This document shows, one piece after another, positions 1 to 64,000 of a stretch of 64,000 bases of DNA. Both the position numbers and the translations under genes were made by a program. Numbering within the stretch: the stretch's first letter is position 1; each line of letters begins with the position of its first letter. Source of the DNA: Vicinamibacterales bacterium (GTDB taxonomy: Bacteria; Acidobacteriota; Vicinamibacteria; Vicinamibacterales; UBA8438). Under the pieces are notes generated by a model that did not search any database, was not told the origin of the DNA, and saw only the letters and a program-made list of their open reading frames with translations. The stretch spans positions 947,986 through 1,011,985 of the forward strand of contig OZ252008.1 of assembly GCA_965246995.1 (NCBI GenBank). The letters run 5' to 3'.

Positions 1-618
1 CTGTTTGAGGTTGACCAGCATCCGGATCAGGATGTCCTGCTTGGTCGCCCGTGCAAGCAGCCGCGGGTCGAGCTCCGCATCTCTCCCGGCGTACTGCTGC
101 AGCAGTGATTCGCAGTCGCCCTCCGAGAGAATGGCGCCGTCGTGGAACGGGTCCACGATCACGTGACTGATCCCGCCATCCGATCCCGCTGGCCGCGGCG
201 GCGACTTCAGGAGGAAATGGCCGGGGAAGTTGACACCGTCGATCGGAACCCCGGCCCGGCGTGACACTTCCATGTAGACCAGCGCCAGTGTGATCGGGAT
301 GCCGGTCCGGCGGTCGAGGACGTTGTTCAGGAAGCTGTTCCGCGGATCGTCGTAGTACGCGTGGTTGCCGGCGAAGCCCTGTTCCTTGAACAGATAGGTG
401 CTGAGCGCGGAGATTCGATAGGCCGGATCGGCGTCGTCGCCAAGCGCCCGGATGCGCAGCGTCGCCTCTTCGCCCATTCGGTCCAGCCGGTCGAGATAGG
501 GCGACGTATCAAGACGGGGATACTCGATCCGGGCGATCAGGAATGCGGCCGGGGCCAAGTCGGGGGCGGGCGACTTGGCGACCTCGGTGAAACGCTTGAT
601 GAAGTCTTCCGAGATCAT
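1..618 (-). CDS. SirB1/YchA-like (transglutaminase-fold + TPR) protein, 5' part; gene runs off the window start
   Basis: Open frame from ATG at 618 down to position 1. It is absent from the ORF track because no stop lies in the window. My translation is MISEDFIKRFTEVAKSP...ITLALVYMEVSRRAGVPIDGVNFPGHFLLK...GDCESLLQQY. It resembles the UPF0162/SirB1 family from memory. Confidence 0.5.
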   Translation of the reverse strand, partial: MISEDFIKRFTEVAKSPAPDLAPAAFLIARIEYPRLDTSPYLDRLDRMGEEATLRIRALGDDADPAYRISALSTYLFKEQGFAGNHAYYDDPRNSFLNNVLDRRTGIPITLALVYMEVSRRAGVPIDGVNFPGHFLLKSPPRPAGSDGGISHVIVDPFHDGAILSEGDCESLLQQYAGRDAELDPRLLARATKQDILIRMLVNLKQ

Positions 619-718
619 CGTCGGGGATCGTGGGACTGGACCGAAGACGGTACGGCCTCGCCCCGGGGACCATTGTAGCCGACGCATAGCAGGGGCCGGG
701 CCCGCCAACACCGGCGCA

Positions 719-1402
719 TCAGGTCAGGAGGGCCGCAAGCGTTTGGCGGTCGAGTTCGTCCAGACTGGCGACGACCGCCGCTGCGCCGGTGAGTTCGTCC
801 GAGGGATAACTGGTGGTGACGCCGACGCACGGCAGCCCGGCCGCGTTGGCTGACTCGATTCCCCAGCGCGAATCTTCGATGGCGATGAACCCGTCCGGCG
901 AGACAGGGCGGTCGAGTCCCCGGCAGAGCAGTTCGACCGCGCGCGCGTAGGTGTCGGGCGCCGGCTTGCTCGCCGCCACGTCGTCGGCTGCCACGATTGC
1001 AGCGAAGTGCTGCCGCAGTCCGGAGCGTGTCAGGATGATGTCGATCTCGTGGTGCAGGGCGCCTGACGCCACTGCGAGCGGGACACCGTCTGCCGCGCAC
1101 TGCTCGATGCAGCGGCGCGCGGCGGGGTACACCACGTCCGCCGACGCCACCCGTGCCGCGAAGTGGTCCGCTTTCGCGGCCGCCAGCCGCGCGGCATCCT
1201 CGGGGTCGATCGAAACGTCCTGGTCGCGCGCGATCGCCGCAAACAGTCCGGCGTCGTCCAGGCCAAGGTAGCGCTCCCAGTACGCCTCGTCGGACAGCTT
1301 CATCGGTCCACCCGCGAGCGCGTCCTGAAACGCCCGGAGATGGATAGGCTCGGTATCGGCGATGACGCCGTCGAAATCGAAGATGACGCCGAGCAGCTTC
1401 AC
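719..1402 (-). CDS. HAD-superfamily hydrolase (IA, beta-phosphoglucomutase-like)
   Basis: ORF 719..1489. It has HAD motif I, VIFDFDGVIADTE. The start is trimmed to GTG at 1402, which forms a GTGA overlap with the stop (1399-1401) of the upstream gene. Confidence 0.8.
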   Translation of the reverse strand: MKLLGVIFDFDGVIADTEPIHLRAFQDALAGGPMKLSDEAYWERYLGLDDAGLFAAIARDQDVSIDPEDAARLAAAKADHFAARVASADVVYPAARRCIEQCAADGVPLAVASGALHHEIDIILTRSGLRQHFAAIVAADDVAASKPAPDTYARAVELLCRGLDRPVSPDGFIAIEDSRWGIESANAAGLPCVGVTTSYPSDELTGAAAVVASLDELDRQTLAALLT

Positions 1403-2076
1403 GGCAGCCGGCGTTCGTCCTCGGGCGGCAGCTTCTCGCCGGCGAGAATCGGGATGGAGAGGCGGTTCTGCGGTGGCGGGAATGGACAATCGAACTGCTC
1501 GTCGAAGTAGCAGGTCGGATGGTATGCCCGGTTGAAGTCGAGGTCGTACACGCCGGTGGGCGAAAACGGCAGGTCGAGGTAGCGGCCGGCGGCGTAGGTC
1601 TCCATGCGGCTCGTTTCATCGCGGAACGGGACGAACAGTCCCGGGTCACCGTCGGAGACCAGGGCGTCCAGCCGATACTGCTCCCCTTGCAGGATGAACT
1701 CCAGGTGGCCGACATGCTCCATCTCTCGGACCAGTCCGGTCGATGTCGGGATGTCGAATACCTCCGGGTCTTCCGCCAGAACCAGGTTGGCGGGTACGCG
1801 ATACGCGGGATTCGGCTCGTAGTAACGCAGCGGCACCATCCATGAGCGGCGGTCTAGCGGCACCGGCGACTCGGCGCTGTTGCGGAAGAAATCATCCTTG
1901 AAGACGCGGTCCTCGAGCAGACGACCGACGTAGTTCCCCTCGTCGGGTGGCGGCGGACTGCATGCCGCTGCGGAGACGGCCGATACCAACAGCGCCAGCG
2001 CCCAGAAGTATCGAAACCCGGGCCGCGGGATAGGGTGACGCGCGGCGCCCACGCTCGTGGAGATCGTCCTGACCAT
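1399..2076 (-). CDS. DUF1684-family lipoprotein
   Basis: 225 aa with a signal/lipobox LLVSAVSAAAC. The conserved tail AGRYLDLPF...FNRAYHPTCYFDEQFDCPFPPPQNRL is typical of DUF1684. Confidence 0.7.
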   Translation of the reverse strand: MVRTISTSVGAARHPIPRPGFRYFWALALLVSAVSAAACSPPPPDEGNYVGRLLEDRVFKDDFFRNSAESPVPLDRRSWMVPLRYYEPNPAYRVPANLVLAEDPEVFDIPTSTGLVREMEHVGHLEFILQGEQYRLDALVSDGDPGLFVPFRDETSRMETYAAGRYLDLPFSPTGVYDLDFNRAYHPTCYFDEQFDCPFPPPQNRLSIPILAGEKLPPEDERRLP

Positions 2077-2079
2077 TCG

Positions 2080-2091
2080 ACGGGCTCCTAG
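2080..2091. repeat. solo terminus of the 184-bp element (ACGGGCTCCTAG)
   Basis: Exact 12-nt match to the right end of the 184-bp element. It fills the 11-nt gap between the DUF1684 start (2076) and the acyl-CoA dehydrogenase stop (cta 2088-2090). Confidence 0.45.
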
Positions 2092-3869
2092 AGTGGGTAC
2101 GCTCCTCGCTCGACCGCAGCGTCCGCCAGGCGGCGTCGGATCGCCACGGCATTGACCGGGATCACTTTCAGCAGCCGGCGGAGTACTGCGAGATGCGTCC
2201 GGAGCGTGTCGCCCTCCGCCATTGCCGCGAGCGCGGCCCGCGCCGTAACGTCAATCCGCAACGCGGCGTCGCTGACGTACACGGCCGCGGCATCCACCTG
2301 CCGGTCGGCGCCGGGCACGCCCTCCGCGGACGCGGCGCGCGCCCGCTGCACCACACTGTCGGCCGCGTAGGTGTCGATGATGATGTCGGCCGCGAGCGAC
2401 AGGATCTCCTGTTCGTCAGTCAGCTTGTTGCCATGCGTCTGGAGCGCCAGGCCGACGACCGCCAGCACCACCTTCCGGAACATGCCGACGGCGGCGTTCT
2501 GCGCTTCGAGCAAACCGTTGCCGGCCGGCGCTACGGGGGAGGGTGTCAGCAATTCGTCCTGCAGCTTCCGGGCCGCGTCGATCAGCGGCAAACCTCCCTT
2601 GAGCGCCCGTTTGACCAGCATGCCGGGGATCAGTAACCGGTTGATCTCGTTCGTCCCTTCGAAGATCCGGTTGACGCGCGAGTCGCGGTAGTGCCGCTCG
2701 GCGGGGTAGTCCCGGACGAAGCCGTTGCCGCCATGGATCTGCACGTTCTCGTCGAGAACGTAGTGCAGTGCCTCGCTGCCGGCCACTTTCAGGATCGATG
2801 ATTCAACCGCGTACTCCTCAAGGGTCCGCAGTAGCGCCCCGGTGTCTTCCGCGTCCGCCTCGGCGAGAGCGGCGTCAATCAAGCCGGCGGTCCGAAAGAC
2901 CATCGACTCGATCGCGTACGTCCTGGCGGTCATCTCGCCCAACTTGTGCTTGATAGCGCCGAAGTTGGCGATTGGCTGGCCGAACTGCTGACGGCTGGCC
3001 GCGTAGCGGGCCGCCTCGCCGACAGCCGATGTCGCGCTGCCGACGGTGGAGGCTCCCAGCTTGAACCGGCCGTAGTTGAGCACGTTGAAGGCGACGCGGT
3101 GGCCCTTGCCCACCTCGCCGAGCAGGTTTTCAGCCGGTACGCGGACGTCCTGCAACACGACCGCGGTCGTCGATGAGCCGTGGAGGCCCATCTTGTGCTC
3201 TTCCTTGCCGCTCGCGACGCCGTCGAATCCCCGCTCGACGATGAACGCGGTGAACTGCTCGCCGTTCACCTTCGCGAACACGATGTAGAGATCGGCGAAG
3301 CCGCCGTTCGTGATCCACATCTTCTCGCCGTTCAGTACGAAGCTGCCGTCCGCCTGCTCGGTCGCGCGTGCGCGGGCGCCGAGCGCGTCGGAGCCGGAGC
3401 CGGTTTCACTCAGGCAATAGGCGCCGACCAGTTCGCCTGACACCAGTTGCGGCAGGTAGCGCTGCTTCTGGTCCTCGGTGCCGAACATCAGGATCGGCAG
3501 GATGGCGAGCCCGGTGTGTGCGCCGATGGTGGAGCTGAACGAACCGCACCGGCCGACCGATCCGCCGATGATTGCCGAACTCACTTTGTCGAGTTCGAGG
3601 CCGCCGTACGCCTCCGGCACGTCGGTCCCGAGCAGCCCCAGCTCGCCTGCCTGCCGGAGCAACTGGCGGGCGAGATCCCAGTCCTTGGACTCGAGCCGAT
3701 CGTTTTGGGCCAACGTCTCGTCCGCGAACTGATCGGCGGTCTGGCGGAGGAGCCGATGTTCCTCCGTCATCCGTTCCGGCGTGACAATGGCATTGGGGTC
3801 CGTCTCGGCGAGCAGCCACTCGCCACCCCGTGCCGCGTGTTCCGTTGCCGTCATCGTTGCCGTTGCCAT
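2088..3869 (-). CDS. acyl-CoA dehydrogenase (long, ~590 aa type)
   Basis: 593-aa ORF. ACAD motifs are present: AYCLSETGSGSDA and QIHGGNGFVRDYPAERHYRDSRVNRIFEGTNEI. A C-terminal extension follows, as in FadE-type enzymes. Confidence 0.9.
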   Translation of the reverse strand: MATATMTATEHAARGGEWLLAETDPNAIVTPERMTEEHRLLRQTADQFADETLAQNDRLESKDWDLARQLLRQAGELGLLGTDVPEAYGGLELDKVSSAIIGGSVGRCGSFSSTIGAHTGLAILPILMFGTEDQKQRYLPQLVSGELVGAYCLSETGSGSDALGARARATEQADGSFVLNGEKMWITNGGFADLYIVFAKVNGEQFTAFIVERGFDGVASGKEEHKMGLHGSSTTAVVLQDVRVPAENLLGEVGKGHRVAFNVLNYGRFKLGASTVGSATSAVGEAARYAASRQQFGQPIANFGAIKHKLGEMTARTYAIESMVFRTAGLIDAALAEADAEDTGALLRTLEEYAVESSILKVAGSEALHYVLDENVQIHGGNGFVRDYPAERHYRDSRVNRIFEGTNEINRLLIPGMLVKRALKGGLPLIDAARKLQDELLTPSPVAPAGNGLLEAQNAAVGMFRKVVLAVVGLALQTHGNKLTDEQEILSLAADIIIDTYAADSVVQRARAASAEGVPGADRQVDAAAVYVSDAALRIDVTARAALAAMAEGDTLRTHLAVLRRLLKVIPVNAVAIRRRLADAAVERGAYPL

Positions 3870-3902
3870 CGTCGTCTCCCTGCCCTTCGGTGGCGGCCGG
3901 TT

Positions 3903-5093
3903 TCAGAGCCGCTCGAAGATGCCGGCTGCGCCCATGCCGCCGCCGACGCACATCGTCACCATGCCGTAGCGCCCGTTCCGCCTCTCCAGCTCGTGCAGCA
4001 GCGTCGCGGTCAGCTTTGCGCCCGTGCAGCCGAGGGGATGGCCCAGCGCGATTGCGCCGCCGTTGACGTTCAAGCGATCCGGATCAATCGGGAACTCGCG
4101 GAGGCAGGCGAGTACCTGAGCCGCGAACGCCTCGTTCAGTTCCACCAAGTCGATATCGTCGATGGTGAGGTTCGCGAGACGCAGCGCCTTCTGCATCGCC
4201 GGGACCGGCCCGAGACCGAACAGTTCCGGCTTGACACCGGCGGTGGCGTAGGTGACGAACCGTGCGAGCGGCTTCAGCCCGAGCCTCGCAGCATGTTCCG
4301 CCGTCGTCACGACCGCCGCCGCCGCGCCGTCGCTCGTTTGCGACGAGTTGCCGGCGGTTACCGAACCTCTTGCCTTGAAGACCGGCCGCAACGATCCCAG
4401 CGCTTCGAGCGACGTGTCAGCGCGCGGCCCTTCATCGGTGGTGATGACGACCTCGCGGATAGCAGGGCCATTGCCCCCACCGTTCCCGTTTGCCGATTCG
4501 GCACGCTGCACGGTAACCGAGACGATCTCGTCCTCGAAGCGCCCCGAGTCAATGGCGGCGAGCGCGCGCTGATGGCTCCGGAGCGCGAAGGCGTCCTGTT
4601 CCTCTCGTGTGATGCGCGACTCGCGTGCGTGGTTCTCCGCCACCAGGCCGGTGCTGAGATAGACGTCGGGGTAGTGCTCCACCAGCGCCGGGTTAGGCAC
4701 GAATTTGTGGCCCACCATCGGGACCAGGCTCATCGATTCCGTGCCCCCGGCCACAATCGTCTCTGCCGTGCCGGCCAGAATCCGTTCTGCCGCGAAAGCA
4801 ATGGACTGCAACCCGGACGAGCAGAAACGGTTGATCGTGACGGCGGATGCCTCGACCGGGATGCCGGCGCGCAGGCTGGCGATCCGCGCGACGTTCATCC
4901 CCTGTTCCGCCTCGGGCATCGCGCAACCCAGGATTACGTCCTCCACCTTGGCGGGATCCATGTCGCCGGCGCGTTCAAGCGCCGCGCGGATCGCGGTGGC
5001 GGCCAGTTCATCCGGCCGCGTGTTGCGGAACGATCCCTTCGGCGCCTTGGTGGCGGGGGTCCGGACCGCGGAAGCGATGACTGCCTCTCTCAT
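3903..5093 (-). CDS. fadA: acetyl-CoA C-acyltransferase (thiolase)
   Basis: ORF 3903..5207 trimmed to ATG 5093 ([17 protein letters not shown]). Thiolase signatures are present: [25 protein letters not shown] and [11 protein letters not shown]. Confidence 0.9.
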
Positions 5094-5154
5094 GATCTGA
5101 CTCCGTTCTCGATGCGTCCACTTTCGGCGCAACTCGCTGCCCTGCCCGCGCGGC

Positions 5155-5967
5155 TCACGCGTGTGCCGGCGACGGAAGGGCCGCGGTTGCTGCGGCGTCG
5201 CGCGCAAACTCCGCGACCATGCTCGCGAACCGGTCGGGCCGGGTGACCAGTCCGATATGACCGGTCCGTTCGATCCAATCGTACCGCGCTCCGGGGATGG
5301 CGTCGAGGTACGATCGGGTGCTCTCCACCGCCACTACCCGGTCCAGCCCCACCTCGCCCGTCACGATCTGAACCGGCGCCTGGATGCGCGCACAGTCGGC
5401 CGTGAAGTCGACCTCGGCGGCCAGTCGGACCCGCTCGGCCATCCGGGTCGGGGACATCGCGTAGCGGGTCACCCGGTAGAGATGCTCGGCAGCGAACCGG
5501 GCGCGGTCTGCCAGGCTGGGGAACGCGAGAGCGATCTCCGGGTAGAGCCGCAGCGGCGAGCTGAGGGCAAAGATGGGAGAGAGCAGTCGTGGCGCGCGGA
5601 GGTACCACTCGACGCGGCAGCCCGGCCGCCAGCGGGGCGCCGGTGCGGAGGCCAGGGTCAGACTGGTGACGCGCTCGGGCCGAACCGCCGCGTAGTGGAG
5701 TGCAACCCACCCGCCGAACGAGACGCCGCAAAGCGCCGCTCGCGCCACTCCGGCGCGGTCCAGCAAGGCGTCCAGCCAGGACACGTAGCTCTCGAAGCCG
5801 AGCGTCTGATCGATCGCCTGCATGGCGCCGCTATCGCCCGGCAACGAGCCGGTCAGCACGCGCGTGCGCGCCGCCAGGGCATCGACCGCCGGCTTCATCC
5901 ACTCCCACCGACCCTGAATCCCTGGGATCAGCACGAGTGGCGTGCCGGCGCCGCGGTCGATGATCAT
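5155..5967 (-). CDS. alpha/beta-fold hydrolase
   Basis: 270 aa. It has N-terminal PLVLIPG and the nucleophile-elbow context LCGVSFGGW. It lies between the fadN-type and thiolase genes. Confidence 0.75.
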   Translation of the reverse strand: MIIDRGAGTPLVLIPGIQGRWEWMKPAVDALAARTRVLTGSLPGDSGAMQAIDQTLGFESYVSWLDALLDRAGVARAALCGVSFGGWVALHYAAVRPERVTSLTLASAPAPRWRPGCRVEWYLRAPRLLSPIFALSSPLRLYPEIALAFPSLADRARFAAEHLYRVTRYAMSPTRMAERVRLAAEVDFTADCARIQAPVQIVTGEVGLDRVVAVESTRSYLDAIPGARYDWIERTGHIGLVTRPDRFASMVAEFARDAAATAALPSPAHA

Positions 5968-5983
5968 CGTTCGCGCTCCCGGG

Positions 5984-8275
5984 TCAGTTCCTGAGCGGTT
6001 TACCAGTCTTCAGGATATGCGCCATCCGCTCCTGAGTCTTCGCCTCGCCGAGCAGACTGAGGAATGCTTCCCGTTCAAGGTCCAGCAGATACTGCTCCGT
6101 TACCGTGGTGGCGTGGGGAAGGTCTCCTCCCGCCAGGATACGGGCGAGGAGCCGGCCGATATGCGCGTCATGATCGCTGATCCGTCCGGCGCGCCACGCG
6201 ATATGGACACCGAGGTCGAGCGCCGCACGAACGCCGGCTCCGCCCACCGGGATGTCCATCAGCGGTGCGGGCGGATGGTACCCGGTGCGGGCCAGATCGA
6301 GCGCCTTGCGCTTCGCGTCCGTCATCAGCCGTTCGCGGTTCATCGTGATGCCGTCCACCTCGCGGAGCAATCCGAGACGCTTCGCGTCGGCGGCACTGCT
6401 CGACACGGTACCGAAGCCGATCAGTTCGAACGCGCGCTGCACCTGTGGTAGCGAATCGCCTCCCGGCGGCACGAGCCGCGTGAACCGGACCAGCAGCTCT
6501 TTCGTTCCGCACCCCGCCGGGATCAATCCGGCGCCGACCTCCACCTGTCCCATGTAGGTTTCGGCCCCCGCCTGCACCCGATCGCTGTGCAGCGTAATCT
6601 CGCAGCCGCCGCCGAGCGTCAGCCCGGCAGGAGCGGAAACTACCGGTACGGCGGCGTCGCGCAGGCTGACTACCGTCGACTGGAACGTCCGGATCATCAA
6701 GTCGAGTTCGTCCCAGTTCTCGTCCTGCGCCTCGAAGAGTGCCAGCATCAGGTTCGCACCCGCCGAGAACGCCGGCGCGTCGTTGCCGATGACGAGCGCC
6801 TCGAAGTTCTTTGTCGCCTCCTCGATGCCTGCTGTCAGCATGGCGAGGGTGTCGCCGCCGATGGTGTTCATCTTCGAGTGGAACTCGACTGCGAGCACGC
6901 CGTCGCCCAAGTCGATCAGACTGGCGCCCGGGTTCTCGCGTACTGCCGGCGCTGTTGACTTCGCGCTCCTGAGGATCTGCAGGTCGGACCCGGCGGGCGG
7001 CACGAGGCTGTCGCGGAAGCGAACCTGCGCGGACTCCGTGGCGGTGCGCCGCTTGGCGACCAGCGGAGGCGGATCGTCGCTCGCGCCCGCGGCCTCGAGC
7101 ACCGCGTCGGCGCCTATCGCATCCCACAACTCGAACGGTCCCAGCTCCCAGCCGAAACCCCACTGCATCGCCCGATCGATGTCGTCTATCGAATGCGCGA
7201 TGATGGGAGCGACACGCGCGGCGTATACGAGCGTCGGTGCGAGCGTCGCCCGCAGGAAGTCGCCAACGCGGTCGCGACCCCGAAACAGTGTCCGGATCCG
7301 TTCGCCCGCCGCTTCGATCGACGCGGCGGCGTCGAGCGCCGGCAGCCGCGCCGGCTCACGCGGCCGGTACTCCATTTTCGTCGGATCGAGCGTGACAATC
7401 GCGCTTCCCTCCGAGCGTGACTGCTTCCGGTAGAAGCCGCGCCCCACCTTGGCGCCGATCCAGCCCCGCTCGACCATCTCGGCGATGACCGGCGGCAGTG
7501 CGAACGCCGCGCGCTCCGCGTCGTCGCGGATCTGATCCGCCAGATTGGTGGCGACGAGCGCCGTCACGTCGATGCCGGCGATGTCCATCGTCCGAAACGT
7601 CGCCGACTTGGGCCGGCCGATCGCAGGACCGGTGATTGCGTCGATTTCCTCGATCGTGTAGCTCCCGAGCTGCTCGAAGATCCGCAGCATGCCGTACAGG
7701 CCGATGCGGTTCGCGATGAAGTTGGGCGTGTCCTTTGCGATCACCACGCCCTTGCCCAGGATGCGATCCCCGAAGCGGGTGATCGTGTCGACGACCGCGG
7801 GATCGGTGTCGGCGGTCGGGATCACCTCGAGCAGCGGCAGGTAGCGGGGTGGATTGAAGAAATGCGTACCGAGCCAGTGGCGGCGGAAAGCGTCGCTGCG
7901 CCCCTCTGCGATGCTGGCGATCGGGATGCCGGAGGTGTTCGAGCTGACGATTGCGTCTTCTGCCCGGTGCGCCTCCACCCTGGAGAGGAGCGTCTGCTTG
8001 ATATCCAGCCGCTCGACGACGGCTTCGACGATCCAGTCGCACTGGGCGAGGCGGTCGAGGTGGGTGTCGAACCCGCCGGTCGTGACCAGACTGGCTGTCG
8101 CGGGCGTGAAGAAGGGAGCCGGCTTCAGTTTCCGTGCGCGGGCCAGACCTTTGCGTGCGGTCGCTTCATCCAGGTCGAGAAGGAGAACCGGCAGTCCCGC
8201 GTTGGCGGCGTGGGCGGCGATCTGCGCCCCCATAACCCCCGCACCCAAGACGCCGACCGATCGGATCTGATGCAC
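5984..8275 (-). CDS. 3-hydroxyacyl-CoA dehydrogenase / enoyl-CoA hydratase fusion (dehydrogenase N-terminal, crotonase C-terminal)
   Basis: ORF 5984..8335. It has the Rossmann motif VGVLGAGVMGAQIA and a later crotonase fold (GLTLGGGCEITLH). I prefer the GTG start at 8275 (MHQIRSVGVLGAG) because codons 8276-8335 read through a repeat-element remnant. The alternative start is 8335. Confidence 0.85.
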   Translation of the reverse strand: MHQIRSVGVLGAGVMGAQIAAHAANAGLPVLLLDLDEATARKGLARARKLKPAPFFTPATASLVTTGGFDTHLDRLAQCDWIVEAVVERLDIKQTLLSRVEAHRAEDAIVSSNTSGIPIASIAEGRSDAFRRHWLGTHFFNPPRYLPLLEVIPTADTDPAVVDTITRFGDRILGKGVVIAKDTPNFIANRIGLYGMLRIFEQLGSYTIEEIDAITGPAIGRPKSATFRTMDIAGIDVTALVATNLADQIRDDAERAAFALPPVIAEMVERGWIGAKVGRGFYRKQSRSEGSAIVTLDPTKMEYRPREPARLPALDAAASIEAAGERIRTLFRGRDRVGDFLRATLAPTLVYAARVAPIIAHSIDDIDRAMQWGFGWELGPFELWDAIGADAVLEAAGASDDPPPLVAKRRTATESAQVRFRDSLVPPAGSDLQILRSAKSTAPAVRENPGASLIDLGDGVLAVEFHSKMNTIGGDTLAMLTAGIEEATKNFEALVIGNDAPAFSAGANLMLALFEAQDENWDELDLMIRTFQSTVVSLRDAAVPVVSAPAGLTLGGGCEITLHSDRVQAGAETYMGQVEVGAGLIPAGCGTKELLVRFTRLVPPGGDSLPQVQRAFELIGFGTVSSSAADAKRLGLLREVDGITMNRERLMTDAKRKALDLARTGYHPPAPLMDIPVGGAGVRAALDLGVHIAWRAGRISDHDAHIGRLLARILAGGDLPHATTVTEQYLLDLEREAFLSLLGEAKTQERMAHILKTGKPLRN

Positions 8276-8297
8276 GGGGTTGCCGGAATGCCGGGTG

Positions 8298-8345
8298 TTA
8301 GGCGCCCGTGGTGAAACCTCGCGTAGCACCGCCACGGGCGGTTAG
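8298..8345 (-). repeat. 48-bp internally deleted derivative of the 184-bp element, TTAG-bounded
   Basis: The sequence is TTAGGCGCCCGTGGTGAAACCTCGCGTAGCACC-GCCACGGGCGGTTAG. Its first 33 nt match the reverse complement of the right end of the 184-bp element at 29/33. Its last ~15 nt match the other terminus. Confidence 0.6.
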
Positions 8346-9334
8346 GGGAGCGCGGCGAGCGTTGCCTGCGCCTGGGCGCCTTCGGCGGAATCAGGCGCGA
8401 CGTCAACGACCCGCTGGAAGTACTCCTTGGCGGTGGCTATGTCGCCCAGGTTGAGTGCCACTAGCGCGCGCTTGAAGAGCGGCATCGCCCAGTTCCCGTC
8501 GACCGAGATCGCCTTCTCGTACCACTCCGCCGCCTCTTCCGCCGCACCGCGCGCGAACGCCTGCTCGCCCTGGTTGTAGAGATCTTCCCGCGATGCGCTC
8601 AAGCTGGAGGCAGTCTCTTCGAGCAGCTGCAGTTCCTCGGGCGTGGCGGTGCCGGAAGCCATCCGCTGCCGGGCGCGCGCCACCAGGATGACCTGGTTGC
8701 CCGGATCCGCCTCGAGCGCCCGATCGTAAGCTGCGATCGCCGCGTCGTACTGCGTCTGCACGGCGTAGGCATTACCGATATTGACATGCAGCCGCGACAG
8801 CTGCGGGAGTTGCTCGAGGATCGACTCGTATCCGCTGATCGCCTGGTCGTAGTTGCCGGTGTTGTAGGCCTCATCCGCCGCGCTCTGGGCCGCTTCGATC
8901 CCGTCGAGATCGACTCCCTCTACCGCTTCCGCGCCGAGCGCCTGCTCGAGCGGGTGGAGAATGCGGTTCAACTGGAAGTCGACCGGCGGCGTTCGGGTCT
9001 GCGTCACCATGGCAGGTCCCTGGCTCGACAAGAAGCCACGCGGCTCGCCGTTCGCTGCTCCGCATTCCGCACCACAGTCGGCCCGGAACACCCACTGGCC
9101 GCTCGCGAGCCCCAGGACGGCGTAGCGTCCGTCGTCTTCGGTTGTCGTCTCGAATTCGGGCGGGTTCGCGGTGGGGTTGGTGGCCGTAATCGTGACGCCG
9201 GCCAGCGGGTTCCCGTTCTCGCCGGTCACCGTGCCGCCGACGCGTCCACGCTGCCCGTAGGCGGTGGCTGCGACCGCCAGCACGAGCAACGCTGCGACGC
9301 CGGAAAAGACAGCGTGACGTGAAAGCAGACTCAT
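8342..9334 (-). CDS. secreted CarboxypepD_reg-like domain + TPR-repeat protein
   Basis: 330 aa with a signal peptide. The N-terminal segment GTVTGENGNPLAGVTITATN...DDGRYAVLGLASGQWVF is followed by TPR-like repeats (YNTGNYDQAISGYE, GNAYAVQTQYDAAIAAYDRAL). Confidence 0.7.
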   Translation of the reverse strand: MSLLSRHAVFSGVAALLVLAVAATAYGQRGRVGGTVTGENGNPLAGVTITATNPTANPPEFETTTEDDGRYAVLGLASGQWVFRADCGAECGAANGEPRGFLSSQGPAMVTQTRTPPVDFQLNRILHPLEQALGAEAVEGVDLDGIEAAQSAADEAYNTGNYDQAISGYESILEQLPQLSRLHVNIGNAYAVQTQYDAAIAAYDRALEADPGNQVILVARARQRMASGTATPEELQLLEETASSLSASREDLYNQGEQAFARGAAEEAAEWYEKAISVDGNWAMPLFKRALVALNLGDIATAKEYFQRVVDVAPDSAEGAQAQATLAALP

Positions 9335-9410
9335 CGCAAACTCCTCGGAACCCCGTTCAGAAGGGCCATCATCGCATCATTATATCCGAACCGGGCGGTA
9401 TCATTAGGGG

Positions 9411-10823
9411 ATGATTCGAGCAGGAGTTGGCCTTGCCGCGGGCCTTGCGATCGGCGGCGCCCTGGCAGCCTGGGTCTCTGCGGGACGGGCGGAGAGCCCG
9501 GCGATCGCCATCGTGGAGCCTGCGACGTACATCGGGCGGACTGCGGCGTTCGTCGCCACCGCCGAGGCGCCCGGCGCGGAATTCACCGCGCTCGACGCGT
9601 ACGTCGAACAGGGCGGGATCATCCATCCGCTCTTCTCGCTCGATGGTGGGGCGGCGGCGGCGCAAGCGGCGGTGGATCAGGAGACCCAGACCCGCCTTCG
9701 CATCAGCCGGACGTTCGATCGTGAGACCCACCCGGAGCTTGTGCCGGGACCGGCGCGCGTCGTCGTCAGCGCCACGCGTCCGGTGCTGTTCGGTCTGCGC
9801 GAGCGGAGCAACGAGTTGGCGGTTGACGTCACGGTCCGTTTCGATCCTCCGCGGCTGACGCCGGTATCCACCTTCCACTACATCAACCATGGCGGATCGG
9901 AGCTGGTGGTCTACCGCCTGACGCCGGATGATGCGGATTCGGGCGTACGGGTGGGTGACCGGGAATATCCTGGCTTTCCGCTCTCGGCGGTTGGCATCGA
10001 CGGACCGCCCGACCTGCGCGTCGCCCTCTTCGCGCTGCTGCACGAGCAGGATCTCGGCACAGGGATCGAGCTGTGGGGACGCGATCCGGCAGGCAACGAG
10101 GCGTCTGCCCCGTTCGATCACCGCGTCTTCGAACGCCGGTTCCGGCGGGCGCGCCTGCCGGTGGGTGACGCGTTCCTGCGCCGCGTAGTCCCGCCAATCG
10201 CGGCGCAGGCCCCGGAACTGGCCGATGAGGACGTGGACGCCGAGACGGAGGTGTCGGACCTCCTTGACCTCTACCTCTTCATCAACCGCGAACTTCGCCG
10301 GCAGAACCGCGACACAGTCGCCGGGCTCGCGGAGCAGACCGCTTCGGAACAGCTCTGGGACGGTCCCTTCCGGCAACTGGCCGATACGCAGGTGGAGTCA
10401 GGCTTCGCGGATTACCGCACCTACCTCTACGCCGGAGAAGAGGTCGATCAGCAGGTGCATCTCGGCTTCGATCTCTCGTCGACGGTGAACGCTCCGGTTT
10501 CCGCCGCGAACGCCGGTACCGTCATCTTCACGGGCTACCTGGGCATCTTCGGTAACTGCGTCGTGGTTGATCATGGTCTCGGTCTGCAGTCGCTCTACGC
10601 ACACCTTTCGACCATCGATGTCGCCGTCGGCGACGCGGTAGGGCTCGGCGCACAGCTCGGCCTGAGCGGCCAGACCGGCCTGGCGGGGGGGGATCATCTC
10701 CACTTCGCGATGCTGCTGCAGGGCCGGCCGGTAACGCCGATGGAGTGGTGGGATCCACATTGGATCGAAGATCGGATCACGCGCAAGTTGCGCGCGGCGT
10801 CCGGCGCGCCCCCCGCAGGGTGA
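9411..10823 (+). CDS. M23-family metallopeptidase
   Basis: 470 aa. The C-terminal LytM domain reads HLGFDL...GNCVVVDHGLGLQSLYAHLS...GLSGQTGLAGGDHLHF. Confidence 0.85.
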   Translation: MIRAGVGLAAGLAIGGALAAWVSAGRAESPAIAIVEPATYIGRTAAFVATAEAPGAEFTALDAYVEQGGIIHPLFSLDGGAAAAQAAVDQETQTRLRISRTFDRETHPELVPGPARVVVSATRPVLFGLRERSNELAVDVTVRFDPPRLTPVSTFHYINHGGSELVVYRLTPDDADSGVRVGDREYPGFPLSAVGIDGPPDLRVALFALLHEQDLGTGIELWGRDPAGNEASAPFDHRVFERRFRRARLPVGDAFLRRVVPPIAAQAPELADEDVDAETEVSDLLDLYLFINRELRRQNRDTVAGLAEQTASEQLWDGPFRQLADTQVESGFADYRTYLYAGEEVDQQVHLGFDLSSTVNAPVSAANAGTVIFTGYLGIFGNCVVVDHGLGLQSLYAHLSTIDVAVGDAVGLGAQLGLSGQTGLAGGDHLHFAMLLQGRPVTPMEWWDPHWIEDRITRKLRAASGAPPAG

Positions 10824-10936
10824 TCCGGGCGTTGCGCTCCCGGTTATAATTGTCGGGATAGACGCGCGCTCGGGCCCCGCAACCGTGACTGCGACCTTCC
10901 CACTATCACAGTATCCACACCGCGCAGGAGAGAAGC

Positions 10937-11719
10937 TTGATGCGACAGCGAACATTCTGGACTATCGTCTCACTCGTGGCGATCGCGACAGCCGTCGCGT
11001 GCAGCCGCCGCTCCGATGTGCCGCCCGTCTCGGTGATTCCCGAAGGGGGAGGCGGCGGTGCCAGCATGGCAGCGGGCGCCACCGGCACCAGCCAGGTAAC
11101 CGGTACGATCTCGTTCGACGGCACGCCGCCGCCGGCAGAAACGATCCGGATGAATTCCGACCCCGTCTGCGTCATGGAGGCGACGGACAACGAGACCGAG
11201 TACCACGTCGTCGGTGACGGCGGCGGCCTTGGCAATGTTTTCGTCTACGTGAAGGAGGGGATTACAGGGACGTATCCGACGCCGGGCGATCCGGTGCTCC
11301 TCAATCAGCAAGGCTGTCGCTACACGCCGCATGTTTTCGGCGTGCAAATGGGCCAGACGGTGACGATCCAGAACTCCGACCCGACGCTGCACAACATCCA
11401 CGCCAGGCCGACGCAGAACGCCGAGTTCAACACCGGCCAACCCATTCAGGGGATGACCATGGACCGCACGTTCGATCAGGTCGAGGTGATGGTGCCGTTC
11501 AGGTGCGACGTCCATGGCTGGATGAACGCCTACGTGGGCGTGCTCTCCCATCCCTACTTCGCTACCACCGGTTCCGATGGCAGTTTCGACATCTCAAACC
11601 TGCCGGCCGGTGACTACGTGATCGAGGCGTGGCACGAAGTGCTTGGCGCGCAGACGCGGAGCATCACTGTCGGCGACGGCGCCTCCGCCGAGGTGTCGTT
11701 TACCTTCAGCGCCGGTTGA
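10937..11719 (+). CDS. cupredoxin-like (type-1 Cu site) lipoprotein with C-terminal CarboxypepD_reg-like domain
   Basis: 260 aa with lipobox IATAVAC. The cupredoxin ligand pattern is HNIH ... C-DV-H-GW-M (Cys-x2-His-x2-Met, amicyanin-like spacing). The tail is SDGSFDISNLPAGDYVIEAW. Confidence 0.65.
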   Translation: MMRQRTFWTIVSLVAIATAVACSRRSDVPPVSVIPEGGGGGASMAAGATGTSQVTGTISFDGTPPPAETIRMNSDPVCVMEATDNETEYHVVGDGGGLGNVFVYVKEGITGTYPTPGDPVLLNQQGCRYTPHVFGVQMGQTVTIQNSDPTLHNIHARPTQNAEFNTGQPIQGMTMDRTFDQVEVMVPFRCDVHGWMNAYVGVLSHPYFATTGSDGSFDISNLPAGDYVIEAWHEVLGAQTRSITVGDGASAEVSFTFSAG

Positions 11720-11743
11720 TACCTCGGCCGGCGGGGGGGCGAC

Positions 11744-12751
11744 GTGCGCTGGCTGCATCGCTACATTCGGCTTCTGGCCGTGGCGTCGCTCCTGCTGATC
11801 ACGGCGGGGGGACTGGTGACAAGCACCGGTTCCGGTCTTGCCGTGCCCGACTGGCCGAACACGTACGGCTATTTCATGTTCGCGTTCCCCCTCTCGAGCA
11901 TGGTGGGGGGGATCTTCTACGAGCATGGTCACCGGCTAATCGCGAGCGTCGTCGGCATGCTGACGATCGGCTTGGCGGTCTGGCTGGCGTGGGTCGAGCC
12001 ACGTCCGTGGGTACGCCGCCTCGGCTGGATCGCCCTCGCGGCGGTAGTCCTGCAGGGAATCCTGGGGGGGATTACCGTTCTCTATTTTCTCCCGGCGGCG
12101 ATCTCGATCAGCCACGCGGGACTGGCGCAGCTTTTCTTTGCGTTAGTCGTCAGCCTGGCTATCTTCACGTCGTCCGGATGGCAGGACCATTACGGCACGA
12201 GGACGGACACGACCAACAGAGTGGACACAGCCGAGGGTGACCGGATCCTGGCGCGGCTGTCGGTGATGCTGCCGGTCGCTATCTACTTGCAGATCCTGGC
12301 CGGCGCCACGATGCGGCACACCGGCGCCGGATTGGCGATCCCGGACTTCCCACTGGTATTCGGAGGTCTCGTGCCACCGGAGTGGACGAGCGCGATTGCG
12401 ATCCACTACGCGCACCGCGTCGGCGCGGTGGCGGCTACCGCGTTCGTCTTCGCCGCGGCGGGGCATGTGCTGTATCACCACCGGGAGCGCCATGAGCTGG
12501 TGCGGCCGTCGATGCTGCTTTGCGCATTGGTGGTGGTGCAGGTGCTCCTCGGCGGCTGGACGGTGTGGAGTGAGCGGCACGTGGCGATCAACACCGCGCA
12601 TGTCGGTGTCGGGGCGCTACTGCTGATTACGTCGGTTGTCCTGGGGCTGCGGGTGCACCGCGGACGGTTCGCCGACGCCGTGCGGGATCGCCACGACGCG
12701 TCACGCGCCGCGGTCGACTCCGTAAATGCCGGATCGGAGTCGCCGGCATGA
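11744..12751 (+). CDS. ctaA: haem A synthase (COX15/CtaA family)
   Basis: 335 aa and polytopic. Conserved His contexts are EHGHRLIA, ISISHAGLAQ, HYAHRVGA and INTAHVGVGALL. The start is GTG. Confidence 0.85.
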   Translation: MRWLHRYIRLLAVASLLLITAGGLVTSTGSGLAVPDWPNTYGYFMFAFPLSSMVGGIFYEHGHRLIASVVGMLTIGLAVWLAWVEPRPWVRRLGWIALAAVVLQGILGGITVLYFLPAAISISHAGLAQLFFALVVSLAIFTSSGWQDHYGTRTDTTNRVDTAEGDRILARLSVMLPVAIYLQILAGATMRHTGAGLAIPDFPLVFGGLVPPEWTSAIAIHYAHRVGAVAATAFVFAAAGHVLYHHRERHELVRPSMLLCALVVVQVLLGGWTVWSERHVAINTAHVGVGALLLITSVVLGLRVHRGRFADAVRDRHDASRAAVDSVNAGSESPA

Positions 12752-13647
12752 GCGTGCCCAGGACCGGCACCGTCCCGCTTGTCGCCGCGCCTCTCCGCGC
12801 AGCCCATTTTCTTGCGCTGACGAAACCGCGACTCAACTCGCTGGTGGTCGCCTCGACCGGCGTCGGCTACTGGCTGGGCGCAACCGGTCCGTTGGACCTG
12901 CTGGTGATACTCCACCTGCTGGTGGGCACGGCGCTCGTGGCGGGAAGTGCGGCGGCGCTGAATCAGGTGGAGGAGCGCGAGATCGACGCTCGGATGGCGC
13001 GGACGCGGGCGCGTCCCCTGCCGGCCAACCGCGTCACGCCTCTGGAGGCGCGGCTGTTCGGCGCCCTGCTGGGCGTCGTTGGCCTGCTCGAGCTGACATT
13101 GCGCGTGCATCCGCTCGCCGCGGCGGTCGCACTGGCGACATTGCTGAGCTATGTCTGGATCTACACGCCGCTAAAGCGCCGGACCTGGTGGGCGACCGTC
13201 GTCGGTGCCGTGCCGGGCGCGCTGCCGCCCGTGATCGGTTGGGCCGCCGCGCGCGGTGCACTCGGCGTAGAGGCGCTGGTGCTGTTCGGAATCCTCTTCT
13301 TCTGGCAGATTCCGCACTTTCATGCGCTGTCCTGGCTCTATCGTGATGACTACATCCGGGCCGGACTGCCCCTTCTGGCGGCGTGCGACCCGGATGGCCA
13401 GCGGACGGCGCGCCATGCGCTCGGCTTTGCGGCGGCGCTCGTCCCCGTCAGCCTGACCCCGGCGTTGGTCGGCCTGGGTGGGAACGGCTACCTGGTGGTG
13501 GCGGCACTGCTCGGAGGTCTCTTCGTGCTGCTTGCGGCCTTGTTTCTGCAGCGGCGCACAGAGCGGCGCGCGCGCTCTCTCTTCGTCGGGTCGCTGATCT
13601 ACCTGCCGGTGGTCTGGAGCGCTCTGCTCATGGAGCGGATGTTGTGA
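12748..13647 (+). CDS. ctaB: protohaem IX farnesyltransferase (haem O synthase)
   Basis: 299 aa. It has the UbiA-type motif NQVEEREIDARMARTRARPLP and forms an ATGA overlap with ctaA. Confidence 0.9.
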   Translation: MSVPRTGTVPLVAAPLRAAHFLALTKPRLNSLVVASTGVGYWLGATGPLDLLVILHLLVGTALVAGSAAALNQVEEREIDARMARTRARPLPANRVTPLEARLFGALLGVVGLLELTLRVHPLAAAVALATLLSYVWIYTPLKRRTWWATVVGAVPGALPPVIGWAAARGALGVEALVLFGILFFWQIPHFHALSWLYRDDYIRAGLPLLAACDPDGQRTARHALGFAAALVPVSLTPALVGLGGNGYLVVAALLGGLFVLLAALFLQRRTERRARSLFVGSLIYLPVVWSALLMERML

Positions 13648-13698
13648 CGCCGCGCGCGACATAGGAACAACGCCGCGGGAACGATTCGAGTTGACACA

Positions 13699-14115
13699 AT
13701 GCCGGACGTGAGTTGGCTGCCTCACTTGAACGCGATGCTGAACGCGACGTCCGGCATTCTGCTTTCGGCTGGGTATCTTTCTATCCGCGCCGGCCATATC
13801 GGTCGCCATCGCGCCTGCATGCTGGGTGCGGTCACCGTGTCGTGCATCTTTCTGGTCTCGTACGTCATCTATCACCTGGAAGTAGGGTCGGTCCCGTTCA
13901 CCGGAGAGGGTTCGATCCGGACCGTCTACTTCGCGGTCCTCATCCCGCACGCGGTGCTGGCTGCCGTCACCGTGCCGCTGGCCGCCATCACGCTGATTCG
14001 CGCGCTCCGTGAACGGTTCGAGCAGCATGTGGCGATTGCGCGATGGACGCTGCCGATCTGGATCTACGTTTGCATCAGCGGTGTTGTCGTGTACTGGATG
14101 CTCTACCAGATGTGA
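13699..14115 (+). CDS. DUF420-family membrane protein
   Basis: 138 aa with 4 TM segments. The pattern LNATSGILLSAGYLSIR...HRACMLGA...YVIYH is typical of DUF420, which is commonly linked to oxidase and haem A genes. Confidence 0.75.
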   Translation: MPDVSWLPHLNAMLNATSGILLSAGYLSIRAGHIGRHRACMLGAVTVSCIFLVSYVIYHLEVGSVPFTGEGSIRTVYFAVLIPHAVLAAVTVPLAAITLIRALRERFEQHVAIARWTLPIWIYVCISGVVVYWMLYQM

Positions 14116-14209
14116 TCCGACGCCGGTCCAGAGCTTGCGAATGGCGAAGGCCTGAGCGATGATGGATGCGTTCCGGACAACAGCAGCAGCCTCCCAAGGA
14201 GGGTTTGAG

Positions 14210-15262
14210 ATGGATCAACGTCTCCGCATGTTCGCCACGTTGCTCACGGTCGTGCTGATGGCTTCGGGGCAGGCCTTCGCCCAGAGCCAGTCCGGGAGTG
14301 TCCCGGAAGCGGATCCGGACTGGGAGATGCCTCGGCTGGCGGACGGCCGGCCCGACCTGCAGGGCTACTGGACCACCCAGACGTTCACGCCGATGGAACG
14401 CCCCGAGTATCTGGGAGATCAGGCGTTCTACAGCGAGGAGGAGTTCGCGGTCCTCGAGTCGCAGTTGACGGTCAACGGGGCCGACCCGCTGGCACGCTTC
14501 GTCATCGACATTGCCGACCCGGAGGAACGCGCGCGGGTTCTCGACCAGAACCACCGCGACGAGACTTACGTGCACTATGACAACGCCATCTGGCTAGGCA
14601 CCAAGGTACCGAAGGGGCTGTCGACGCAGCGCACCTCACTGATTACGGACCCGCCGAACGGCCAGATCCCCCCACAGAACGAACAGGCCCAGGCGCGGCG
14701 GGCGGCGCGGCGGGCGGCGCGCGGCGACCGGGGGCCCTTCGACGGCTACGAGATGCGCCCGCACAGCGAGCGCTGCCTCAACTACCGCTACAATGCGCCG
14801 CCGCTGCAACCGCCCTCGTACAACGATATCCACCAGATCTTCCAGACGTCGACGCACGTCGTGATCTTCACCGAGCAGAGCACAAACCCGCCCCGGATTA
14901 TCCCGATCGACGGACGGCCGCCCGTCTCGGAGAAGATCCGCCAGTGGCCGGGTGACTCGCGCGGGCGCTGGGAAGGTGACACCCTGGTCGTCGAGAGCAG
15001 CCACTTCAACGACAAGTCCGAGTGGCAGGGCTCGAGCCGCGATCTCAAGGTCGTGGAGCGGTTCACCCGGGTGTCCGACGGCGGGATCCATTACACGTTC
15101 ACGGTGGAGGATCCGGCCACCTGGGACCAGTCCTGGAGCGCCGAGATTCCGATGATGGCCACTGAGGGGCCGATGTACGAGTACGCCTGCCACGAGGGCA
15201 ATCACGACATCCGGCACATCCAGGAGGTCTATCGCAACCTCGAGGAGCAGGAGACCCGCTGA
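14210..15262 (+). CDS. secreted hypothetical protein
   Basis: ORF 14159..15262 trimmed to ATG 14210, which lies 8 nt after AAGGAGGG. The signal peptide is MDQRLRMFATLLTVVLMASGQAFA. I recognise no family. Confidence 0.6.
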   Translation: MDQRLRMFATLLTVVLMASGQAFAQSQSGSVPEADPDWEMPRLADGRPDLQGYWTTQTFTPMERPEYLGDQAFYSEEEFAVLESQLTVNGADPLARFVIDIADPEERARVLDQNHRDETYVHYDNAIWLGTKVPKGLSTQRTSLITDPPNGQIPPQNEQAQARRAARRAARGDRGPFDGYEMRPHSERCLNYRYNAPPLQPPSYNDIHQIFQTSTHVVIFTEQSTNPPRIIPIDGRPPVSEKIRQWPGDSRGRWEGDTLVVESSHFNDKSEWQGSSRDLKVVERFTRVSDGGIHYTFTVEDPATWDQSWSAEIPMMATEGPMYEYACHEGNHDIRHIQEVYRNLEEQETR

Positions 15263-15264
15263 CG

Positions 15265-15276
15265 CCGGGCTCCTAG
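15265..15276. repeat. solo terminus of the 184-bp element (cCGGGCTCCTAG)
   Basis: GGGCTCCTAG is an exact 10-nt match to the element end. It lies between convergent genes, and its CTA is the stop codon of the serine hydrolase gene. Confidence 0.4.
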
Positions 15277-16520
15277 CCGGCGGCGCTGACCGCGGCAGCC
15301 GCCAGTGTTGCCACCACTCCCCGCAGCGCGACGACGTTCCCCCCGCCGTCCGGGTGAACGCGGTTCGACAGGAAGACCACTGCCGTTTCGGTCTCCGGAT
15401 CGATCCAGATCGATGTCCCGGTGAAACCGGTATGGCCGTACGAGTGGGTGGGCGAGAAGAGATCGCCGCGCGCGGACGAGTAGGGCGAGTCGATGTCCCA
15501 ACCGAGGGCGCGCCGGACGGAGAGTGACGGAGGCGTCGATGGCCGCGTCATCCGGTCGACGGTGAGCGGTGAGAGAATCGCCCGGGTTCGGTCCGGCGCC
15601 CGGCCCCGTGCGAGCAGCATGGCGGCAAACCGGGCCAGATCGTCTGCTGTCGAGAACACGCCGGCGTGGCCGGCGACGCCACCCATCCGACGCGCGGTCG
15701 GGTCATGCACGGTCCCGCGCAGCATGACGCCGTCCGGGCTGCCGCATGGCCAACCGAGCGGCGTGCATGCCTCGGTCGGTGCAATCTGCGCTGTCGTATC
15801 CGCCCCGGGCCGAAACGTCGTCTCGCGCATGCCGAGCGGTTCGAACAGCCGTTCGCGGGCAAAGACATCGAGTGGCCGGCCGCTTACGCGTTCGACGATG
15901 GCCCCCAGGAGGATGAAGTTGAGGTCGCTGTAGATGAAGGTCTCGCCGGGCGGTGATTCGAGCCGCTCGTCGAGAATCCGCCGGAGCGCTTCGTCCGTCC
16001 CTTCGAACTCCTCTTCGAGCGGCAGGTCGGGCCGGAGCCCGGAGACGTGCGTCAGCAACTGCTCGACGGTGACTGTTTCCTTGCCGTGGCGCTCGAAGCC
16101 CGGCAGGTGGCGGGCCACCCGGTCGCGCAGACGAAGAGCGCCGTCCTCGACGAGCGCCATCACGCTCGGAGCCGTTGCCACCACTTTCGTAAGCGAAGCC
16201 AGGTCGAACCGCGTCTCGGCGGTCATCGGCTCGCGCGCCGGGCGGACGGAGCGCAGGCCGAATGCCTCGCGATAGATGGTCCGGTTGCGGTGGACCACGA
16301 GGATGACGGCGCCCGGAAGATGGCCCGCGTCGATCGCTTCCTGAACGACCACGCCGATCCGCGCCAGACGGTCCGCGTCGACAGATGGGGTCGCTCGGGT
16401 CTGGTTCGGTGCCGCCGCGGGGATCGGGGCAGGCGTGAGCAGCGCCACCGTGATGGCGGCGATCCCGAGCCATCGCCGGTCGTGCGGGGCTGGGGTGTTG
16501 CCACGGGCTGTCGAGTGCAT
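15273..16520 (-). CDS. serine hydrolase, beta-lactamase/transpeptidase-like fold
   Basis: 415 aa with a signal peptide. It has the SxxK motif (ASLTKV), YSDLNF and HTGFTGTS. Confidence 0.85.
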   Translation of the reverse strand: MHSTARGNTPAPHDRRWLGIAAITVALLTPAPIPAAAPNQTRATPSVDADRLARIGVVVQEAIDAGHLPGAVILVVHRNRTIYREAFGLRSVRPAREPMTAETRFDLASLTKVVATAPSVMALVEDGALRLRDRVARHLPGFERHGKETVTVEQLLTHVSGLRPDLPLEEEFEGTDEALRRILDERLESPPGETFIYSDLNFILLGAIVERVSGRPLDVFARERLFEPLGMRETTFRPGADTTAQIAPTEACTPLGWPCGSPDGVMLRGTVHDPTARRMGGVAGHAGVFSTADDLARFAAMLLARGRAPDRTRAILSPLTVDRMTRPSTPPSLSVRRALGWDIDSPYSSARGDLFSPTHSYGHTGFTGTSIWIDPETETAVVFLSNRVHPDGGGNVVALRGVVATLAAAAVSAAG

Positions 16521-16591
16521 CGTCGTAGTTCCGGCGTGGCGGTTCCGAGTGTATACTGGCTTTTCTTATTGGTCAGCCCAAGGACAACGGC

Positions 16592-17245
16592 ATGCCGAGA
16601 GTCGCCCCCACCGCCCCGGTGCTGTTCATCGTCGCGTCGTTCCTGCTAGCCCTCGCCCCGCCCGCCGAGGCGCAGCCCGGGTTCATTACGGCCACCGTCC
16701 GAGATGTGGCAGGACAGCCAATCGCTGGCGCGGAGGTCGTTGGCGAGAACCCGCGCACGCAGCGCCGGGTAGAGGGCGACACGGACAGTGCCGGCCGCTT
16801 CTCCTTTGTCGGTCTAGCGTCCGGCCGCTGGCTGTTCACCATCCGCCGGCGCGGTTACGACCCGGTGCAAGGCTTCGCCAACATCCGAGGCTCCGGCAGT
16901 GCCCGGGTCTTTTTTGTCATGGAGGCTGATCCGCTCCATCCGCCGGCACCCACCACCGGGGTGCTCGCCAACCTGCGCGGGGACGAACTGCAGGAGGCGC
17001 TCGATGTCGCCGACGCCCATTTCGAGAACGGCGACTACGATGCCGCCATCCAGGAATATGAAGCGGTTCTGGCGATGGTGCCGAGCCTGACTGCGCTGCA
17101 CCTGCAAATCGGGCATTCCTTCGAGGCGAAGCAGGAGACCGATCGGGCGCTTGCCGCGTACCGGGCCATTCCGGCCGACGATCCCGTCGGCGCGGAGGCA
17201 CAGGCGGCGATTGAGCAACTGCTGTCGGGCGGCGGCGACCGCTAG
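16592..17245 (+). CDS. secreted CarboxypepD_reg-like domain + TPR protein (paralogue of 8342..9334)
   Basis: 217 aa. The N-terminal segment is TVRDVAGQPIAGAEVVGENP...DSAGRFSFVGLASGRWLF, followed by TPR-like FENGDYDAAIQEYEAVL. Confidence 0.7.
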   Translation: MPRVAPTAPVLFIVASFLLALAPPAEAQPGFITATVRDVAGQPIAGAEVVGENPRTQRRVEGDTDSAGRFSFVGLASGRWLFTIRRRGYDPVQGFANIRGSGSARVFFVMEADPLHPPAPTTGVLANLRGDELQEALDVADAHFENGDYDAAIQEYEAVLAMVPSLTALHLQIGHSFEAKQETDRALAAYRAIPADDPVGAEAQAAIEQLLSGGGDR

Positions 17246-17317
17246 ACTTCCCGCTCACCCGCCGTTGACCCTGAAACGACCCGATTGCTAGAATAACTGT
17301 CCCTTTCGGCGGCGCGT

Positions 17318-17392
17318 GGCGGTATCGTCTAGGGGTTAGGATTCGTGGTTCTCAGCCACGGGACCGGGGTTCGAATCCCCGTACCGCTACCA
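17318..17392 (+). tRNA. tRNA-Glu (anticodon CUC), CCA encoded
   Basis: Hand-folded cloverleaf. The acceptor stem is GGCGGTA/TACCGCT (G1-U72). The anticodon stem is CGTGG/CCACG with loop TTCTCAG. The T arm is CGGGG-TTCGAAT-CCCCG, followed by discriminator A and CCA. Confidence 0.85.
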
Positions 17393-17450
17393 TCCCTTCC
17401 CGTTCCGCTACTCGTCCTTGCGTACTCAGCGGGTTGATCGTCGTATCTCG

Positions 17451-18671
17451 TCAGCGCCGCCCGGTGTACGGATTCTCGCGGTACCAGTCGGCCCAGCGTG
17501 CGCACCCGCGATCGCCCGCCTCGTTGCAGATCTGCCGGCTGCGGATGTAGTGGCCGCGGGCGCGCTGATGCTCGCCCAGGAGGTTGTCCAGCTTTCCCAA
17601 CTCCAGGTGGGCTCGGCCGCGCACCCACGTCGCGGCGCCGTTGCGGGCGGCGATGGCGAGATCCCCGCGCGCCTCTTCGGTGTCGCCCAGCGCCACGCGC
17701 GCCGTCCCACGTTTCAACCTCCAGATCGCCTCTTCGCCCATCATCCGGGGTCGGCCGTCCTGCTCGAGGCGGCGGAAGCCGTGCGACAGGATCAGATCGG
17801 CGAGCGCGGGCCGGTCGTCGCGCAGCCAGGTGGAAGCCGTCTCCAGCCAGAGCAGCCGGTTACGCGGGAAGCTGCGCCGCAGGTTGCGCAGCACTCCGTG
17901 TGCAAGGCTGAACTCCCGCTCGCGGTTGTAGAGCAGCACGAGTGCGAACTGTGCTTCGCTGCGCACCTCGGTCGACCGCCTTGCTGCATCCGCGAGCATC
18001 CGTATCGCGTCTTCCTTGCCGCCATCGAATCCGGCCAGATAAGCCAACCACCGCAAGGGACGAGGAACAACCGAGACGATGTAGCGGTAGAGGCCGACCA
18101 GCAGCTTGGCGTCGTGGTAAGCCGGATCGAGTTCCAAGGCCCGTTCGTGCGCCAGGTATGCGCGGCGCGCCGACCGAAGCGCCTGGAACGGTTGCCGCAG
18201 AATCGAAGCCCGGTACGATGCATCAAGCGCCACCGCAACACCCAGTTCGTAATGGCCATCCGGGTCGTCCGGATCGTTCTCTACGGCCGTTTCACCGAGT
18301 CGGATCGCATGGGCGAGGTGTTGCTCGAAGGTCTGGACGAGTTCCTTGGGCGGATCGTCGAACTCGCCGGACGGACCGTACATCGATCCGGCAAGGTAGC
18401 TGTCGAAGAGCGCGGCACCGCGTTCGAACAGCATCTGAAGCCAGGCTGCTACCGCTACGGCGCGGTACGGAGCGGGGTGATCCGGACGTTCTCCTACCGC
18501 CCTGCGGAACGTCGCGATGGCCTCCTCGTAATCCAGGTTGTAAACCAGCTCGAACCCGGCGGCCAACGTCGGATCGAACTCTGCCGGGGCCGCTTCAGCC
18601 CGCTCCGGCAAGGAGGCAAGCGGGATGGCGAGAGTCACCGCGACCGCAATCGACTTGCTAAGGCGCCGCAT
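17451..18671 (-). CDS. secreted TPR-like repeat protein
   Basis: 406 aa with signal peptide MRRLSKSIAVAVTLAIPLASLPERAEA. The rest is helical-repeat sequence with TPR-like periodicity. Confidence 0.6.
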   Translation of the reverse strand: MRRLSKSIAVAVTLAIPLASLPERAEAAPAEFDPTLAAGFELVYNLDYEEAIATFRRAVGERPDHPAPYRAVAVAAWLQMLFERGAALFDSYLAGSMYGPSGEFDDPPKELVQTFEQHLAHAIRLGETAVENDPDDPDGHYELGVAVALDASYRASILRQPFQALRSARRAYLAHERALELDPAYHDAKLLVGLYRYIVSVVPRPLRWLAYLAGFDGGKEDAIRMLADAARRSTEVRSEAQFALVLLYNREREFSLAHGVLRNLRRSFPRNRLLWLETASTWLRDDRPALADLILSHGFRRLEQDGRPRMMGEEAIWRLKRGTARVALGDTEEARGDLAIAARNGAATWVRGRAHLELGKLDNLLGEHQRARGHYIRSRQICNEAGDRGCARWADWYRENPYTGRR

Positions 18672-18783
18672 GGCCCGCCCATAATATGCGACCCTTCTTC
18701 GCTCGCATCCTCGCTCCGGGGCACATCCTGCGATAGACTAAGTGCTACTGAGATCCAGTCTGCCCTAGGAGGCGTACGCCCAA

Positions 18784-21312
18784 GTGCATCAGGGACTTCG
18801 CACGCTCGACAAGTTGCCGATCGGTGAGTCTGCCGTCGTCCATCGTGTCGGTTGCGAGGAACGTGTCGGTTGCCGCCTCATGGAAATGGGGTTGCTGCCC
18901 GGAACGCCGATCGAGATGGTCCGGCGGGCCCCGCTGGGCGACCCGATCGAGATCCGTCTGCGCGGTTACCTGCTGAGTCTCCGGTCCGCCGACGCCGCCG
19001 ACGTACTGCTCGCGCCCGAGGGCCATGCGGATCCCACGGATGCGTCCGGCGGTGACGGCGATTCCAATGGCAACGACGTTCGCTTCGCGGCGCATCCATC
19101 GCGTGACGCGGCGCCTCGAGAGCGCGTACCGCGTGTCCTGGTTGCCGGCAACGCGAATTCGGGGAAGACGACCATCTTCAATCTCCTGACCGGCGCGCGC
19201 GCCAGGGTGGGCAATTACCCGGGTGTGACGGTGACCCGGGCGTCGCGCGAGATCGACCTGCCGGACGGACCGCGCGTGGAGGTGGTCGATCTGCCGGGCA
19301 CCTATAGCCTGAGCACCTACTCGCCCGACGAGCAGGTGGCGGTCGACGAAGTACTGGGTCGCCGGGGTGACGACCCGGATGCGTTGGTCGTGGTGGTGGA
19401 CGCCGCCGCGCTCGAGCGTGGCTTGTACCTGGTCATGCAGATCGTCGAGACCGGTGTCCCGGTGGTCGTGGCGCTCAACATGGTGGACGAGGCGCGGGCC
19501 GCCGGCATGGAGCTCGACGCATCGAAGCTGGGCGACTGGCTCGGTGTCGCCGTCGTGCCGATGGTTGGGACGACCGGCGAGGGGCTCGACGAACTGCGAG
19601 CCGCGATCGCCCGCACGGTTGGTCTGGCGGCGCGAGAAGAGGTGGCCTGGTCCGAGTTCCCGCCGGCGGTCACAAGTGCCATTACCAGGGTGGAGCGGTC
19701 GCTCGACGGCTCGCCATTCGTTCGGACGCCCGCGGCGCGCCGCTCCTGGGCTGTCTGGTCGCTCCTGTCGCATTCGGCGGACGAGGACGACGTTGATGGG
19801 TTGCCGGACGGCGTTCGCCGCACGGTCGATGCGGTGCGCCAACAGGCGGCGGACACGCAACTGGACCTGGGCCACGGTCTGATCGCCCCGCGCTACCGCT
19901 GGATCGAGGGTGTGGTCGCGGATGTGCGGCGGGTGCGGCCCGGCACCGCGCCGAGCGTGGTCTGGACCGAGCGGATCGACGCCATCCTGACCCACCGCCT
20001 CTGGGGGCTGGGAGTGTTCGCCGGCGTGATGGCGTTGCTCTTCGAGGCGCTCTTCGCCTGGTCCGAACCGTTCATCGGTGTGATCGAGACGGTGACCGTC
20101 GGGCTGCAGAACGCCGTCACCAGCCTGTTGCCGGCTGGCGCCCTGCAGGATCTGATGGTGAATGGCGTGATAGCCGGTGTCGGCAATGTCGTCGTGTTCG
20201 TGCCGCAGATTGCAATGATCGGGTTGTTCATTGCCGTACTCGAGGATGTCGGCTATCTCTCGCGCGTCGCATTCCTGATTGACCGGCTGATGGGGCGGGT
20301 CGGCCTGCATGGGAAGGCGTTCGTTCCAATGCTGTCGGGGTTTGCCTGCGCCATTCCGGCGGTGATGGCGACCCGGACCATCGAGAGCCGGCGCGACCGG
20401 CTAATCACGATGCTGACCTTGCCGATGATCTCGTGCAGTGCGCGCCTGCCGGTCTTCGTGCTGGTGACTGCAGTGGTCTTTACGGGCAGCGCCCGGGTGT
20501 TCGGCCTGTTCAGCGCGGGCGCGGTAGTGTTGTTCGGCATGTATGCGCTCTCGGTCGCGGCGACGCTCGGCGCCGCAGCGGTGCTGCGCCGCACGGTGCT
20601 TCACGGACCGCGCCTGCCGCTCGTCCTGGAACTTCCCCCGTACCGGGTGCCGGTCTGGCGCAACGTCTCCGTAGCGACCTGGCGCGGGCTACGAAAGTTC
20701 CTGGTCGATGCCGGGACGATCATCCTGACGATGACGATCATTCTGTGGGCGCTTCTGTCGTACCCGCGGAGCACTGAGATCGCACAGCGCTACGAGGCGG
20801 AGCGCGCTACCGTGGCGGCGTCGGTGGTCGATGCGGATGCGCGGGCCGAGCAGCTTTCGGAGCTCGGCGGCCGGGAGGCGGGCGAGCAACTCCGCTACAG
20901 CGTGGCGGGACGGGTGGGCCGGTTGATGGAGCCCACGATCGAGCCGCTCGGTTTCGACTGGCGGATTGGTGTCGGCATCCTGGGGGCGTTCGCCGCGCGT
21001 GAGGTATTCGTCTCCACACTCGGGATCGTATTCGGCATCGCCGAGGCGGATGAGGAGAGCGTCTCGCTCCGCACTTCACTCCAGGAGGCGCAGCATCCCG
21101 ACGGCAGCGCATTGATGACGCCGCTCGCCGGCATATCGCTGATGGTCTTCTTCGTCCTGGCGTGCCAGTGCATGAGCACGATCGGCGTAGTCCGGCGCGA
21201 GTCCGGCTCCTGGGGCTGGCCGATCTTCATGTTCGGGTACATGTCGGTCCTCGCCTACGTTGCATCGCTTGCCGTCTACCAGGTGGGATCGCTATTTGGG
21301 TGGGGCGTCTGA
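18784..21312 (+). CDS. feoB: FeoA-FeoB fusion ferrous-iron transporter
   Basis: 842 aa. The N-terminal FeoA (SH3-like) segment is LPIGESAVVHRV...RLMEMGLLPGTPIEMVRRAPLGDPIEI. The FeoB G-domain follows (VAGNANSGKTTIFNLLTG), then the polytopic permease. Confidence 0.9.
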   Translation: MHQGLRTLDKLPIGESAVVHRVGCEERVGCRLMEMGLLPGTPIEMVRRAPLGDPIEIRLRGYLLSLRSADAADVLLAPEGHADPTDASGGDGDSNGNDVRFAAHPSRDAAPRERVPRVLVAGNANSGKTTIFNLLTGARARVGNYPGVTVTRASREIDLPDGPRVEVVDLPGTYSLSTYSPDEQVAVDEVLGRRGDDPDALVVVVDAAALERGLYLVMQIVETGVPVVVALNMVDEARAAGMELDASKLGDWLGVAVVPMVGTTGEGLDELRAAIARTVGLAAREEVAWSEFPPAVTSAITRVERSLDGSPFVRTPAARRSWAVWSLLSHSADEDDVDGLPDGVRRTVDAVRQQAADTQLDLGHGLIAPRYRWIEGVVADVRRVRPGTAPSVVWTERIDAILTHRLWGLGVFAGVMALLFEALFAWSEPFIGVIETVTVGLQNAVTSLLPAGALQDLMVNGVIAGVGNVVVFVPQIAMIGLFIAVLEDVGYLSRVAFLIDRLMGRVGLHGKAFVPMLSGFACAIPAVMATRTIESRRDRLITMLTLPMISCSARLPVFVLVTAVVFTGSARVFGLFSAGAVVLFGMYALSVAATLGAAAVLRRTVLHGPRLPLVLELPPYRVPVWRNVSVATWRGLRKFLVDAGTIILTMTIILWALLSYPRSTEIAQRYEAERATVAASVVDADARAEQLSELGGREAGEQLRYSVAGRVGRLMEPTIEPLGFDWRIGVGILGAFAAREVFVSTLGIVFGIAEADEESVSLRTSLQEAQHPDGSALMTPLAGISLMVFFVLACQCMSTIGVVRRESGSWGWPIFMFGYMSVLAYVASLAVYQVGSLFGWGV

Positions 21313-21325
21313 GAGGGAATCGCCG

Positions 21326-21598
21326 ATGGAATGGTTGATCGGCGGACCGGCGGGCTGGCAGGAAGGGGTGGCGGCAGTGATCGTGGTCGCCGCGGTGGTG
21401 TCGCTCTACCGGCACCTCCGTGGCATGTTCGGCACCGCGTCGCCCAGCGGCGGCGGTGCGGGTTGCCACGGCTGCGCCAGCGATTGCGAGGTGCCGGATC
21501 CGGCGGCGGAGCCGGGCGCCGGAACCAAGCCGGTACCCGACGGCACATCACCCGCCGCGACGCCTGTCACGGCGACGCTGCGCGGGACACTACACTGA
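21326..21598 (+). CDS. FeoB-associated Cys-rich small membrane protein (candidate)
   Basis: ATG lies 14 nt after the feoB stop. It has one TM segment (VAAVIVVAAVVSLY) followed by GGGAGCHGCASDC. The long Pro/Ala tail overlaps the convergent HD gene, so the true end is uncertain. Confidence 0.5.
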   Translation: MEWLIGGPAGWQEGVAAVIVVAAVVSLYRHLRGMFGTASPSGGGAGCHGCASDCEVPDPAAEPGAGTKPVPDGTSPAATPVTATLRGTLH

Positions 21599-22139
21599 CG
21601 AAGGCGTCGAGCCGGCGCCGGTGTTCGTCCAGGATCGGGTGCGACCAACGCGCTGTCGCGGACGCCAGCACCGTCCGCTGGTACCAGAGCATCCCCTCCA
21701 GGTCCGTATTGAACGGCTTGATGAAGACGGGACCCTGCAGCTCGAGCTCTCTCGTCATGGTGGAAAGGTTGTGGATCTTGTCGGCCGACGCGATGGCGAG
21801 CGAGCCCAGCCGCGGCGTCGTCCGGATCTGTGCAAGGTAGGTTTCCTTGCGTTCGCGCCATGGCGTCGGCTTCGGTGGTTCCGAGACATCGCGCACCATT
21901 TCGAGCACCGGCCCTCCGAAGCGCGATTCGATGATGTCCGGGTCGAGTTCGGTGTCTTCGAGGGTATCGTGCAGGATCGCGGCGACGACGGTGTCCTCGT
22001 CGAAACCGAAGTCCGCTGCGATCAGAGCAACCGACAGCACGTGTGCCACCTGGAAGCCCCGCTTCGCCTTGCGCCGGCGGAGGCCGTGTGCCTCGATCGC
22101 CGCGGTGATTGCGAGTTCGATGCGGGGAGACCAGTTCAC
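21567..22139 (-). CDS. HD-domain phosphohydrolase, RelA/SpoT-hydrolase-like (small alarmone hydrolase type)
   Basis: 190 aa with ...AHVLSVALIA...AAILHDTLEDT..., the HD signature of (p)ppGpp hydrolase domains. Confidence 0.7.
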   Translation of the reverse strand: MNWSPRIELAITAAIEAHGLRRRKAKRGFQVAHVLSVALIAADFGFDEDTVVAAILHDTLEDTELDPDIIESRFGGPVLEMVRDVSEPPKPTPWRERKETYLAQIRTTPRLGSLAIASADKIHNLSTMTRELELQGPVFIKPFNTDLEGMLWYQRTVLASATARWSHPILDEHRRRLDAFVSVVSRAASP

Positions 22140-23050
22140 TCGCCTACCGCGTTGGCACTCGGTGCGATGTAGCTCCGCCGCGCCCGCGCTCTGAGGCCCC
22201 GCTCAGCGAGCCGGACTTCGATCTCGTGGCGTTGTCCGTCGGTCCGGGGTGTGAAGCCCAGGACGTACTGGCTGTGCAGCTCCCGCGCAACGCGCGTGAA
22301 GGTCGGGCCCAGATCGGCGGCCTCGGTCAATTCGAAGTAGCCGCCGCCCGTCTCTTCGGCGAACCGCTTCAGGTTCCGGTCAGGCCGCGTCGTGACATAG
22401 CGCACGCCGTTGAAGTAGTTGCTCTCGAATCCGATGGCGTAAATCATCACTTCTTCGGCCACCGCCCGGTCGAGCACGTCGCCGGAGCCCGCGTCGCTGT
22501 CGGTGTCGTCGCCATCGGTGAACAGGAGAACGACGCGGCGGCCATCCACTGCGAGCAGCGCGTCGAGCGATGTGTACGCGGCGTCGTACACCTTCGTGGC
22601 GTTGCCGAAGTCGAGGTCGGCGAGTTCGGCGATGAGCGCATCGCGGTCACCGATGAACTGCGGCGGTGTGATCTCCACCTTGTCGTTGAATGCGCCAACC
22701 CGAGCGCGGTCGTCGGGCAGCAGACGCAGCAGGAACTGTTCGGCGCCGGCCATCAACCGGCCGCGGTTCAGATCCATGCTCGCGCTCGTGTCGAGCATGA
22801 CGACCACCGTGATCGGTCGGACGCTGTTCTCGAACACCACGATCTCGGTCGGCTCCTCGTCGTCGAGGATCGTGAAGTCCTCGCGCGTCAGATTGGGAAC
22901 CAGTCGTCCCTCCCGGTCGGTCACCGTGACGAAGAGATCGACCAGTTGCGTCCCGCTCCGAAACAACGGCTGCTGCTGGGCGGTGGCGACGGCCACAAGG
23001 AAAAGGAGCAGGAGGACAAGCGACGATCCGAGGCGGCAACGGCCACTCAT
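22136..23050 (-). CDS. VWA-domain secreted protein (VWFA-related acidobacterial type)
   Basis: 304 aa with a signal peptide. The MIDAS context is ITVVVMLDTSASMD, followed by LLFTDGDDT. The overall layout matches the acidobacterial VWFA family from memory. Confidence 0.75.
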   Translation of the reverse strand: MSGRCRLGSSLVLLLLFLVAVATAQQQPLFRSGTQLVDLFVTVTDREGRLVPNLTREDFTILDDEEPTEIVVFENSVRPITVVVMLDTSASMDLNRGRLMAGAEQFLLRLLPDDRARVGAFNDKVEITPPQFIGDRDALIAELADLDFGNATKVYDAAYTSLDALLAVDGRRVVLLFTDGDDTDSDAGSGDVLDRAVAEEVMIYAIGFESNYFNGVRYVTTRPDRNLKRFAEETGGGYFELTEAADLGPTFTRVARELHSQYVLGFTPRTDGQRHEIEVRLAERGLRARARRSYIAPSANAVGE

Positions 23051-23187
23051 CGCACCAGTTTATCGCTCCTCTCCTGTGAGGGCAACGGCGCCGCTGCGGC
23101 CGATTGTCAGCAGTGGCCGGTCGGTAGTACGGTTAACGGGACCTTGGCGGTCTGGTGGGGCGGCGCGCCCCCGGGAGGATGAGGACA

Positions 23188-23646
23188 ATGGTCATGCACG
23201 CATCGGTCGCACGCGGGTTGGTGATGCTCGTGGCGCTCGTGGTGTTCACGGCTGCGCCGGCGACGGCGGCGGTGGAAGACGGTCTGGCGGCGCCGTACCT
23301 GCACATTCAGATGGCGCTCGCCAACGATTCGATGGACGGCGTGACCGACGCCGCCGGCACAATGGCGGCCGAGGCGGAAGGCATGGGGTCACCGGCCCGG
23401 ATGATTTCCGCCACCGCACGCGCCCTGGCCGCGGCCGGCGATATCAAGACCGCCCGCGCCGCCTTCGGGCCGCTGAGCGACGCACTGATCGCCTACGGCG
23501 AGGAAGTAGGCTTCGGAGAACTCCGGGTTGCCTATTGCCCCATGGTGCGCAAGTCGTGGGTCCAGGCCGGGTCGGAACTCCGCAATCCTTTCTACGGGTC
23601 CGAGATGCTCACCTGCGGGTCCTTCCGGGAGGTGAGCAGCCGGTGA
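23188..23646 (+). CDS. DUF3347-like secreted protein
   Basis: ORF 23155..23646 trimmed to ATG 23188, downstream of GGGAGG. It has a signal peptide. The tail [11 protein letters not shown]...[12 protein letters not shown] is typical of DUF3347, which is often linked to metal genes. Confidence 0.6.
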
Positions 23647-23656
23647 CGGCGCCGGT

Positions 23657-27397
<3,741 letters not shown>

Positions 27398-27403
27398 TCG
27401 ACG

Positions 27404-29407
27404 GTGCACGACCTCGACATCCTTCGCGACCTGGCGATCATCGCCGGTCTCGCCATCCCTGTCGTTGCGCTCGCGCACCGGTTGCGCCTGCCGCCGCTGG
27501 TCGGCTTCCTCGTGGTGGGGGTGGTGATCGGTCCCTCCGGCCTGGCGCTAATCCCGGACCCCGACGAAGTATCAGCGCTTTCCGAGATCGGCGTCGTTCT
27601 GTTGCTGTTTGCGATCGGTCTGGAGCTTTCGCTCTCCGATGTTCTCCGGCTTGGCCGCTCGGTCGTCGTGGCGGGCGGACTGCAAATCGCGGGAACCCTG
27701 GCTGCCGCCCTCGCCATCGGCCTTGCCTTCGGCCTGTCGCCCGGCCGCGCGCTCTTCTATGGCGCGCTCGCGGCGATGTCGTCGACGGCGGTCGTCAGCA
27801 AGGCGTACGCCGACCGGGGCGAACTCGACACGGCGCACGGGCGCCAGGTGATCGCGATCCTGCTCTGCCAGGACCTCTGCATTGTTCCGATACTGCTGTT
27901 GCTGCCGCTCGCCGCCGGCGGAACCGTCAATGGCGAGGCGGCCGGCCTGAGAATCCTGGTCGGTCTTGCGGCGATGACGGCGCTGGTCTTCGGCGGCCGC
28001 GTCGTCGTGCGCGCCACGCTCGACCGGATCGTCATGCTGCGCGACCGCGAGCTGTTCACGCTCTGCGTGGGTTTCTTTGGGCTCGCGACTGCGCTGGTGG
28101 CCGCGGGGACGGGCTTCTCGCTGGCGATCGGCGCATTTCTTGCCGGCCTCATCATCTCGGAGTCGGAGTACGGCCAACAGGCGCTCTCGGACGTCATCCC
28201 GTTCCGCTCGCTCTTCAGCGGTGTCTTCTTCACCTCCATCGGCATGCTGCTTGACTTGCGCGTCGTGATGGACGCGCCGTTCGCCGTTATTGGGGGGACC
28301 CTGTTACTCATCATCGCCAAGGGAGGGATTGCCACGGCGGCCGTCATCCTGCGCGGGCAACGGTTGGAGACCGGGCTCCGGAGCGGTATCAGTCTGGCGC
28401 AGTTGGGCGAGTTCTCATTCGTCCTTGCCGCGGTCGGTCTGGATCTGGGCCTGTTCGCGGGCAATCACTACCAGGTCTTCCTCGCGGCGGCGGTGCTCTC
28501 GCTGATGGCGACGCCGTTCCTGATCGGGTCCGCGTACCAGGCGTCGGAAGCGGTCGGCCGGGTGGTGCGACGCACCGTCACGCATGCCCGCGGCGTGGAG
28601 GCGGAACCGCGCGTCAGTGGCGAGTTGAGCACGTTGCGCGACCATGCAGTCGTCGTTGGCTACGGTGTTGCCGGTCGGTACCTGGGACGCATGCTGCAAG
28701 CGGCCGGCATCCGGTGCGTGGTGATCGACCAGAACGTAGAGTTGGTCCGACAGGCGCACGACGACGGGCTGCTGGCCGTTTATGGCGACGGTGCGAACTC
28801 GCTGATGCTGGAGCAGGTGGGTTGCGAGCGCGCGCGTATCGTCGTCTACGCGATCGCGTCACCGGTGGAGGAGCGCCGCGGCGTGGCGGCGGCGCGTGAG
28901 GTCGCGCCCGGAGCCACCATCGTTGTCCGGACTCGCTATGTCCGCGCCATTGACGACCTCATGCGTCTCGGCGCGAACGAGGTAGTGGTGGAGGAGTTCG
29001 AGGCGTCACTCGAGCTGTTCGCCCGCGCGCTCCGGAGCTACGCGATCCCGCCGCGCCGTATCGCGCATGAGTTGAACGCGGTGCGCGATGAACACTACGG
29101 ATTGTTACGCGGAACCGCGGCTCCCGACCTGACGCTCGACGCGCTGCAACACCTGGGCATTCACGACGCGCTCGAGCTGATCGAGGTGGAAGCAGGTTCG
29201 AGGGCCGACGGCGAGAACGCCCGCACGCTCGATCTCCGGCGGGAGACGGGGGCGATACAGATCGCTGTCGTGCGCGATGGGGTCCCCATTTACCGTCGTG
29301 ACGAGGCGTTCCGGTACCGGCCGGGAGATACTGCAGTCATCGTCGGTGATCCGGAAGCCCTGGAACGCGCTGCGGCTCTGTTCCGGGTGGGTTCTGCCGC
29401 GACCTAG
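27404..29407 (+). CDS. CPA2-family cation:proton antiporter with TrkA-N/TrkA-C domains (Kef-like)
   Basis: 667 aa. The N-terminal half has about 12 TM segments. It is followed by the Rossmann motif VVVGYGVAGRYLG and a C-terminal TrkA-C-like region. Confidence 0.9.
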   Translation: MHDLDILRDLAIIAGLAIPVVALAHRLRLPPLVGFLVVGVVIGPSGLALIPDPDEVSALSEIGVVLLLFAIGLELSLSDVLRLGRSVVVAGGLQIAGTLAAALAIGLAFGLSPGRALFYGALAAMSSTAVVSKAYADRGELDTAHGRQVIAILLCQDLCIVPILLLLPLAAGGTVNGEAAGLRILVGLAAMTALVFGGRVVVRATLDRIVMLRDRELFTLCVGFFGLATALVAAGTGFSLAIGAFLAGLIISESEYGQQALSDVIPFRSLFSGVFFTSIGMLLDLRVVMDAPFAVIGGTLLLIIAKGGIATAAVILRGQRLETGLRSGISLAQLGEFSFVLAAVGLDLGLFAGNHYQVFLAAAVLSLMATPFLIGSAYQASEAVGRVVRRTVTHARGVEAEPRVSGELSTLRDHAVVVGYGVAGRYLGRMLQAAGIRCVVIDQNVELVRQAHDDGLLAVYGDGANSLMLEQVGCERARIVVYAIASPVEERRGVAAAREVAPGATIVVRTRYVRAIDDLMRLGANEVVVEEFEASLELFARALRSYAIPPRRIAHELNAVRDEHYGLLRGTAAPDLTLDALQHLGIHDALELIEVEAGSRADGENARTLDLRRETGAIQIAVVRDGVPIYRRDEAFRYRPGDTAVIVGDPEALERAAALFRVGSAAT

Positions 29408-29415
29408 GAGCCCGT
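29404..29415. repeat. solo terminus of the 184-bp element (CTAGGAGCCCGT)
   Basis: Exact 12-nt match to the left end of the element. Its TAG is the stop codon of the antiporter gene. Confidence 0.45.
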
Positions 29416-29485
29416 CCGCAGCAGGCCGGCGTTATAAGGTGAAGTGTGCGGGTCGACGCGTCTGCCTGCGGATGCCGAACCTGCG

Positions 29486-30103
29486 ATGTATCATCCCGAC
29501 CGTACGTTCATGGAGTATCAGATCCGCCAGTACAGCCTTCAGCAGGGCGCGCTTGAGATCGAGTACATCGAGGAGAACTTCGGCGAATTCCCTCGACGCA
29601 AGCGCGCCGAGGAAGTGATCGCGCGCCTCGGCAACCGCGACCACCAGATTCTGATGGCGGAAGCGCCCCTGCCGGACGACACTTCGACTATCGTCCCGGT
29701 CGCCTACAAGGTGTCGCACGAACTCCGGCGCACCGAGAGCGAACCGAAACTGGCCGATCTGGTGGCGCGCCTCCAGCCGTCGATCGAGTTTGAGGGACGC
29801 AAGATCCTCTACAGCTGGATTGGTGGCACGCGGCGCGACTGGCGCGGCCGTGGCTTCTTTCGTGCGCTGACCGAGGAGCAGGAGGCCTGGGCGCACGAGA
29901 ATGGCTTCGCCGAAATCATCGTCAAGACGAAGAACCGCCTCTACGGCATGCGCGGAACGCTCGACCACCTGCAGTTCAACGTAATCAAGTTCGAGCCGAG
30001 CACTTCGGACAACCGTGAATCGAAGGTGTATCTCAGCAAGCAGCTCGGTCTTGAGGTGCTCGACGGTCACCGCAGCCAGCGCTCCGTCGTCCGATCGGTG
30101 TGA
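29486..30103 (+). CDS. GNAT-family N-acetyltransferase (start uncertain)
   Basis: ORF 29444..30103. The acetyl-CoA motif-A-like segment is GTRRDWRGRGFFRALTEEQEAWA. ATG 29486 is chosen; 29444 and 29510 are alternatives. Confidence 0.55.
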   Translation: MYHPDRTFMEYQIRQYSLQQGALEIEYIEENFGEFPRRKRAEEVIARLGNRDHQILMAEAPLPDDTSTIVPVAYKVSHELRRTESEPKLADLVARLQPSIEFEGRKILYSWIGGTRRDWRGRGFFRALTEEQEAWAHENGFAEIIVKTKNRLYGMRGTLDHLQFNVIKFEPSTSDNRESKVYLSKQLGLEVLDGHRSQRSVVRSV

Positions 30104-30936
30104 CACCCGCCACCATCGACACGATCGAAGATCCGCGCATCGGTGATTTCCGTGTGGTCTCCGACCCGGCACTGATGCGCGAACGGCGGCTGTTCGTCGC
30201 CGAAGGGTCGCTGGCTGTCGAGCGTCTGCTCGCCTCGCCGTTTCACATACGCGCACTGCTGGCTACGCGCAGCGCCCTGGATCGCCTGGAGCACGCGATC
30301 GCACGCCGGGAGTCCGGCGCGCCCGACATCTACGTCACCGAGTCACTGCAGTTGCGGCGGATTACCGGCTTCCGATTCCACCGCGGATGCCTTGCCCTGG
30401 GAGACCGGCCCGCGACCGGTTCAACACCGGGCGGCCTGCCGCGGCTGCGCGCGGGCGCGCCGGTTGTCGCGCTCGACGCCGTTGCCGACCCCGACAACGT
30501 CGGCGCCATCTTCCGCAACGCCGCCGCCTTCGGCGCCACGGGAGTCGTCCTGTCACCCCGGTGCGCGGATCCGCTCTACCGCAAGGCGATCCGCACGTCG
30601 ATGGCGACCACGCTCTCGCTGCCGTTTCAGGTGGCGGCTACTGCAGACTGGCCCAGCATGCTCGAGCGGTTCCGGGACGACGGCGCGCGCGTCATCGCGC
30701 TAACCCCCGCTGCGGGCGCCGCCGACCTGGAGACCTTCGTGCAGTCTTGCACCCGTGAACCGCTGGTCCTCGTCGTGGGCAACGAAGGCGACGGTGTCAG
30801 TCAGGCCGTCCTGGACGGCTGCGATGCAACCGTCCGAATCCCGCTCGATCCGGCGGTAGATTCCCTCAACGTTGCCACGGCGACCGCCATCGCCCTCCAA
30901 CGCCTCCATGGGGTGATGGGTTCCGAGGGGCGATAG
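30100..30936 (+). CDS. TrmH/SpoU-family RNA 2'-O-methyltransferase
   Basis: 278 aa with SpoU motifs DPDNVGAIFRNAAAFG, LVVGNEGDGVS and IPLDPAVDSLNVATA. It forms a GTGA overlap with the preceding gene. Confidence 0.8.
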   Translation: MTPATIDTIEDPRIGDFRVVSDPALMRERRLFVAEGSLAVERLLASPFHIRALLATRSALDRLEHAIARRESGAPDIYVTESLQLRRITGFRFHRGCLALGDRPATGSTPGGLPRLRAGAPVVALDAVADPDNVGAIFRNAAAFGATGVVLSPRCADPLYRKAIRTSMATTLSLPFQVAATADWPSMLERFRDDGARVIALTPAAGAADLETFVQSCTREPLVLVVGNEGDGVSQAVLDGCDATVRIPLDPAVDSLNVATATAIALQRLHGVMGSEGR

Positions 30937-31103
30937 CCCGTTCGGCCGGAACCGCCGCCGGGCCGCCGAGGTCTGACCGGCTGCTGCTGCTTCGAGTTGG
31001 CATTCATGGCGATGTCCACTCGGGCTTCCTCAGGAAAGTTGTTTGGCAAACACCTTCAGCTTCCTTGGTCCGGACCGAATGGACAACGTCCTAAAGGTCA
31101 CAG

Positions 31104-32096
31104 CTAGAAGATCGCGATCGGATTCAACGGCGAGCCGGTTCCCCCGATCACCGGGATCGGTCCCGCGGTCAGCATGAACTCCCACCGATTCTCCGCCGCC
31201 GCTGTCTCCGCCAGCGCCTCCAGGTCCATGTTGTCGAAGATGTCCGTCCCCAACGCTGCAATCAACAGGGTGTGGACCGGCTGTGTCACATCTTCCACCA
31301 ACGACGGCTGCACGTCGGTCGCCGCATCGCTTCCGACGAAGGCGACATCCCGCTCATGGATCCAGCGCACGACCGACGCGTGAATGCCGGCGGAGTTCCC
31401 CGAGACCTGCCAGGGTCCTTCCGCTGCACGCCGTGCCCAGCGCCCGGTCCGAATAAAGATCACGTCGCCCGATCCAACCGTCACGCCAGCCTGTTCCTCC
31501 CACGCCTCGATGTCCTCGATGTAGATCGGCGTGGCCGGTTCCAGGTACGGAACCCCCTTCAGGCGCGGTATGTCGAGCAGGATGCCCCGTGTGACGATTC
31601 CCTGCTGCAGATTGGAGATGCCGTTCTTCGTGCATCCCTCCTCGGGCGAACTCGCCGACCTGGGCACGTTGTTGTAGAACATGTCCTTGTATGCGAAATG
31701 GCAGAGCGAATCGATATGGCTGACGCCGTAGCCGTGGTACGTGAATTCGTACGTGTCGCTCGTCAGGCTCTCGGACATCGTGTGATTGAAGGCGGCATCG
31801 GGGTTGTCGACTGCCTCGTCCGGCATGGGGTTGTGCGCGAGCGAGACGGTGATCCCGCTCTGGACCAATGCTGCCGCCTCGCGCACCTTGTCCGGCGTGA
31901 TCAGGTTCGCCGTGCCGCGTTCATCGTCCGGCCCCCAGCGGCCCGCGTTCGACACCTCCTGGAAGAGAGCGTCGAATTCTTCCGCGTTGCGCGGGAAGTT
32001 CCGATCCTCCTGGCTGTCGGCGCCCGAGCAGGCGGCGATGATGACCGTGACTACCGCCGCCACTGCTGCCGATGCCGTCGTCCACTTCAGTGTCAT
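31104..32096 (-). CDS. cyclase-family protein (kynurenine-formamidase-like fold), lipoprotein
   Basis: ORF 31104..32210 trimmed to ATG 32096, downstream of AAGGAGAAGG. Codons further upstream read the repeat element. The lipobox is IIAACSG. Motifs HGYGVSHIDSLCH and DIPRLKG are present. Confidence 0.7.
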   Translation of the reverse strand: MTLKWTTASAAVAAVVTVIIAACSGADSQEDRNFPRNAEEFDALFQEVSNAGRWGPDDERGTANLITPDKVREAAALVQSGITVSLAHNPMPDEAVDNPDAAFNHTMSESLTSDTYEFTYHGYGVSHIDSLCHFAYKDMFYNNVPRSASSPEEGCTKNGISNLQQGIVTRGILLDIPRLKGVPYLEPATPIYIEDIEAWEEQAGVTVGSGDVIFIRTGRWARRAAEGPWQVSGNSAGIHASVVRWIHERDVAFVGSDAATDVQPSLVEDVTQPVHTLLIAALGTDIFDNMDLEALAETAAAENRWEFMLTAGPIPVIGGTGSPLNPIAIF

Positions 32097-32163
32097 GTTC
32101 CTTCTCCTTCGGTGCCGCCGGGTCAGGCGGCCATTGTAGCGACCCTCGTCACCGTTCGGCTTC

Positions 32164-32347
32164 ACAGGAGCCCGTGGTGAAACCCCCGCTACATTCGAGC
32201 GGCGACGCATCCCGCCTGAACGGCGTTGCTCCTCGGACTGCGTCAGTCCGCGGTCGCAATATGGCCAATATGCTCCCTCGTCGCGCCTTGTCAGGCGAGC
32301 GCCTCGTCGCTCTCGGTGCTACGCGGGGTTTCACCACGGGCTCCTAG
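32164..32347 (+). mobile_element. 184-bp inverted-repeat element, copy 1 (MITE-like)
   Basis: About 95% identical (9 mismatches by my count) to 48005..48188 in the same orientation. The terminal inverted repeat is GGAGCCCGTGGTGAAACCCC / GGGGTTTCACCACGGGCTCC. The right flank is CTAG and the left flank is ACAG. Confidence 0.8.
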
Positions 32348-32929
32348 GGCCTGCACCTCACCGTGTCGGAAGCAGTCCACCTGGTGGTCGTTCACCATGC
32401 CCGTCGCCTGCATGTGCGCGTAGCAGATGGTGGAACCGACGAACGAGAAGCCACGCGACTTCAGGTCCTTGCTCAATGCATCGGACTCCTCGGTTCGCGC
32501 CGGCACGTCGGTCCAGGACTGCCTTCTGTTCTGTTTCGGACGACCGTCTACGAACCGCCAGATGTAGGCATCGAAGCTGCCGAACTCGTCCTGCACCTCG
32601 AGAAACGCCCGTGCGTTCTTGATGGCCGATTCGATCTTCAACCGGTTCCGGATAATGCCCGCGTCGTTCAGCAGCCGCGCCACCTGGCCTTCGTCGAACC
32701 GTGCGACCTTCTCCGGATCGAACTGGCTGAACGCAAGACGGTACGCCGGTCGCCGTTTCAGGATGGTGAGCCAGCTCAACCCCGCCTGCGCCCCTTCCAG
32801 CACCAGCATCTCGAAGATTTTCTGATCGTCATGGAGCGGCACGCCCCATTCCTCGTCGTGGTACGGCAGGTAGAGGGGGTGGGAGGCGCCCCAGGGGCAG
32901 CGCTTCCGCTGGTCGCCCGGTGCGGTCAC
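32291..32929 (-). CDS. tag: DNA-3-methyladenine glycosylase I
   Basis: ORF 32291..33007 trimmed to GTG 32929 (MTAPGDQRKRCPWG). It matches E. coli Tag-like blocks: YHDEEWGVP, FEMLVLEGAQAGLSW and ICYAHMQATGMVNDH. The last 18 codons and the stop lie inside element copy 1. Confidence 0.85.
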   Translation of the reverse strand: MTAPGDQRKRCPWGASHPLYLPYHDEEWGVPLHDDQKIFEMLVLEGAQAGLSWLTILKRRPAYRLAFSQFDPEKVARFDEGQVARLLNDAGIIRNRLKIESAIKNARAFLEVQDEFGSFDAYIWRFVDGRPKQNRRQSWTDVPARTEESDALSKDLKSRGFSFVGSTICYAHMQATGMVNDHQVDCFRHGEVQALGARGETPRSTESDEALA

Positions 32930-32952
32930 GGCGTCATGATACTGTCGTAGCC

Positions 32953-34092
32953 GTGCAGCGCGCCCGTCTTTCGGCCCTGTGCATGGCGATCGCCATCGGG
33001 TCGACAACGGGTTCCTCCTCCCTCGCGCAGCAGGCGGAACGGGAACCGTTCGTTGCTCCGCTCACGGTCGAGGAGATGACCGCCAAGCAGGTGGTCCTCG
33101 AGACCCACCTGGGCACGATCGCGATCGATCTCCGGCCCGACCTTGCGCCCAATCATGTCGGGTTGATCATGCGCCTCGTCGAGGAGGGAACCTACGCCGG
33201 CACGACGTTCCACCGGATGGTCGCTAACGGCATCGTTCAGGGCGGCGACCCGCTTACCGCCGATCCGGAGCGGGCGGCGGACTATGGCCGCGGCGGCCTC
33301 GGTCTCGTTGACGCCGAGCCGAGCGGCGCGGCGCATCTCCGGGGCACCGTGTCGGCCGTCGTGGCGCCGGGCGATCCGAACAGCGGCGGCGCGCAGTTCC
33401 TGATCTGCGTCGTGGATCAGCCGGGCCTTGACGGCCAGTACACCATCTGGGGCCAGGTGGCGGACGGTTTGGATGTGGTGACGCGGATATCCGAGACACC
33501 GGTCGATGCCGAGGGCCGCGCCACCGAGCGAATCGTGGTCCGAAGCGCCGCGATCCGCGACAAGCCGCCGCCGGAAGTGCCGCCGTTCACCACCGAAACG
33601 GATGCCGAGCTGGCCGCGTACCGCGTCGTGCTCGAGACTACGCATGGCCGGATCGCTATCGACCTGTACTCGGACCGCGCGCCGAACCATGTCCGCAACT
33701 TCCTCCGTCTGGCCGACGCGGGCGTCTACGACGGCATCGCGTTCCACCGCATCGTTCCCGGTTTCGTCATCCAGAGCGGCCACCTGCCGACCCGGCGGGA
33801 GATCCTGACGGACCGCCAGCAGCGCTACATCCAGAACCTCGACCCGGAATTCAACGACACGCCGCACGTTCGCGGCATCGTCTCGATGGCGAGACTCGAC
33901 GATCCGTCGAGCGCGTCGACCAGCTTCTTCATCGTCACTGACACGTCGCCGGAGTTGGACGGTACCTACACCGCCTTCGGCGTCGTCACCGAGGGTCTGG
34001 ATGTCGTGTCGGCAATTGAAGCGGTGCCCACCGACGGCGAGGCCCCGGTCGACAGGGTCGAGATCACCGACGCCGAAGTGGTCCGCCGTTAG
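32953..34092 (+). CDS. peptidyl-prolyl isomerase with two tandem cyclophilin domains
   Basis: ORF 32920..34092. The signal-peptide-like start is at GTG 32953. Two cyclophilin cores are present (FHRMVANGIVQGGDP and FHRIVPGFVIQSG). Confidence 0.85.
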   Translation: MQRARLSALCMAIAIGSTTGSSSLAQQAEREPFVAPLTVEEMTAKQVVLETHLGTIAIDLRPDLAPNHVGLIMRLVEEGTYAGTTFHRMVANGIVQGGDPLTADPERAADYGRGGLGLVDAEPSGAAHLRGTVSAVVAPGDPNSGGAQFLICVVDQPGLDGQYTIWGQVADGLDVVTRISETPVDAEGRATERIVVRSAAIRDKPPPEVPPFTTETDAELAAYRVVLETTHGRIAIDLYSDRAPNHVRNFLRLADAGVYDGIAFHRIVPGFVIQSGHLPTRREILTDRQQRYIQNLDPEFNDTPHVRGIVSMARLDDPSSASTSFFIVTDTSPELDGTYTAFGVVTEGLDVVSAIEAVPTDGEAPVDRVEITDAEVVRR

Positions 34093-34143
34093 TGCTACGC
34101 GGAAGCGCGGGCGCTGATGGTTCCTTGACCGGCGCGCGGCACA

Positions 34144-34569
34144 CTAGCGTTGGGCCGGTCCGTCCCCGCGCAGCCTGCGCTGCGCGAATCGCCAACCGGC
34201 CTCGGTCTTGACGAGACTGTCGGTGAATACGCCCGAAGTCTGAATCGCGGCCGGGCCGTCCATGGTGCGATAGAGCATCAAGTAACATCTGCCCTCCGCG
34301 CCGTCCGGCGTCGCCGAGATCATCACCTGACTCTGCCAGTTTCGCATGTGGCCGGCGTTGCTCTCGTACGCGCCCGCCGCAAACGCCGCCAAGGCGTCGC
34401 GGCCGGCGATTCTCAGCCCCGCGTCCTCGTCGTCGCCGGCGGCAATTGCCCCGCCCCGATCAGCCCAACATTCATTACCGCGAGTGACAGCGCAACCGCG
34501 CTGAACTGCTGGTGTCCGTGGCGACAGCCCGTGTCCTCGGCGCCACGTTGTTGACGCAGACCGCCGCAT
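34144..34569 (-). CDS. NTF2/SnoaL-like protein, N-terminus unresolved (possibly frameshifted)
   Basis: The C-terminal ~100 aa of ORF 34144..34704 look like an NTF2-like fold (GRDALAAF...CYLMLYRT...GVFTDSLVKTEAGWRFAQRRL). Upstream, third-position G/C favours other frames. Confidence 0.4.
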   Translation of the reverse strand: MRRSASTTWRRGHGLSPRTPAVQRGCAVTRGNECWADRGGAIAAGDDEDAGLRIAGRDALAAFAAGAYESNAGHMRNWQSQVMISATPDGAEGRCYLMLYRTMDGPAAIQTSGVFTDSLVKTEAGWRFAQRRLRGDGPAQR

Positions 34570-34679
34570 CGTCGTGATTCCTCGCCAAGTCGCTGAATCA
34601 GGCCGCGGACCGGCGCCAAGTACGTGCGCCCCAGGGTGAGCCCGTTTCCGTCTTCTTTGCGCATTCCTAGGCGAGGAGG

Positions 34680-35357
34680 ATGGAAATCGTGAGCCAAATG
34701 ACACAACTCACGCCCTACGTACTCGGTCTGCTCCTGGGCCTCGGACTCGCCGGCGGCACCCCGGTACTGGCGCAATCGGCAGCGGCCGAGTCCGGCTCGA
34801 CCGAACCGTCGTTAGCCTGGACGTTCGATGCCGGGGTCAGCAAGGTCCCGGGGCTCCGGTTCGGCTGGGGTTCCGAATCCAGCACCGTCGGCGGATGGAT
34901 TGGCGTCGGCTCCGGCAACTTCCGGCTCAACGTCAACTACTGGCACAGCGAGGTGCGTCAGGAGGAAACCATGTACGACCCGGGACTCGTCGAGTTGTCC
35001 ATCGTGGATCAGATGGATATCGCGGGCGTCTGGCGCTTCCGGGCGGGGCGCGTGTTCTCACCGCACGTCCTGGCCGGCGTCGGATTCGATCGATCCAGAT
35101 ACCACAGTTGTTGGGACACCCCGATCGGGCGCCGCTGCAGCGGAGAGAGCGCCGTGTGGTCCGTGCCAGCAGACAGCGGAGAGTCACTGGTCCACCGTAG
35201 CCGGAGTTTCTTTGGGGTGTACGGAGCGGGGATCGACCTCGCGCTCGGATCGCGGTTCTTCGTGCGCGCCCAAGCGCGGGTGTACACGGACCCCGACGCC
35301 TATTATCCGTTGTTCGCCAGGGTCGCCACGGTCATCGGCGGCGGCGTGCGCTTCTAG
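34680..35357 (+). CDS. outer-membrane beta-barrel protein (small porin/OmpW-like class)
   Basis: 225 aa with GAGGAGG directly before the ATG. It has a signal peptide, alternating beta-strand pattern and a C-terminal ...GGGVRF ending in Phe. Confidence 0.7.
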   Translation: MEIVSQMTQLTPYVLGLLLGLGLAGGTPVLAQSAAAESGSTEPSLAWTFDAGVSKVPGLRFGWGSESSTVGGWIGVGSGNFRLNVNYWHSEVRQEETMYDPGLVELSIVDQMDIAGVWRFRAGRVFSPHVLAGVGFDRSRYHSCWDTPIGRRCSGESAVWSVPADSGESLVHRSRSFFGVYGAGIDLALGSRFFVRAQARVYTDPDAYYPLFARVATVIGGGVRF

Positions 35358-35369
35358 CGTCTCTCTCTA

Positions 35370-37083
35370 GCCCGGATTTCTCACAGCTCCCGGAGATCGG
35401 GCATGAGGCGGTGGGTCTGGGGTTCCGGGCGGCCAACTCAGGCGCCAGCGGTGGTCTGGACGCGGGCGACGACGTGCGCGCGGCGCCAAAATCGGTCGGG
35501 TAAGCACACCATGCCCGAAAGGTCCCCGTGCCCCCCTGCGGTCGTGAACGTATGCCGCCGCCTGGCCAATCGTCAGGCCGGGCCGGGCGGTGCGCGCAAA
35601 CGTTGAGCGGCCGTGATGAACAGATCGGCGTCGGGCGCCAGCTCGGACAGCGCCACGCAGATGCGGCGCACGGTGACGCGGACGTGGGCGCCGATCTTGA
35701 GCAGCCGCAGCCGTAGCGTGTCGCATTGGGCGCGGGCGAGCCGGGTGCCCGCCAGCCCCCGGTCGCGGAGGTGCTGGAGCAGGACGTAGGCCAGCGTGGC
35801 CCAATACAGGCGCAGTTGGTTGGCGCGCAGCGTCGCACTGCTCGTCCGGTCCGCGAACAGCGCCAGTTGCTGTTCCTTGATGCGGTTCTCCATGTCCCCG
35901 CGGGCGCAATAGAAATCCTCATACAGCGCCTGCGCCGCCAGGGTGTCCGGCCGCAGCGATGTCACCACGAAGCGTGGATTGGCGCCCGCGGGCAGATGCT
36001 CGGCCTTGCCGACCACCCGGCGCTCCCGGCTCCAGCTCTCGCGCGTGCGATAGCGGAAGTCCGCAAACACCCGCGCGGCGGTCCCGGTTTCCTCGCACTG
36101 CGCCTGGGCCTGCGCCAGTTCGGGCCCGATGTGTTCCTTCAACCGAGCGTTCTTCGCCAAGCCGATGACGTAATCCACCGCATGCTCTTCGCACCAGTTC
36201 AGCAGCTCGTCTCGGCAGAACCCCGAGTCTCCCCGCACCACGATGGAGACCGACGGCCACGCCTGCCGCACCTGCCCCACAATCCGCGCCAACTCGTCCA
36301 CCACCCCGGCCGCCCCGTCGATGTTCGAGGGCCGCAACCGCGCGCAGAGCACCTGCGCCCCGCAGAAGATATACAGAGGCAGATAGCAGTAGTGCCGGTA
36401 ATACCCGTGGAAGAACCGCCCTTCCTGCTGGCCGTGCAGCGGGTCGTCCGTCGCATCGACATCCAGCACGATGCGCGCCGGCGGCGTCGGGTGCGACTCG
36501 ATGAACACGTCCACCAGCAGGGCGTCGAGCGCCGCTTCGTCATAGGTCACCTTCTTGTACCGGTCAGCCTCGGCGTCCTTCGACCCGACCAGTTCCAGCC
36601 GGTTCAGCGTGCTCTTCCCCGCCAGCGCGGCCCCGCGATCCGCCGGCCGCACCCGGTTCTCGCCCGTCGGGTCCGCCTTGCCCACCGCGGCCGCCACCAG
36701 CGGGTCGCGCCGCAGGGTGTCATGGTCGTTCAGATCTTCGTAGCCCAACGCGACGGCCATCACACGCTGGGTCACCAAGTCCTCGACCGTGTGCTCGATC
36801 AAGCTCGGATCCCGGTAGTCCTGGAAGCACTCCGCCGCGCGCCGGCACACGCCGGTGCACTTCTCCACCGCCCGCAGCAGCAATGCCCCGGCGTTGGACG
36901 TGATCGTTCCGCCATCGAAGCTGGCGACCAGACGGCGACGACCGACCCGAGGAAACTCAAGCTGGGTTGGCGTACAATGTGTCGACAAGAGGCTGCCTCC
37001 GTGTGTGGCTTGAAGTTATTGTGATAACAACACTTTACGCCATCACGGGCAGCCTCTTGTTCACCTCCGGTGAGAAATCCGGG
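35370..37083 (-). mobile_element. IS1380-family insertion sequence (1714 bp)
   Basis: It has a perfect 14-bp terminal inverted repeat, CCCGGATTTCTCAC (35370-35383 and reverse complement 37070-37083). It is flanked by a direct CTAG duplication (35366-35369 and 37084-37087) and carries a single transposase gene. Confidence 0.85.
35573..36988 (-). CDS. IS1380-family DDE transposase
   Basis: 471 aa. Blocks ITSNAGALLLR..., VVRGDSGF and YCARGDMENRIKEQQ...ADRTS...ANQLRL parallel ISEcp1/IS1380 transposases as I remember them. Confidence 0.9.
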   Translation of the reverse strand: MSTHCTPTQLEFPRVGRRRLVASFDGGTITSNAGALLLRAVEKCTGVCRRAAECFQDYRDPSLIEHTVEDLVTQRVMAVALGYEDLNDHDTLRRDPLVAAAVGKADPTGENRVRPADRGAALAGKSTLNRLELVGSKDAEADRYKKVTYDEAALDALLVDVFIESHPTPPARIVLDVDATDDPLHGQQEGRFFHGYYRHYCYLPLYIFCGAQVLCARLRPSNIDGAAGVVDELARIVGQVRQAWPSVSIVVRGDSGFCRDELLNWCEEHAVDYVIGLAKNARLKEHIGPELAQAQAQCEETGTAARVFADFRYRTRESWSRERRVVGKAEHLPAGANPRFVVTSLRPDTLAAQALYEDFYCARGDMENRIKEQQLALFADRTSSATLRANQLRLYWATLAYVLLQHLRDRGLAGTRLARAQCDTLRLRLLKIGAHVRVTVRRICVALSELAPDADLFITAAQRLRAPPGPA

Positions 37084-38689
37084 CTAGGAGTCTGCGCCGC
37101 AGGAGATTCGCCGGACGATAGTTGGCCGTCGGCCCACAACCTGACGCACCGCGTCGGGGCGACTTCGCCGGTCAGCGGGCGAGGTCGATTCTCGGCGGCC
37201 GGCGAAACGGTCGGCAAAATCGGCTCCGACGCGCCCCGGGGCTCGCCAGCGGCCACGATTCGCACCGCTGCGCGGCCGTTGCCGGCTTCATACCTCGCGT
37301 TTCACATCCCCATCAGGGGCTGAAGGCGTTTGACGTTCAACGCCAGGCACACCAAGTCCCACTCGCCGCCCGCCGTGGCGAGTCCCCGCAGGCTGAAGCG
37401 CCGGAATCCCAGCACGTGCTTGATCCAGCCGTGCGGGGCCTCCGACAGCCACTTGCGTTCCGCATACGCCGCCCGGCCCGCCCGCGTCGCCAGTTTCTCC
37501 GACATGCGACTCGTCGCCGGATGCTTCTTGGGGTCGCTGGTCGCCGCCGTCTTACCCTCTCGTCCCGGCGCCACATACCCGTTGACGCCCCGCGTCTCCA
37601 GGTCCACCAAGTCCCGCTCGTTGCAATACCCGGCGTCGGCCAGCACCGTCTCCGGCTGCGCGTCGAACGTCTCCGACACCGCGTCGAGCAGCGCCGGCAA
37701 CCCGCCCTGGTCACTCGCGTTCGCCGTCACGTCGGTCGCCACCACCAACTGGTGGTCACCATCCACCGCCACCTGCGCGTTGTAGCACTGCTGGAACCCT
37801 TCGTTGCTCGTCTTCATGATCCCGCTGTCCGGATCCGTGAAGTTGCTCTGCGCCTTCTCGTCCGGCTCGCCATACCCCCGCTTGTACGGCCGACCGCCCT
37901 GCGGGTTCCGACCCTCGCCCGGCTGCCGCCCGCGCGCGTCGTCCGCCGCCCGCTGCGCCGCCTCCAGACGCGCCTTCGCCGCCCGGATCGCCGCCAGACG
38001 ATCCTCCCGCCGCCGCAACTCCGTCGGCAGCTCGTCGCCGCGCACCTCCGCCCCCAACCGCGCATCCTCGGCCGCGTCAGCGTCGTCCGCCGACGCCAGC
38101 AGCGCGTCAATCTCGCCGACCAAGCGACGCTCCTCCTCCTGCATCCGACCGTAGCTCATCGCCTTGCGCTTGCTCGCGTTCGCCCGCACCTTCGTCCCGT
38201 CTATCGACAACTTCCCGAAGCTCGCCAGCCCCAGCTCTTGCGCCAGACGCACCACCTCCACAAACAGTTTCTTGAAGTCCCCAAGGTGCCGCCGACGGAA
38301 CTCGCACACCGTCCGGTGTTGCGGAAAGTTGCCCGCCGCCAGCACCCGGAACGCCACGTCCTCTTCCAGCTTCTTCGCGATCCCCCGCGACGAAAACACC
38401 CCCGTCGCATACGCGTAGATCAGCACCTTCACCAGCATCCGCGGCGCATACGGCGCGTTGCGCCGTCCGTCTCCCTCATACGGCGCGTAGAACGCCGTCA
38501 GATCCAAACCGTCCACCAGGTCGCTCACGTGATGCGCCAAGTGGCCTTCCGGCAGCCACTCCCGCATGTCGGCTGGCAGCAACAGGGTCTGGTCCGGTGC
38601 GTAGCGGCGGAACGTCGTCGACATCAGGTCCTTTCGTCGTCGGATGGTCTGCGATTGTCGCATCCCTTTTCTGCGGCGCAAACTCCTAG
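37084..38689 (-). mobile_element. IS1182-family insertion sequence (about 1.6 kb)
   Basis: The terminal inverted repeat is CTAGGAGTCTGCGCCGCAG (37084-) versus the reverse complement of CTGCGGCGCAAACTCCTAG (-38689), matching 18/19. It carries one transposase gene. Confidence 0.8.
37302..38624 (-). CDS. IS1182-family transposase
   Basis: ORF 37302..38978 trimmed to ATG 38624. The N-terminus is MSTTFRRYAPDQTLLLPADMREWLPEGHLAHHVSDLVDGLDL...RMLVKVLIYAYATGVFSSRGIAKKLEEDVAFRVLAAG. A coiled-coil spacer and DDE region follow. Confidence 0.9.
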   Translation of the reverse strand: MSTTFRRYAPDQTLLLPADMREWLPEGHLAHHVSDLVDGLDLTAFYAPYEGDGRRNAPYAPRMLVKVLIYAYATGVFSSRGIAKKLEEDVAFRVLAAGNFPQHRTVCEFRRRHLGDFKKLFVEVVRLAQELGLASFGKLSIDGTKVRANASKRKAMSYGRMQEEERRLVGEIDALLASADDADAAEDARLGAEVRGDELPTELRRREDRLAAIRAAKARLEAAQRAADDARGRQPGEGRNPQGGRPYKRGYGEPDEKAQSNFTDPDSGIMKTSNEGFQQCYNAQVAVDGDHQLVVATDVTANASDQGGLPALLDAVSETFDAQPETVLADAGYCNERDLVDLETRGVNGYVAPGREGKTAATSDPKKHPATSRMSEKLATRAGRAAYAERKWLSEAPHGWIKHVLGFRRFSLRGLATAGGEWDLVCLALNVKRLQPLMGM

Positions 38690-38825
38690 CTCCGTAACGC
38701 GTCCCGGCTGCTGCTGATCGTTGATTCGTCGCCCGTACTGGCGGTGCGGTAACGCGCACCCGCCGACGGCGCGCAGCAACTGGAGCCAGGTGACGCGAGC
38801 TGCGGCTCGCATAGGGGGAATCGAA

Positions 38826-39583
38826 GTGGAACGGGAGAAGCACAGGCACAGCCACAGAGTGGCGACGATGCTGGCCACCGCCCTTGTGCTGATGGCGATG
38901 GCGGCGCCTGCCGTCGCCCAGGAGACCGGCACGTTGCGCGGCAAGGTGACGTTGACGGAGACGGGCGATCCGGTGCACGAGGATGTGACGGTGACCGCGT
39001 CAGTGGGCGGCGCCGAGACGACGTTCGAGGCGTTCAACGCGGTGACGACGATCGACTCGTTCGACATCGTCGGCGGGGCGGAGGGAAGCCTGGACGATGC
39101 GCTGCGCAACGAGCCGGGCATCGCCAGCCGGAGTTTCGGCCCTGGGTCGAGCCGGCCGGTCATCCGCGGCTTCGACGGCGACCGCGTCCTGATCCTGGAG
39201 GACGGGATCAGGACCGGCGACCTCTCCAGTCAGTCGGGCGACCACGGCGTGACGATCGACCCGAACAGCGCCGAACGGATCGAGATCGTCCGTGGCCCGG
39301 CGACGCTGCTATACGGATCGAACGCCGTGGGCGGCCTGGTGAACGTGGTGACGCCGCACGAGAGCTACCGCGAGTCGCGCTTCGCCGGCACGCGCGCGCA
39401 GTTCAACGTGGACGGCGGCAGCGCCAACCAGCAAGTGGGCACCAACGCAAGTTTGCAGCACGGGCAGGGGAATGTCCTCTTCTGGGCAGGCGGGAGCACC
39501 GGAACCACACGTCGTTCATCAAGGACCTGGCGCCGGAGATTGGCCGCGGCGTGAAGGTGGGCTACTCGGTGCGGTTCTTCTAG
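38826..39583 (+). pseudogene. TonB-dependent receptor remnant (signal + plug domain fused out of frame to the last ~27 codons)
   Basis: Signal peptide and plug motifs are present (DDALRNEPGIASRSFGPGSSRPVIRGFDGDRVLILEDGIR...IEIVRGPATLLYGSNAVGGLVNVVT). Reading breaks near 39490. A different frame then gives NHTSFIKDLAPEIGRGVKVGYSVRFF-stop, a TBDR C-terminal strand. The beta-barrel of about 500 aa is missing. Confidence 0.75.
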
Positions 39584-39620
39584 CAGCTAGTGCCGTGCGC
39601 GAACTGCGGGCAGCACGCGC

Positions 39621-40550
39621 CTACGGGTGCAGGACGATGTTGGCGACGACCGGGTAGTGGTCGGAGGGGTACCGCCCGTTGTCATGATCGATGATGGTCT
39701 CGACCGAGCGGACCCCGACGGGCCCGCCCACCAGGATCCAGTCAATCCGCCCCTCGTTTGCCTGCTCCGGTGGAAGGAAGTCGCTCGAGGTGCGCGCGGG
39801 ACCGATGCGGTGATCCCCAACCATCCAGGCGTCGCGTAGACCGCTCGCGGTCGCGGCGCGCCACGTGTCGCTCACTTCCGCCATCGCGTTGAAGTCACCG
39901 GTGACGACGACCGGCGTACCTTCGGGCAGGGCGGCGACACGCTCCGCGATCATCGTGGCGGACCCCACCTGCCGCTCCCCCCGCCGCAGCGTGAGGTGCG
40001 TGTTGTAGACGTACAGTCGGCGGTCCGTGGCGATGTGATGAAAGTGCGCCCAGGTAGCGATCCGTGAGACACGGCGGCGGAAGCCGGCGCCGGTCGGCCC
40101 GGCGGGTGTCGCCGATAGCCAGAAGGTGCCCGACTCGACAGGCAGCAGCTCGCGGTGCCGGTAGAAGATCGGCGTGTGCTCGCTGAGCCCGGCACCGCCA
40201 TTCAAGCCGCGGTCGACACCAAGCCAGCGATAGTCGGGCAGTTTCTCCGAGAGATAGTCGAGCTGCTCGGTGAGCGCTTCCTGCAGGCCGGCCACCTGCG
40301 GTGCGATTCCATCGATCGTCTCCGCCACCAGGGCACGGCGATGCGGCCAGCCGTTCTCACCATCTTCCGCGCTGTTGCCCGACGTCCGGATATTGAACGT
40401 CATGACGGTAAGAGGGAGGGGCTCCACCTGCGCGGCGGGCGCGGCCGGAACCGCGACGGCCAGAACCACCGCGAGAATCGCAGCCACGGCGAGGACGGTC
40501 ATGGCCGTACGGGCGGCCCCCCGCCGCGCACGGCGATGCTCCATCGACAC
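39621..40550 (-). CDS. endonuclease/exonuclease/phosphatase (EEP) family secreted protein
   Basis: 309 aa with a signal peptide. EEP blocks are LTVMTFNIR, VAGLQE, VVTGDFN and YPSDHYPV. Confidence 0.8.
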   Translation of the reverse strand: MSMEHRRARRGAARTAMTVLAVAAILAVVLAVAVPAAPAAQVEPLPLTVMTFNIRTSGNSAEDGENGWPHRRALVAETIDGIAPQVAGLQEALTEQLDYLSEKLPDYRWLGVDRGLNGGAGLSEHTPIFYRHRELLPVESGTFWLSATPAGPTGAGFRRRVSRIATWAHFHHIATDRRLYVYNTHLTLRRGERQVGSATMIAERVAALPEGTPVVVTGDFNAMAEVSDTWRAATASGLRDAWMVGDHRIGPARTSSDFLPPEQANEGRIDWILVGGPVGVRSVETIIDHDNGRYPSDHYPVVANIVLHP

Positions 40551-40611
40551 AGTCTACAGGCGGGTGCGGACAGTTGCGCGCGGCGGCGGGCAGCGTGATG
40601 CATCGGATAAA

Positions 40612-42858
40612 GTGAGAGAAGTGGGGACCACGGCAACAGGCGACCTGACGACCGAGCAACTCGACTTTCGGGTCGAAGGACTCGACTGCACCGAGGAAGC
40701 GAAGCTGATCCGGCGCGAGCTCAAGGGCCGTGCCGGCATTTGCGACATCTCGTTCCACATCATCGAGGGACGGATGACGGTGGATGTCGACCGGTCGCTC
40801 TGCGGTCCCGATGAGGTGACCGCGGCGGTCGAACGGGTCGGCATGAAGGCACACCGCTGGACGCCGGAAGCCGGCGACACTGTGACGCCGTCGGCCGCCT
40901 CGTTCTGGGAGATGTACGCCCGCCATGTGCTGGTCAGCATCAGCGGCGTGGCACTCGTCGGCGCGCTCGCGTGGCACGGACTGGAGACCGGGAGGGTTAC
41001 GGCGGCGCTGCTCGCGCACGACCACGGCGGCGCGGGCCTGGAGCCCGCCGTCCTCGCGCTCTTCCTCGTTGCGATCGTCTCCGGATTGTTCCATTCCACC
41101 CCCGCCGCAGTCCGTTCGCTCGCCCGGCTTCGCCCCGACATGAACGCCCTCGTGCTCGTCTCGGTAGTGGGCGCCGTCACGCTGGAAGAGTGGGCGGAAG
41201 CGGGAACCCTGGCTTTCCTGTACGGCCTGTCCGGCCTCATCGAGAACTGGAACGCGTTGCGCGCGCGGAAGGCCATCGGGTCGCTCATCCGGATATCGCC
41301 CGCGACCGCGTCGGTAATCCATGGCGAGCACGAACACCGCATGACGGTCGACCGCGTGGAGGTCGGCGCGCACGTCCGGGTCCGGCCGGGCGAACGGATC
41401 CCCTGCGACGGTGTGGTTACCGCCGGCAGTTCGTACGTCGATCAGGCACTCGTGACTGGCGAGTCGGCGCCAGCCTGGAAAACGGCGGGCGATCCGGTGT
41501 TCGCGGGCACCGTGAACGGGCACGGCGTGGTCGACTTGCGTACGACGCGGCCGGCGTCCGATACGACGCTCGCGCGGATCATCCGGATGGTGGGCGAGAG
41601 TCACCACCACCGGGCGCAGTCGGAGCGGTTCATCGACACGTTCGCGCGGTACTACACGCCGCTGACGTTCGTCGTCGCGGCAGGGGTCGGCTGCGTTCCG
41701 CCGCTGCTATTCGGCGGCGCCTGGGACTTCTGGTTCTACCAGGCGATGCTGATCCTGCTGATTTCCTGCCCGTGCGGCCTGGCGATTTCGACACCAGTCA
41801 CCATTGCGGCCGGCCTCTCGGCGGCAGCACGGCGCGGCGTGCTGATCAAGGGGGGAATCCACCTTGAATCGCTCGCTCGCGTCCGCGCCTTTGCCTTCGA
41901 CAAGACCGGTGTCGTGACACAGGGCGCCCCCGAGGTGCGCGAACACCGACCGGTCGGCGGGCGGACCGAGGAGGAAGTGCTGTCTCGTCTGCTCGCCATC
42001 GAGTCGCGGAGCGAGCACCCGCTTTCGCGTGCCATCGTCCGTTACGCGCACGAGCGTGGCGTGGAACCGCCGGAACTGAGCGACTTCGAGGCAATCGAGG
42101 GCCGCGGCGCCGAAGCGACGGTTGACGGTGAGGCCTTCTGGGTCGGCAGCGTCCGGTTTGCCCGCGAGAAGCTGGGACCCGACCGTCTCCCGCGCGAGTT
42201 GACGGAACTGCCTGCCGCCGACCGGACCGTGGTCGTCTGCGGCACGGGCGACGACGCCTGGTCGGTGGTGACGATTTCGGACCCGGTCCGTCCCGAAGCA
42301 GCCTGGACGATGGCACGCCTCGGCGAGCAGGGAATCCGCCCGGTACTCCTTACCGGCGATAACACGGTGACCGCCCGGAGCGTCGCCGAGCGCGTCGGGT
42401 TGGAGGATGTTCGCGCCGAGCTGCTGCCGGAAGAGAAGGCATCCGCCATCGCTGAACTGGGTGGCCAATACGGCACCACCGCGATGGCGGGGGACGGCAT
42501 CAACGACAGCCCGGCGCTGGTCGCTTCCACCGTCGGCATCGCCATGGGCGACAATGCGACCGATCTGGCCGTCGAATCAGCCGATGTCGTGCTGATGCGC
42601 CACGACCTGCGTTTGCTCCCGTTTCTCGTCGATCACGCCCGCCGCGCGCGCAACCGCATCATCGAGAACATCGCCCTGGCGTTGGGCGCCAAGGCGCTTT
42701 TCCTGATCGTCATGGCCCTCGGCGCCGCCACGTTGTGGATGGCTGTCGCCGCCGACATGGGCGCCTCGCTGCTGGTCACTTTCAACGGGCTCCGCATGCT
42801 GCGTCAGCCACCCACCGACGGCAGCGCCCCCGCCGACCTCGCCCCGCAGGACGCGTAG
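40612..42858 (+). CDS. P1B-type heavy-metal ATPase (Zn/Cd/Pb-like)
   Basis: ORF 40270..42858 trimmed to GTG 40612 (or 40621), after the divergent gene. Motifs are TGES (LVTGESAP), CPC (ISCPCGLAIS), DKTGV, SEHPL, GDGINDSPAL and the TM8-like ADMGASLLVTFNGLR, which resembles ZntA. Confidence 0.9.
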   Translation: MREVGTTATGDLTTEQLDFRVEGLDCTEEAKLIRRELKGRAGICDISFHIIEGRMTVDVDRSLCGPDEVTAAVERVGMKAHRWTPEAGDTVTPSAASFWEMYARHVLVSISGVALVGALAWHGLETGRVTAALLAHDHGGAGLEPAVLALFLVAIVSGLFHSTPAAVRSLARLRPDMNALVLVSVVGAVTLEEWAEAGTLAFLYGLSGLIENWNALRARKAIGSLIRISPATASVIHGEHEHRMTVDRVEVGAHVRVRPGERIPCDGVVTAGSSYVDQALVTGESAPAWKTAGDPVFAGTVNGHGVVDLRTTRPASDTTLARIIRMVGESHHHRAQSERFIDTFARYYTPLTFVVAAGVGCVPPLLFGGAWDFWFYQAMLILLISCPCGLAISTPVTIAAGLSAAARRGVLIKGGIHLESLARVRAFAFDKTGVVTQGAPEVREHRPVGGRTEEEVLSRLLAIESRSEHPLSRAIVRYAHERGVEPPELSDFEAIEGRGAEATVDGEAFWVGSVRFAREKLGPDRLPRELTELPAADRTVVVCGTGDDAWSVVTISDPVRPEAAWTMARLGEQGIRPVLLTGDNTVTARSVAERVGLEDVRAELLPEEKASAIAELGGQYGTTAMAGDGINDSPALVASTVGIAMGDNATDLAVESADVVLMRHDLRLLPFLVDHARRARNRIIENIALALGAKALFLIVMALGAATLWMAVAADMGASLLVTFNGLRMLRQPPTDGSAPADLAPQDA

Positions 42859-42879
42859 CATGGCAGACGGGGATCGGTC

Positions 42880-43304
42880 AGCGGGTGGCCGAGGTGAATG
42901 TCGTGGGATTGAGTCTTCACGACCTCGGTGCAACGCTCCCGGCCTGGATTTATAGGTGCGCCACCGCTCGAGGCGCCGGTTCTCCTCCCGCACCGCCACC
43001 GCCCGCTCGAACCGCTTTGTCGTCTCGCCTCGAGCAGCCATGCGTAGGCCACCCGGCCCAGGTGCACACCGGGGTCCAGCTCCGCCGCCCTAGCCAGGTC
43101 GCCGCGCTCAAGCGCCTCGCGGTGCTGCTCGGTCAGCGACCGGCGATCTATTCGTTCCGGGCTCCCAGCGCGGCCGAGGTCGCCGCCGACAAGTTCCGCT
43201 GTGGCCTCGACAGGTTCCTTTGAACGAAACCGAGATCGGGAGCTGTTCGGAATGGAGCCGCGGTGAGTCAACGCTGAACCGGGGTACGTGTAAGCACCGG
43301 TCAC
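42880..43304 (-). pseudogene. decayed ORF of unknown family (frame changes at ~43040)
   Basis: Third-position G/C follows one minus frame (..ERIDRRSLTEQHREALERGDLARAAELDPGVHLGRVAYAW). It then switches to another frame (ARGETTKRFERAVAVREENRRLERW). There is no clean start or stop. Confidence 0.3.
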
Positions 43305-43315
43305 GGGCGCCCTAG
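43302..43315. repeat. degenerate terminus-like motif (CACGGGCGCCCTAG)
   Basis: It resembles the element end CACGGGCTCCTAG and the 8298..8345 variant CACGGGCGGTTAG. It lies in noncoding wreckage. Confidence 0.3.
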
Positions 43316-43356
43316 CAAGGTGCCGGAGCTTGCGCTTTGTGCGTGGGCGGAATTGC

Positions 43357-43450
43357 CGACATTTCTACAAACGTCAAGTCCCGACCAGACCCCGGTCAAT
43401 CCGAACATCTAGCGGTCAGTGCGAGCTGCAGCGCCGCAACATCTAGCCGG
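43357..43450 (+). repeat. three direct iterons (CGACATTTCTAC / GAACATCTAGCGG / CAACATCTAGCCGG) in a low-GC noncoding patch
   Basis: The copies lie at 43357-43370, 43403-43415 and 43436-43450. A possible inverted fourth copy (TTAGATTTGT) lies at 43495-43504. Confidence 0.5.
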
Positions 43451-43689
43451 TTTCTACCCCGCGTCCGGAGTTTCGGCGCGGCGTACCGCCGGTCGTTAGA
43501 TTTGTGCCGCTATGCCCCCCACCGAGGACGGCACGTCCTTGACGCGGGCCCGTCCAGGCCGATCACCGCCGGGGCATTGCTCGGCCGGAAACTGTAGCCG
43601 CAAAGGGACCTGTCGCACGCTACTCTGTGAACGGCACGCCCGCTGTGCGTCACGTGCGCATCCCGTGTGCTACGGCTCGTCGCAGCGCG

Positions 43690-43914
43690 GAACTCTACAC
43701 GCGAAAGGCTCCGAAACCAGTTGACGAAGGGGCGTGACAGCGGGCTCGCGGGGTCCAGGAATCGATGTCTTACGGCTTCGTGCAGCCGAGCACCCGGTTC
43801 GTCCTGCCACGCGAGCCACGTGTAAATCTCTGCCTTCCTCTCGTGGACATCCCTGAATGGAGCCCCTTGGCGTCTGGACTCGGCAACACAATTTCGGGCC
43901 AGTTCGTACAGAGC
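43690..43914 (-). pseudogene. C-terminal fragment of an unidentified protein
   Basis: The protein-like block is ALYELARNCVAESRRQGAPFRDVHERKAEIYTWLAWQDEPGARLHEAVRHRFLDPASPLSRPFVNWF, with no N-terminal partner. The KAEIYTWLAWQ.EPG motif reminds me of DUF3226-type proteins, but this is unverified. Confidence 0.4.
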
Positions 43915-43919
43915 GCGGG

Positions 43920-44168
43920 GCCGCGCCGTCGGGGCGGAAGGTTCTCGACCGGCTTCCCGTCTATCCGGACGGCGCCGGATGTTGGCGTCTCGAAGCCGGC
44001 CAGCATCATCAGGCACGTGGTCTTGCCGGAACCGGATGGGCCGAGCAGTGTCAGAAACTCGCCCTTGCGCACGGAGAGGAGGTCGCGCACAACGAGCGTC
44101 CGCCCGTCGAAGCTCCTGCTGACCTGATCGAACTCGACGTACTCCGGTTCGTGGCCTGCTGCTGTCAT
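43920..44168 (-). pseudogene. ABC-transporter ATPase, N-terminal ~83 codons only
   Basis: The sequence is MTAAGHEPEYVEFDQVSRSFDGRTLVVRDLLSVRKGEFLTLLGPSGSGKTTCLMMLAGFETPTSGAVRIDGKPVENLPP. It has Walker A and is PotA-like, then breaks. There is no Q-loop, signature motif or Walker B. Confidence 0.7.
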
Positions 44169-44566
44169 GCGTCGAGAATCGTCACGTCCAGATCCGCAAT
44201 TTGCCGGAAGTGCTGATCGAAGGTCAGGAGATGACCGCTGCATTCCAGCGTTGCCGCCGCAATCCAGACGTCGTTGATTGGGATCGGCGTGCCCGCACGG
44301 CGCAACGCCGCAGCGATGCGCCCATAGTGACGCGCCGTCTTGCGTGTCACTGCCATGATGCTCACGAACGGTTCGTCGAGAAAGTCCGCCAGAACCTGCT
44401 GATTCTCGCGTGCGCGTTGTCCCAGCGCGAACCCCGCTTCCAGTTCACCCAGCACAGGAACCGGTACGACGACGACGCTGGCCTGCGCAATGAGGTCCAG
44501 CGCGGCGTCATGTCCTGCCCGGAAGTGCGAGTACGCGCTCGTGTCCAGAACGAGCCGATCGGTCAG
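44165..44566 (-). CDS. vapC: PIN-domain toxin VapC (non-canonical CTG start)
   Basis: The track only calls 44165..44455. The frame stays open upstream and encodes LTDRLVLDTSAYSHFRAGHDAALDLIAQASVVVVPVPVLGELEAGF..., a full PIN N-terminus with the first Asp. No ATG, GTG or TTG is available. A CTG at 44566 overlaps the vapB stop (CTGA). Confidence 0.7.
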   Translation of the reverse strand: MTDRLVLDTSAYSHFRAGHDAALDLIAQASVVVVPVPVLGELEAGFALGQRARENQQVLADFLDEPFVSIMAVTRKTARHYGRIAAALRRAGTPIPINDVWIAAATLECSGHLLTFDQHFRQIADLDVTILDA

Positions 44567-44814
44567 TGGTTCCCCCAGTCCCTCTCGTCGACCACCCGTT
44601 GTTCGTTCAGTAGCGCATTGAACCGCCGCAGGTCGTCCGGCGTCCAGGTGACGTACCGATGAAGCCGTTCCCGGCGTGCATCCACCCCGACCGCCTGCCG
44701 GAGAAGCGCCAGAACGGTGCTGTTCAAGCTCTCTCCCCGCTCGGCGCTGATGGCTCGCAGCCGCTTCGAGAGTGCCGCATCGACATTGCGCAGGGTCAGT
44801 TGTGCAGATGGCAT
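44563..44814 (-). CDS. vapB: ribbon-helix-helix antitoxin VapB-like
   Basis: 83 aa. The N-terminus MPSAQLTLRNVDAALSKRLRAISAERGESLNSTVLALLRQAVG is an RHH (FitA/Arc-like) pattern. It sits immediately upstream of the PIN gene. Confidence 0.7.
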   Translation of the reverse strand: MPSAQLTLRNVDAALSKRLRAISAERGESLNSTVLALLRQAVGVDARRERLHRYVTWTPDDLRRFNALLNEQRVVDERDWGNH

Positions 44815-44850
44815 GACAGCATGACTCTACTGACGTGGTGTCATGCTGTC
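44815..44850. promoter_or_regulatory. perfect 11-bp inverted repeat abutting the vapB start codon (candidate operator / 5' hairpin)
   Basis: GACAGCATGAC (44815-44825) and GTCATGCTGTC (44840-44850) are separated by 14 nt. The vapB ATG is at 44814-44812. Confidence 0.5.
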
Positions 44851-44890
44851 AATTGTCGCGGACGTGGCGCGTGCGCGAACACATCGTCCG

Positions 44891-47800
44891 TCAGCGCCGT
44901 GCGGTAGCGAGACAAACGGCAGGAACAACCAACATGTTGAGTGCGGTGGAGGTAACCAGACCGGCAACGATCACGAGGGCCAGCGGAGCCTGAATCTCAC
45001 TGCCAGGCTGACCGGCAGCGAGGGCCACCGGAGTGAGGGCGAGACCGGTCGACACCGCGGTCATCAGCATCGGAATCAGGCGGTCGACCGATCCTCGGAT
45101 CACGGCCGCTTCCGGGTCGCCACCCGCCTGCTGCTGCCGCCGGATGTGCGCCACCAGCATGATGCCGTTGCGCGAGGCGATACCGAATAGCGCAATGAAG
45201 CCGATGAGTGAAGCGATCGAGAGAATGCCATCGCCCAGGAAGACCCCCGCAACGCCGCCGATCAGCGCGAGCGGCAGGTTGATCATCACAATCGCCGCGT
45301 CGCGCACCGATCCGAACGCCGTGGCGAGCAGCAGGAAAATGCCCGCGACGGCGGCGAGACCGAAGCCGATCAGCAGCCGCGACGCCGCCTGTTCCGCCTC
45401 GAACTGCCCGCCGTAATCGACGCGGTAGCCGGGTGGCAGTGAGACGTCGCCGTCCACGCGCGTGCGGACATCGGCGACTACGCTGCCGAGGTCGCGGCCG
45501 GCGGTGTTCGCGGTGACGACGATTCGCCGCTCGCCGTTCTCACGTCCGATAACGTTTGGCGATCGGTCCTCGACGACTTCCGCCAGGCTGCCGAGCGGGA
45601 CGCGCGCACCCGTCGGAACATCGAACCAGGTCTGTCCTACCTGCTCGAGGTCGGCCAGGTCCGGCCGCGCGTGGCGCAGGACAAGGGGCACCAGCACCGG
45701 ACCCTCGACAATCTGTCCTACCTGCCGGCCGAGCAGCGCGGTCTCGAGCATCGCGGCTGCCTCGCCCGCCGGCAGTCCATGCCGTGCGAGAGCGCTCCGG
45801 TCAAAGCCGACGCGCACCGTCGGAATGTCCGCCTGCGGCTCGACCGCGACATCGACCAGGCCATCGATCCCCGTCATCGCGGCCGCCGCGTCGCGGCCCA
45901 AGGCACGCAGTACCGGGAGATCACGGCCGAAGATCTGCACCGCGATATTGGCGCGCGAACCGGACAGCATGTGATCGATCCGGTGCGAGATCGGCTGGCC
46001 GAGCGTGATGTTCGTGCCCGGAACCAGCGACAGCCGCTCGCGGATCTCCGCCAGTACCGTCTCCCGCGGGCGGCCGCCGGGTGTCAACCGCACATCGATC
46101 TCGGCGGACTCGACGCCCTGGACATGCTCGTCCAGCTCCGCGCGGCCGGTCCGGCGGGATGTCGCTTCCACCTCGGGCACATCGAGCAGCAACCGCTCGA
46201 TGGCACGGCCCAGCGCGTCCGACTCTGCCAGGCTGGTGCCGGGCAGCGTCACGGCACTCACCACCAGCGCACCCTCGTTGAACGGCGGCAGGAAGGCGCG
46301 TCCCATCCGTGGCACGGTGGTCAGGGCGGCGACGAACAGGAGCAACGCCGCGCCGACCACCCACGCGGGCCGACGGACGAAGAACGGCAATATCGCGCGG
46401 TAACCCCGCTTCAGCGTTGCCGCGAGGACCGGCTCCCGCCCATCGCGGATCCCGCTCGCGCGCGGCAGCAGGTACGCCGCGAGCGCCGGTGTGACGGTCA
46501 GCGCCACGACGAGCGACGTGCCGAGCGCAATCAGGTAGGCAACACCAAGCGGTTGCAGCAGACGTCCCTCGACGCCGGAGAGAAAAAAGAGCGGCACGAA
46601 CACCAGCATGACGATGACGGTCGCGAAGACGATGGAGCGTCGGATCTCGCGGCTCGCATCGATCACGACATCGAGCGTCGGCCGACGCGAGCGCTCCGGC
46701 AACCGCCCGTTCTCGCGGAGCCGGCGCGTAACATTCTCGACATCGACTATCGCATCGTCCACCAGGGCCCCGACCGCGATCGTCAACCCGCCGAGGGTCA
46801 TGCTGTTGATCGACAGACCCGCCGCACTCAGGCCCATAACTGCGGCCAGTAGCGACAGCGGGATCGCCAGCAGCGTGATCGCGCCCGCACGCGCGCTGGC
46901 AAGGAAGATCAACGTGACGGCAATCACGAGCAACATGCCGTCGCGCAACGCCGCATTCAGGTTGTTCAGCGCCAGTTCGATGAAGTCCGCCTGGCGGAAG
47001 AGACGCGTGGAGAGCTGCATGCCGGACGGCAGTTCCTGCGCCAACTCGTCGAGGACACTATCCAACTCGCCCGTCAGCGTCAGCGTGTTGACCTCCGGCT
47101 GGCGGTGGATGCCGAGAATCACCGCCGGACGGCCGTTGTGCGATCCTTCGCCGCGCTTCAGCGACTCGCCAACCTGCAGCCGGGCAACATCGCGGACGCG
47201 GATCGGCCGCATGTCGCGGGTGGCGACCACCGTCGCGCCGATACCGTCGATCCCGGTGACACGTCCGGATCCCCGGATCAGATACTCCTGGCCACCGGCA
47301 AGACGGAATCCGGCCGAGGTGTTCCGGCTGGCGCCGCGGAGAGCCGTTTCGACCGCGCTGAGCGGGACGCCGTAGGCGGCCAGACGGTCAGGCTCTACCA
47401 GCACCTCGTACTGCCGCCGTTCGCCGCCGATGACTGTCACCTGCGAGACGCCGGGAGTTGCCAGCAACCGACGGCGGACCACCACCTCCGCCGTCGTCCG
47501 GAGCTCGAGCGGCGTGGGCGCGGGCAGACCCGATGCCTCGGCCACGTCGGCCGACGGCTCGAGGGCCACGAACATGATCTCGCCCATGATCGAGGAAAGG
47601 GGCGCCAGTACCGGTGGCTCCACCGCATCCGGCAGGCTGGCTGCGACCATGCTCAGTTTCTCGGTCACCGTCTGGCGGGCGCGGTACGGATCGGCGCCCC
47701 AATCGAAGTCGGCCCAGATCACCGCAATCCCGACCGCGGTAGCGGAGCGGATCCGCCGCACGCCGGAGGAGCCGTTGAGCGCCGATTCGATCGGAATGGT

Positions 47801-47995
47801 GACGAGCGCCTCCATGTCGGACGGCGCCATGCCGTGGCCTTCGACAAGCACGGTGACGGTGGGCGCGGTCAGGTCGGGCAGGACGTCGACCGGCATGCGC
47901 ACGGCAACGACAGCCCCCCAGGCGAGGCCGATAGCAGCAACGGCGGCCACGACGAGGCGATTGCGGACCGACCAGGCGATGAGTGCGTCGAGCAT
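44891..47995 (-). CDS. czcA: CusA/CzcA-family heavy-metal efflux RND pump
   Basis: 1034 aa with a typical HME-RND N-terminus (MLDALIAWSVRNRLVV) and 12-TM layout. Confidence 0.95.
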   Translation of the reverse strand: MLDALIAWSVRNRLVVAAVAAIGLAWGAVVAVRMPVDVLPDLTAPTVTVLVEGHGMAPSDMEALVTIPIESALNGSSGVRRIRSATAVGIAVIWADFDWGADPYRARQTVTEKLSMVAASLPDAVEPPVLAPLSSIMGEIMFVALEPSADVAEASGLPAPTPLELRTTAEVVVRRRLLATPGVSQVTVIGGERRQYEVLVEPDRLAAYGVPLSAVETALRGASRNTSAGFRLAGGQEYLIRGSGRVTGIDGIGATVVATRDMRPIRVRDVARLQVGESLKRGEGSHNGRPAVILGIHRQPEVNTLTLTGELDSVLDELAQELPSGMQLSTRLFRQADFIELALNNLNAALRDGMLLVIAVTLIFLASARAGAITLLAIPLSLLAAVMGLSAAGLSINSMTLGGLTIAVGALVDDAIVDVENVTRRLRENGRLPERSRRPTLDVVIDASREIRRSIVFATVIVMLVFVPLFFLSGVEGRLLQPLGVAYLIALGTSLVVALTVTPALAAYLLPRASGIRDGREPVLAATLKRGYRAILPFFVRRPAWVVGAALLLFVAALTTVPRMGRAFLPPFNEGALVVSAVTLPGTSLAESDALGRAIERLLLDVPEVEATSRRTGRAELDEHVQGVESAEIDVRLTPGGRPRETVLAEIRERLSLVPGTNITLGQPISHRIDHMLSGSRANIAVQIFGRDLPVLRALGRDAAAAMTGIDGLVDVAVEPQADIPTVRVGFDRSALARHGLPAGEAAAMLETALLGRQVGQIVEGPVLVPLVLRHARPDLADLEQVGQTWFDVPTGARVPLGSLAEVVEDRSPNVIGRENGERRIVVTANTAGRDLGSVVADVRTRVDGDVSLPPGYRVDYGGQFEAEQAASRLLIGFGLAAVAGIFLLLATAFGSVRDAAIVMINLPLALIGGVAGVFLGDGILSIASLIGFIALFGIASRNGIMLVAHIRRQQQAGGDPEAAVIRGSVDRLIPMLMTAVSTGLALTPVALAAGQPGSEIQAPLALVIVAGLVTSTALNMLVVPAVCLATARR

Positions 47996-48004
47996 CTCTC
48001 GCTG

Positions 48005-48188
48005 CTAGGAGCCCGTGGTGAAACCCCCGCTACATTCGAGCGGCGATGCATCCCGCCTGAACGGCGTTGCTCCTCGGACTGCGCCAGTCCGCGGTCTCAA
48101 TATGGCCAATATGCTCCCTCGTCGCGCCTTGTCAGCCGGGCGCCTCGCCGCTCTCGCTGCTACGCGGGGTTTCACCACGGGCTCCTAG
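48005..48188 (+). mobile_element. 184-bp inverted-repeat element, copy 2 (MITE-like), CTAG on both sides
   Basis: See copy 1. It runs from CTAG at 48005-48008 to CTAG at 48185-48188. It lies between czcB and czcA. Confidence 0.8.
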
Positions 48189-49732
48189 TGGGTATGGCCG
48201 TGGGCAGGGACCTGGGGTGAGAGAGCCGCGAGGCGGATCAGCGGCGCGCCGTGGATGACGATACGTTCTCCTAGAGCGACATCTCCCGTCACCTGCACGG
48301 CGTCCCCCTCCCGGTTGCCGAGCGTGACCGGGCGGCGTTCGAACGACTCGCCTCCCACTTGCACGAAGAGCACCGGCTGACCCGCATCATCGACGATGGC
48401 GCTTTCCGGCACCGTGATCGTCTCCATCCCTTCCGACAGGAACAGGCGCAGCGTTACCGCCTGGCCAATCACGATCCGGCGATCGGGGTCACGCAACTCG
48501 TACGTGATCGGAACGGTGCGGGCGCCGAGATCGAGAACGCGGCCCACGGCCACCAGCCGTTCGAGGGGCACTGGCGCGCCGAGACCCGGGACTTCGAGTT
48601 CAGCGCCGGTCAGGTCGCCGATCCGCGGAAGCGCAGCCTCCGGCACCGCGCCCACGACATGCACCCGATCCACGGCCACCAGTTCGAACAAACGTGCTGC
48701 CGCCTCGATGCTCGCCCCCGGTGTCGCTTCCGAGAACGCGACAACACCGCTGATCGGCGCACGCAGCACGAAGCGGATGTCATGCTCGCCGTCACCCTCA
48801 CCGGCCCGTGTCGCATCAAGTTGGGCGATATGCGCCTCGGCCGCGTGGAGGCGTACCTCGGCGATATCCTCGGCGACCCGGGCTTCAAGCTGCCGCCGCG
48901 CCGGCACCGCGCCAGCCGCCACCAGGCGATCGACGCGCGCCCGCTCGGCCCGGCTCAGCTCGAGTGCGCTTCGCGCCTCCGCCACGTCCAGTTCGAGCGC
49001 CGGCCGGTCCTCGCCATGACCGCTGTGTGGGATTACCTCGGCCAGCGTGTCGCCCCGCGTGACGAGCGAGCCGATGGGCAGTGGCGGCAGTTCCTCTGCC
49101 AGACGGCCCGTGACCGGCGTGGTCACGTCGGCGCGGCCGCCGGTACGCGGCGCAATCTCGGCCGCAATCGACAGACTGTCGGCGACCGGACGCACCGTGG
49201 CAGGCGCGGTGCCGAAGTCGAGCGCCCATTGCTGTTCCTTCAGGAAGGAGATCGATCCGTCATCTTCGGCCGCCGTGACGGCAGCGGATGCCGCATCGGG
49301 CGAGGCGTGCACGGTCACCGCCCCGAGGCGATGCCGGTCGGCGAGGCCGGGCGCATCGAGCAGGATTTCCAGCTCGTACGCGCCGGGAGAAGATGGCGTG
49401 ACGTCGATGCCGAAGATACCGGGGCGGCTGGGAGCGTCGGCGGTGTAAGTCTGATCCGCGGCGCCACGCAACAGCACAGTCGCGCGGCCCGACCGGATCG
49501 GTTCGAACGTCGCCAGATCGGTCAGATGGACCGCGAAGCGGCTTGTCTCTCCCGCCGCGAGGGCGGGGTACTCGACGAACAACTCGGTGCGGTCAGTCCA
49601 GCGAGTCTCGACGACCGACGGCCGGACATCCGGATCCACCACCGGCGCGGCCGCCGGCGCCATGTCGGATCCACCGGCGCAAGCGGCGGACACCAGGGCC
49701 ACGATCCCGGCAAACGCCCGCGTCATCGTCAT
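48185..49732 (-). CDS. czcB: RND efflux periplasmic adaptor (CzcB/CusB-like)
   Basis: 515 aa with a lipoprotein-like signal peptide. It has coiled-coil and beta-barrel MFP blocks and a His-rich tail PAHGHTH. Its TAG stop is the terminal CTAG of the element. Confidence 0.85.
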   Translation of the reverse strand: MTMTRAFAGIVALVSAACAGGSDMAPAAAPVVDPDVRPSVVETRWTDRTELFVEYPALAAGETSRFAVHLTDLATFEPIRSGRATVLLRGAADQTYTADAPSRPGIFGIDVTPSSPGAYELEILLDAPGLADRHRLGAVTVHASPDAASAAVTAAEDDGSISFLKEQQWALDFGTAPATVRPVADSLSIAAEIAPRTGGRADVTTPVTGRLAEELPPLPIGSLVTRGDTLAEVIPHSGHGEDRPALELDVAEARSALELSRAERARVDRLVAAGAVPARRQLEARVAEDIAEVRLHAAEAHIAQLDATRAGEGDGEHDIRFVLRAPISGVVAFSEATPGASIEAAARLFELVAVDRVHVVGAVPEAALPRIGDLTGAELEVPGLGAPVPLERLVAVGRVLDLGARTVPITYELRDPDRRIVIGQAVTLRLFLSEGMETITVPESAIVDDAGQPVLFVQVGGESFERRPVTLGNREGDAVQVTGDVALGERIVIHGAPLIRLAALSPQVPAHGHTH

Positions 49733-50988
49733 GGGACAGGATTCTCTCCGACTGCGCGATCCAGCTCGACCGTTGCGCGACGCGCCGCGGCGAGCAACTC
49801 CGTTTCGCGCAACGCAGCGCTAAGCGTGACGCGATGCGCGTCGAGCAACTCCAGGACTCCGTACTCCCCTTCTTCGTATGCCACCTGCGCGATCGACGCC
49901 AGTTCCGCCGCCGGTTCAACCGATGTCATCCGGTACTCGTCCGCCAGCGCAGCGTATCGGCGCGCCGCGGTGAGGGCAACACGCAACTGCTGTTCGATGC
50001 GGCCGCGCAAGACGTGGCGCTCCGCCTCGATGCGCGCGCGCGCCGCTTCTGCGCGCGCGGCCTGCAACTGGCCCCGGTTGAAGAGCGGGACGCCGACCGT
50101 CGCACTTACCGCGTAGCCGAGGTCGGTATCGATCAGCGCACTGCCGCTCCGCTTCAACCCAGCCGTCACCGCCGCGTCCGGCAGACGCAAGCGCTCGGCC
50201 GCACGCCGCTCGATCGCCCACTGCGCCTCGCGCGACACCAGCGCCCGATAGTCAGCCCGCTGTTCCAGGGCGCGCGACAACAATGTCTCCAGGCCATCGG
50301 CCACCGTGTCGGCTGCGAGGTCGTCGAGACCGCCGGCGGCCACCAGTCCGTCCGGATCGGACCCGGGCGCGAAGAACGCGACGAGACCGGCTTGGGCCGT
50401 CGCCTGCTGAATCCGGGCGATGGCCAGATCCGCTGCCTCCTCCGCCACCTCTCGCTCGGCCCGCTGCCGGTCGAAACGGGATCCTTCACCCTCCTGCTCA
50501 CGTGCCCGCAACAACTCGACCAGGCGCCGCAGCTCCGAAACACCCGCCTCGATCGCCGCCGTCCGCGCCTGCGCCAGCAACAGTTCCGTGAATGCCAGGC
50601 GGAGCGAAGTCTCGAACGCGAACAGATCGGCGTCGGCCCGCGCGCTTGCCGCCTCGGTCGCGCGGCGCGCCGCTTCCCCGAACAGTCCGGTCCGCCCGCG
50701 CAGCGGCAGCGGTTGCGTGACCAGCAGGAAGTCGTCCCGGTTCCCGGCAGCGTCTTCTCGCGTATAGCTGAGCGTCGGGTTGGCCGGGAGGCTCCGCTCG
50801 AGTGCGTCCGCTTCCGCCTCGCGGACGCCAAACCGGAGCGCCCGCACCGCCGGATGCTCCTGGCGCATGCGTGCGATGGCCTCCGCCTCGGTCAACCCCT
50901 GCGCGAACGCCGGCTCCCCCGTGCCAGCAGCCAGCACCAGTGCGCCGCCAATCGCAGTCGCCAGACCCACTCGTCGCCATTGCCTCAT
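49729..50988 (-). CDS. czcC: TolC-family outer-membrane efflux protein (CzcC-like)
   Basis: 419 aa with a signal peptide and two OEP repeats. It forms an ATGA-type 4-nt overlap with czcB. Confidence 0.85.
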   Translation of the reverse strand: MRQWRRVGLATAIGGALVLAAGTGEPAFAQGLTEAEAIARMRQEHPAVRALRFGVREAEADALERSLPANPTLSYTREDAAGNRDDFLLVTQPLPLRGRTGLFGEAARRATEAASARADADLFAFETSLRLAFTELLLAQARTAAIEAGVSELRRLVELLRAREQEGEGSRFDRQRAEREVAEEAADLAIARIQQATAQAGLVAFFAPGSDPDGLVAAGGLDDLAADTVADGLETLLSRALEQRADYRALVSREAQWAIERRAAERLRLPDAAVTAGLKRSGSALIDTDLGYAVSATVGVPLFNRGQLQAARAEAARARIEAERHVLRGRIEQQLRVALTAARRYAALADEYRMTSVEPAAELASIAQVAYEEGEYGVLELLDAHRVTLSAALRETELLAAARRATVELDRAVGENPVP

Positions 50989-51207
50989 CGTCGTGCTCCC
51001 CTGCCGCGATCACTTATCGATAGATCTTGCAACGATGATGCATAAGTCCGTCAATGGGAAGCGCGACGCCTTGCGGGTTGCGCCCGCGACGCGGGGCGAT
51101 CTAGAGTCCTCACCTGCGGGCCAGCCGTCCCGGGGCCGGCACGCAATGGTGGGATCGACGGCCGGACCCCGGGGCACGGCCGGTCCGGAGCCAACCCAGG
51201 AGAAGAC

Positions 51208-51633
51208 ATGGACAGCAAGGCAACGGCCGTCTGGCAGGGCGGACTCAAGGACGGTAACGGATCGATCACGGGCGGCAGCGGCGTACTGTCCGATACGGCG
51301 TACACCTTTGCGACGCGCTTCGAGGGTGCATCAGGCACGAACCCGGAAGAACTGATCGCGGCGGCACACGCCGGCTGCTTCTCGATGGCGCTCTCGGCGG
51401 TGTTGGGCGACGCCGGGCTGACGCCCGACCACGTCACCACCAGCGCCACCGTGACGCTCTCGGCGGTGGAGGGGGGCTTCGCCGTGACGAAGATCCACCT
51501 CGACTGCAACGCGAAGGTGCCGGGCGCTAGCCAGGAGGCGTTCGACGAGGCGGCGAACGGCGCGAAGACCGGCTGCCCGATCTCGAAGCTGATGAACGCC
51601 GAGATCACGTTGGACGCCTCCCTCGAGTCCTGA
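51208..51633 (+). CDS. osmC: OsmC-family peroxiredoxin
   Basis: 141 aa. OsmC blocks are TNPEELIAAAHAGCFSMAL and GCPISK. Confidence 0.9.
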   Translation: MDSKATAVWQGGLKDGNGSITGGSGVLSDTAYTFATRFEGASGTNPEELIAAAHAGCFSMALSAVLGDAGLTPDHVTTSATVTLSAVEGGFAVTKIHLDCNAKVPGASQEAFDEAANGAKTGCPISKLMNAEITLDASLES

Positions 51634-51635
51634 CC

Positions 51636-52046
51636 GTGGCACGCGCCGTGATGGCAACGGCCAGCGTCCTCGTGGCGCTAGCCGTCACTCCGGCGGCACA
51701 GACGGATCGCCCTTCCTTCTACGAGTGCGTCGAGGGGACGGAGGCGGAGGCGCCGCTCGTCGGCGTCTCGCTCTGCGATGCGGCGCCGACCGACGCGTTG
51801 ATGGCGCGCGCCGAAACGGACAACCTGCAGGTGCGTGACGGCGCCCTGGCGGTGGCGGCCGACCCGGCTGGGATTGCAGCGGCAGAGGGGCTGCAGCCGG
51901 GAGACGTCATCTACCGGGTGGGCGGCGTAGATATTGCCGGCGCGGAAGCGGCGGCCGAGCGACTGGCCGGGATTGTCGCCGAACGTGACACGGTGGTGAA
52001 CTTCCTGCGGGGCGGCCGGCCGTATCGGGTGAAGCTGCGGCGCTAG
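51636..52046 (+). CDS. secreted PDZ-domain protein
   Basis: 136 aa with a signal peptide. The PDZ-like segment is GLQPGDVIYRVGGVDIAG. Confidence 0.55.
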   Translation: MARAVMATASVLVALAVTPAAQTDRPSFYECVEGTEAEAPLVGVSLCDAAPTDALMARAETDNLQVRDGALAVAADPAGIAAAEGLQPGDVIYRVGGVDIAGAEAAAERLAGIVAERDTVVNFLRGGRPYRVKLRR

Positions 52047-52055
52047 ACTGGTGGC

Positions 52056-53432
52056 ATGCGAGAAGCGATGCCGGACCGGCGGCGGTTTCTGGTAACCGCA
52101 GGCGCGTTCCTGGGAGCGGCGCCGTTTCATGCGCTGGCATGCCGCGTCGCCGAGACCGGCGGCGCGCTGGCACCGAACGAATCGGTCGCTTCCGATGTCG
52201 GCTACGGGCCGCTCGGTCCGGTCGTTGACGGGACGACCGGCCTGCCACTGCTCCTTCTCCCGCCCGGCTTCCGCTACGTCACGTTTGGCTGGACCGGCGA
52301 CCCACTTGCGGACGGTCTCGCAACCCCCCCGGCGCATGACGGGATGGCCGCATTTCCGATCGCCAACGGCTTGGTCCGCCTCGTGCGCAACCATGAAATG
52401 CGAGAGGGTCTGCCTTTCGCATCCCGTCCCTTGTACGACCCGGGCGGGGGTGGCGGCACGACGACACTCGACTTCGATCCGTCCGCCGGCGCCCTGGTGA
52501 ACGCGCATGCCAGCCTGACCGGCACCGCGGTCAACTGCGCAGGTGGCCCGACGCCGTGGCAGTCGTGGCTCACCTGCGAGGAAACCGTGCTCGGTCCGGG
52601 GGAAGGCCCGGGCTACGAGTTACCCCACGGCTACATCTTCGAGGTGCCGGCGGACGGGGCCACCGCAGCATCCGCCGAGCCGTACCGTGCAATGGGACGC
52701 TTCGTCCACGAAGCAGTCGCGTTCGATCCGGCGACCGGCATCGCTTACGAGACGGAAGATCGGTCAGCGTCCGGGCTTTACCGCTTCCTTCCGGATCAGC
52801 CGGGCCAGCTCCAGGCGGGGGGACGTCTCGAGATGTTGGCGATCGACGGCGCCCCGGCGTACGACACCCGCACCGGTCAGACCGTCGGCGCGTGGCAGCC
52901 GGTCACCTGGTCGCCAATTGCCGATCCCGATCCCGAAGACATCGCGACCGACAGCGTCTACCGGCAGGGTCTCGCGGGCGGCGGCGCCACGTTCGCGCGA
53001 CTCGAGGGAATCTGGTACGGCGACGGCCGCATCTACATCGTCTCGACCACCGGCGGTGATCAGGAAGCGGGTCAGGTGTGGGAGTACGACCCCAGCGGCG
53101 AGCGGATCCGGCTCCTCTTCGAATCGCCCGGTGTCGAGGTGCTCGACATGCCCGACAACCTGACCGTCAGCCCACGCGGCGGTCTGGCACTTTGCGAGGA
53201 TGGGGAGACGGACGACCATGTCCGCGGCCTGACGCTCGACGGTGAGATCTTCCCGTTCGCGAAGAACAACGTGGTGCTCGACGGCGAGCGGAACGGGATC
53301 GCCGGCGACTTCCGGCACAGCGAGTTCGCCGGTGTGGTCTACAGCCCGGCCGGCGACTGGCTCTTCGTCAACGTGCAGACCCCCGGGATCACGTTCGCGA
53401 TTACCGGGCCCTGGGGCGACGGCCCCCTCTAG
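52056..53432 (+). CDS. PhoX/DUF839-family secreted protein (Tat signal)
   Basis: 458 aa with the twin-arginine motif DRRRFLVTAGAF. Blocks are DGMAAFP, VRNHE, GGGTTTL and NCAGGPTPW. Confidence 0.75.
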   Translation: MREAMPDRRRFLVTAGAFLGAAPFHALACRVAETGGALAPNESVASDVGYGPLGPVVDGTTGLPLLLLPPGFRYVTFGWTGDPLADGLATPPAHDGMAAFPIANGLVRLVRNHEMREGLPFASRPLYDPGGGGGTTTLDFDPSAGALVNAHASLTGTAVNCAGGPTPWQSWLTCEETVLGPGEGPGYELPHGYIFEVPADGATAASAEPYRAMGRFVHEAVAFDPATGIAYETEDRSASGLYRFLPDQPGQLQAGGRLEMLAIDGAPAYDTRTGQTVGAWQPVTWSPIADPDPEDIATDSVYRQGLAGGGATFARLEGIWYGDGRIYIVSTTGGDQEAGQVWEYDPSGERIRLLFESPGVEVLDMPDNLTVSPRGGLALCEDGETDDHVRGLTLDGEIFPFAKNNVVLDGERNGIAGDFRHSEFAGVVYSPAGDWLFVNVQTPGITFAITGPWGDGPL

Positions 53433-53475
53433 TTCCCGTCCGTGGCGCGCTGACGGAGGGCGGAACCCTCGCAGT

Positions 53476-54603
53476 ATGCTCGGTGGCGTGATCCGTCTCG
53501 TTACAGCACTACTCGTCGTCTGTCTGCTGCCTGTCGCGTCAGTAACCGGTCATCCCCTCAGCTTCACGGAGGTGACGCTGACGCTGCAGCCGGACGGAAC
53601 GTTCGCGGCGGAACTGATCTACGACCTGGACGCGCTGGCCCTCGGCGCACCGATCGGGACCGACGACGCGGAACTGGCGGCCGCACTCGCCAGCCTCCCG
53701 GCAGACGCATTCGAGCAGCGCGTCGACCGGCTGCGGCGGTTGTTCGAGCGGCGCGTCCGGGTTCGGTTCGATGGCGATCCCGCGCCGTTCGACGTGGCGT
53801 TCCCCGACTACGGCACACCCCGCGCCATCGAGTCGGAGATTCCCACGGTGCTCGGCCTGACGGCACGCCTGACCGGCCGCATCCCGCAAGGAGCAACCGA
53901 CGTCGGCTTCTTCGCATCGCGCGCGTTCGGCGAAGTGCATCTGACGGTGGTGGACAGCGCGCGCGACGTCGAAGTCCGCTCCATCCTCGAAGCGGGCGCG
54001 CGAAGCGATCCGCTGGACCTGACGGCGCCGGTCGAGCCGCCGACACGGGCCGAGGTGGCGGGACGCTATGGCCGGTTCGGCTTCATCCACATCGTGCCGG
54101 AGGGCGCCGACCACATCCTCTTTGTCCTCGGACTCTGCCTGTTGAGCCCGCGGCTGCGGCCGCTCGTCTGGCAGGTAACGGCATTCACCGCAGCGCACGC
54201 AGTAACGCTAACGCTCGCGACGTTCGATGTCGTGACCCTGTCGCCCCGCGTGGTGGAGCCGGTCATCGCGCTGTCGGTAGCTTACGTCGCGATCGAGAAC
54301 GTGTTGACCGATCGTCTGACCGGTTGGCGACCGGCCGTCGTGTTCGGCTTCGGGCTGCTGCACGGCCTCGGCTTCGCGGGCGTGCTCGGCGAGCTGGGGC
54401 TCCCGGAGGAAGAACGGCTGCTGGCGCTGCTGTCCTTCAACGCGGGAATCGAAGCGGGACAGCTCGTCGTGATCGGCGCGGCGGCACTCGCCGTCGGATG
54501 GTGGCGGACGAGAGCGTGGTACCGGCGGCGGGTGACGGTGCCGGCGTCGGCGGCGATCGCGGTAGTCGGAATTGTCTGGGCCGTCGAGCGCGCGCTCGGT
54601 TGA
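53476..54603 (+). CDS. HupE/UreJ-family membrane protein with ~190-aa N-terminal periplasmic extension
   Basis: ORF 53242..54603 trimmed to ATG 53476 (signal peptide MLGGVIRLVTALLVVCLLPVA). The C-terminal HupE core is HIVPEGADHILFVLGL...FTAAHAVTL...FGLLHGLGFAG...NAGIEAGQL. Confidence 0.75.
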   Translation: MLGGVIRLVTALLVVCLLPVASVTGHPLSFTEVTLTLQPDGTFAAELIYDLDALALGAPIGTDDAELAAALASLPADAFEQRVDRLRRLFERRVRVRFDGDPAPFDVAFPDYGTPRAIESEIPTVLGLTARLTGRIPQGATDVGFFASRAFGEVHLTVVDSARDVEVRSILEAGARSDPLDLTAPVEPPTRAEVAGRYGRFGFIHIVPEGADHILFVLGLCLLSPRLRPLVWQVTAFTAAHAVTLTLATFDVVTLSPRVVEPVIALSVAYVAIENVLTDRLTGWRPAVVFGFGLLHGLGFAGVLGELGLPEEERLLALLSFNAGIEAGQLVVIGAAALAVGWWRTRAWYRRRVTVPASAAIAVVGIVWAVERALG

Positions 54604-54613
54604 GCGCGACGGG

Positions 54614-54934
54614 TCAGGCGGAGGGTTCGCTCTCGGTGCGACGCGCGATCAGGCGGCCGACCGTCTTCAGCTTGCTCCAGAAGAAATCGAACTGGCCGAG
54701 CAGCGTGCCGTACCCCAGCAGCAATAATTGATAGATCGGCAGCATTATCACCAGGTAGATGAGCCAGCCGAGCCAGCCGGGCGCATCCGCCGGGAGCAGC
54801 CATGCCATCACCGGCCCCTTCAGTCGAACCGTCGTAAGGCCGGCCAGCGAGAACGCGGTCAGAATGGCGACGATGCCGATGGGGCCGACACCCCAGCGGG
54901 GCTTCATCCATTGAACCAGTCCGGGTCGCGTCAT
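54614..54934 (-). CDS. small membrane protein (DUF6787-like, from memory)
   Basis: About 106 aa with 3 TM segments. The tail is LPIYQLLLLGYGTLLGQFDFFWSKLK. The start is ATG 54934 (TTG 54937 is possible). Confidence 0.6.
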   Translation of the reverse strand: MTRPGLVQWMKPRWGVGPIGIVAILTAFSLAGLTTVRLKGPVMAWLLPADAPGWLGWLIYLVIMLPIYQLLLLGYGTLLGQFDFFWSKLKTVGRLIARRTESEPSA

Positions 54935-55128
54935 CAATCTACCGTTACGAAGCGTTCGAGGCCGGCCACTTCATCCTCGTCCACGTACTTGCCGATCTCG
55001 CGGCGGAACTGCGCTCCGGAAAAGCAACCGCAACGCGTCGCGGCGGATGGTATCAGACCGCCCTGACGTCAGCACCCGGATATGTGCGTAGCGTCGCAGA
55101 CCGGGTACTGTGCGCTATCTGGATCCAC
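54934..55128 (-). other. candidate 64-codon Cys-rich ORF interrupted by one in-frame TGA
   Basis: It runs from GTG 55128 to TGA 54936-54934. The translation is MDPDSAQYPVCDATHISGC-TGA-RQGGLIPSAATRCGCFSGAQFRREIGKYVDEDEVAGLERFVTVD. The terminal TGA overlaps the ATG of the next gene (TGATG). It is invisible to a 60-aa ORF filter. Confidence 0.3.
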
Positions 55129-55215
55129 GTCCGGCAGGCGGAAGAAGCGGCAGGCTGCGTGCTAGAATTCCCGCTTGGCGCTTGCCGCGAACTCCAATCG
55201 AGTGAGGTATTGGCA

Positions 55216-57438
55216 ATGATCAGGGTGACTTTTTCCGGGCCGGTCCGCTCTACCGTTCTGGCGTCGTGCCTCGTCGTAGCGGGACTCCTCCTGCCGGCGG
55301 CTGGCGCGGAGGCGCAGGACTGGCCCAGTTGGCGTGGTCGGGCGCAGACCGGCGTCTCCGATCTGACCGGATTGCCGTCGAGCTGGTCACTGGAGGGCGA
55401 GAACTTCGTCTGGTTCCAGCCCTACATCGCGCGGTCGACGCCGGCCGTTTTTGACGGTCGAGTCTGCGCAAATGGCCGGACCGGTGACAATGTCGCGAAG
55501 AAGGAGATCGTCACCTGCTGGGATGCCGAAGGTGGCACGCAGCTCTGGCAGCACACCTTCAACGTTCTGAACACCACCGTCCCGTTCAACCGGGTCGGCT
55601 GGGGGAGCGTGACCGGCGATCCGGAGACCGGCTATCTCTACGCGTTAAACGTGGACGGGCACCTGCACGCCTTCGACCGTGACGGCGAAATCGTCTGGAG
55701 TCGGCGGCTGCACGAAGACCTGGGCCGAGCCTCCGGGTACGGCGGACGCACGTCGACCCCGATCATCGATGAGGACCGGCTGATTCTCGGCGTAATCGGC
55801 TCGATCTGGGGCAATCTTGGCGGGCCGCCCCGCCATCGCTACGTCGCTTTCAACAAGGCGAACGGCAACATCGAATGGATCGCAACGCCGGGCGGCCAGC
55901 CGGCGGACCTCAACACCCAGTCGGTGCCGATCGTCGCCGTGGTGAACGGCCAGCGGCTGATCATCGACGGCAACGCCGACGGCCACATCTACGCGCTGCA
56001 GGCCCGGACTGGCAGGAAAGTCTGGGAGTTCCGCCTGAGCCAGCGCGGCATCAACGTCTCCCCGGTGATCGACGGCACCACCGTCTACGTCGCCCACAGC
56101 GAAGAGAACATCGATCAGGGCACGATGGGGCGCCTCGTCGCACTGGATGCCACTCGCGAAGGCGACATCACGGAAACGGGTGAAGTCTGGCGGATAGACG
56201 AAATGGCGGTCGGCTTCTCGTCGCCGCTGATCCATGACGGTCGCCTCTACGTGATCGACAACTCGGCCAACCTCTATGCGATCGACGCGTCGAACGGGTC
56301 GGTGCTGTGGGAGGAGAGCGTCGGCACGGTCGGCAAGTCGTCGCCCGTCTGGGCCGACGGCAAGCTGTACATCACCGAGGTCAACGGCAACGTCCACATC
56401 CTGCAACCGGGGGCTGACGGCGTGGAGTTCCTCGACAGCGACGAACTGGAGGTCGAAGACGGCCGCTACGCCGAGATATACGGCTCGTTCGCTCCGGCCT
56501 ACGGGCGGCTCTACGTGACGGCGGAATCGGGGGTTTACTCCATCGGCGATCCCGCCGCGCCGTTCGACGCTACGCCCGGCGAAACGCCGGCGCTCGGCAA
56601 CGAATCGGCGGCCGCCGATACGGTGGCGAGCATACAGGTGCATCCCGCCGAGGTCGTCGCCTCGGCCGGCGAGACGCTCCGCTTCCGCGTCGAGGCGTTC
56701 GACGCGAACGGACAGTCGCTCGGCGCCCGGGACGCTACCTGGTCGCTCGAGGACCTGGCCGGGTCGCGCCTGCGCGTCAACGGAGAGTTCCAATCCCCGC
56801 CCGACTCGACCAATCAGGCAGGCCGGGTGATCGCCAGGGTCGGAAACGTCTCGGCCGCGGCCCGCGTCCGCATCTTTACGCAACTTCCCTGGGCGGAGAA
56901 CTTCGAGAACGGACGGCCGGGCCATTGGATCGGCGGCGGCGGCAGCCTGGCCGCGGTGGACGAGGGGGGCGAGCAGCTCTTCCGCAAGGGTCCATCGCGG
57001 ACCGGCATCCACCGGCACGCCATCTACATCGGTCCGTCCCACCTGTCCAACTACACCGTGCAAGCCGACGCGATGTCGACGCAGAAGGGGCGGCGACGAC
57101 CCGACATCGGCCTGATCAACAGCGGCTACACGATGGACCTGCAGGGCAACCACCAGCGGATCGAGGTCCGCTCGTGGGCGGCGGAACTGCGAATGGCGGA
57201 GCGGTTCGACTTCGCCTGGGAGCCGGACGTCTGGTACACGTTGAAGCTGCGCGTCGACACCGATGAGAATCGCGCGCTGATCCGCGGGAAGGTTTGGCGG
57301 CGCGGCGATCCGGAGCCGGAGGTCTGGACGGTGACCGTGGAGGATCCCGAACCGGTTCAAGACGGCAGTCCCGGCCTGATCGGCTACTCGCCGATCGACA
57401 TCTACTATGACAATGTGCGCGTGATGGAGAACCAATGA
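55216..57438 (+). CDS. secreted PQQ-like beta-propeller repeat protein with C-terminal lectin/glucanase-like domain
   Basis: ORF 55084..57438 trimmed to ATG 55216 (signal peptide). It has the N-terminal DWPSWRG and repeated propeller blades (YALNVDGHLHAFD, IYALQARTGRKVWEF, LYAIDASNGSVLWE). A C-terminal domain of about 200 aa ends in YYDNVRV. Confidence 0.8.
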   Translation: MIRVTFSGPVRSTVLASCLVVAGLLLPAAGAEAQDWPSWRGRAQTGVSDLTGLPSSWSLEGENFVWFQPYIARSTPAVFDGRVCANGRTGDNVAKKEIVTCWDAEGGTQLWQHTFNVLNTTVPFNRVGWGSVTGDPETGYLYALNVDGHLHAFDRDGEIVWSRRLHEDLGRASGYGGRTSTPIIDEDRLILGVIGSIWGNLGGPPRHRYVAFNKANGNIEWIATPGGQPADLNTQSVPIVAVVNGQRLIIDGNADGHIYALQARTGRKVWEFRLSQRGINVSPVIDGTTVYVAHSEENIDQGTMGRLVALDATREGDITETGEVWRIDEMAVGFSSPLIHDGRLYVIDNSANLYAIDASNGSVLWEESVGTVGKSSPVWADGKLYITEVNGNVHILQPGADGVEFLDSDELEVEDGRYAEIYGSFAPAYGRLYVTAESGVYSIGDPAAPFDATPGETPALGNESAAADTVASIQVHPAEVVASAGETLRFRVEAFDANGQSLGARDATWSLEDLAGSRLRVNGEFQSPPDSTNQAGRVIARVGNVSAAARVRIFTQLPWAENFENGRPGHWIGGGGSLAAVDEGGEQLFRKGPSRTGIHRHAIYIGPSHLSNYTVQADAMSTQKGRRRPDIGLINSGYTMDLQGNHQRIEVRSWAAELRMAERFDFAWEPDVWYTLKLRVDTDENRALIRGKVWRRGDPEPEVWTVTVEDPEPVQDGSPGLIGYSPIDIYYDNVRVMENQ

Positions 57439-58934
57439 CTCGACTGTCCCCGATCACCGGAATTCGCTTCGCTGCCCCGGGCGCCGCGCGTCTGGCCGTC
57501 GCCGGCCTGTTCGCGCTGACCGCCCTGGCCGCACCGGCCGCACCGGCCGCCGCGCAGGAGACCGCCATGTTCGGCAACACGCCCGAACGCAACATGGTGT
57601 CGGACGAAACCGGCGTGGTCTCCGAGTGGGATGCCTCAACCGGGCGAAACGTTCTCTGGTCGCAGCCAGTCGGATCACAGGCCTACGGCGGACCGGTGGT
57701 GGCGAACGGCCGTGTCTATGTCGGCACGAACAACGAGGGGCGTCGCGACCCGGCGATCGACGGCGACAAGGGCGTCGTCATGGCGTTCGAAGCCACTGGC
57801 GGCGATTTCCTGTGGCAGATGGTCCATCCCAAGCTATCGTCCGGCCGCGTGAACGATTGGCCGCTGCAGGGCATCTGCTCCACCGCGTTCATGGAAGGCG
57901 ACCGGATCTGGTACGTCTCGAACGAGGCGCACATCGTCTGCCTCGACGCGAAGGGCCTTGCCGACGGCAACGAGGGTCCGTTCATGGACGAGGAGCAGAC
58001 CGGCGGCCAGAATGGCGACATTATCTGGTCGTACGACATGATCGGCGAGCTCGACGTCTTCCCGCACAACCTCGCCACCGGCTCCCCCCTCATCGTCGGT
58101 GACGTCCTGTTCACGGTAACCAGCAACGGCGTCGACGAGGGCCACGTCAACATTCCGTCCCCCTTCTCGCCCGCCTTCATCGCCCTCGACAAGAACACGG
58201 GCGAACTGCTTTGGGAATCGAACCCGGTGGGCGAAGAGGTCCTGCACGGCGCCTGGACGAACCCGACGTACGGGGTCGTCGACGGACGGGCTCAGGTGAT
58301 CTTCCCGGGCGGTAACGGCGTCATCTACAGCCTCGACCCGGAGACGGGCGACCTGCTCTGGGAATTCGACTGCAACCCGAAGGACTCCGAGTGGATCCTT
58401 GGGGGACGGGGTACGCGCAACAACATCCTTTCGACGCCGGTGGTGTACGACAACAAGGTGTACATCGGCGTCGGCCAGGACCCGGAGCATGGCGAGGCGC
58501 CGGGCCACCTCTGGGTGATCGACGCGACCGGCAGGGGTGACGTGACCGACACGCACGTCGTCTGGCACCGGGGAGGCGAAGACTTCTACCGGACGATGTC
58601 GACCGCCGCGATCGCCGACGGCGTCCTCTACATCTCGAGCCTCTCCGGCTTCCTGCACGCCCTCGACGCGCAGACCGGCGAGGAGTTCTGGACCTACGAC
58701 ACGTTCGCGGCGGTCTGGGGCTCCCCGTTCGTCGCCGACGGCAAGGTGTTCCTGGGCGACGAGGATGGCGACGTCGCGGTCCTGCGCGCGGGACGCGAAC
58801 TCGAGCTCCTGGGAGAGTACAACCTCGGGGCCGCCGTCTACTGCACCCCGGTAGTCCGCGACGGCGTCCTCTACGTCCTCACCCGGAACCGCATCTGGGC
58901 CTTCCAGGAAGGCGCCCAGGGCGACCCGCTCTGA
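57435..58934 (+). CDS. secreted PQQ-like beta-propeller repeat protein
   Basis: 499 aa with an ATGA overlap with the preceding gene. It has a signal peptide and propeller blades (VMAFEATGGDFLWQ, IALDKNTGELLWE, IYSLDPETGDLLWEF, LHALDAQTGEEFW). Confidence 0.8.
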   Translation: MTRLSPITGIRFAAPGAARLAVAGLFALTALAAPAAPAAAQETAMFGNTPERNMVSDETGVVSEWDASTGRNVLWSQPVGSQAYGGPVVANGRVYVGTNNEGRRDPAIDGDKGVVMAFEATGGDFLWQMVHPKLSSGRVNDWPLQGICSTAFMEGDRIWYVSNEAHIVCLDAKGLADGNEGPFMDEEQTGGQNGDIIWSYDMIGELDVFPHNLATGSPLIVGDVLFTVTSNGVDEGHVNIPSPFSPAFIALDKNTGELLWESNPVGEEVLHGAWTNPTYGVVDGRAQVIFPGGNGVIYSLDPETGDLLWEFDCNPKDSEWILGGRGTRNNILSTPVVYDNKVYIGVGQDPEHGEAPGHLWVIDATGRGDVTDTHVVWHRGGEDFYRTMSTAAIADGVLYISSLSGFLHALDAQTGEEFWTYDTFAAVWGSPFVADGKVFLGDEDGDVAVLRAGRELELLGEYNLGAAVYCTPVVRDGVLYVLTRNRIWAFQEGAQGDPL

Positions 58935-58996
58935 GGGTGCGCCGGCCTGGTGCGCCGGCCTCCCGGCCCGGCACCCTCCGTCATCAACCGCCGCTG

Positions 58997-59035
58997 CTAG
59001 GCGCCGCGACCCGATGTGAGATGATGGGCTCCTAG
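58997..59035. repeat. 39-bp CTAG-bounded mini-element
   Basis: The sequence is CTAG-GCGCCgcgacccgatgtgagatgatGGGCTC-CTAG. The termini resemble those of the 184-bp element and its 48-bp derivative. It ends 6 nt before the ATG at 59042. Confidence 0.5.
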
Positions 59036-59041
59036 TCCGTC

Positions 59042-60142
59042 ATGACAAGAGTGTGCATTCCGATGCTCCTGGCAGGCTTGGTCCTGAGCCTGTCGCCGGT
59101 CCACGCGCAGAGCGGTGACCCCGGCGCGTGGGACCCGCAGGCCGCTGCCGCCTATCTCGACAAGCGTGCGGACTGGTGGTCGGGCTGGGAGACGGCGGCG
59201 CGGGAAAGCGGCACATTCTGCCTTTCGTGCCATACGACGGCCCCATACGGCCTCGCCCGGCCGATGCTGCGGCCCGCGGGCCATGCAAGCGAGGCGACGC
59301 AGTACGAGCGGGCGGTGCTCGAGAGCGCGACGACCCGCGTCACCCACTGGGCCGAGATCGGCCCCTTCTACACCGACGAGCGCCACGGCCCACCCAAGAC
59401 GAGCCAGTCGCGGGGGACCGAAGCGATACTCAACGCGCTGATCCTCGCTCAGCACGACGCGCGGCGCGGCGTGCTGAGCGACCGGACGCTCCAGGCATTC
59501 GACAACCTCTGGGCACTGCAGCAGACGGAGGGCGCCGCCGCGGGCGCGTGGCCCTGGCTGCACTTCAACCTCGCGCCGTGGGAATCGGACGAGGGGCCGT
59601 ACCACGGGGCGGCGCTGGCCGCCGTGGCGGTGGGACTCGCACCGGACGGCTATGGCGCCCGCTCCGAGATCCAGGACAACGTCGCACGGCTCGGTGATTA
59701 CCTCCGGCAGCAGCTCGACAGCCAGCCGCCCTTCAATCGCGCCATGGCGCTATGGGCCTCCGGGGCGCTGCCCGATCTCCTGGCGGACGCGCAGCGGCAG
59801 GTGATCGTCGACGAGATCGTCGGCCTGCAACGGGAGGACGGCGGTTGGAGCCTGCCGTCGCTCGGAACCTGGTCCCGGCGGGACGAGACACGCCTCGACA
59901 CGAAGAGCGACGGGTACGCGACGGGGCTGGTCACGTTCGCGCTGCAGCAGGCCGGGCTGCCCCGCGATCACGATGCGGTCGCGGGCGGCCTCGGCTGGCT
60001 CGCGCGAAACCAGGACGCCGACGGATCCTGGCCTGCCTCGTCACTCAACCGAAAGCACGATCCGGCGTCGGACCGCGGCCGCTTCATGCGCGATGCCGGG
60101 ACCGCCTACGCCGTGCTGGCCCTGACGGCGGGCGAGGACTGA
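59042..60142 (+). CDS. secreted protein with one CXXCH motif and prenyltransferase/terpene-cyclase-like alpha-alpha toroid repeats
   Basis: 366 aa with a signal peptide and FCLSCH at about residue 59. C-terminal repeats are QREDGGWS, DGYATGLVTFAL and NQDADGSW. Confidence 0.6.
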   Translation: MTRVCIPMLLAGLVLSLSPVHAQSGDPGAWDPQAAAAYLDKRADWWSGWETAARESGTFCLSCHTTAPYGLARPMLRPAGHASEATQYERAVLESATTRVTHWAEIGPFYTDERHGPPKTSQSRGTEAILNALILAQHDARRGVLSDRTLQAFDNLWALQQTEGAAAGAWPWLHFNLAPWESDEGPYHGAALAAVAVGLAPDGYGARSEIQDNVARLGDYLRQQLDSQPPFNRAMALWASGALPDLLADAQRQVIVDEIVGLQREDGGWSLPSLGTWSRRDETRLDTKSDGYATGLVTFALQQAGLPRDHDAVAGGLGWLARNQDADGSWPASSLNRKHDPASDRGRFMRDAGTAYAVLALTAGED

Positions 60143-60171
60143 GCAACTCGCACTCTTGCCCGCGCCCTGCG

Positions 60172-60197
60172 CTAGGAGTCCATATACGGGCTCCTAG
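60172..60197. repeat. 26-bp CTAG-bounded mini-palindrome
   Basis: The sequence is CTAGGAGtCC-atatac-GGgCTCCTAG. It lies between convergent genes. The right CTAG supplies the TAG stop of the gene at 60194..60589. Confidence 0.6.
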
Positions 60198-60589
60198 AAG
60201 TCGTCGGGGGCGGAGGCACTCCCGCCATCCCAGTCCTTGACGGATCCATCCGCCGCCTTCAGGAACCCGAGCAGACATCCAGGGGAGCCGTCCCGGACCG
60301 GGTGGCAGCGCGCCTTGACCGCGTCGCCCGGCCGAACGTAGTCGCGAGTGACGCCGATCCCCTCGAGCCCGTTGCGGTCGGTGGCCTCCAGCGCCCATAT
60401 CTGCGGCTGGCCGTCGGATCCCTCCACTTCCACGTAGATCCAGGAATGCGGAACCAGCAGGTGCAATTCCGTGACCACACCCTCGATGTCCGTGAACGTG
60501 TCCGAGTAGTTGCCGTGAGAATGGTGCGCGCTGGCTGGCAACGCCAGGGAAACCGCACAGACGGCTGCAAGAGTCAGTTTGAACCGCAT
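60194..60589 (-). CDS. DUF6152-like secreted protein
   Basis: ORF 60194..60787 trimmed to ATG 60589, downstream of GGAGGG. The signal peptide is followed by AHHSHGNY...GVVTELHLLVPHSWIYVEV. Confidence 0.6.
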   Translation of the reverse strand: MRFKLTLAAVCAVSLALPASAHHSHGNYSDTFTDIEGVVTELHLLVPHSWIYVEVEGSDGQPQIWALEATDRNGLEGIGVTRDYVRPGDAVKARCHPVRDGSPGCLLGFLKAADGSVKDWDGGSASAPDDF

Positions 60590-60617
60590 ACTCGCCCTCC
60601 TCAAAGCTCTTCTCCAG

Positions 60618-61286
60618 TTAGAACACTGCCGGGACACGGGGCGGCACTGGGAACCCGTTGGTGTACGGGAACTGGTAGCGAAGCCCGGCCCCGTTCTCGT
60701 CGAGCCATCCCAGGGACTGCTGAAAGAGCGCCGGCTCGGGATAGCCCCGAGGGACGGTGCCTTCCAGGACGTAGAGCTTGTTCTCATGCATGTAGATAGA
60801 CACGAACGTGCGGGACTGGTCGGGGTTGGTCAGGTGCAACTGGTGCCCCTCGACGCGGTCGACGGAGTTGTAGCCCAAGTGCGTCGCCTCAGCGTCCCCC
60901 TGCAGGAACCTCCAGGTCGCGTAGAGCATCGCGCCCCGCAGATCGTGCCTCCAGTACCCTTCGCCGGTAAGCCCGCCTCCGCTGCACCGCTCCGCGCCCG
61001 GCGGGCAGTCCTGGGCCTTCTCCGAGAGGATTCTCTCCGCGTGGCTGTAATCGGCCACCGTCACGGTGTAGCGGCTCGGACCGACCTCGGCGGCGTAGAC
61101 GCGCGCTGGCAACTCGGCCCCGAACTCGGACGCCCAGGTCGTTTCCGTCACCTGCGGCTGGCCCGGAAAGTTGCACGTGAAGCGATCTTCCTGACTCGCG
61201 AACTCGACCCACTCCTGCGACGACGCGGGCGCGGGAATCGACAGGATTGACGCCACCGCAACGACTGTAGTCAGGCGCATTGTCAT
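60618..61286 (-). CDS. secreted hypothetical protein
   Basis: 222 aa with a signal peptide. I recognise no family. It sits between the cytochrome and DUF6152-like genes on the same strand with 23-28 nt gaps. Confidence 0.6.
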   Translation of the reverse strand: MTMRLTTVVAVASILSIPAPASSQEWVEFASQEDRFTCNFPGQPQVTETTWASEFGAELPARVYAAEVGPSRYTVTVADYSHAERILSEKAQDCPPGAERCSGGGLTGEGYWRHDLRGAMLYATWRFLQGDAEATHLGYNSVDRVEGHQLHLTNPDQSRTFVSIYMHENKLYVLEGTVPRGYPEPALFQQSLGWLDENGAGLRYQFPYTNGFPVPPRVPAVF

Positions 61287-61309
61287 TCCTCCCTGGGACG
61301 GCTCCTCCC

Positions 61310-62239
61310 TCAGGGGCCCTGCCGGCAGCGGTCGGTTCCAGCACCACGCCCTTCGGCGCCCACGTCACGGTAGACCTCGTGGCAGTTATCGCAAGTGTCG
61401 TTGAGCTGGTCGGTGACCTCGATGACAGCGTCGAGGCTCCTGGACTGCGACGCCCGATAGGCAGCCTGCCCCGCTTCCATCAGCGCCTCGGTGAACTCCT
61501 GCCAATCGGCCCGTTCCACGGGAACGGGCCTCCCGTTCTCACACCGGCGTCCCGGCACCAGGAACAGGGGCGCCGACTCGGCTAGCGCCAGCGCGGCCAG
61601 GTCGATGGCCTCCCATCCGGGATAGACCGTGGATCCCCACTCGACAAAGTCGAACGACCTGGAGCCCGTCGGCGGCGGGATGTCGGCGCCGGGGTCCTTG
61701 ATCTGCACGTTGAAAACGCTATTGGAAGCGGGAAAGGCGATGGCGCGCATCAGTTGGGCGAGGTTGGCGATCGGGGCAGCGGCAATGTCCCCGCCGGTGG
61801 CGGACGCGGAAGCGGTGGGCGACGTGGGAAGCGCAATACCCGGCAACGCGGCGTCGGTCAGCTCCGCTGGTCCGGCCGGGAAGCCGCCGGCTTGAAGGAT
61901 GTAGGCCCCAAGGTCGATCGATTCCTGCCGGGAGAGGGGCACCGACGCCTGGAGGGGCATGGTGTTACGGATCTTGTCGACGAGCTCCACCACCGGGCGC
62001 GCGCTCCAGATCGAGAGGAAGCCTTCGCCTGCGAGCGGTGGGCCGACGCTGCCCTCCAGCGCGTCGCCGTGACAGGTCACGCACTGATCCTGATAGACCC
62101 GACGGCCGCGCGCCGCCTGCTCGGCGGTATACACGCCCTCCGTCACAATCTGCGCTTGTGTGGCGTGCCCGGTGAGTACGCACGCGAGCACGAGTAACGC
62201 TATCGCCACACGCTCTAATCGAAGCGGCGCGACCATCAC
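61310..62239 (-). CDS. dihaem c-type cytochrome (N-terminal class I domain + C-terminal cytochrome c'-like domain)
   Basis: 309 aa with a signal peptide. CVTCHG lies near the N-terminus, with a downstream Met (IRNTMP). A second CXXCH (CDNCHEVYR) sits close to the C-terminus after a helical region, as in class II cytochromes. Confidence 0.75.
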   Translation of the reverse strand: MMVAPLRLERVAIALLVLACVLTGHATQAQIVTEGVYTAEQAARGRRVYQDQCVTCHGDALEGSVGPPLAGEGFLSIWSARPVVELVDKIRNTMPLQASVPLSRQESIDLGAYILQAGGFPAGPAELTDAALPGIALPTSPTASASATGGDIAAAPIANLAQLMRAIAFPASNSVFNVQIKDPGADIPPPTGSRSFDFVEWGSTVYPGWEAIDLAALALAESAPLFLVPGRRCENGRPVPVERADWQEFTEALMEAGQAAYRASQSRSLDAVIEVTDQLNDTCDNCHEVYRDVGAEGRGAGTDRCRQGP

Positions 62240-62321
62240 GAGTCTACCTTACCGCCCGTCGCTCGCCCCCGCAAGGCCCACGGGCCCGGGTCGGACACCC
62301 CAGCCGACCCCGCCGTGACGG

Positions 62322-62340
62322 CTAGGAGCCCGACTCCTAG
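62322..62340. repeat. 19-bp CTAG-bounded mini-palindrome
   Basis: The sequence is CTAGGAG-cccga-CTCCTAG, a 7-bp stem. The right CTAG supplies the TAG stop of the M28 peptidase gene. Confidence 0.6.
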
Positions 62341-64000
62341 TTCCGCGCGCGCGGAATCAGTTCGACGGTGACCCGTTCGCCGTCGCGGACCACGATCACC
62401 TCGGCCGGCTGTCCGACGCGGAGCAGGTCGAGGGCGAACATGTAGTCGTAGATATCCCCCACCTCGCGGCCGGCAAGGCTGACGATGACGTCGCCCCCCT
62501 CGAGGCCCGCCTCGGCCGCGGGGCCGCCCGCGACGACGCCGGAAAGGGCAAGCCCTTCCGTTTCCTGCGTGTAGTCCGGGATCGTGCCCGTGTAGATCCG
62601 CATCATCGCGGTGCCGCCCTGCTGCTCCTCGCGCTCCACCTCGACGAAGTCCGGCGGCTCCGGACGGAGAGCGAGGTTGCCAGCAACCACGCTGGCCAGG
62701 TCGACGATCTTCGCGATGCCGTCGTAGTTGAGAGTGTCAGCGTCGTCGGACGGCCGGTGATATTCCTCGTGGGAGCCGGTGAAGAAATTGAGGCTCGGCA
62801 CGTCAGCATCGTTCAGGCTCCGGACGTCCGTAGGCAGGTACGGATCGGCAACGAACGACAGGGTCAGATCGGCCGGCTCGTTCAGCTCCTCCACCAGGTC
62901 GGTCCAGATCGAGCTGCTGCCGACCGCTTGCACATTGACGGTGTTCTCGCGCAGGCGGCCCACCATGTCGAAGTTGATGTAAGCCGCGATCTCCTCTGTC
63001 GGAACGGGCGGCCGCTCGACGAAGTCGTCCGAGCCGAGCAGGCCCAGTTCCTCGCCGGACCAGAACGCCAGGATGACGCCCCGGTCGCGCTCGACCTCCG
63101 CAAGGCGCTCCCCCACCGCAAGAACCGCAGCAACGCCCGACGCATTGTCGTCGGCGCCGTTGTGGACTTGTCCCACTTCGTCGTCGCGCGCGAGCGAGTC
63201 GCCACCGAGGCCCCGACCCAGGTGGTCGTAGTGGGCGCCCAGCAGCAGGTACGGCTTGTCGACCTCCGCGTCGCGGGTGGGCGGCAACCAACCGATCACG
63301 TTGTGGCCGGCACCCGGCTGGCGTTCGAGGCGGACATCGAGCGCCGCGGCGAGCGGCAGATCGAAGCCGGCGATGTGCGGGTTAGCGGTGTCGAATTCTG
63401 CCTGCACCTCGGCGAGCGGACGACCGGCGCTCTCGACGATCGCCGCGCCGAGCGCGCCATCGACGGTCGCCGCGACCAGGCCGGCGTCGCCCATCGCGTT
63501 GTCGAAGGTGAGTGGCGCGAGTTCGCCCGCGTTGGGCGAGTTCGGGCCGGTGAGCACGATCAGGCCGACCGCGCCGCGCTCACGCGCCGCGAAAGCCTTG
63601 TTGCGAAGTCCCGCGACGCGCGACAGCTCGCCACGCACGTCGCCCTCCGACTCCTCTGGGAAATAGCGGAGAACAACGGCGATCTTTCCTTCGACATCGA
63701 GCGTCGCGTAGCTGTCGTAGCTGAAACCATCGGCCGTCTCCGAAACCGACAGCCCGTAGCCGGCGAAGACCAGCGCCGCCTCGAGGGAGTCGGTCTCCGA
63801 GAAGGCAAGGCCCCGAACGGACGGCGTATCGCCGCCGGAGGCTTCGGGCAGCGCGACCGACTCGCCCTCCGCATCGGTGAGCGCGATCGCCGTGCCGGTG
63901 TCCTCGATCCCCGAAGTGAACGCGAACTCGTGGCGGAACGCGTCGTGGTCCGGCAGCGGCTCGGCGCCGATCGACTGCAACTGGCCGATCAGGTAGTGCG
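62337..64000 (-). CDS. M28-family aminopeptidase with PA and C-terminal PDZ domains; 5' end beyond the window
   Basis: The frame stays open upstream of the track's TTG at 63980 as far as the window edge (..HYLIGQLQSIGAEPL). M28 blocks are NVIGWLP, LLGAHYDHLG, GADDNASG and FWSGEELGLLGS. The PDZ tail is GLEGGDVIVSLAG. Confidence 0.8.
   Translation of the reverse strand, partial: HYLIGQLQSIGAEPLPDHDAFRHEFAFTSGIEDTGTAIALTDAEGESVALPEASGGDTPSVRGLAFSETDSLEAALVFAGYGLSVSETADGFSYDSYATLDVEGKIAVVLRYFPEESEGDVRGELSRVAGLRNKAFAARERGAVGLIVLTGPNSPNAGELAPLTFDNAMGDAGLVAATVDGALGAAIVESAGRPLAEVQAEFDTANPHIAGFDLPLAAALDVRLERQPGAGHNVIGWLPPTRDAEVDKPYLLLGAHYDHLGRGLGGDSLARDDEVGQVHNGADDNASGVAAVLAVGERLAEVERDRGVILAFWSGEELGLLGSDDFVERPPVPTEEIAAYINFDMVGRLRENTVNVQAVGSSSIWTDLVEELNEPADLTLSFVADPYLPTDVRSLNDADVPSLNFFTGSHEEYHRPSDDADTLNYDGIAKIVDLASVVAGNLALRPEPPDFVEVEREEQQGGTAMMRIYTGTIPDYTQETEGLALSGVVAGGPAAEAGLEGGDVIVSLAGREVGDIYDYMFALDLLRVGQPAEVIVVRDGERVTVELIPRARN

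Follow-up and report, generated by a model that had tools for sequence, protein, structure and literature searches.

Why do seven genes within a single 64-kb stretch of a bacterial genome reach their stop codons inside the same short motif? The stretch, called the window here, is part of the single-contig, 4.55-Mb genome of a Vicinamibacterales bacterium (G000; 66.9% GC). We followed the motif through the whole genome and through five same-genus genomes (G001-G005; six species including G000), in which the genes flanking the studied sites are ~80-90% identical to those of G000. Genes were called genome-wide with a home-made, crude codon-usage caller, which returned 3862 genes ending in TGA (2128), TAG (1349) or TAA (385). 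Expected motif counts outside the element come from a 3rd-order Markov chain, applied genome-wide after removal of recognisable element copies.

Gene ends in the window

The open reading frame list and Pfam matches bear out all seven gene ends that a preliminary description of the window had placed in the motif, each of them within CTAG or TTAG. The genes and the sites at their ends are listed here, together with two full copies of the MITE described below.

2088..3869 (minus strand): acyl-CoA dehydrogenase (ACAD) gene, 593 aa; stop TAG at 2088-2090
2080..2091 (minus strand): one-ended 12-nt remnant, CTAGGAGCCCGT on the minus strand; holds the ACAD TAG at 2088-2090
8342..9334 (minus strand): TPR gene; stop TAA at 8342-8344, inside TTAG
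8298..8345: internally deleted mini-MITE, 48 bp, bounded TTAG...TTAG; the TPR gene ends at its right TTA (8342-8344), read as TAA
15273..16520 (minus strand): beta-lactamase-fold serine hydrolase gene; stop TAG at 15273-15275
15265..15276 (minus strand): one-ended 11-nt remnant, CTAGGAGCCCG on the minus strand; holds the serine hydrolase TAG
27404..29407 (plus strand): Na_H_Exchanger+TrkA (Kef-like) gene; stop TAG at 29405-29407
29404..29415 (plus strand): one-ended 12-nt remnant; holds the TAG of the Kef-like gene at 29405-29407
32164..32347: full 184-bp MITE copy; left flank ACAG, right flank CTAG
48185..49732 (minus strand): HlyD-type czcB gene; stop TAG at 48185-48187
48005..48188: full 184-bp MITE copy with a long-hairpin fold; separates the czcB stop (48185-48187) from the czcA start (47995)
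58997..59035: stretch of 39 bp, possibly a degenerate mini-element, CTAGGCGCC...ATGGGCTCCTAG; lies upstream of gene 59042..60142
60194..60787 (minus strand): DUF6152 gene; stop TAG at 60194-60196
60172..60197: two-ended 26-bp mini-element, CTAGGAGTCCAT-AT-ACGGGCTCCTAG; its right CTA is the DUF6152 TAG stop (60194-60196)
From 62337 (minus strand): M28 peptidase gene; stop TAG at 62337-62339
62322..62340: two-ended 19-bp mini-element, CTAGGAGCCCGACTCCTAG, that is CTAGGAGCCCG-ACTCCTAG; its right CTA (62337-62339) is the M28 TAG stop

Three of these sites (2080, 15265 and 29404) had been described as solitary, exact 12-mers. Their coordinates and TAG stops stand, but 15265-15276 matches over only 11 nt. 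The stops of the DUF6152, M28 and TPR genes are likewise where they had been placed, including the TAA in the TTAG variant at 8342-8344, but the sites are two-ended mini-elements and not the single ends that had been proposed. The czcB stop does lie in the motif, as the right end of a full 184-bp copy. A further motif site at 59024-59035 was absent from the first list. In all, three to five sites in the window have two ends and measure 19 to 48 bp from CTAG to CTAG. The uncertain member at 58997..59035 is so regarded because part of it aligns with a conserved 5' leader in relatives; in the matching intergenic region, G004 and G005 carry truncated MITE arms of 35 nt and 47 nt. Close by, a short GC-rich repeat that contains GGTGCGCCGGCC twice occupies 58936-58973, immediately behind the stop of gene 57435..58934. 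It is rare in G000 (4 hits) but occurs in dozens of places in each same-genus relative, and is probably another small repeat family.

The motif had been judged too frequent for chance, and chance can indeed be rejected. The 64-kb window contains GGGCTCCTAG 9 times, where shuffles lead one to expect 0.02, and the 12-mer with up to 2 mismatches 18 times against 5.6. Outside recognisable copies, the genome as a whole has 20 instances of CTAGGAGCCC (0.8 expected) and 10 of the 12-mer (0.06 expected). Moreover, GGAGCCC is enriched beside CTAG ~25- to 175-fold over the Markov expectation with full copies removed, and GAGCCC follows the stop in 66 of the 1349 TAG-terminated genes, or 17% of the 379 stops that read C-TAG. 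Both enrichments had been named in advance as checks on the motif. Full-type ends account for 51 of these 66 stops and remnants for 15.

The MITE family

The motif is most probably the terminal 10-12 nt of a non-autonomous hairpin MITE. The genome holds ~100 full copies, 99 of them cleanly paired, in size classes of ~166, 184 and 201 bp; it contains 159 CTAGGAGCCC ends and 288 ends within 3 mismatches of the inverted repeat. Its fold is a long, imperfect hairpin (-58 kcal/mol, z = -7). The element was found in 22 of the 31 related genomes searched, G000 counted, with 75-88% identity in the other genomes, and occurs in most genomes of the host family.

The proposal that the enzyme targets CTAG (YTAR) holds up well: CTAG stands at both ends of 70 of the 99 full copies, and the remainder mostly have YTAR variants. 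The exceptional flank pairs (CTAG, CTAA; six copies), (TTAG, CTAG; three), (ATAG, CTAG; two) and (CTAG, CTAC; two) are informative. Only a TA duplication can explain pairs such as CTAG/CTAA and TTAG/CTAG. A 4-bp YTAR duplication was rejected on the asymmetry of the flanking tetramers, in which the outer base varies in 19 cases and the inner base in 2 among the 99 full copies. The target-site duplication is therefore TA, the element begins with G and ends with C, and YTAR is its preferred target. Beyond the target, the outer flanks of full copies are unrelated to one another.

This geometry has a consequence for stop codons. Because the element begins with G and ends with C, insertion turns C-TA-G into C-TA-[G...C]-TA-G, and a TAG stop is rebuilt on either strand. 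An insertion onto a stop codon thus leaves the protein unchanged, the TAG being rebuilt with the element's terminal base.

The full copy at 32164-32347 touches a gene in another way. The last 19 codons and the TGA of a 3-methyladenine glycosylase gene (32291..33007, minus strand) are element sequence. All five relatives have an empty CCAG at this site and a 17-codon tail of their own (5/5). The MITE has replaced the C-terminal tail of a repair enzyme and left its Pfam domain (residues 39-215) untouched.

Supply of target sites

Why should such insertions gather at gene ends? The preliminary description argued that CTAG survives in this genome mainly in stop contexts, and a census does not bear this out. 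CTAG occurs at 1757 sites, a 7-20-fold deficit relative to tetramers of equal base composition. By our own caller, the 1553 sites off the MITE comprise 639 coding, 603 intergenic, 307 at stop codons and 4 that overlap gene edges. Stop codons thus make up 20% of all free sites and 34% of the non-coding ones. Coding sequence holds 0.16 CTAG per kb and intergenic sequence 1.3. The related expectation that insertions end up at gene ends fares better. Of the full copies, 45 of 99 adjoin at least one gene stop, modestly above the 34% of free non-coding CTAG sites that are stops (Fisher p = 0.026).

Orthologous sites in same-genus genomes

The idea that genes take their stop codon from the motif reverses the order seen in the relatives: at the ACAD, DUF6152, M28 and czcB genes these already have TAG at the corresponding codon, usually in CTAG. 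The sole stop base that the element resupplies is the G of TAG, from its first base. At the ACAD stop, CTAG stands bare at this codon in G003, G004 and G005, and a spacer of 6 nt separates it from the next start. The spacer in G000 is 11 nt, with extra bases GCCCGT, a net gain of 5/6 nt. Bare CTAG also stands at the DUF6152 stop in G002 and G003, so that empty sites are found opposite both 2080 and 60172-60197.

The clearest case is the M28 gene, which has a single TAG in G003, G004 and G005. On the gene strand, G004 reads GAG-TAG-CCGTCAG and G000 reads AAC-TAG-GAGTCGGGCTCC-TAG-CCGTCAC. The G000 remnant is an exact 15-nt insertion, made of 13 nt of element ends and a duplicated TA(G). The site at 62322-62340 thus shows both the duplication and, in the flank match to G004, the empty site. 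Across the sites as a group, identity to the inverted repeat starts from CTAG, and intermediates link full copies to remnants.

At the serine hydrolase stop codon, G003 has CCGGGCTGCTAG, G002 a 16-bp mini-element, TAGGAGCCTGTCCTAG, and G004 a TGA with no remnant. Between the DUF420 gene and the serine hydrolase, G000 alone has an inserted gene (14159..15262), which encodes 367 aa without a Pfam match, belongs to a large paralogous family, and lies beside the old 15265 remnant; its orthologues in G004 lie ~0.6 Mb away. The remnant is probably older than this extra gene, since G003 has a remnant without the gene. For the same reason, we rejected the remnant as a rearrangement breakpoint. At the Kef-like gene, the relatives have TGA (G004 and G005), TAG or TAA, all without the motif, and the intergenic region cannot be aligned; the comparison is uninformative for this site.

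The junction between czcB and czcA offers a view of one site in several states. The element sequence there measures 184 bp in G000, ~88 nt in G004 and G005, ~55 nt in G003 and 12 nt in G001 (GAGCCCGCGGC+CTAG), and homology among the left ends of the remnants in G001-G005 is plain to see. Compared across species, the junction reads as a decay series that ends in a one-ended solo remnant, and the full copy in G000 is young. A metagenome pattern scan for further states of the junction returned two distant contigs, neither of them informative.

Remnants across the genome

Had the solitary ends been a separate class of exact 12-mers, as first described, their lengths should be uniform. They appear instead as decay remnants of continuous length, several of them two-ended. 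Exact prefixes of the inverted repeat, 9-17 nt long and starting exactly at CTAG, occur at 34 non-element sites. At non-element CTAG, the prefix is 9 nt long in seven cases, 10, 11 and 12 nt in five each, 13 and 14 nt in two each, and 16 nt in one. Derivatives measure 15, 16, 19, 23, 26, 33, 34, 39, 48, 50, 61-97, 166, 184 and 201 bp, a series that runs without a gap from 15 bp to the full element. A second YTAR at a distance of 15-39 bp closes 7 of the 34 remnants, and in 5 of those 7 it is preceded by the last 3-5 nt of the element. A generic second CTA within 30 nt of a remnant is not significant (7/34 vs 458/2950). The surroundings of CTAG are full of other transposon ends, and so only the specific ...CTCC+TA signature is informative.

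One-ended remnants are biased to stop codons: 14 of 24 of their ends adjoin a gene stop, whereas full copies do so at 48 of 198 ends (Fisher p = 0.001). This bias is expected if deletions that take the gene-side end are purged. The remnants are also clustered. Of the 30 remnants in the genome that reach 9 nt or more, six are inside this 64-kb window (Poisson 5e-6 before correction for the choice of window), and 10 lie within 811-1010 kb, whereas full copies show no comparable concentration. Decay alone does not explain this clustering.

Probable decay of insertions on stop codons

The solo motifs are, in all likelihood, worn-down leftovers of MITE insertions on pre-existing TAG or TAA stops, eroded by deletions. 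In this scheme, the stop codons came first, and the element lands on the TA of a CTAG, less often of CTAA or TTAG, where the TA is duplicated and the TAG rebuilt. Internal deletions then yield two-ended mini-elements of 15-50 bp, and one-sided loss leaves 9-17 nt of a single end. Selection would purge insertions in coding CTAG, while those at stop-codon and intergenic CTAG may survive for the time that decay takes. Of the two ends, the one next to the gene would preferentially be kept, because its deletion would remove the stop codon too. On the simplest reading, the deletions may be spontaneous and driven by the hairpin or by microhomology; repair after excision or after abortive insertion could also produce them. 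The motif at stop codons is an ordinary product of transposon decay and no new signal.

For three window sites the argument is less direct. The remnants at 2080, 15265 and 29404 have no second end or duplication left, and we infer their descent from full copies by analogy with better preserved sites. At 29404 the relatives have something other than TAG at the corresponding codon (TGA in G004 and G005), which makes an ancestral CTAG conjectural there. At 2080 the flanks look intact and the net gain is 5/6 nt, which calls for a deletion endpoint almost at the element border or for some other mechanism.

Could the transposase itself have left such short ends? Excision followed by Ku/LigD joining or interrupted gap repair, or abortive one-ended transfer followed by trimming, would each leave from a few to a dozen terminal nucleotides. 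G000 encodes Ku, and the small net insertion with intact flanks at 2080 fits such an event. So do several remnants, among them TAG-ACGGGCTCC-TAG at genome position 870302 and TA-GGAGCCTCC-TA at 3617847, in which both TA copies are kept and one end is cut to 0-3 nt, as if cleaved at the border. Additionally, ISY100 in vitro gives mostly single-end insertions, and short, defined junctions after excision (PMC2170065). However, canonical Tc1/IS630 footprints keep 2-3 nt per end, as in the TATATA junction of ISY100 (PMC2170065), and not 8-17 nt. The remnant lengths here are continuous and asymmetric, and the czcB/czcA series looks like a single old insertion being eroded step by step as the species diverged. 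We regard transposase footprints as a real but minor possibility. Somewhat less probable still is the fuller version, in which the remnants are excision or abortive-insertion footprints made by Ku joining or gap repair, a fossil record of MITE turnover, with at least the one at 2080 since put to use as a ribosome-binding site for the DUF1684 gene (1399..2076), whose ATG (2076) lies 8 nt downstream of the remnant's GGAG.

A quite different reading takes the solo motifs as unused targets, an end-like sequence beside CTAG serving to attract the transposase. Several transposon families do pile up at CTAG beside element ends: the ends of IS630-type elements adjoin an end of the MITE type or of the IS5-like insertion sequence in 4 of 16 cases for family D and 4 of 5 for family A. 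Moreover, G004 already reads CTAGGA at the ACAD stop. But the empty sites in relatives are without the GAGCCCGT extension, and the outer flanks of full copies share nothing. Two-ended mini-elements with a duplicated TA cannot be targets, and in the czcB/czcA series the short form derives from the longer one. This reading is very improbable.

That the 12-mer is a functional signal, coupling a stop to a Shine-Dalgarno sequence (TAG-GAG) or forming part of a terminator, is scarcely credible: the GGAG at 2080 is well placed before the next gene of its operon and the 7-mer CTAGGAG is about twice as frequent as expected outside elements (89 vs 44), but most remnants have no downstream start on the same strand and only 2080 has suitable spacing (15265 faces a convergent gene, and the next start is at least 35 nt from 29404), the short remnants have neither hairpin nor T-run, their lengths range over 9-17 nt with the bases after GGAG matching the inverted repeat and no ribosome-binding consensus, and the motif is absent from orthologous gene ends in the relatives. 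An Rfam scan of the 64-kb window returned one tRNA only and no match at the motif. On spacing, lengths, relatives and Rfam, we exclude a stop-plus-ribosome-binding-site or terminator function as the general explanation.

Resident transposons and a possible mobilising enzyme

Two kinds of resident element were compared with the MITE as possible sources of its mobilising enzyme. The first is a 1473-bp insertion sequence with 11 near-identical copies, whose transposase (DUF772 + DDE_Tnp_1) is of the IS1182/IS5 kind. It is the only resident element with MITE-like ends (GCAGCCCGTGGTGAAAGTCC against GGAGCCCGTGGTGAAACCCC in the MITE, 17/20 by our own count). The shared inverted repeats expected of an IS5/IS1182-derived MITE are thus present, but the same 4-bp duplication is not: copies in relatives have 4-bp duplications, TTAG/TTAG and CTAA/CTAA (L059 = G008; L060 = G005). 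The MITE and this insertion sequence have the same end sequence and a different duplication, TA vs 4 bp.

The second kind carries the IS630-type DDE_3 domain, with 27 hits in four families (A, B, C and D), all in CTAG. The MITE has the TA duplication with CTAG preference expected if IS630-type enzymes mobilised it. As obvious parents, the four families were rejected on their ends, TA-GTGTC..., TA-GTGTGCCG... and TA-GTGGTCCGTCAC... against TA-GGAGCCCGTGG in the MITE.

At least six families are flanked by CTAG at both ends: the MITE, the 1473-bp IS5/IS1182-like element and IS630-type A-D. Examples in G000 lie at 1831031-1832503, 2073441-2074687, 2656035 and 3864044. Each insertion adds one CTAG, so that elements stack side by side. 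At 35367-38614 in the window, two insertion sequences stand head to tail and have one CTAG (37084-37087) in common. One, of ~1.72 kb, has ~10 near-identical copies and ~6 at 80% identity, ends in ...GGTGAGAAATCCGGG, and adjoins MITE ends at five other genome positions. The other, of ~1.53 kb and with DUF772+DDE_Tnp_1, has ~10 copies and starts with CTAGGAGTCTGCGCC.

Implications and comparison with known systems

What does the motif mean for reading such genomes? At gene ends it is transposon debris, and recognising it as such spares annotators from treating it as a signal. The family is a case of safe-harbour transposition, in which CTAG is very rare in a 67% GC genome and an element with G...C ends rebuilds TAG on both strands. 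The rarity of CTAG and the rebuilding of TAG together account for the 45% of copies that sit on stops and for the 17% of C-TAG stops that carry an element or remnant. The few harmless CTAG sites are reused across species, and at least six transposon families compete there. These observations should be useful for the annotation of Acidobacteria and for dating insertions, and leave the general view of transposons unchanged.

Much of this behaviour has precedents. In Neisseria, the Correia elements (CREE/nemis) are 100-160-bp hairpin MITEs that number about a hundred, duplicate TA and lie near gene ends. The family described here shares the hairpin, the copy number of about a hundred, the TA duplication and the closeness to gene ends, but the sequence and host phylum are unrelated, and strict CTAG targeting with TAG rebuilding belongs to the MITE here only. 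Eukaryotic cut-and-paste transposons such as Tc1/mariner, P and Ac/Ds give rise to internally deleted derivatives and leave excision footprints. As in those derivatives, the termini are kept, the interior is lost to a variable extent and the duplication flanks the product; here, unlike there, the host is bacterial and the mechanism is a proposed one.

REP singlets provide a parallel to the one-ended remnants, being described in PMC3116915 and PMC3337134 as remnants of REPIN doublets. In both systems, as far as those accounts go, single short arms at gene ends are the decayed remains of a mobile hairpin that had two arms. RAYT, an IS200/IS605-like enzyme, moves REPINs without target duplication, whereas the MITE here has inverted-repeat ends and duplicates TA. 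With respect to targeting, comparable elements are IS630, whose hallmark is a preference for the TA in 5'-CTAG-3' (Tenzen & Ohtsubo 1990, 1991, as cited in PMC2170065), and ISY100, a bacterial IS630/Tc1-type element of the Tc1-mariner superfamily (PMC2170065). The MITE likewise duplicates TA inside CTAG. However, ISY100 excision leaves 2 nt per end (PMC2170065), and the remnants here reach 17 nt.

Finally, MITEPsy1 of Pseudomonas syringae pv. phaseolicola, together with ISPsy2, is a case of a CTAG-targeting MITE related to IS5-family elements (PMC3189936); that paper contains no description of remnants at stop codons. Like MITEPsy1, the element here is short and non-autonomous, has inverted repeats that resemble those of a resident insertion sequence, and inserts at CTAG or YTAA (PMC3189936). 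Unlike the element here, which has G...C ends and duplicates TA, MITEPsy1 duplicates 4 nt. It is also smaller (100 nt vs 166-201 bp) and confined to few pathovars, whereas the present family extends through its host family and parts of the order. Set beside these systems, the MITE family is new and its behaviour is known, with a neat geometry that preserves the stop codons on which it lands.

Follow-up and report, generated by a model that had tools for sequence, protein, structure and literature searches.

A CTAG-bounded MITE-like element at the adaptor stop codon of a czc-type efflux operon in a Vicinamibacterales bacterium

The efflux operon and its 184-nt insert

The window analyzed here, a 64-kb stretch of DNA from a Vicinamibacterales bacterium, contains an operon for a heavy-metal RND efflux system with an inverted-repeat element between its adaptor and pump genes (Table 1). 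The pump scored 743 bits with the NCBIfam model TIGR00914 for the CusA/CzcA family (cut-off 701) and the adaptor 114 bits with TIGR01730 for RND adaptors (cut-off 94.9), while the ORF of the outer-membrane factor gave only weak TolC/NodT-like NCBIfam matches. The label 'czcCBA' is a fair one at the family level and does not fix which metal is concerned. The pump of this operon is the only one in the genome that passes the CusA/CzcA cut-off, and both ORFs beside the element are full length. The gene boundaries named in the original prediction were confirmed: czcC and czcB overlap by 4 nt, the adaptor frame ends with ...PAHGHTH-TAG, its TAG (48187-48185, minus strand) lying within a CTAG, and the pump ATG at 47995 is found 9 nt past the other CTAG.

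Table 1. Features of the czc-type locus and of the second element copy in the window (positions are those of the window).
Feature	Position	Strand	Remarks
CusA/CzcA-family heavy-metal RND pump gene	44891..47995	-	1034 aa, intact
Native czcB-czcA spacer CAGCGAGAG	47996..48004	-	9 nt, Shine-Dalgarno-like GAGAG, unchanged by the insertion
MITE copy	48005..48188		184 nt (176-nt body between two CTAGs), 184-nt size class
Left TIR CTAGGAGCCCGTGGTGAAACCCC	48005..48027	+	czcA-proximal, matches IS end CAGCCCGTGGTGAAAG
Second CTAG of the target-site duplication	48005..48008	-	czcA side
Internal mini-hairpin GGACTGCGCCAGTCC	48076..48090	+	with adjoining bases, the 18-nt size-class module
Weak sigma-70-like motif CTGACA-16-CATATT	48108..48135	-	inside the element, faces czcA
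Right TIR	48166..48188	-	czcB-proximal, complementary to the left arm
CTAG with the adaptor stop (TAG 48187-48185)	48185..48188	-	copy of the target-site duplication plus native stop
Periplasmic adaptor gene (czcB-like)	48185..49732	-	515 aa, C-terminus ...AHGHTH
Outer-membrane factor gene (czcC-like)	49729..50988	-	419 aa, 4-nt overlap with the adaptor gene
Second MITE copy ('copy 1')	32164..32347		left end decayed to ACAG

The presence of a mobile insert between the adaptor and the pump gene, which had been proposed from the letters of the window, was borne out. The insert has a length of 184 nt, and its two TIR arms are complementary over all of their 23 nt (100%). The TIR occurs five times in the 64-kb window compared to an expectation of 0, which is far above chance; besides copy 1, a solo family end is present at 8298-8320. 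The copy in the czc operon has the family '+' orientation on the plus strand of the window, so that the czc mRNA contains its reverse complement. It differs from the consensus of the 184-nt class at four positions and is among the youngest, least diverged copies. The reading frames within the element comprise at most about 60 codons and encode no transposase. A search of positions 47800-48400 against Rfam gave no match at E ≤ 1, and a scan of the same region revealed no intrinsic terminator, by which an identity as an Rfam family or as an intrinsic terminator was ruled out.

A CTAG-targeted family and its putative partner insertion sequence

To place the insert in its genomic context, the complete assembly (G000, a Vicinamibacterales MAG consisting of one 4.55-Mb contig) was searched. 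Counting those of 150 nt or longer, it contains 104 family copies, and almost all of them have a CTAG on either side. Three size classes can be told apart, with 50 copies of about 166 nt, 36 of 184 nt and 18 of 201 nt, which differ by the presence of zero, one and two copies, respectively, of the 18-nt mini-hairpin module. At the modal lengths of 166, 184 and 202 nt, an insertion adds 162, 180 or 198 nt net, in each case a multiple of three, and such lengths were found for 63 of the 104 copies. In either orientation, the frame in which the terminal TAGs act as stops contains no other stop codon along the element; read-through of the czcB TAG would add 60 residues and end at the second TAG. The family was also detected in 25 of 41 related genomes, among them every one of the six congeners and members of seven further families within the order, with TIRs that are conserved across genera. 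A literature search for any described MITE in Vicinamibacterales found none.

The tetranucleotide CTAG is rare in G000 (1757 sites, observed/expected 0.36), and MITE ends account for about 10% of its occurrences. Several MITEs directly adjoin an IS or a further MITE, with one CTAG in common, as is expected if the flanking CTAG of a resident element is re-used as target. TAG is the stop codon of 1523 of 3529 genes in G000 (43%, based on crude ORF calls), which is unusually high for a GC content of 67%.

An insertion sequence with TIR-like ends similar to those of the MITE is present in the same genome. It is about 1.47 kb long and encodes a protein of 469-482 aa with the Pfam domains DUF772 and DDE_Tnp_1, both of which pass their thresholds. 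Its ends read CTAG-CAGCCCGTGGCAGAAG... and ...CTTTCACCACGGGCTG-CTAG, the second of which is matched almost exactly by the MITE ends (compare CAGCCCGTGGTGAAAG of the IS with the matching GAGCCCGTGGTGAAAC of the MITE). At least 14 full-length copies were found, all of them flanked by CTAG; ten copies of an abundant subfamily match the query equally well and are probably near-identical to each other. In its domain pair, its length and its CTAG at both flanks the partner IS resembles the IS1182 and IS5 families, but the transposase scored below the NCBIfam cut-offs of both the best model, IS1182 (176.5 bits, cut-off 270), and the second one, IS5 (IS5_4; 86.6 bits, cut-off 140). The partner IS is thus IS1182/IS5-like, an assignment that is not firm with scores under both curated cut-offs, and it may represent a divergent lineage. 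Its transposase would catalyze transposition of the MITE in trans.

The insert is short and free of a transposase gene, has TIRs, a CTAG duplication, empty sites in relatives and many copies, and coexists with an IS that has matching ends. Every sequence-level criterion thus points to a MITE, i.e., to a non-autonomous derivative of a DDE-type IS. With respect to the insertion mechanism, its closest counterpart is MITEPsy1 of Pseudomonas syringae, a 100-nt derivative of ISPsy2 that is mobilized in trans and duplicates CTAG or YTAA (PMC3189936). Both elements are short and non-coding, carry TIRs, insert at CTAG and duplicate 4 nt; MITEPsy1, in contrast, has 18-nt TIRs of unrelated sequence (GGAAGGTCTG...) and a host from another phylum, and no fold-back of the whole element has been described for it. 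Mobility of MITEPsy1 was shown by experiment, whereas the czc element is known from its sequence.

REP and BIME elements are high-copy palindromes situated between co-transcribed genes, whose relative expression they can alter (malE-malF etc.). REPs are described as 20-40 nt long, with GTAG/CGTC heads and RAYT (Y1) transposases (PMC3733652). An identity of the czc element as REP or BIME was ruled out by its family size range of 166-201 nt, its TIRs of the DDE-IS type and the duplication of CTAG.

Several further repeats accompany the family in G000. In addition to many solo ends, there are about 20 short TIR-to-TIR derivatives of approximately 55-95 nt, e.g., at 627671-627758, 673019-673106, 1284469-1284522 and 3563673-3563763. 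Outside the window, MITE-type ends (CTAGCAGCCCGTGGTGAAAC ... GTTTCACCACGGACTGCTAG) enclose a 1.5-kb segment (G000:C1:3029079-3030595) that lacks a transposase gene. Its product is an ankyrin-repeat protein of 477 aa, the N-terminus of which resembles a signal peptide; the segment may be a derivative with a passenger gene or a gene flanked by two solo ends by chance. Another repeat, starting with CTAGTGCTGTGCCATCAATAAACATTAGGAC, occurs in 15 copies, for example in the flanks of the copies at 857141, 1291256 and 4232518. The first 154 nt of this repeat recur with 99-100% identity at five places in the congener G004, the genes of which are otherwise 80-87% identical, and this suggests a second CTAG-flanked IS that moved recently between the species. 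A further CTAG-ended repeat (GAGAAATCCGGG, followed by CTAG) is present in 36 exact copies, with a GAATAATCCGGG variant in five, and often abuts a MITE.

The insertion site and the origin of the adaptor stop codon

According to the original prediction, the element supplies the stop codon of czcB, and related czcB-czcA junctions were to be inspected for an empty CTAG site and the native czcB end. For this purpose, the flanks of the element were joined with a single CTAG and searched in relatives; 79 orthologous loci were fetched from named genomes, from which 78 adaptor-pump junctions could be extracted. Empty CTAG sites together with the native czcB end were indeed found. In the congener G001, the junction reads ...GCGCAC TAG followed by 18 nt and ATG, and in G019, which belongs to another genus, ...CCCAC TAG GGACCCC ATG with a spacer of 7 nt. 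The usual spacer of the orthologues has a length of 7-25 nt, and many junctions consist of CAC TAG, 7-12 nt of similar GAG-rich sequence and ATG. Removal of the element and one CTAG in silico yields CAC TAG CAGCGAGAG ATG, i.e., a typical 9-nt spacer. The adaptor stop of the orthologues is TAG, TGA or TAA, and it is directly preceded by GH(T/A/V)H in all 78 cases.

The claim that the element provides the stop was therefore not upheld, since relatives with an empty site already read CAC TAG, a short spacer and ATG. Based on the conserved GH(T/A/V)H-stop of the 78 orthologues and the short CAC TAG junctions of relatives, the TAG is the native stop codon, which served as insertion target and was regenerated by the duplication, leaving the C-terminus of CzcB unchanged. 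Before the insertion, the last base of the final His codon of the adaptor and the native TAG formed the CTAG target. The element integrated at this site with duplication of CTAG, so that one copy still ends the adaptor gene and the other one precedes the untouched 9-nt spacer and the pump start. The converse view, in which the 184 nt are an ancestral structured spacer, or another C-terminus and stop were native and gave way to the element, can draw on no more than the position of the stop within a repeat; with 104 copies across the genome, short empty CAC TAG junctions in relatives and the same C-terminal motif in 78 of 78 orthologues, it was refuted, and we assign it practically no probability.

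For seven other copies in G000, relatives without an element at the corresponding site were found. Two of these sites (2838803-2838986 and 886321-886504) could be aligned in five or six relatives as flank, 4 nt and flank, with no gap. With G as the first and C as the last base of the element, a 4-bp duplication of CTAG and a 2-bp duplication of TA in a C-TA-G context are indistinguishable. Variation is more frequent at the outermost base than at the inner three, a hint that the outer target positions are preferred but not obligatory.

The same junction is also occupied in other genomes. In G004 and G005, the two closest relatives (81-82% adaptor identity), the adaptor-pump spacer is 86 nt long, and its last 54 nt align with the element's right half, running opposite to the copy of G000 (alignment score 58 versus 27), with an end decayed to CCAG. 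Locus L075 from another genus has a 44-nt internal fragment of the element, again in opposite orientation. The stop-codon site of the adaptor gene was thus struck at least twice independently. Other inserts of 49-890 nt, including unrelated palindromic repeats, are present at about 19 of the 78 junctions, and insertions between adaptor and pump gene are tolerated. One palindromic repeat distinct from the MITE (...GCGCGCACATGCGCGCCTCGCGGGCGCGGAGTGGGGCC...CGGGGCGAAGCCCCGTCTAA) was observed at this position in L048, L058, L062, L064 and L065, once as a tandem pair. In L051, L052 and L054 the spacers have a length of about 850-890 nt, and that of L052 harbors an additional 245-aa ORF with a VLDMACGDG motif, resembling SAM-dependent methyltransferases.

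To judge whether gene ends are favored across the genome, genes were called by crude rules, which required an open frame of 80 codons or more, a GC3 of at least 0.75 and a GC2 clearly lower than GC3. A terminal TAG of the element closes a coding-like ORF in 40 of the 104 copies, and in three of them this is the case at both ends. Among vacant CTAG sites outside genes, 336 of 1100 provide an ORF-closing TAG, and the comparison with 40 of 104 (Fisher p = 0.10) gave no evidence for a stop-codon preference beyond CTAG targeting and loss of intragenic insertions. The arrangement of the czc operon, in which one CTAG holds the stop and a co-directional start follows the opposite end by no more than 30 nt, is present in 18 copies. 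Such tight junctions are not depleted, as they make up 18 of 43 occupied stop codons compared to 93 of 350 vacant ones (p = 0.05). With respect to the upstream gene whose stop the element holds, a hand tally gave 17 copies in one and 18 in the other orientation, i.e., no bias. Overlap with the stop codon and intercistronic position are thus best read as by-products of CTAG targeting and of the loss of intragenic insertions rather than as signs of a function, and the czc insertion is an ordinary case within its family. The roughly 18 tight junctions without orientation bias favor a tolerated, near-neutral insertion over a regulatory device.

The hairpin on the operon mRNA and its possible effects

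The long hairpin that had been expected on the operon mRNA was recovered by RNA folding. As RNA, the insert folds into a single hairpin of -118 to -120 kcal/mol (for the value of -120.1 kcal/mol, z = -8.2 compared to shuffled sequences), in which the TIRs are paired in silico in a perfect 23-bp duplex that extends into the hairpin. The stem is followed by CAGCGAGAGAUG, which is not a U-tract, and partial termination by an intrinsic terminator, one of the effects originally considered, was ruled out because no terminator-like site is present. Partition-function folding gave a mean unpaired probability of the spacer and AUG of 0.44 with and 0.45 without the element.

These properties are consistent with the following model. 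On the mRNA, the element would constitute a self-contained, insulated hairpin domain. It would not terminate transcription, since no U-tract follows the stem, and the ribosome-binding region of the pump gene should stay as accessible as before. The fold-back would hold the adaptor stop and the pump start near each other in space despite their distance of 193 nt in sequence, and this proximity may help to keep translational coupling. Owing to the insulated hairpin, the lack of termination, the accessible ribosome-binding site and the stop-start proximity, expression of the operon would be largely preserved and the insertion tolerated, with an effect on the adaptor:pump ratio that is at most modest. 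Taken as a whole, the reading that the element inserted at CTAG with duplication of the target, that the native stop was kept, and that expression is largely preserved and the insertion tolerated is in our judgment probable.

An effect on expression is nevertheless plausible. Ribosomes can terminate more slowly where a stable stem starts at the stop codon, and slowed termination has reportedly been observed for E. coli REP elements close to stop codons, with a mechanism said to involve trans-translation. A ribosome that finishes czcB must melt a GC-rich stem including the stop codon, by which the output of adaptor or pump could drop. The genome encodes an rnc homologue (RNase III; 213.7 bits, over the cut-off), and cleavage between the cistrons appears quite possible, as a 23-bp duplex is a good substrate. 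Precedents exist in other bacteria. Correia elements in transcripts of the Neisseria efflux operon mtrCDE are cut by RNase III at their TIR duplex, ERIC elements alter mRNA stability, and Chunjie, a MITE from Geobacter uraniireducens, is located in an operon (PMC10969869). With regard to position and possible RNA effects, these three appear by analogy to be the closest known systems. Like the czc element, the Correia element (CREE) is a hairpin MITE transcribed within the mRNA of an RND efflux operon, but it duplicates TA, is 100-155 nt long, lies adjacent to a promoter and contains an IHF site, and its effects on expression were demonstrated whereas those of the czc element are predicted. Chunjie, as described in the review, differs in sequence, host and size (178-235 bp).

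On this basis, RNase III or RNase E might process the hairpin, or it might attenuate transcription or translation, with the pump uncoupled from the other subunits and probably made at a lower level, and the insert might be kept since it tunes the subunit ratio. Besides the stable hairpin with its perfect terminal duplex, the RNase III gene and the Correia and ERIC precedents, the inserts at about 19 of the 78 orthologous adaptor-pump junctions and the conservation of the fold across genera speak for this explanation. It is opposed by the missing U-tract terminator, by the predicted accessibility of the ribosome-binding site, which the element does not change, by the spacers of only 7-18 nt in close relatives, and by the random orientation relative to genes, which is unexpected for a strand-specific RNA function. 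A regulatory role is not favored by the genome-wide pattern, and we consider it unlikely.

The conservation of the fold merits a separate comment. Across genera, 95% of the cells of the alignment are paired, and 13 of 56 pairs show compensatory changes, compared to 7.1 ± 1.3 in shuffled controls (none of 500 as high) and 2-4 in slid controls. The changes include pairs near the apex. It can be argued that selection acts on the fold over its whole length, and not only on the ends to which the transposase binds, and that the element is a portable RNA module repeatedly recruited at the adaptor-pump junction of metal-efflux operons in Vicinamibacterales, where it would tune the subunit ratio. If this were true, the module would be a processing or stability site or a stop-start 'bridge' that lets the element settle in tight junctions. 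The covariation is no proof of an RNA function, however, since co-evolution of both ends as binding sites of one transposase would give a similar pattern, and this also holds for the arms when they are invoked for RNase processing. We regard the module as an improbable idea. Four conserved G-U pairs in the family '+' orientation, seen in copies from eight genera, turn into A-C mismatches on the other strand; the orientation present in the czc mRNA still folds slightly better (-117.8 versus -107.6 kcal/mol).

A further alternative is an outward promoter, CTGACA-16-CATATT, from which the pump gene would now be transcribed without need of the operon promoter. One sigma-70-like match points towards czcA where 0.0 are expected in shuffled sequences, and the motif is present in most copies of G000. 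The match comprises only 9 of 12 positions, however, the -35 part is replaced by TGGCAA-type sequences in other genera, and the A/T-rich '-10' coincides with the apex of the hairpin. Gene starts are faced by the promoter-like side of the element no more frequently than by its other side (46 versus 47 overall, 25 versus 21 within 150 nt). Due to the weak match, the unconserved -35 part and the lack of an orientation bias, a promoter was rejected as the main reading and is very improbable.

In the annotation of these soil Acidobacteriota, a TAG inside a repeat end will normally be the gene's own stop and not a truncation. As the operon encodes the sole CusA/CzcA-type pump of the genome, any effect of the insert would bear on metal tolerance. 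The approximately 18 tight junctions that accommodate a near-perfect hairpin of 166-201 nt, apparently without counter-selection, represent a natural test set, which may be used to learn how much secondary structure operon junctions tolerate and whether a fold-back that holds stop and start close to each other preserves translational coupling.

Follow-up and report, generated by a model that had tools for sequence, protein, structure and literature searches.

A 184-bp hairpin-forming inverted-repeat element at gene ends in a Vicinamibacterales genome, a probable member of a family of non-autonomous transposons

The element and its relatives in the window

The stretch of 64,000 nucleotides analysed here (the window) carries two full copies of a 184-bp inverted-repeat element, both inside strings of genes that read on the minus strand. 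Copy 2 lies between the stop codon of a gene for an RND adaptor (48185..49732, minus strand) and the ATG (47995) of a gene for an RND pump (44891..47995, minus strand), whose protein gave no record in an exact look-up; the element ends in the TAG that serves as stop codon of the adaptor gene, and the pump ATG stands 9 nt beyond its opposite end. Copy 1 lies between the gene for Tag, a 3-methyladenine glycosylase (32291..32929, minus strand), and a gene of the cyclase family (start 32096, minus strand). Genes were called with our own crude codon-usage gene caller, trained on the loci of the family described below. Each copy is assigned to the strand on which selection appears to act on the hairpin, the same strand on which the flanking genes read. 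The two copies and their parts are as follows.

32164..32347, minus strand: full copy 1, 184 bp, with the left TA mutated to CA
32167..32186, plus strand: terminal inverted repeat, left arm of copy 1
32325..32344, minus strand: terminal inverted repeat, right arm of copy 1, next to TA 32345-32346
32267-32294, minus strand: predicted sigma-70-like promoter match in copy 1, twin of that in copy 2
48005..48188, minus strand: full copy 2, 184 bp when the C-TA...TA-G at its borders is counted
48008..48027, plus strand: terminal inverted repeat, left arm of copy 2, GGAGCCCGTGGTGAAACCCC, next to the presumed target duplication TA 48006-48007
48166..48185, minus strand: terminal inverted repeat, right arm of copy 2, next to the presumed target duplication TA 48186-48187
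48076..48093, no strand assigned: 18-nt apical hairpin insert GGACTGCGCCAGTCCGCG, with its copy 1 counterpart at 32235-32252
48108..48135, minus strand: predicted sigma-70-like promoter match CTGACA-16-CATATT, directed toward the pump gene

Pairwise alignment bears out the statement of the first-pass annotation that 32164-32347 and 48005-48188 are the same 184 bp in the same orientation, with 9 mismatches (95.1% identity). Two of the nine are the ACAG of copy 1 against the CTAG of copy 2 at the left end, copy 1 being bounded by ACAG through a mutation of its left TA to CA. When the alignment takes in 24 nt of flank on each side, the identity spans 32166/48007 to 32347/48188 and nothing outside it matches; a separate search for repeats lists the pair (182 nt, 96%) as the sole long direct repeat in the window. 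The perfect terminal inverted repeat of about 23 nt that had been described is confirmed, an exact 20-nt arm standing at all four ends: GGAGCCCGTGGTGAAACCCC occurs exactly four times, on both strands and in both copies, against a shuffle expectation of 0.00. The rod-like fold that had been predicted for either strand was likewise recovered when both strands of copy 2 were folded, each giving a single rod, at -107.6 kcal/mol (z = -8.8) on the plus strand and -117.8 kcal/mol (z = -10.8) on the minus strand. What sets the subfamily found in the window (184 bp) apart from the family consensus of 166 bp is the 18-nt insert, present as a tandem duplication in one relative (L106).

The element had also been said to have no credible coding capacity. 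The open reading frames that cross it are indeed spurious extensions or read-ins of flanking genes; the Tag gene probably reads about 18 codons into copy 1. Copy 1 thus probably supplies these last codons and the stop of the Tag reading frame (32291..32929, minus strand); the Tag protein has 212 residues in relatives that carry the element at this site and 200 in a relative without it. The peptide GVSPRAP, which several of the short reading frames share, is the read-through of the repeat that it had been taken for, since GGG GTT TCA CCA CGG GCT CCT is the inverted repeat in one frame. Nor is the N-terminus of the predicted frame 31104..32210, which reads the repeat, genuine coding sequence: homologues have 327-331 residues and start with MTLKW, at position 32096. 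Seven genes in the window terminate in a TA(G/A) derived from the element or its remnants, and one gene has probably acquired about 18 extra codons. Across the family, the terminal TA lies inside the stop codon of a flanking gene for 24 of the 40 full copies. At copy 2, it is TA 48186-48187, beside the right arm, that contributes to the TAG stop of the adaptor gene, and this arm is the better conserved end of the family.

The first-pass annotation counted the element as present twice, which is correct for full copies; besides these, the window holds a mini copy, three micro-elements and three solo termini, nine traces of the family in all. The exact 10-mer CTAGGAGCCC occurs nine times in the window, against 0.06 expected. 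The shorter traces are as follows.

2082..2091, minus strand: solo terminus CTAGGAGCCC, giving the stop of 2088..3869 (minus strand)
8298..8345, plus strand (opposite orientation): mini copy, centrally deleted, 48 nt, TTA-GGCGCCCGTGGTGAAACCTCGCGTAGCACCG/CCACGGGCGGT-TAG
15267..15276, minus strand: solo terminus CTAGGAGCCC, giving the stop of 15273..16520 (minus strand)
29404..29413, plus strand: solo terminus CTAGGAGCCC, giving the stop of 27404..29407 (plus strand)
58997..59035, no strand assigned: micro-element, 39 nt, with both termini kept, CTAGGCGCC...GGGCTCCTAG
60172..60197, no strand assigned: micro-element, 26 nt, CTAGGAGTCC-ATATAC-GGGCTCCTAG, its right TAG being the stop of 60194..60589 (minus strand)
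62322..62340, no strand assigned: micro-element, 19 nt, CTAGGAGCCCGACTCCTAG, its right TAG being the stop of 62337..63998 (minus strand)

Over 33 nt the mini copy shows 94% complementarity with the end of copy 1. It lies between genes 5984..8275 and 8342..9289 (both minus strand), its TTA being the TAA stop of the latter. A weak, intragenic nhmmer match at 21072-21168 (E = 0.008) was taken as noise. Both CTAG (42 sites against 193 expected) and TA (896 against 1703) are depleted in the window, and termini of the element account for 12 of the 42 CTAG sites. Because a mini copy, micro-elements and solo tips occur together in the window, old copies appear to decay by deletion of the central palindrome, which would leave mini and micro-elements as well as solo ends that still give stop codons.

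Spread, target sites and candidate mobilisers of the family

When one genome per species was scanned for the 18-mer arm GGNGCCCGTGGTGAAACC, at least 97 stretches matched, and over half of those listed come from MAGs of Vicinamibacterales or Vicinamibacteria. Within 49 loci fetched from the listed stretches, BLASTN and an nhmmer profile recognise at least 74 copies or fragments that do not overlap, of which 40 are full length. Almost all of them are from genomes of Vicinamibacterales (Acidobacteriota). The modal length is 166 bp, the copies in the window consisting of this unit plus the 18-nt apical hairpin; other length variants have nested hairpins (about 206-240 bp) or central deletions (56 and 98 bp), and a relative of about 395 bp with matching arms is present in one Thermoanaerobaculia MAG. 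Nine copies within OZ253581.1 are 94-100% identical to one another (median 97.6%); identity between genomes is 75-85%, which is also the range between the copies in the window and those in two other genomes. The two window copies occupy the same sites in the independent assemblies L098, L106, L107 and L108 (99-100% and 96% amino acid identity), including the site of copy 2 in the 99%-identical relative L098. Among named sequences, those nearest to proteins of the window come from MAGs of Vicinamibacterales and Acidobacteria, from which the window is inferred to belong to Vicinamibacterales. Copies are scattered along whole chromosomes among housekeeping genes, in varied neighbourhoods of unrelated function and in every gene arrangement. 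Neither 72,556 plasmids nor 50,697 phages contain a BLASTN match to the element, and none of the 9 matches to the arm in IMG/VR is the element. At gathering thresholds, Rfam 15 finds only a tRNA in the whole window, and no Rfam model matches either strand of the element even at E <= 10, a setting that returns only four chance-level matches of 13-16 bits for 47950-48250.

The flanks of the 40 full copies show TA on both sides in nearly every case. Outside the TA, the left side mostly has C and the right side G, the two varying independently (TTAG...CTAA, TTAG...CTAC, GTAG...CTAG, ATAG...CTAT, CTAG...CTAC); on its inner side stands a practically constant base (G...C). Tandem copies have one CTAG in common, the second copy beginning in the CTAG that ends the first (L081, L014). 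CTAG, initially taken as the boundary of the element, is therefore better described as its favoured target: because TA is kept while the outer bases vary independently, what is duplicated is read as the 2-bp TA within a preferred CTAG, which itself is neither a 4-bp duplication nor part of the element. A 4-bp (CTAG) duplication was rejected, as the variant flanks would require about 12 extra mutations against about 3 under the 2-bp model; so was a 3-bp duplication, the fourth base being invariant while the first varies. Since the target is palindromic and the first and last bases of the element pair with it, duplication of TA and insertion beside a TA without duplication are formally inseparable, so that the 2-bp reading is one of parsimony over the variant flanks. 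Members of the IS630-Tc1-mariner family duplicate TA (PMC2170065), and IS630 prefers TA within 5'-CTAG-3', as stated in the same article on the authority of its references 29 and 30 (PMC2170065). The flank signature of the family is the one reported for IS630.

Sites without the element, which the first-pass annotation had suggested looking for, exist in relatives of L071 (OZ253581.1). In L071 a test gene has one copy upstream, one at its stop and a third past the next gene, and all three insertions are missing from the orthologous sites in L109 and L110 (orthologues 93% and 89% identical in amino acids). The best-kept empty junction reads GCAAC-TA-AAAGTCGACGG (AAAGTCG) in the relative, and the filled junction in L071 reads GCAAC-TA-[164 bp]-TG-GAAATCGACGG (GAAATCG), a gain of the element plus 2 bp. 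For the two copies in the window, the nearest relatives without full copies (81-90% amino acid identity) offer no clean empty sites, because their spacers have diverged and one of them holds a remnant in the opposite orientation.

We consider it likely that the element is a copy of a family of non-autonomous DNA transposons (MITEs) that is widespread in Vicinamibacterales and related Acidobacteriota. At 166 or 184 bp it is below the MITE limit of about 500 bp and has no coding capacity of its own; its terminal arms of 20-23 nt are conserved across 40 copies; its matches, at least 74 in 49 loci, stand in unrelated contexts; and empty sites and a duplication are found, with the caveat that the palindromic target leaves insertion without duplication formally possible. 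Every MITE property that can be assessed from sequence is present except a known parent insertion sequence. The earlier assignment to non-autonomous transposons of the Correia/ERIC/RUP kind is thus supported: the flanks of the two window copies are unrelated and not parts of a longer segmental duplication, many further copies exist in many genomes, and the element corresponds to no structured RNA in Rfam. Movement would occur in trans, through a DDE transposase of IS630/Tc1-mariner type that cuts and pastes at TA; because TA, and especially CTAG, is scarce in a genome of 67% G+C and concentrated in TAG and TAA stops, copies would land on stop codons or just after them.

Among the 97 listed loci (about 0.8 Mb), no inward-facing pair of arms at a spacing of 0.9-3 kb was found that could mark an autonomous partner with the same ends, and a solo arm in L078 adjoins an ABC permease gene, with no transposase. 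At four loci in three of the family's genomes there is a resident insertion sequence of 1,213 bp, flanked by CTAG on both sides, that encodes an IS630-family transposase in two frames (HTH_32 + DDE_3; NF033545, 128 bits for OrfB). At three of these four loci it adjoins the better conserved end of the MITE, with CTAG in common. Its ends (GTGCTGTGCCA.../GTGGTCCGTCA...) and those of the MITE have at best 6-8 bases in common among the first 12-18, with p about 0.3-0.7 in local alignment, and the insertion sequence was rejected as the parent; the link to a particular transposase is missing because these ends are unrelated. Neither the MITE nor its arm occurs at 80 metagenome loci encoding IS630 transposases 70-87% identical to that of the resident insertion sequence. 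From the resident insertion sequence it is clear that these bacteria have active IS630-type enzymes with such a target preference; the mobiliser itself is not thereby named.

Conservation of the hairpin and rival explanations

RNAalifold applied to 25 copies of standard length yields a rod of 51 pairs, in which 97.8% of the cells are paired. Both partners have changed in 14 pairs, where shuffling of columns gives 5.4±1.6 (none of 500 as high), and pairing falls to 33-43% when partners are slid by 1-3 columns; the AT-rich apical hairpin exists in the compensatory variants CATAT/ATATG, CAAAT/ATTTG and CATAC/GTATG. On the reverse complement of the window's plus strand, G·U fills 86 cells in 18 pair columns and A·C only 7 cells in 6 columns, the A·C cells of this strand being the would-be G·U of the other, and one G·U pair is invariant. 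This strand also folds more stably, by about 10 kcal/mol, in 36 of the 40 copies. Mutational strand bias was rejected as the source of the G·U excess, unpaired columns having 5 C>T against 7 G>A. The 5' end on the G·U-tolerant strand is the better conserved one: it is exact while the other arm has drifted in 11 full copies, and the reverse is seen in none. Unpaired blocks are conserved as well (CAAGGCGCGACGAGGGAGCATATTGG), and at an orthologous filled site 3 differences in 183 positions of the element compare with 15 in 194 third codon positions of the gene next to it (p = 0.007). Together, these comparisons show that pairing of the rod is maintained by compensatory substitutions over most of the length of the element, and that the hairpin is maintained by selection, preferentially on one strand. 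The strand-specific tolerance of G·U and the better conservation of one end are unexpected for a simple DDE-mobilised MITE and count against the explanation that we favour.

The orientation of copies relative to genes is biased in the same sense. Where both neighbours run in the same direction (21 informative cases, on the gene calls of our own crude caller), the G·U-tolerant strand is the mRNA sense strand in 16 and antisense in 5 (p = 0.027), and both copies in the window have the majority orientation. An account of this bias by replication strand is unlikely, as a 5-kb stretch of L071 has copies in both orientations. On the G·U-tolerant strand each window copy also has one promoter match, directed toward the downstream gene and the sole one in its 600-nt scan, against 0.0 expected. 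In copy 2 the match overlaps the conserved AT-rich apical palindrome (48099-48113), and the key positions of its -35 and -10 hexamers are conserved in the family alignment. In the -35 hexamer, the base that varies (A or G) changes together with its partner in the stem (AU 12, GC 11), so it is pairing that is demonstrably kept, and not necessarily promoter strength; a promoter as the conserved feature is doubtful. Scans around both window copies detect no terminator belonging to the element itself.

Copies that lie on or after stop codons would be co-transcribed with the flanking genes, and selection would then act on the transcript, in which the hairpin would be kept on the strand that is usually mRNA sense, with G·U tolerated and A·C not. 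Such a hairpin would probably be a stabilising or processing hairpin at 3' ends or between cistrons. A promoter-like site in the same direction would reduce polarity on the downstream gene, and would thereby explain the orientation bias inside operons. It may be that the hairpin is a strand-specific functional module spread by Vicinamibacterales, either at the RNA level, as a 3'-end or intercistronic hairpin combined with a promoter (a 'stop-codon-hairpin-restart' cassette), or as a single-stranded DNA hairpin moved, in spite of its transposon-like ends, by a yet unrecognised enzyme of HUH type; even taken jointly, these two possibilities are unlikely. The cassette, if real, would suit G+C-rich genomes without U-rich terminators, and either possibility would mean a mobile element in which structure, beyond the ends alone, is the unit of selection.

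The main rival is an element resembling REPINs or TIR repeats that would travel in the form of a single-stranded DNA hairpin, with a domesticated HUH (Y1) transposase of RAYT/TIRYT type as its enzyme; we regard it as distinctly unlikely. The stem folded on one strand would serve as the recognition signal, cleavage would fall beside an (N)TAG tag and no true duplication would result; this would fit both a structure kept on one strand with tolerance of G·T(U) and the far better conservation of one end. Whole-element hairpins of REP doublets have likewise been reported to evolve by compensatory change, and a palindromic CTAG hides whether a duplication has taken place or none. Di Nocera et al. 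described TAG-tagged palindromic repeats whose termini often give the stop codon of the flanking ORF and whose stems have frequent G-T pairing, which they read as a sign of transcription; they also assign to Acidobacteria a separate group of TIR-associated Y1 transposases (PMC3733652). Against this rival stand the long perfect terminal inverted repeats, the TA on both sides of nearly every copy and outer bases that behave as for a TA duplication; the tag, moreover, is NTAG, mostly CTAG, at both ends and not GTAG or CGTC. The occurrence of both orientations within 5 kb in L071 goes against a replication-strand rule, and the insertion sequence resident in these genomes, with the same CTAG/TA signature, is of the IS630 family. 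No credible RAYT or IS200 gene was recognised in the loci, a weak negative in that the probe was approximate and such genes are single-copy; its best match in the fetched loci lies inside an unrelated ORF of 833 residues.

It is very improbable that the element is a structured RNA of the host (a cis-regulatory leader, a 3'-UTR element or a family of small RNAs) whose copies arose by ordinary duplication or recombination. Strong covariation, strand preference, the conserved unpaired blocks, a degree of conservation above that of neighbouring synonymous sites and the promoter-like site are all what such an RNA would have. It would not be expected to end sharply at TA in unrelated contexts, to adjoin functionally unrelated genes in any arrangement or to exist in near-identical copies inside one genome; there is also no Rfam match and no terminator of its own, and presence or absence at orthologous sites, with a gain of the element plus 2 bp, largely refutes it. 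Segmental duplication, artefacts of assembly and sites of site-specific recombination (an integron attC, for example), to which two similar imperfect palindromes after stop codons might by themselves point, can practically be set aside, since the flanks are unrelated from the first outside base, independent assemblies (L098, L106, L107, L108) have the same element at the same sites, copies are spread over chromosomes with no cassette arrays, neither copy contains R''/R' cores (RYYYAAC/GTTRRRY), and insertion adds the element alone.

Significance and comparison with known systems

No description of the family was found in Rfam or in the full-text literature on MITEs and repeats of Acidobacteria or Vicinamibacter. 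To judge by these sources, the family is previously undescribed; it belongs to a familiar type of element and embodies no new principle, and its value therefore lies in annotation, in population markers and in a testable regulatory hypothesis. Vicinamibacterales are among the most abundant uncultured bacteria of soil, and to our knowledge almost nothing has been established about their mobile DNA and gene regulation. The family marks their genomes densely, rewrites gene ends and occurs inside operons, and its CTAG ends are landing pads where other insertion sequences accumulate. It will mislead gene callers, through spurious GVSPRAP reading frames, and assemblers, and it provides a clean natural data set on RNA-level selection of MITE hairpins.

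Among the closest known systems are the Correia elements (CREE or nemis) of Neisseria, which are non-coding, about 100-160 bp long, with terminal inverted repeats of about 26 bp and TA at both ends. Their many intergenic copies lie near or overlap gene ends, are co-transcribed and can form a long hairpin; some have promoter-like sequences, and an IHF site and cleavage by RNase III are known. We know of no cognate transposase for them. The Vicinamibacterales element is alike in size class, inverted repeats, TA ends, sites at gene ends, hairpin and promoter-like site. It differs in its 67% G+C and its phylum, so that no relation in sequence is expected, in pairing that extends through most of the element with the support of covariation, and in the CTAG context of its target. 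RUP of Streptococcus pneumoniae is a small inverted-repeat element inserted at TA, with ends that resemble those of IS630-Spn1, and its mobilisation in trans by an IS630-family transposase has been proposed. Insertion at TA and a co-resident IS630-family insertion sequence are common to both cases; unlike those of RUP, the ends of the present element are unrelated to those of the resident insertion sequence. With IS630 itself, from Shigella sonnei, and with ISY100, the element shares the TA duplication, and with IS630 also the CTAG signature, but these are autonomous elements of 1.1-1.2 kb that encode a DDE transposase, whereas the family described here is non-coding and only 166-184 bp long.

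ERIC (IRU) sequences of enterobacteria are imperfect palindromes of about 127 bp in transcribed intergenic regions, for which orientation-dependent effects on mRNA have been reported; their copies are mostly fixed at orthologous sites and give little sign of recent movement. The overall rod-like RNA is similar here, but near-identical copies and insertion polymorphisms show recent activity in the Vicinamibacterales family. REPs, finally, are units of 20-40 bp tagged with GTAG or CGTC, for which we know of no described duplication. Like GTAG-tagged REPs, REPINs and TIR repeats, the element has TAG ends that give stop codons and stems rich in G-T pairs; unlike REPs, it forms a unit of 166 bp with inverted ends of 20 nt and with NTAG, mostly CTAG, on both sides.

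Depleted CTAG sites and the elements nested at them

CTAG is strongly depleted in the window (193 sites expected from base composition, 42 observed), TA is depleted too (1703 expected, 896 observed), and 12 of the 42 CTAG sites lie at termini of the MITE family. Three CTAG sites (17242, 17288 and 17329) are grouped within and just upstream of a tRNA gene (17318-17389); at gathering thresholds this gene is all that Rfam matches in the window. Two insertion sequences are found beside family copies in the fetched loci:

L061:3180-4392, L067:4426-5641, L089:4274-5489 and L023:5263-6462, resident IS630-family insertion sequence, 1,213 bp
L023:3172-5266 and L089:2183-4277, IS1634-family insertion sequence, 2.1 kb

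The IS630-family element encodes orfA (HTH_32) and orfB (DDE_3, NF033545), its copies in three Vicinamibacterales genomes are 86-94% identical, and it has CTAG on both sides; in three of the four cases it directly abuts a MITE copy, on the side of the copy's better conserved end, with one CTAG shared by the two. The IS1634-family element, which encodes a 614-aa transposase and has the inverted ends CCCAAGTTTACCA, is likewise bounded by CTAG and is placed between the MITE and the IS630-family element at both of its loci. The CTAG sites at element ends serve three unrelated mobile elements as places to nest.

Composite variants and associated hairpins

Three further repeats share sequence with the family or lie within its copies:

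L061:1-351, 2483-2900 and 4367-4790, composite repeat, three copies
L023:~3040-3080, L039 and L075:~1310-1350, nested 40-nt hairpin GCGGATCGGC...GCCGATCCGC
L004:~6230-6310, L008, L014:1410-1899, L075:3560-3700, and L087:835-914 and 7164-7302, second small hairpin repeat GTAGGGGCAACCCTTGTGGTTGCCCTGTTC

The composite repeat has only its first ~66 nt in common with the family (the arm and the subterminal module up to CTGACAAGGC) and beyond this runs into GC-rich hairpin modules of other kinds, GCGGGGCAAAGGGGTCCCCGCTAGCG among them, which suggests a modular superfamily with one common end. Three copies carry the 40-nt hairpin at an identical internal position and are thereby 206-233 bp long. The repeat GTAGGGGCAACCCTTGTGGTTGCCCTGTTC commonly occurs as tandem units, and it interrupts or replaces the apical part of the MITE copies of OZ253576.1 and OZ244838.1.

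The two window sites in related genomes

Copy 1 (32164-32347) contains the end of the Tag glycosylase open reading frame (32291-32347; ...EVQA-LGARGETPRSTESDEALA), whereas the protein of a relative without the element ends in ...EVRGLGRPMP (200 aa versus 212 aa); the C-terminus and stop codon of this housekeeping gene have been replaced by the element. The orthologous copy at L106:2233-2432 carries a tandem duplication of the 18-nt apical hairpin unit (17 extra nt), and its flanking genes are 99.8-99.9% identical to those of the window, indicating that slippage alters the tip of the rod even among very close strains. Adjoining the insertion site is a local rearrangement: the relative without copy 1 has a PhdYeFM antitoxin/PIN toxin pair after the cyclase gene (L105:3596-4230), where the window and L106-L108 have a SpoU methylase gene on the opposite strand.

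The site of copy 2 (48005-48188) has an orthologue in OZ253581.1:

L100:4585-4635, adaptor-pump spacer

This spacer lacks a full element; of the conserved end it retains ~33 nt (GGTGCTGCGCGGGATCTCGCCACGGGCTCCCAG), in opposite orientation and adjoining the ATG of the pump gene, which suggests an independent, older insertion into the same spacer.

Follow-up and report, generated by a model that had tools for sequence, protein, structure and literature searches.

The 278-bp spacer that separates a DUF6787 gene (54614..54934, minus strand) from a divergent PQQ-repeat beta-propeller gene (55216..57438, plus strand) raises the question of whether it contains a hidden selenoprotein gene, a gene that was recently inactivated, or no gene of its own. 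The spacer is located in a stretch of 64 kb from a Vicinamibacterales bacterium (64,000 nucleotides, hereafter the window). The DUF6787 gene is intact (Pfam PF20584, E 6e-22), and the PQQ gene, whose product carries a signal peptide (Pfam PQQ_2, E 1.9e-29), was used as synteny anchor for the comparison with related genomes. A first-pass annotation, made from the letters of the window, had proposed that the spacer holds a small Cys-rich selenoprotein gene or a fresh pseudogene. The comparisons below lead to another reading, in which the frame is an artefact of gene decay, and their main value is this negative result: one false selenoprotein candidate is removed.

The 64-codon frame and its chance expectation

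Read on the minus strand from GTG 55128, the spacer translates as VDPDSAQYPVCDATHISGC*RQGGLIPSAATRCGCFSGAQFRREIGKYVDEDEVAGLERFVTVD*, the asterisks marking TGA stops. This frame (55128-54934) comprises 64 codons with one internal stop, the TGA 55071-55069, which is preceded by a Cys codon and was the proposed selenocysteine (Sec) codon. The terminal TGA (54936-54934) and the ATG of the DUF6787 ORF (54934-54932) share bases as TGATG. On the 3' side of the internal TGA, GGCGG (55062-55058) can pair with CCGCC (55046-42) to form a 5-bp hairpin that begins 8 nt after the stop. All these literal elements, i.e. the GTG, the internal TGA, the TGATG junction and the pairable arms, proved correct on re-reading. 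We also agree that no Shine-Dalgarno sequence is present ahead of GTG 55128, a codon that is moreover not conserved, since it is aligned with GCG in the related locus L008.

The GC content of the window is 67.4%, and at such a value frames with no more than one stop are commonplace. Among the 64-codon windows taken in all six frames of the window, 72% contain at most one stop and 44% contain none. When the spacer is shuffled, 99.9% of the shuffles yield a run of 64 codons or more that contains no more than one stop, and the plus-strand frame antisense to the candidate is fully open over the whole spacer. As an ORF, the 64-codon frame is within chance expectation. Its composition is not of the coding type over the whole length, with a GC3 of 0.66 (0.68 in each half), whereas the values for seven genuine genes of this stretch are 0.79-0.88. 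The Pfam and NCBIfam scans recovered no family, either for the candidate with the TGA replaced by Cys or for the open antisense frame.

SECIS-like structures are over-predicted as GC content increases (PMC12013277). The arms of the hairpin do pair, but its reading as a SECIS stem-loop placed directly after the UGA does not hold: the hairpin region folds at -18.1 kcal/mol versus a shuffle mean of -17.7 (z = -0.14), 84 of the 200 shuffles being equally or more stable, and the search of the spacer against Rfam gave zero matches, even at E up to 10. The sequence of the hairpin is conserved in a non-coding context, in three related loci (L008, L002 and L001) that have no UGA-containing ORF at this place. 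From the comparisons presented in the next section, the above-chance signal of the frame is limited to its last 26 codons and their stop (55014-54934).

Homologues of the frame and the three-gene cassette

The candidate, with the TGA replaced by Cys, was used as query against 5.8 billion proteins. The 34 matches recovered are all HhH-repeat proteins or fragments of such proteins (best E values from 3e-13 to 5e-9), and true similarity is confined in every case to residues 39-64. A few alignments are longer (up to 64% of the query, the longest being obtained with P0001), by a gapped and almost identity-free extension over residues 24-38. Where the homologues display ...HEFEEYRPYxxM, the window has ...TRCGCFSG. 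By the accepted criterion, a new bacterial selenoprotein must have conserved Sec/Cys homologues with conserved flanks (PMC12013277). Here, no Cys or Sec residue is aligned with the in-frame UGA and the coding flanks are not conserved; the homologue with Cys at this position that a selenoprotein would lead one to expect was not among the matches.

With the PQQ protein as query, the scan of species-representative genomes gave 34 loci. The nearest ones are from MAGs of Vicinamibacterales (Acidobacteriota), whose PQQ proteins are 78-87% identical to that of the window (85-87% for the closest); the exact PQQ protein, looked up in the contig index, had no match. When the candidate was compared by tblastn with the 34 syntenic loci, residues 39-64 matched at 88-92% in L002 and L008, immediately upstream of the DUF6787 genes, and residues 1-38 were without any match. 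In L008, residues 39-64 of the candidate correspond to the C-terminus (residues 226-251) of a 251-aa ORF (2650..3405, minus strand; 92% identity, E 1e-8), and the C-terminus found in L002 is 88% identical. According to its sequence, the 251-aa ORF of L008 starts with a lipoprotein-type signal sequence. It contains the repeat unit ...LN.AS.EEIL.(V/I)PGVG.RM.HEF.EYRPY...AQFRREIGKYVD..EVARLE.(F/Y)V and is recognized by the HHH_3 / HHH, ComEA-like models of Pfam (E 2.6e-15). This HhH family is large, with at least 7,990 database matches at E up to 1e-3. Further upstream, L008 displays a 155-aa membrane-protein ORF (3374..3841, minus strand), for which Pfam gave no family.

The same three genes are found elsewhere. 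L035 contains an intact cassette (164 aa, 234 aa with HhH repeats, and DUF6787), bordered by two PQQ genes on one side and by HupE_UreJ_2 and PhoX genes on the other, a gene order that is the same as the neighbourhood of the window. The loci L036-38 carry the three cassette genes in another genomic context, and there the stop of the HhH gene overlaps the start of the DUF6787 gene. In L008, whose cassette is intact, the stop/start junction is TGATG, identical to that of the window and of L002. The cassette is located at 2330-3841 (minus strand) in L008, at 2510-4171 (plus strand) in L035 and at 2497-3950 (plus strand) in L036, with a DUF6787 protein of about 100 aa, and the three genes occur together in no fewer than two distinct genomic settings. 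On the basis of these alignments, the predicted ancestral cassette (minus strand) is composed of a membrane protein of about 155-165 aa, an HhH-repeat lipoprotein of 213-251 aa and DUF6787. The record of this conserved three-gene cassette, a widespread putative module in Vicinamibacterales and other bacteria, is a minor positive outcome of the analysis. The literature search found no paper naming DUF6787.

Concerning the HhH family, the public 40-aa "proteins" P0014, P0015 and P0019, as well as the region 3001-3123 of L039, consist only of the last HhH half-repeat (MAHEFEEYRPY..QFRREIGKYVDEDEVARLERYV..). At least one of these 40-aa gene calls lies inside an 18-kb contig without an adjacent DUF6787 gene. 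Such calls may be further relics of the HhH family annotated as genes.

The deletion junction and the alternative readings

The comparison with L008 divides the candidate into segments of different origin. The segment 55073-55011 of the window (minus strand) is colinear with L008, L002 and L001, and its L008 counterpart (about 3912-3852, within an alignment covering 3820-3935, minus strand) stops 14 nt short of the ATG of the membrane-protein ORF 3374..3841. This segment is homologous to the non-coding DNA (promoter or 5' leader) ahead of the first cassette gene. On the other side, the segment 55014-54900 matches L008 over the 3' end of its HhH gene and the first part of its DUF6787 gene. The HhH homology starts exactly at 55014, upstream of which the window follows the leader just described. 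The two segments are about 1.1 kb apart in L008, and their alignments in the window overlap by the tetranucleotide GCGC (55014-55011). This microhomology is flanked by …CCGGAGCGC|GCGG… in the ancestral leader and by …ATCGCGC|AGTTCCGG… in the HhH gene; in L008, the sequences at the breakpoint are ...ACCGGAGCGC|GCGGCGGCCCATG for the leader and ...GACATCGCGC|AGTTCCGGCGC for the HhH gene. About 1.1 kb is therefore absent from the window, corresponding to the entire membrane-protein gene and to the HhH gene except for 26 codons. These codons, delimited by tblastn and codon alignment, read AQFRREIGKYVDEDEVAGLERFVTVD and are followed by the stop TGA 54936-54934 (54934..55014, minus strand). Elsewhere in the 64 kb, neither the HhH gene nor the membrane-protein gene was found.

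Upstream of the leader homologue, a segment of about 51 nt (55124-55074, minus strand) cannot be aligned and is an insertion specific to the window relative to L008, L002 and L001. It supplies nearly all of the 5' half of the candidate. Its comparison by blastn-short with the window and 84 loci gave only chance matches of 11-12 nt. A tandem duplication of the promoter segment followed by divergence was considered as the origin of this segment (55128-55075) and rejected, the self-alignment score being reached by 101 of 500 shuffles. All four Cys codons of the candidate fall in the part derived from non-coding DNA. The proposed Sec codon also lies in ancestrally non-coding DNA, and its position is occupied by TGG in L008, CGT in L002 and GTT in L001. 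No frame is preserved at this place, because indels (4 nt in L008 and 1 nt in L001) are located between the position of the TGA and the conserved motif downstream; conservation of the frame in the homologous regions, a point on which the selenoprotein proposal depended, is absent.

What these comparisons establish at the level of sequence is the homology and synteny, the place of the junction, and that residues 1-38 lack any homologue. The 278-bp spacer is, very probably, a scar left by the loss of about 1.1 kb, and the 64-codon frame a chimera. The ancestor would have possessed the three-gene cassette on the minus strand, in which the HhH gene ended and DUF6787 began within a shared TGATG. 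The deleted DNA would have run from one GCGC, some 14 nt ahead of the start codon of the membrane-protein gene, to another in the last HhH repeat. Its loss would have taken the whole first gene and the second gene bar its last 26 codons, and would have fused the leader of the cassette to the HhH tail. The frames of the leader and of the tail would be continuous by accident and, together with the window-specific stretch of 51 nt, would give the 64-codon frame with one stop.

The intact cassette is the ancestral state, because L002 carries an independent and smaller deletion with remnants of both genes. No locus is closer to L008 than L002, the two DUF6787 genes being 93% identical in nucleotides. 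What the deletion of L002 has spared is about 20 codons from the beginning of the membrane-protein gene (MPSQRDSAVVRR...), a stretch that reads WVELILL, and about 50 codons from the end of the HhH gene. In L001 the leader is joined straight into the N-terminal region of DUF6787, and L048 contains an HhH remnant with a frameshift. Weak HhH traces are present in L043/44 and L007, the trace of L043/44 ending 67 nt upstream of the DUF6787 match, and no HhH trace was detected in L003-L006. The sites of decay are located at 54934-55073 in the window, 3648-3850 in L002, 3840-3900 in L001, 1554-1760 in L048, 2340-2450 in L043 and 586-691 in L007. Breakpoints or frameshifts thus differ in at least four lineages, and DUF6787 is intact throughout. 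The first two cassette genes have apparently been lost repeatedly and independently. Since the partners were lost and DUF6787 was kept, this pattern suggests that DUF6787 is able to function without them.

Two points weigh against the deletion scar. A second assembly with the same junction was sought in metagenomes and not found (0 matches to the exact junction TTCCGGAGCGCAGTTCCGNCGNGARATCGGNAARTAYGT, so that no independent assembly confirms it), and a misassembly is formally possible. In addition, the differences between the relic and L008 are mostly at the third codon position (1, 1 and 7 differences at positions 1, 2 and 3, i.e. seven of nine), which fits continued translation too. The same bias would, however, be just as likely with a deletion that is young compared with the divergence of the lineages. 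Since the differences are mostly at third positions, most of the divergence would have arisen while the gene was intact, and the deletion would be fairly recent. When the changes are polarised with L035 and L036, those specific to the window include a replacement of Arg by Gly (CGC to GGC) in EVARLE. This position is occupied by Arg in 219 of the 221 instances of the family motif and by Gly in none, and the replacement suggests relaxed constraint on the relic.

Compared with the ComEA-family proteins (HHH_3, PF12836), the relic matches the end of the repeat, QFRREIGKYVDxxEVARLExYV, at up to 92%. Contrary to these proteins, it represents only about 10% of the length, without start, signal peptide or any complete HhH unit, and has Gly in place of the near-invariant Arg. 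Its similarity to the family is partial, intact syntenic orthologues exist in L008 and L035, the start, signal and domains are lost and the breakpoint is located. The 26 codons are a truncated relic of an HHH_3/ComEA-like lipoprotein gene and not a member gene. The case resembles the known microhomology-flanked deletions and pseudogene decay, in that sites about 1.1 kb apart in a relative are joined at a 4-nt repeat (GCGC) and in that a short coding relic with one radical substitution is accompanied by independent decay in sister lineages. It is in no way unusual among them, and a 4-nt match in DNA of 67% GC may be a coincidence. A deletion in GC-rich DNA accounts for the 64-codon ORF as well as for its Sec codon and SECIS, all of them artefacts of ordinary gene decay. 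In GC-rich genomes, a deletion that joins a leader to a coding relic can imitate a "hidden ORF" with a coupling junction and a SECIS-like hairpin.

Beyond the deletion itself, the HhH tail could have been kept for a role in cis on DUF6787, as an untranslated leader with a ribosome-loading region or as a uORF of 16 codons (GTG 54984...TGA 54934). HhH-derived sequence beside the start of DUF6787 survives several independent decays (window, L002 and L048), GTG 54984, the first ATG, GTG or TTG of the 3' half, is in frame, and the nucleotide identity of the relic to its relatives (85-89%) is above that of DUF6787 (80-81%). Nevertheless, the strong constraint on the motif in the once intact gene accounts for this high identity, L001 and L003-L006 keep DUF6787 without the HhH tail, and the HhH and DUF6787 genes of L035 are 155 nt apart. 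The deletion of L001 removes the TGATG start too, and the downstream ATG 54907 (MKPRWG) may be the functional start. A role in cis is therefore unlikely; if it were true, a co-option of the tail after the deletion, with ribosomes delivered through TGATG, could explain why HhH sequence is retained beside DUF6787.

That an intact 64-aa Cys-rich gene was recently killed by a nonsense mutation is more doubtful still, and we consider it highly improbable. The designation "fresh pseudogene" is right insofar as the 3' end (26 codons) is a genuine coding relic whose differences are mostly synonymous, but the 64-codon ORF as such was never a gene hit by a nonsense mutation. The relic is the tail of a protein of 213-251 aa and not of 64 aa, the 5' part, with its four Cys codons, aligns to a non-coding leader in three relatives, and none of the relatives offers, where the window has the TGA, a sense codon within a conserved frame. 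An uninterrupted ORF of about 64 codons with such a composition upstream of DUF6787 was found in none of the 84 loci. It had also been noted that the 3' half has no ATG, GTG or TTG before GTG 54984, which is correct, and that it needs the 5' half, an argument that fails because the 3' half once belonged to the protein of 213-251 aa. Likewise, the TGATG junction is real, but it was inherited from the ancestral HhH-DUF6787 pair, of which the upstream partner has disappeared from the window.

In bacterial selenoprotein genes of the type of E. coli fdhF, the in-frame UGA is followed immediately by a SECIS stem-loop. The candidate is like these genes by its TGA after a Cys codon and by its small GC-rich hairpin a few nucleotides downstream, but differs from them by the absence of a Sec/Cys homologue pair, by unconserved coding flanks and by a hairpin at chance level; the tRNA search of the 64-kb window detected one tRNA (Glu-CTC) and no tRNA-Sec. 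A real selenoprotein of 64 residues, with UGA 55071-55069 read as Sec by means of the hairpin and coupled to DUF6787 through a TGATG junction kept in L002 and L008, can be set aside with near certainty, given residues 1-38 without homologue, a TGA, Cys codon and hairpin that all lie in the non-coding DNA upstream of the cassette in relatives, with frame-breaking indels, a GC3 that is not gene-like, and an unconserved GTG without Shine-Dalgarno sequence.

The surviving DUF6787 gene and its neighbourhood

DUF6787 is the only cassette gene that survives in the window. Its protein is 81% identical to that of L008, and the nucleotide differences between the two genes number 18, 6 and 39 at codon positions 1, 2 and 3, respectively. 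This distribution indicates that the gene is under purifying selection, and it looks functional. The candidate starts are TTG 54937, ATG 54934 and ATG 54907. The first two are absent from L001; the DUF6787 match starts at residue 10 or 11 (MK.RWGVG) in L003, L004, L007 and several metagenome loci; and the Pfam DUF6787 match starts at residue 25. The true start may be ATG 54934 or ATG 54907, these three observations favouring or allowing the latter.

The loop of the hairpin corresponds to an extended -10-like motif, TGATACCAT (55055-55047, minus strand), included in the conserved block GGYCTGATACSATC. Its counterpart is TGATACGAT in L008, L002 and L001, and the equivalent place in L035 is occupied by TTGACC-19 nt-TAGTAT. 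Scanned with the sigma-70 consensus, the region 54850-55300 gave no promoter, the reason at TGATACCAT being the lack of a -35 match. It is plausible, in view of this conservation, that TGATACCAT is the ancestral promoter of the cassette, now driving DUF6787. Transcription would begin near 55040, with DUF6787 as first gene, and the mRNA leader would be composed of about 30 nt of the old leader and of the 78-nt HhH tail, untranslated. The internal TGA and the 5' half of the candidate would lie outside this minus-strand mRNA.

A terminator-like hairpin, GCCGCGACGCGTTGCGGT followed by TGCTTTTCC, is present at 55044-55027 (minus strand), with one occurrence found versus 0.2 expected in shuffles. 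Its stem is kept in L008 and L002. It was set aside as a meaningful terminator because it is included in the conserved leader, and it may represent a structural element at the 5' end of the cassette mRNA.

On the downstream side of DUF6787, the genes of a PhoX-family phosphatase and of a HupE/UreJ_2 membrane protein occupy 52056-54603 (plus strand). On the other side, two tandem PQQ-repeat beta-propeller genes (55216-58934, plus strand), divergent from DUF6787, overlap by their stop and start at 57435-57438. This PhoX / HupE / PQQ-PQQ arrangement is syntenic across the Vicinamibacterales MAGs. Next to the first PQQ gene, the block 55125..55215 (plus strand), at the edge of which the GTG 55128 of the candidate is located, is near-invariant in the window, L008, L002, L001 and L035. 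It contains TGcTAGAAT (55160-55168, plus strand), which resembles an extended -10 element and precedes the PQQ ATG 55216 by about 47 nt; lacking a -35 match, it is missed by the consensus scan. Judging from its conservation and position, this block probably serves the plus-strand PQQ gene or operon as promoter and 5' UTR.
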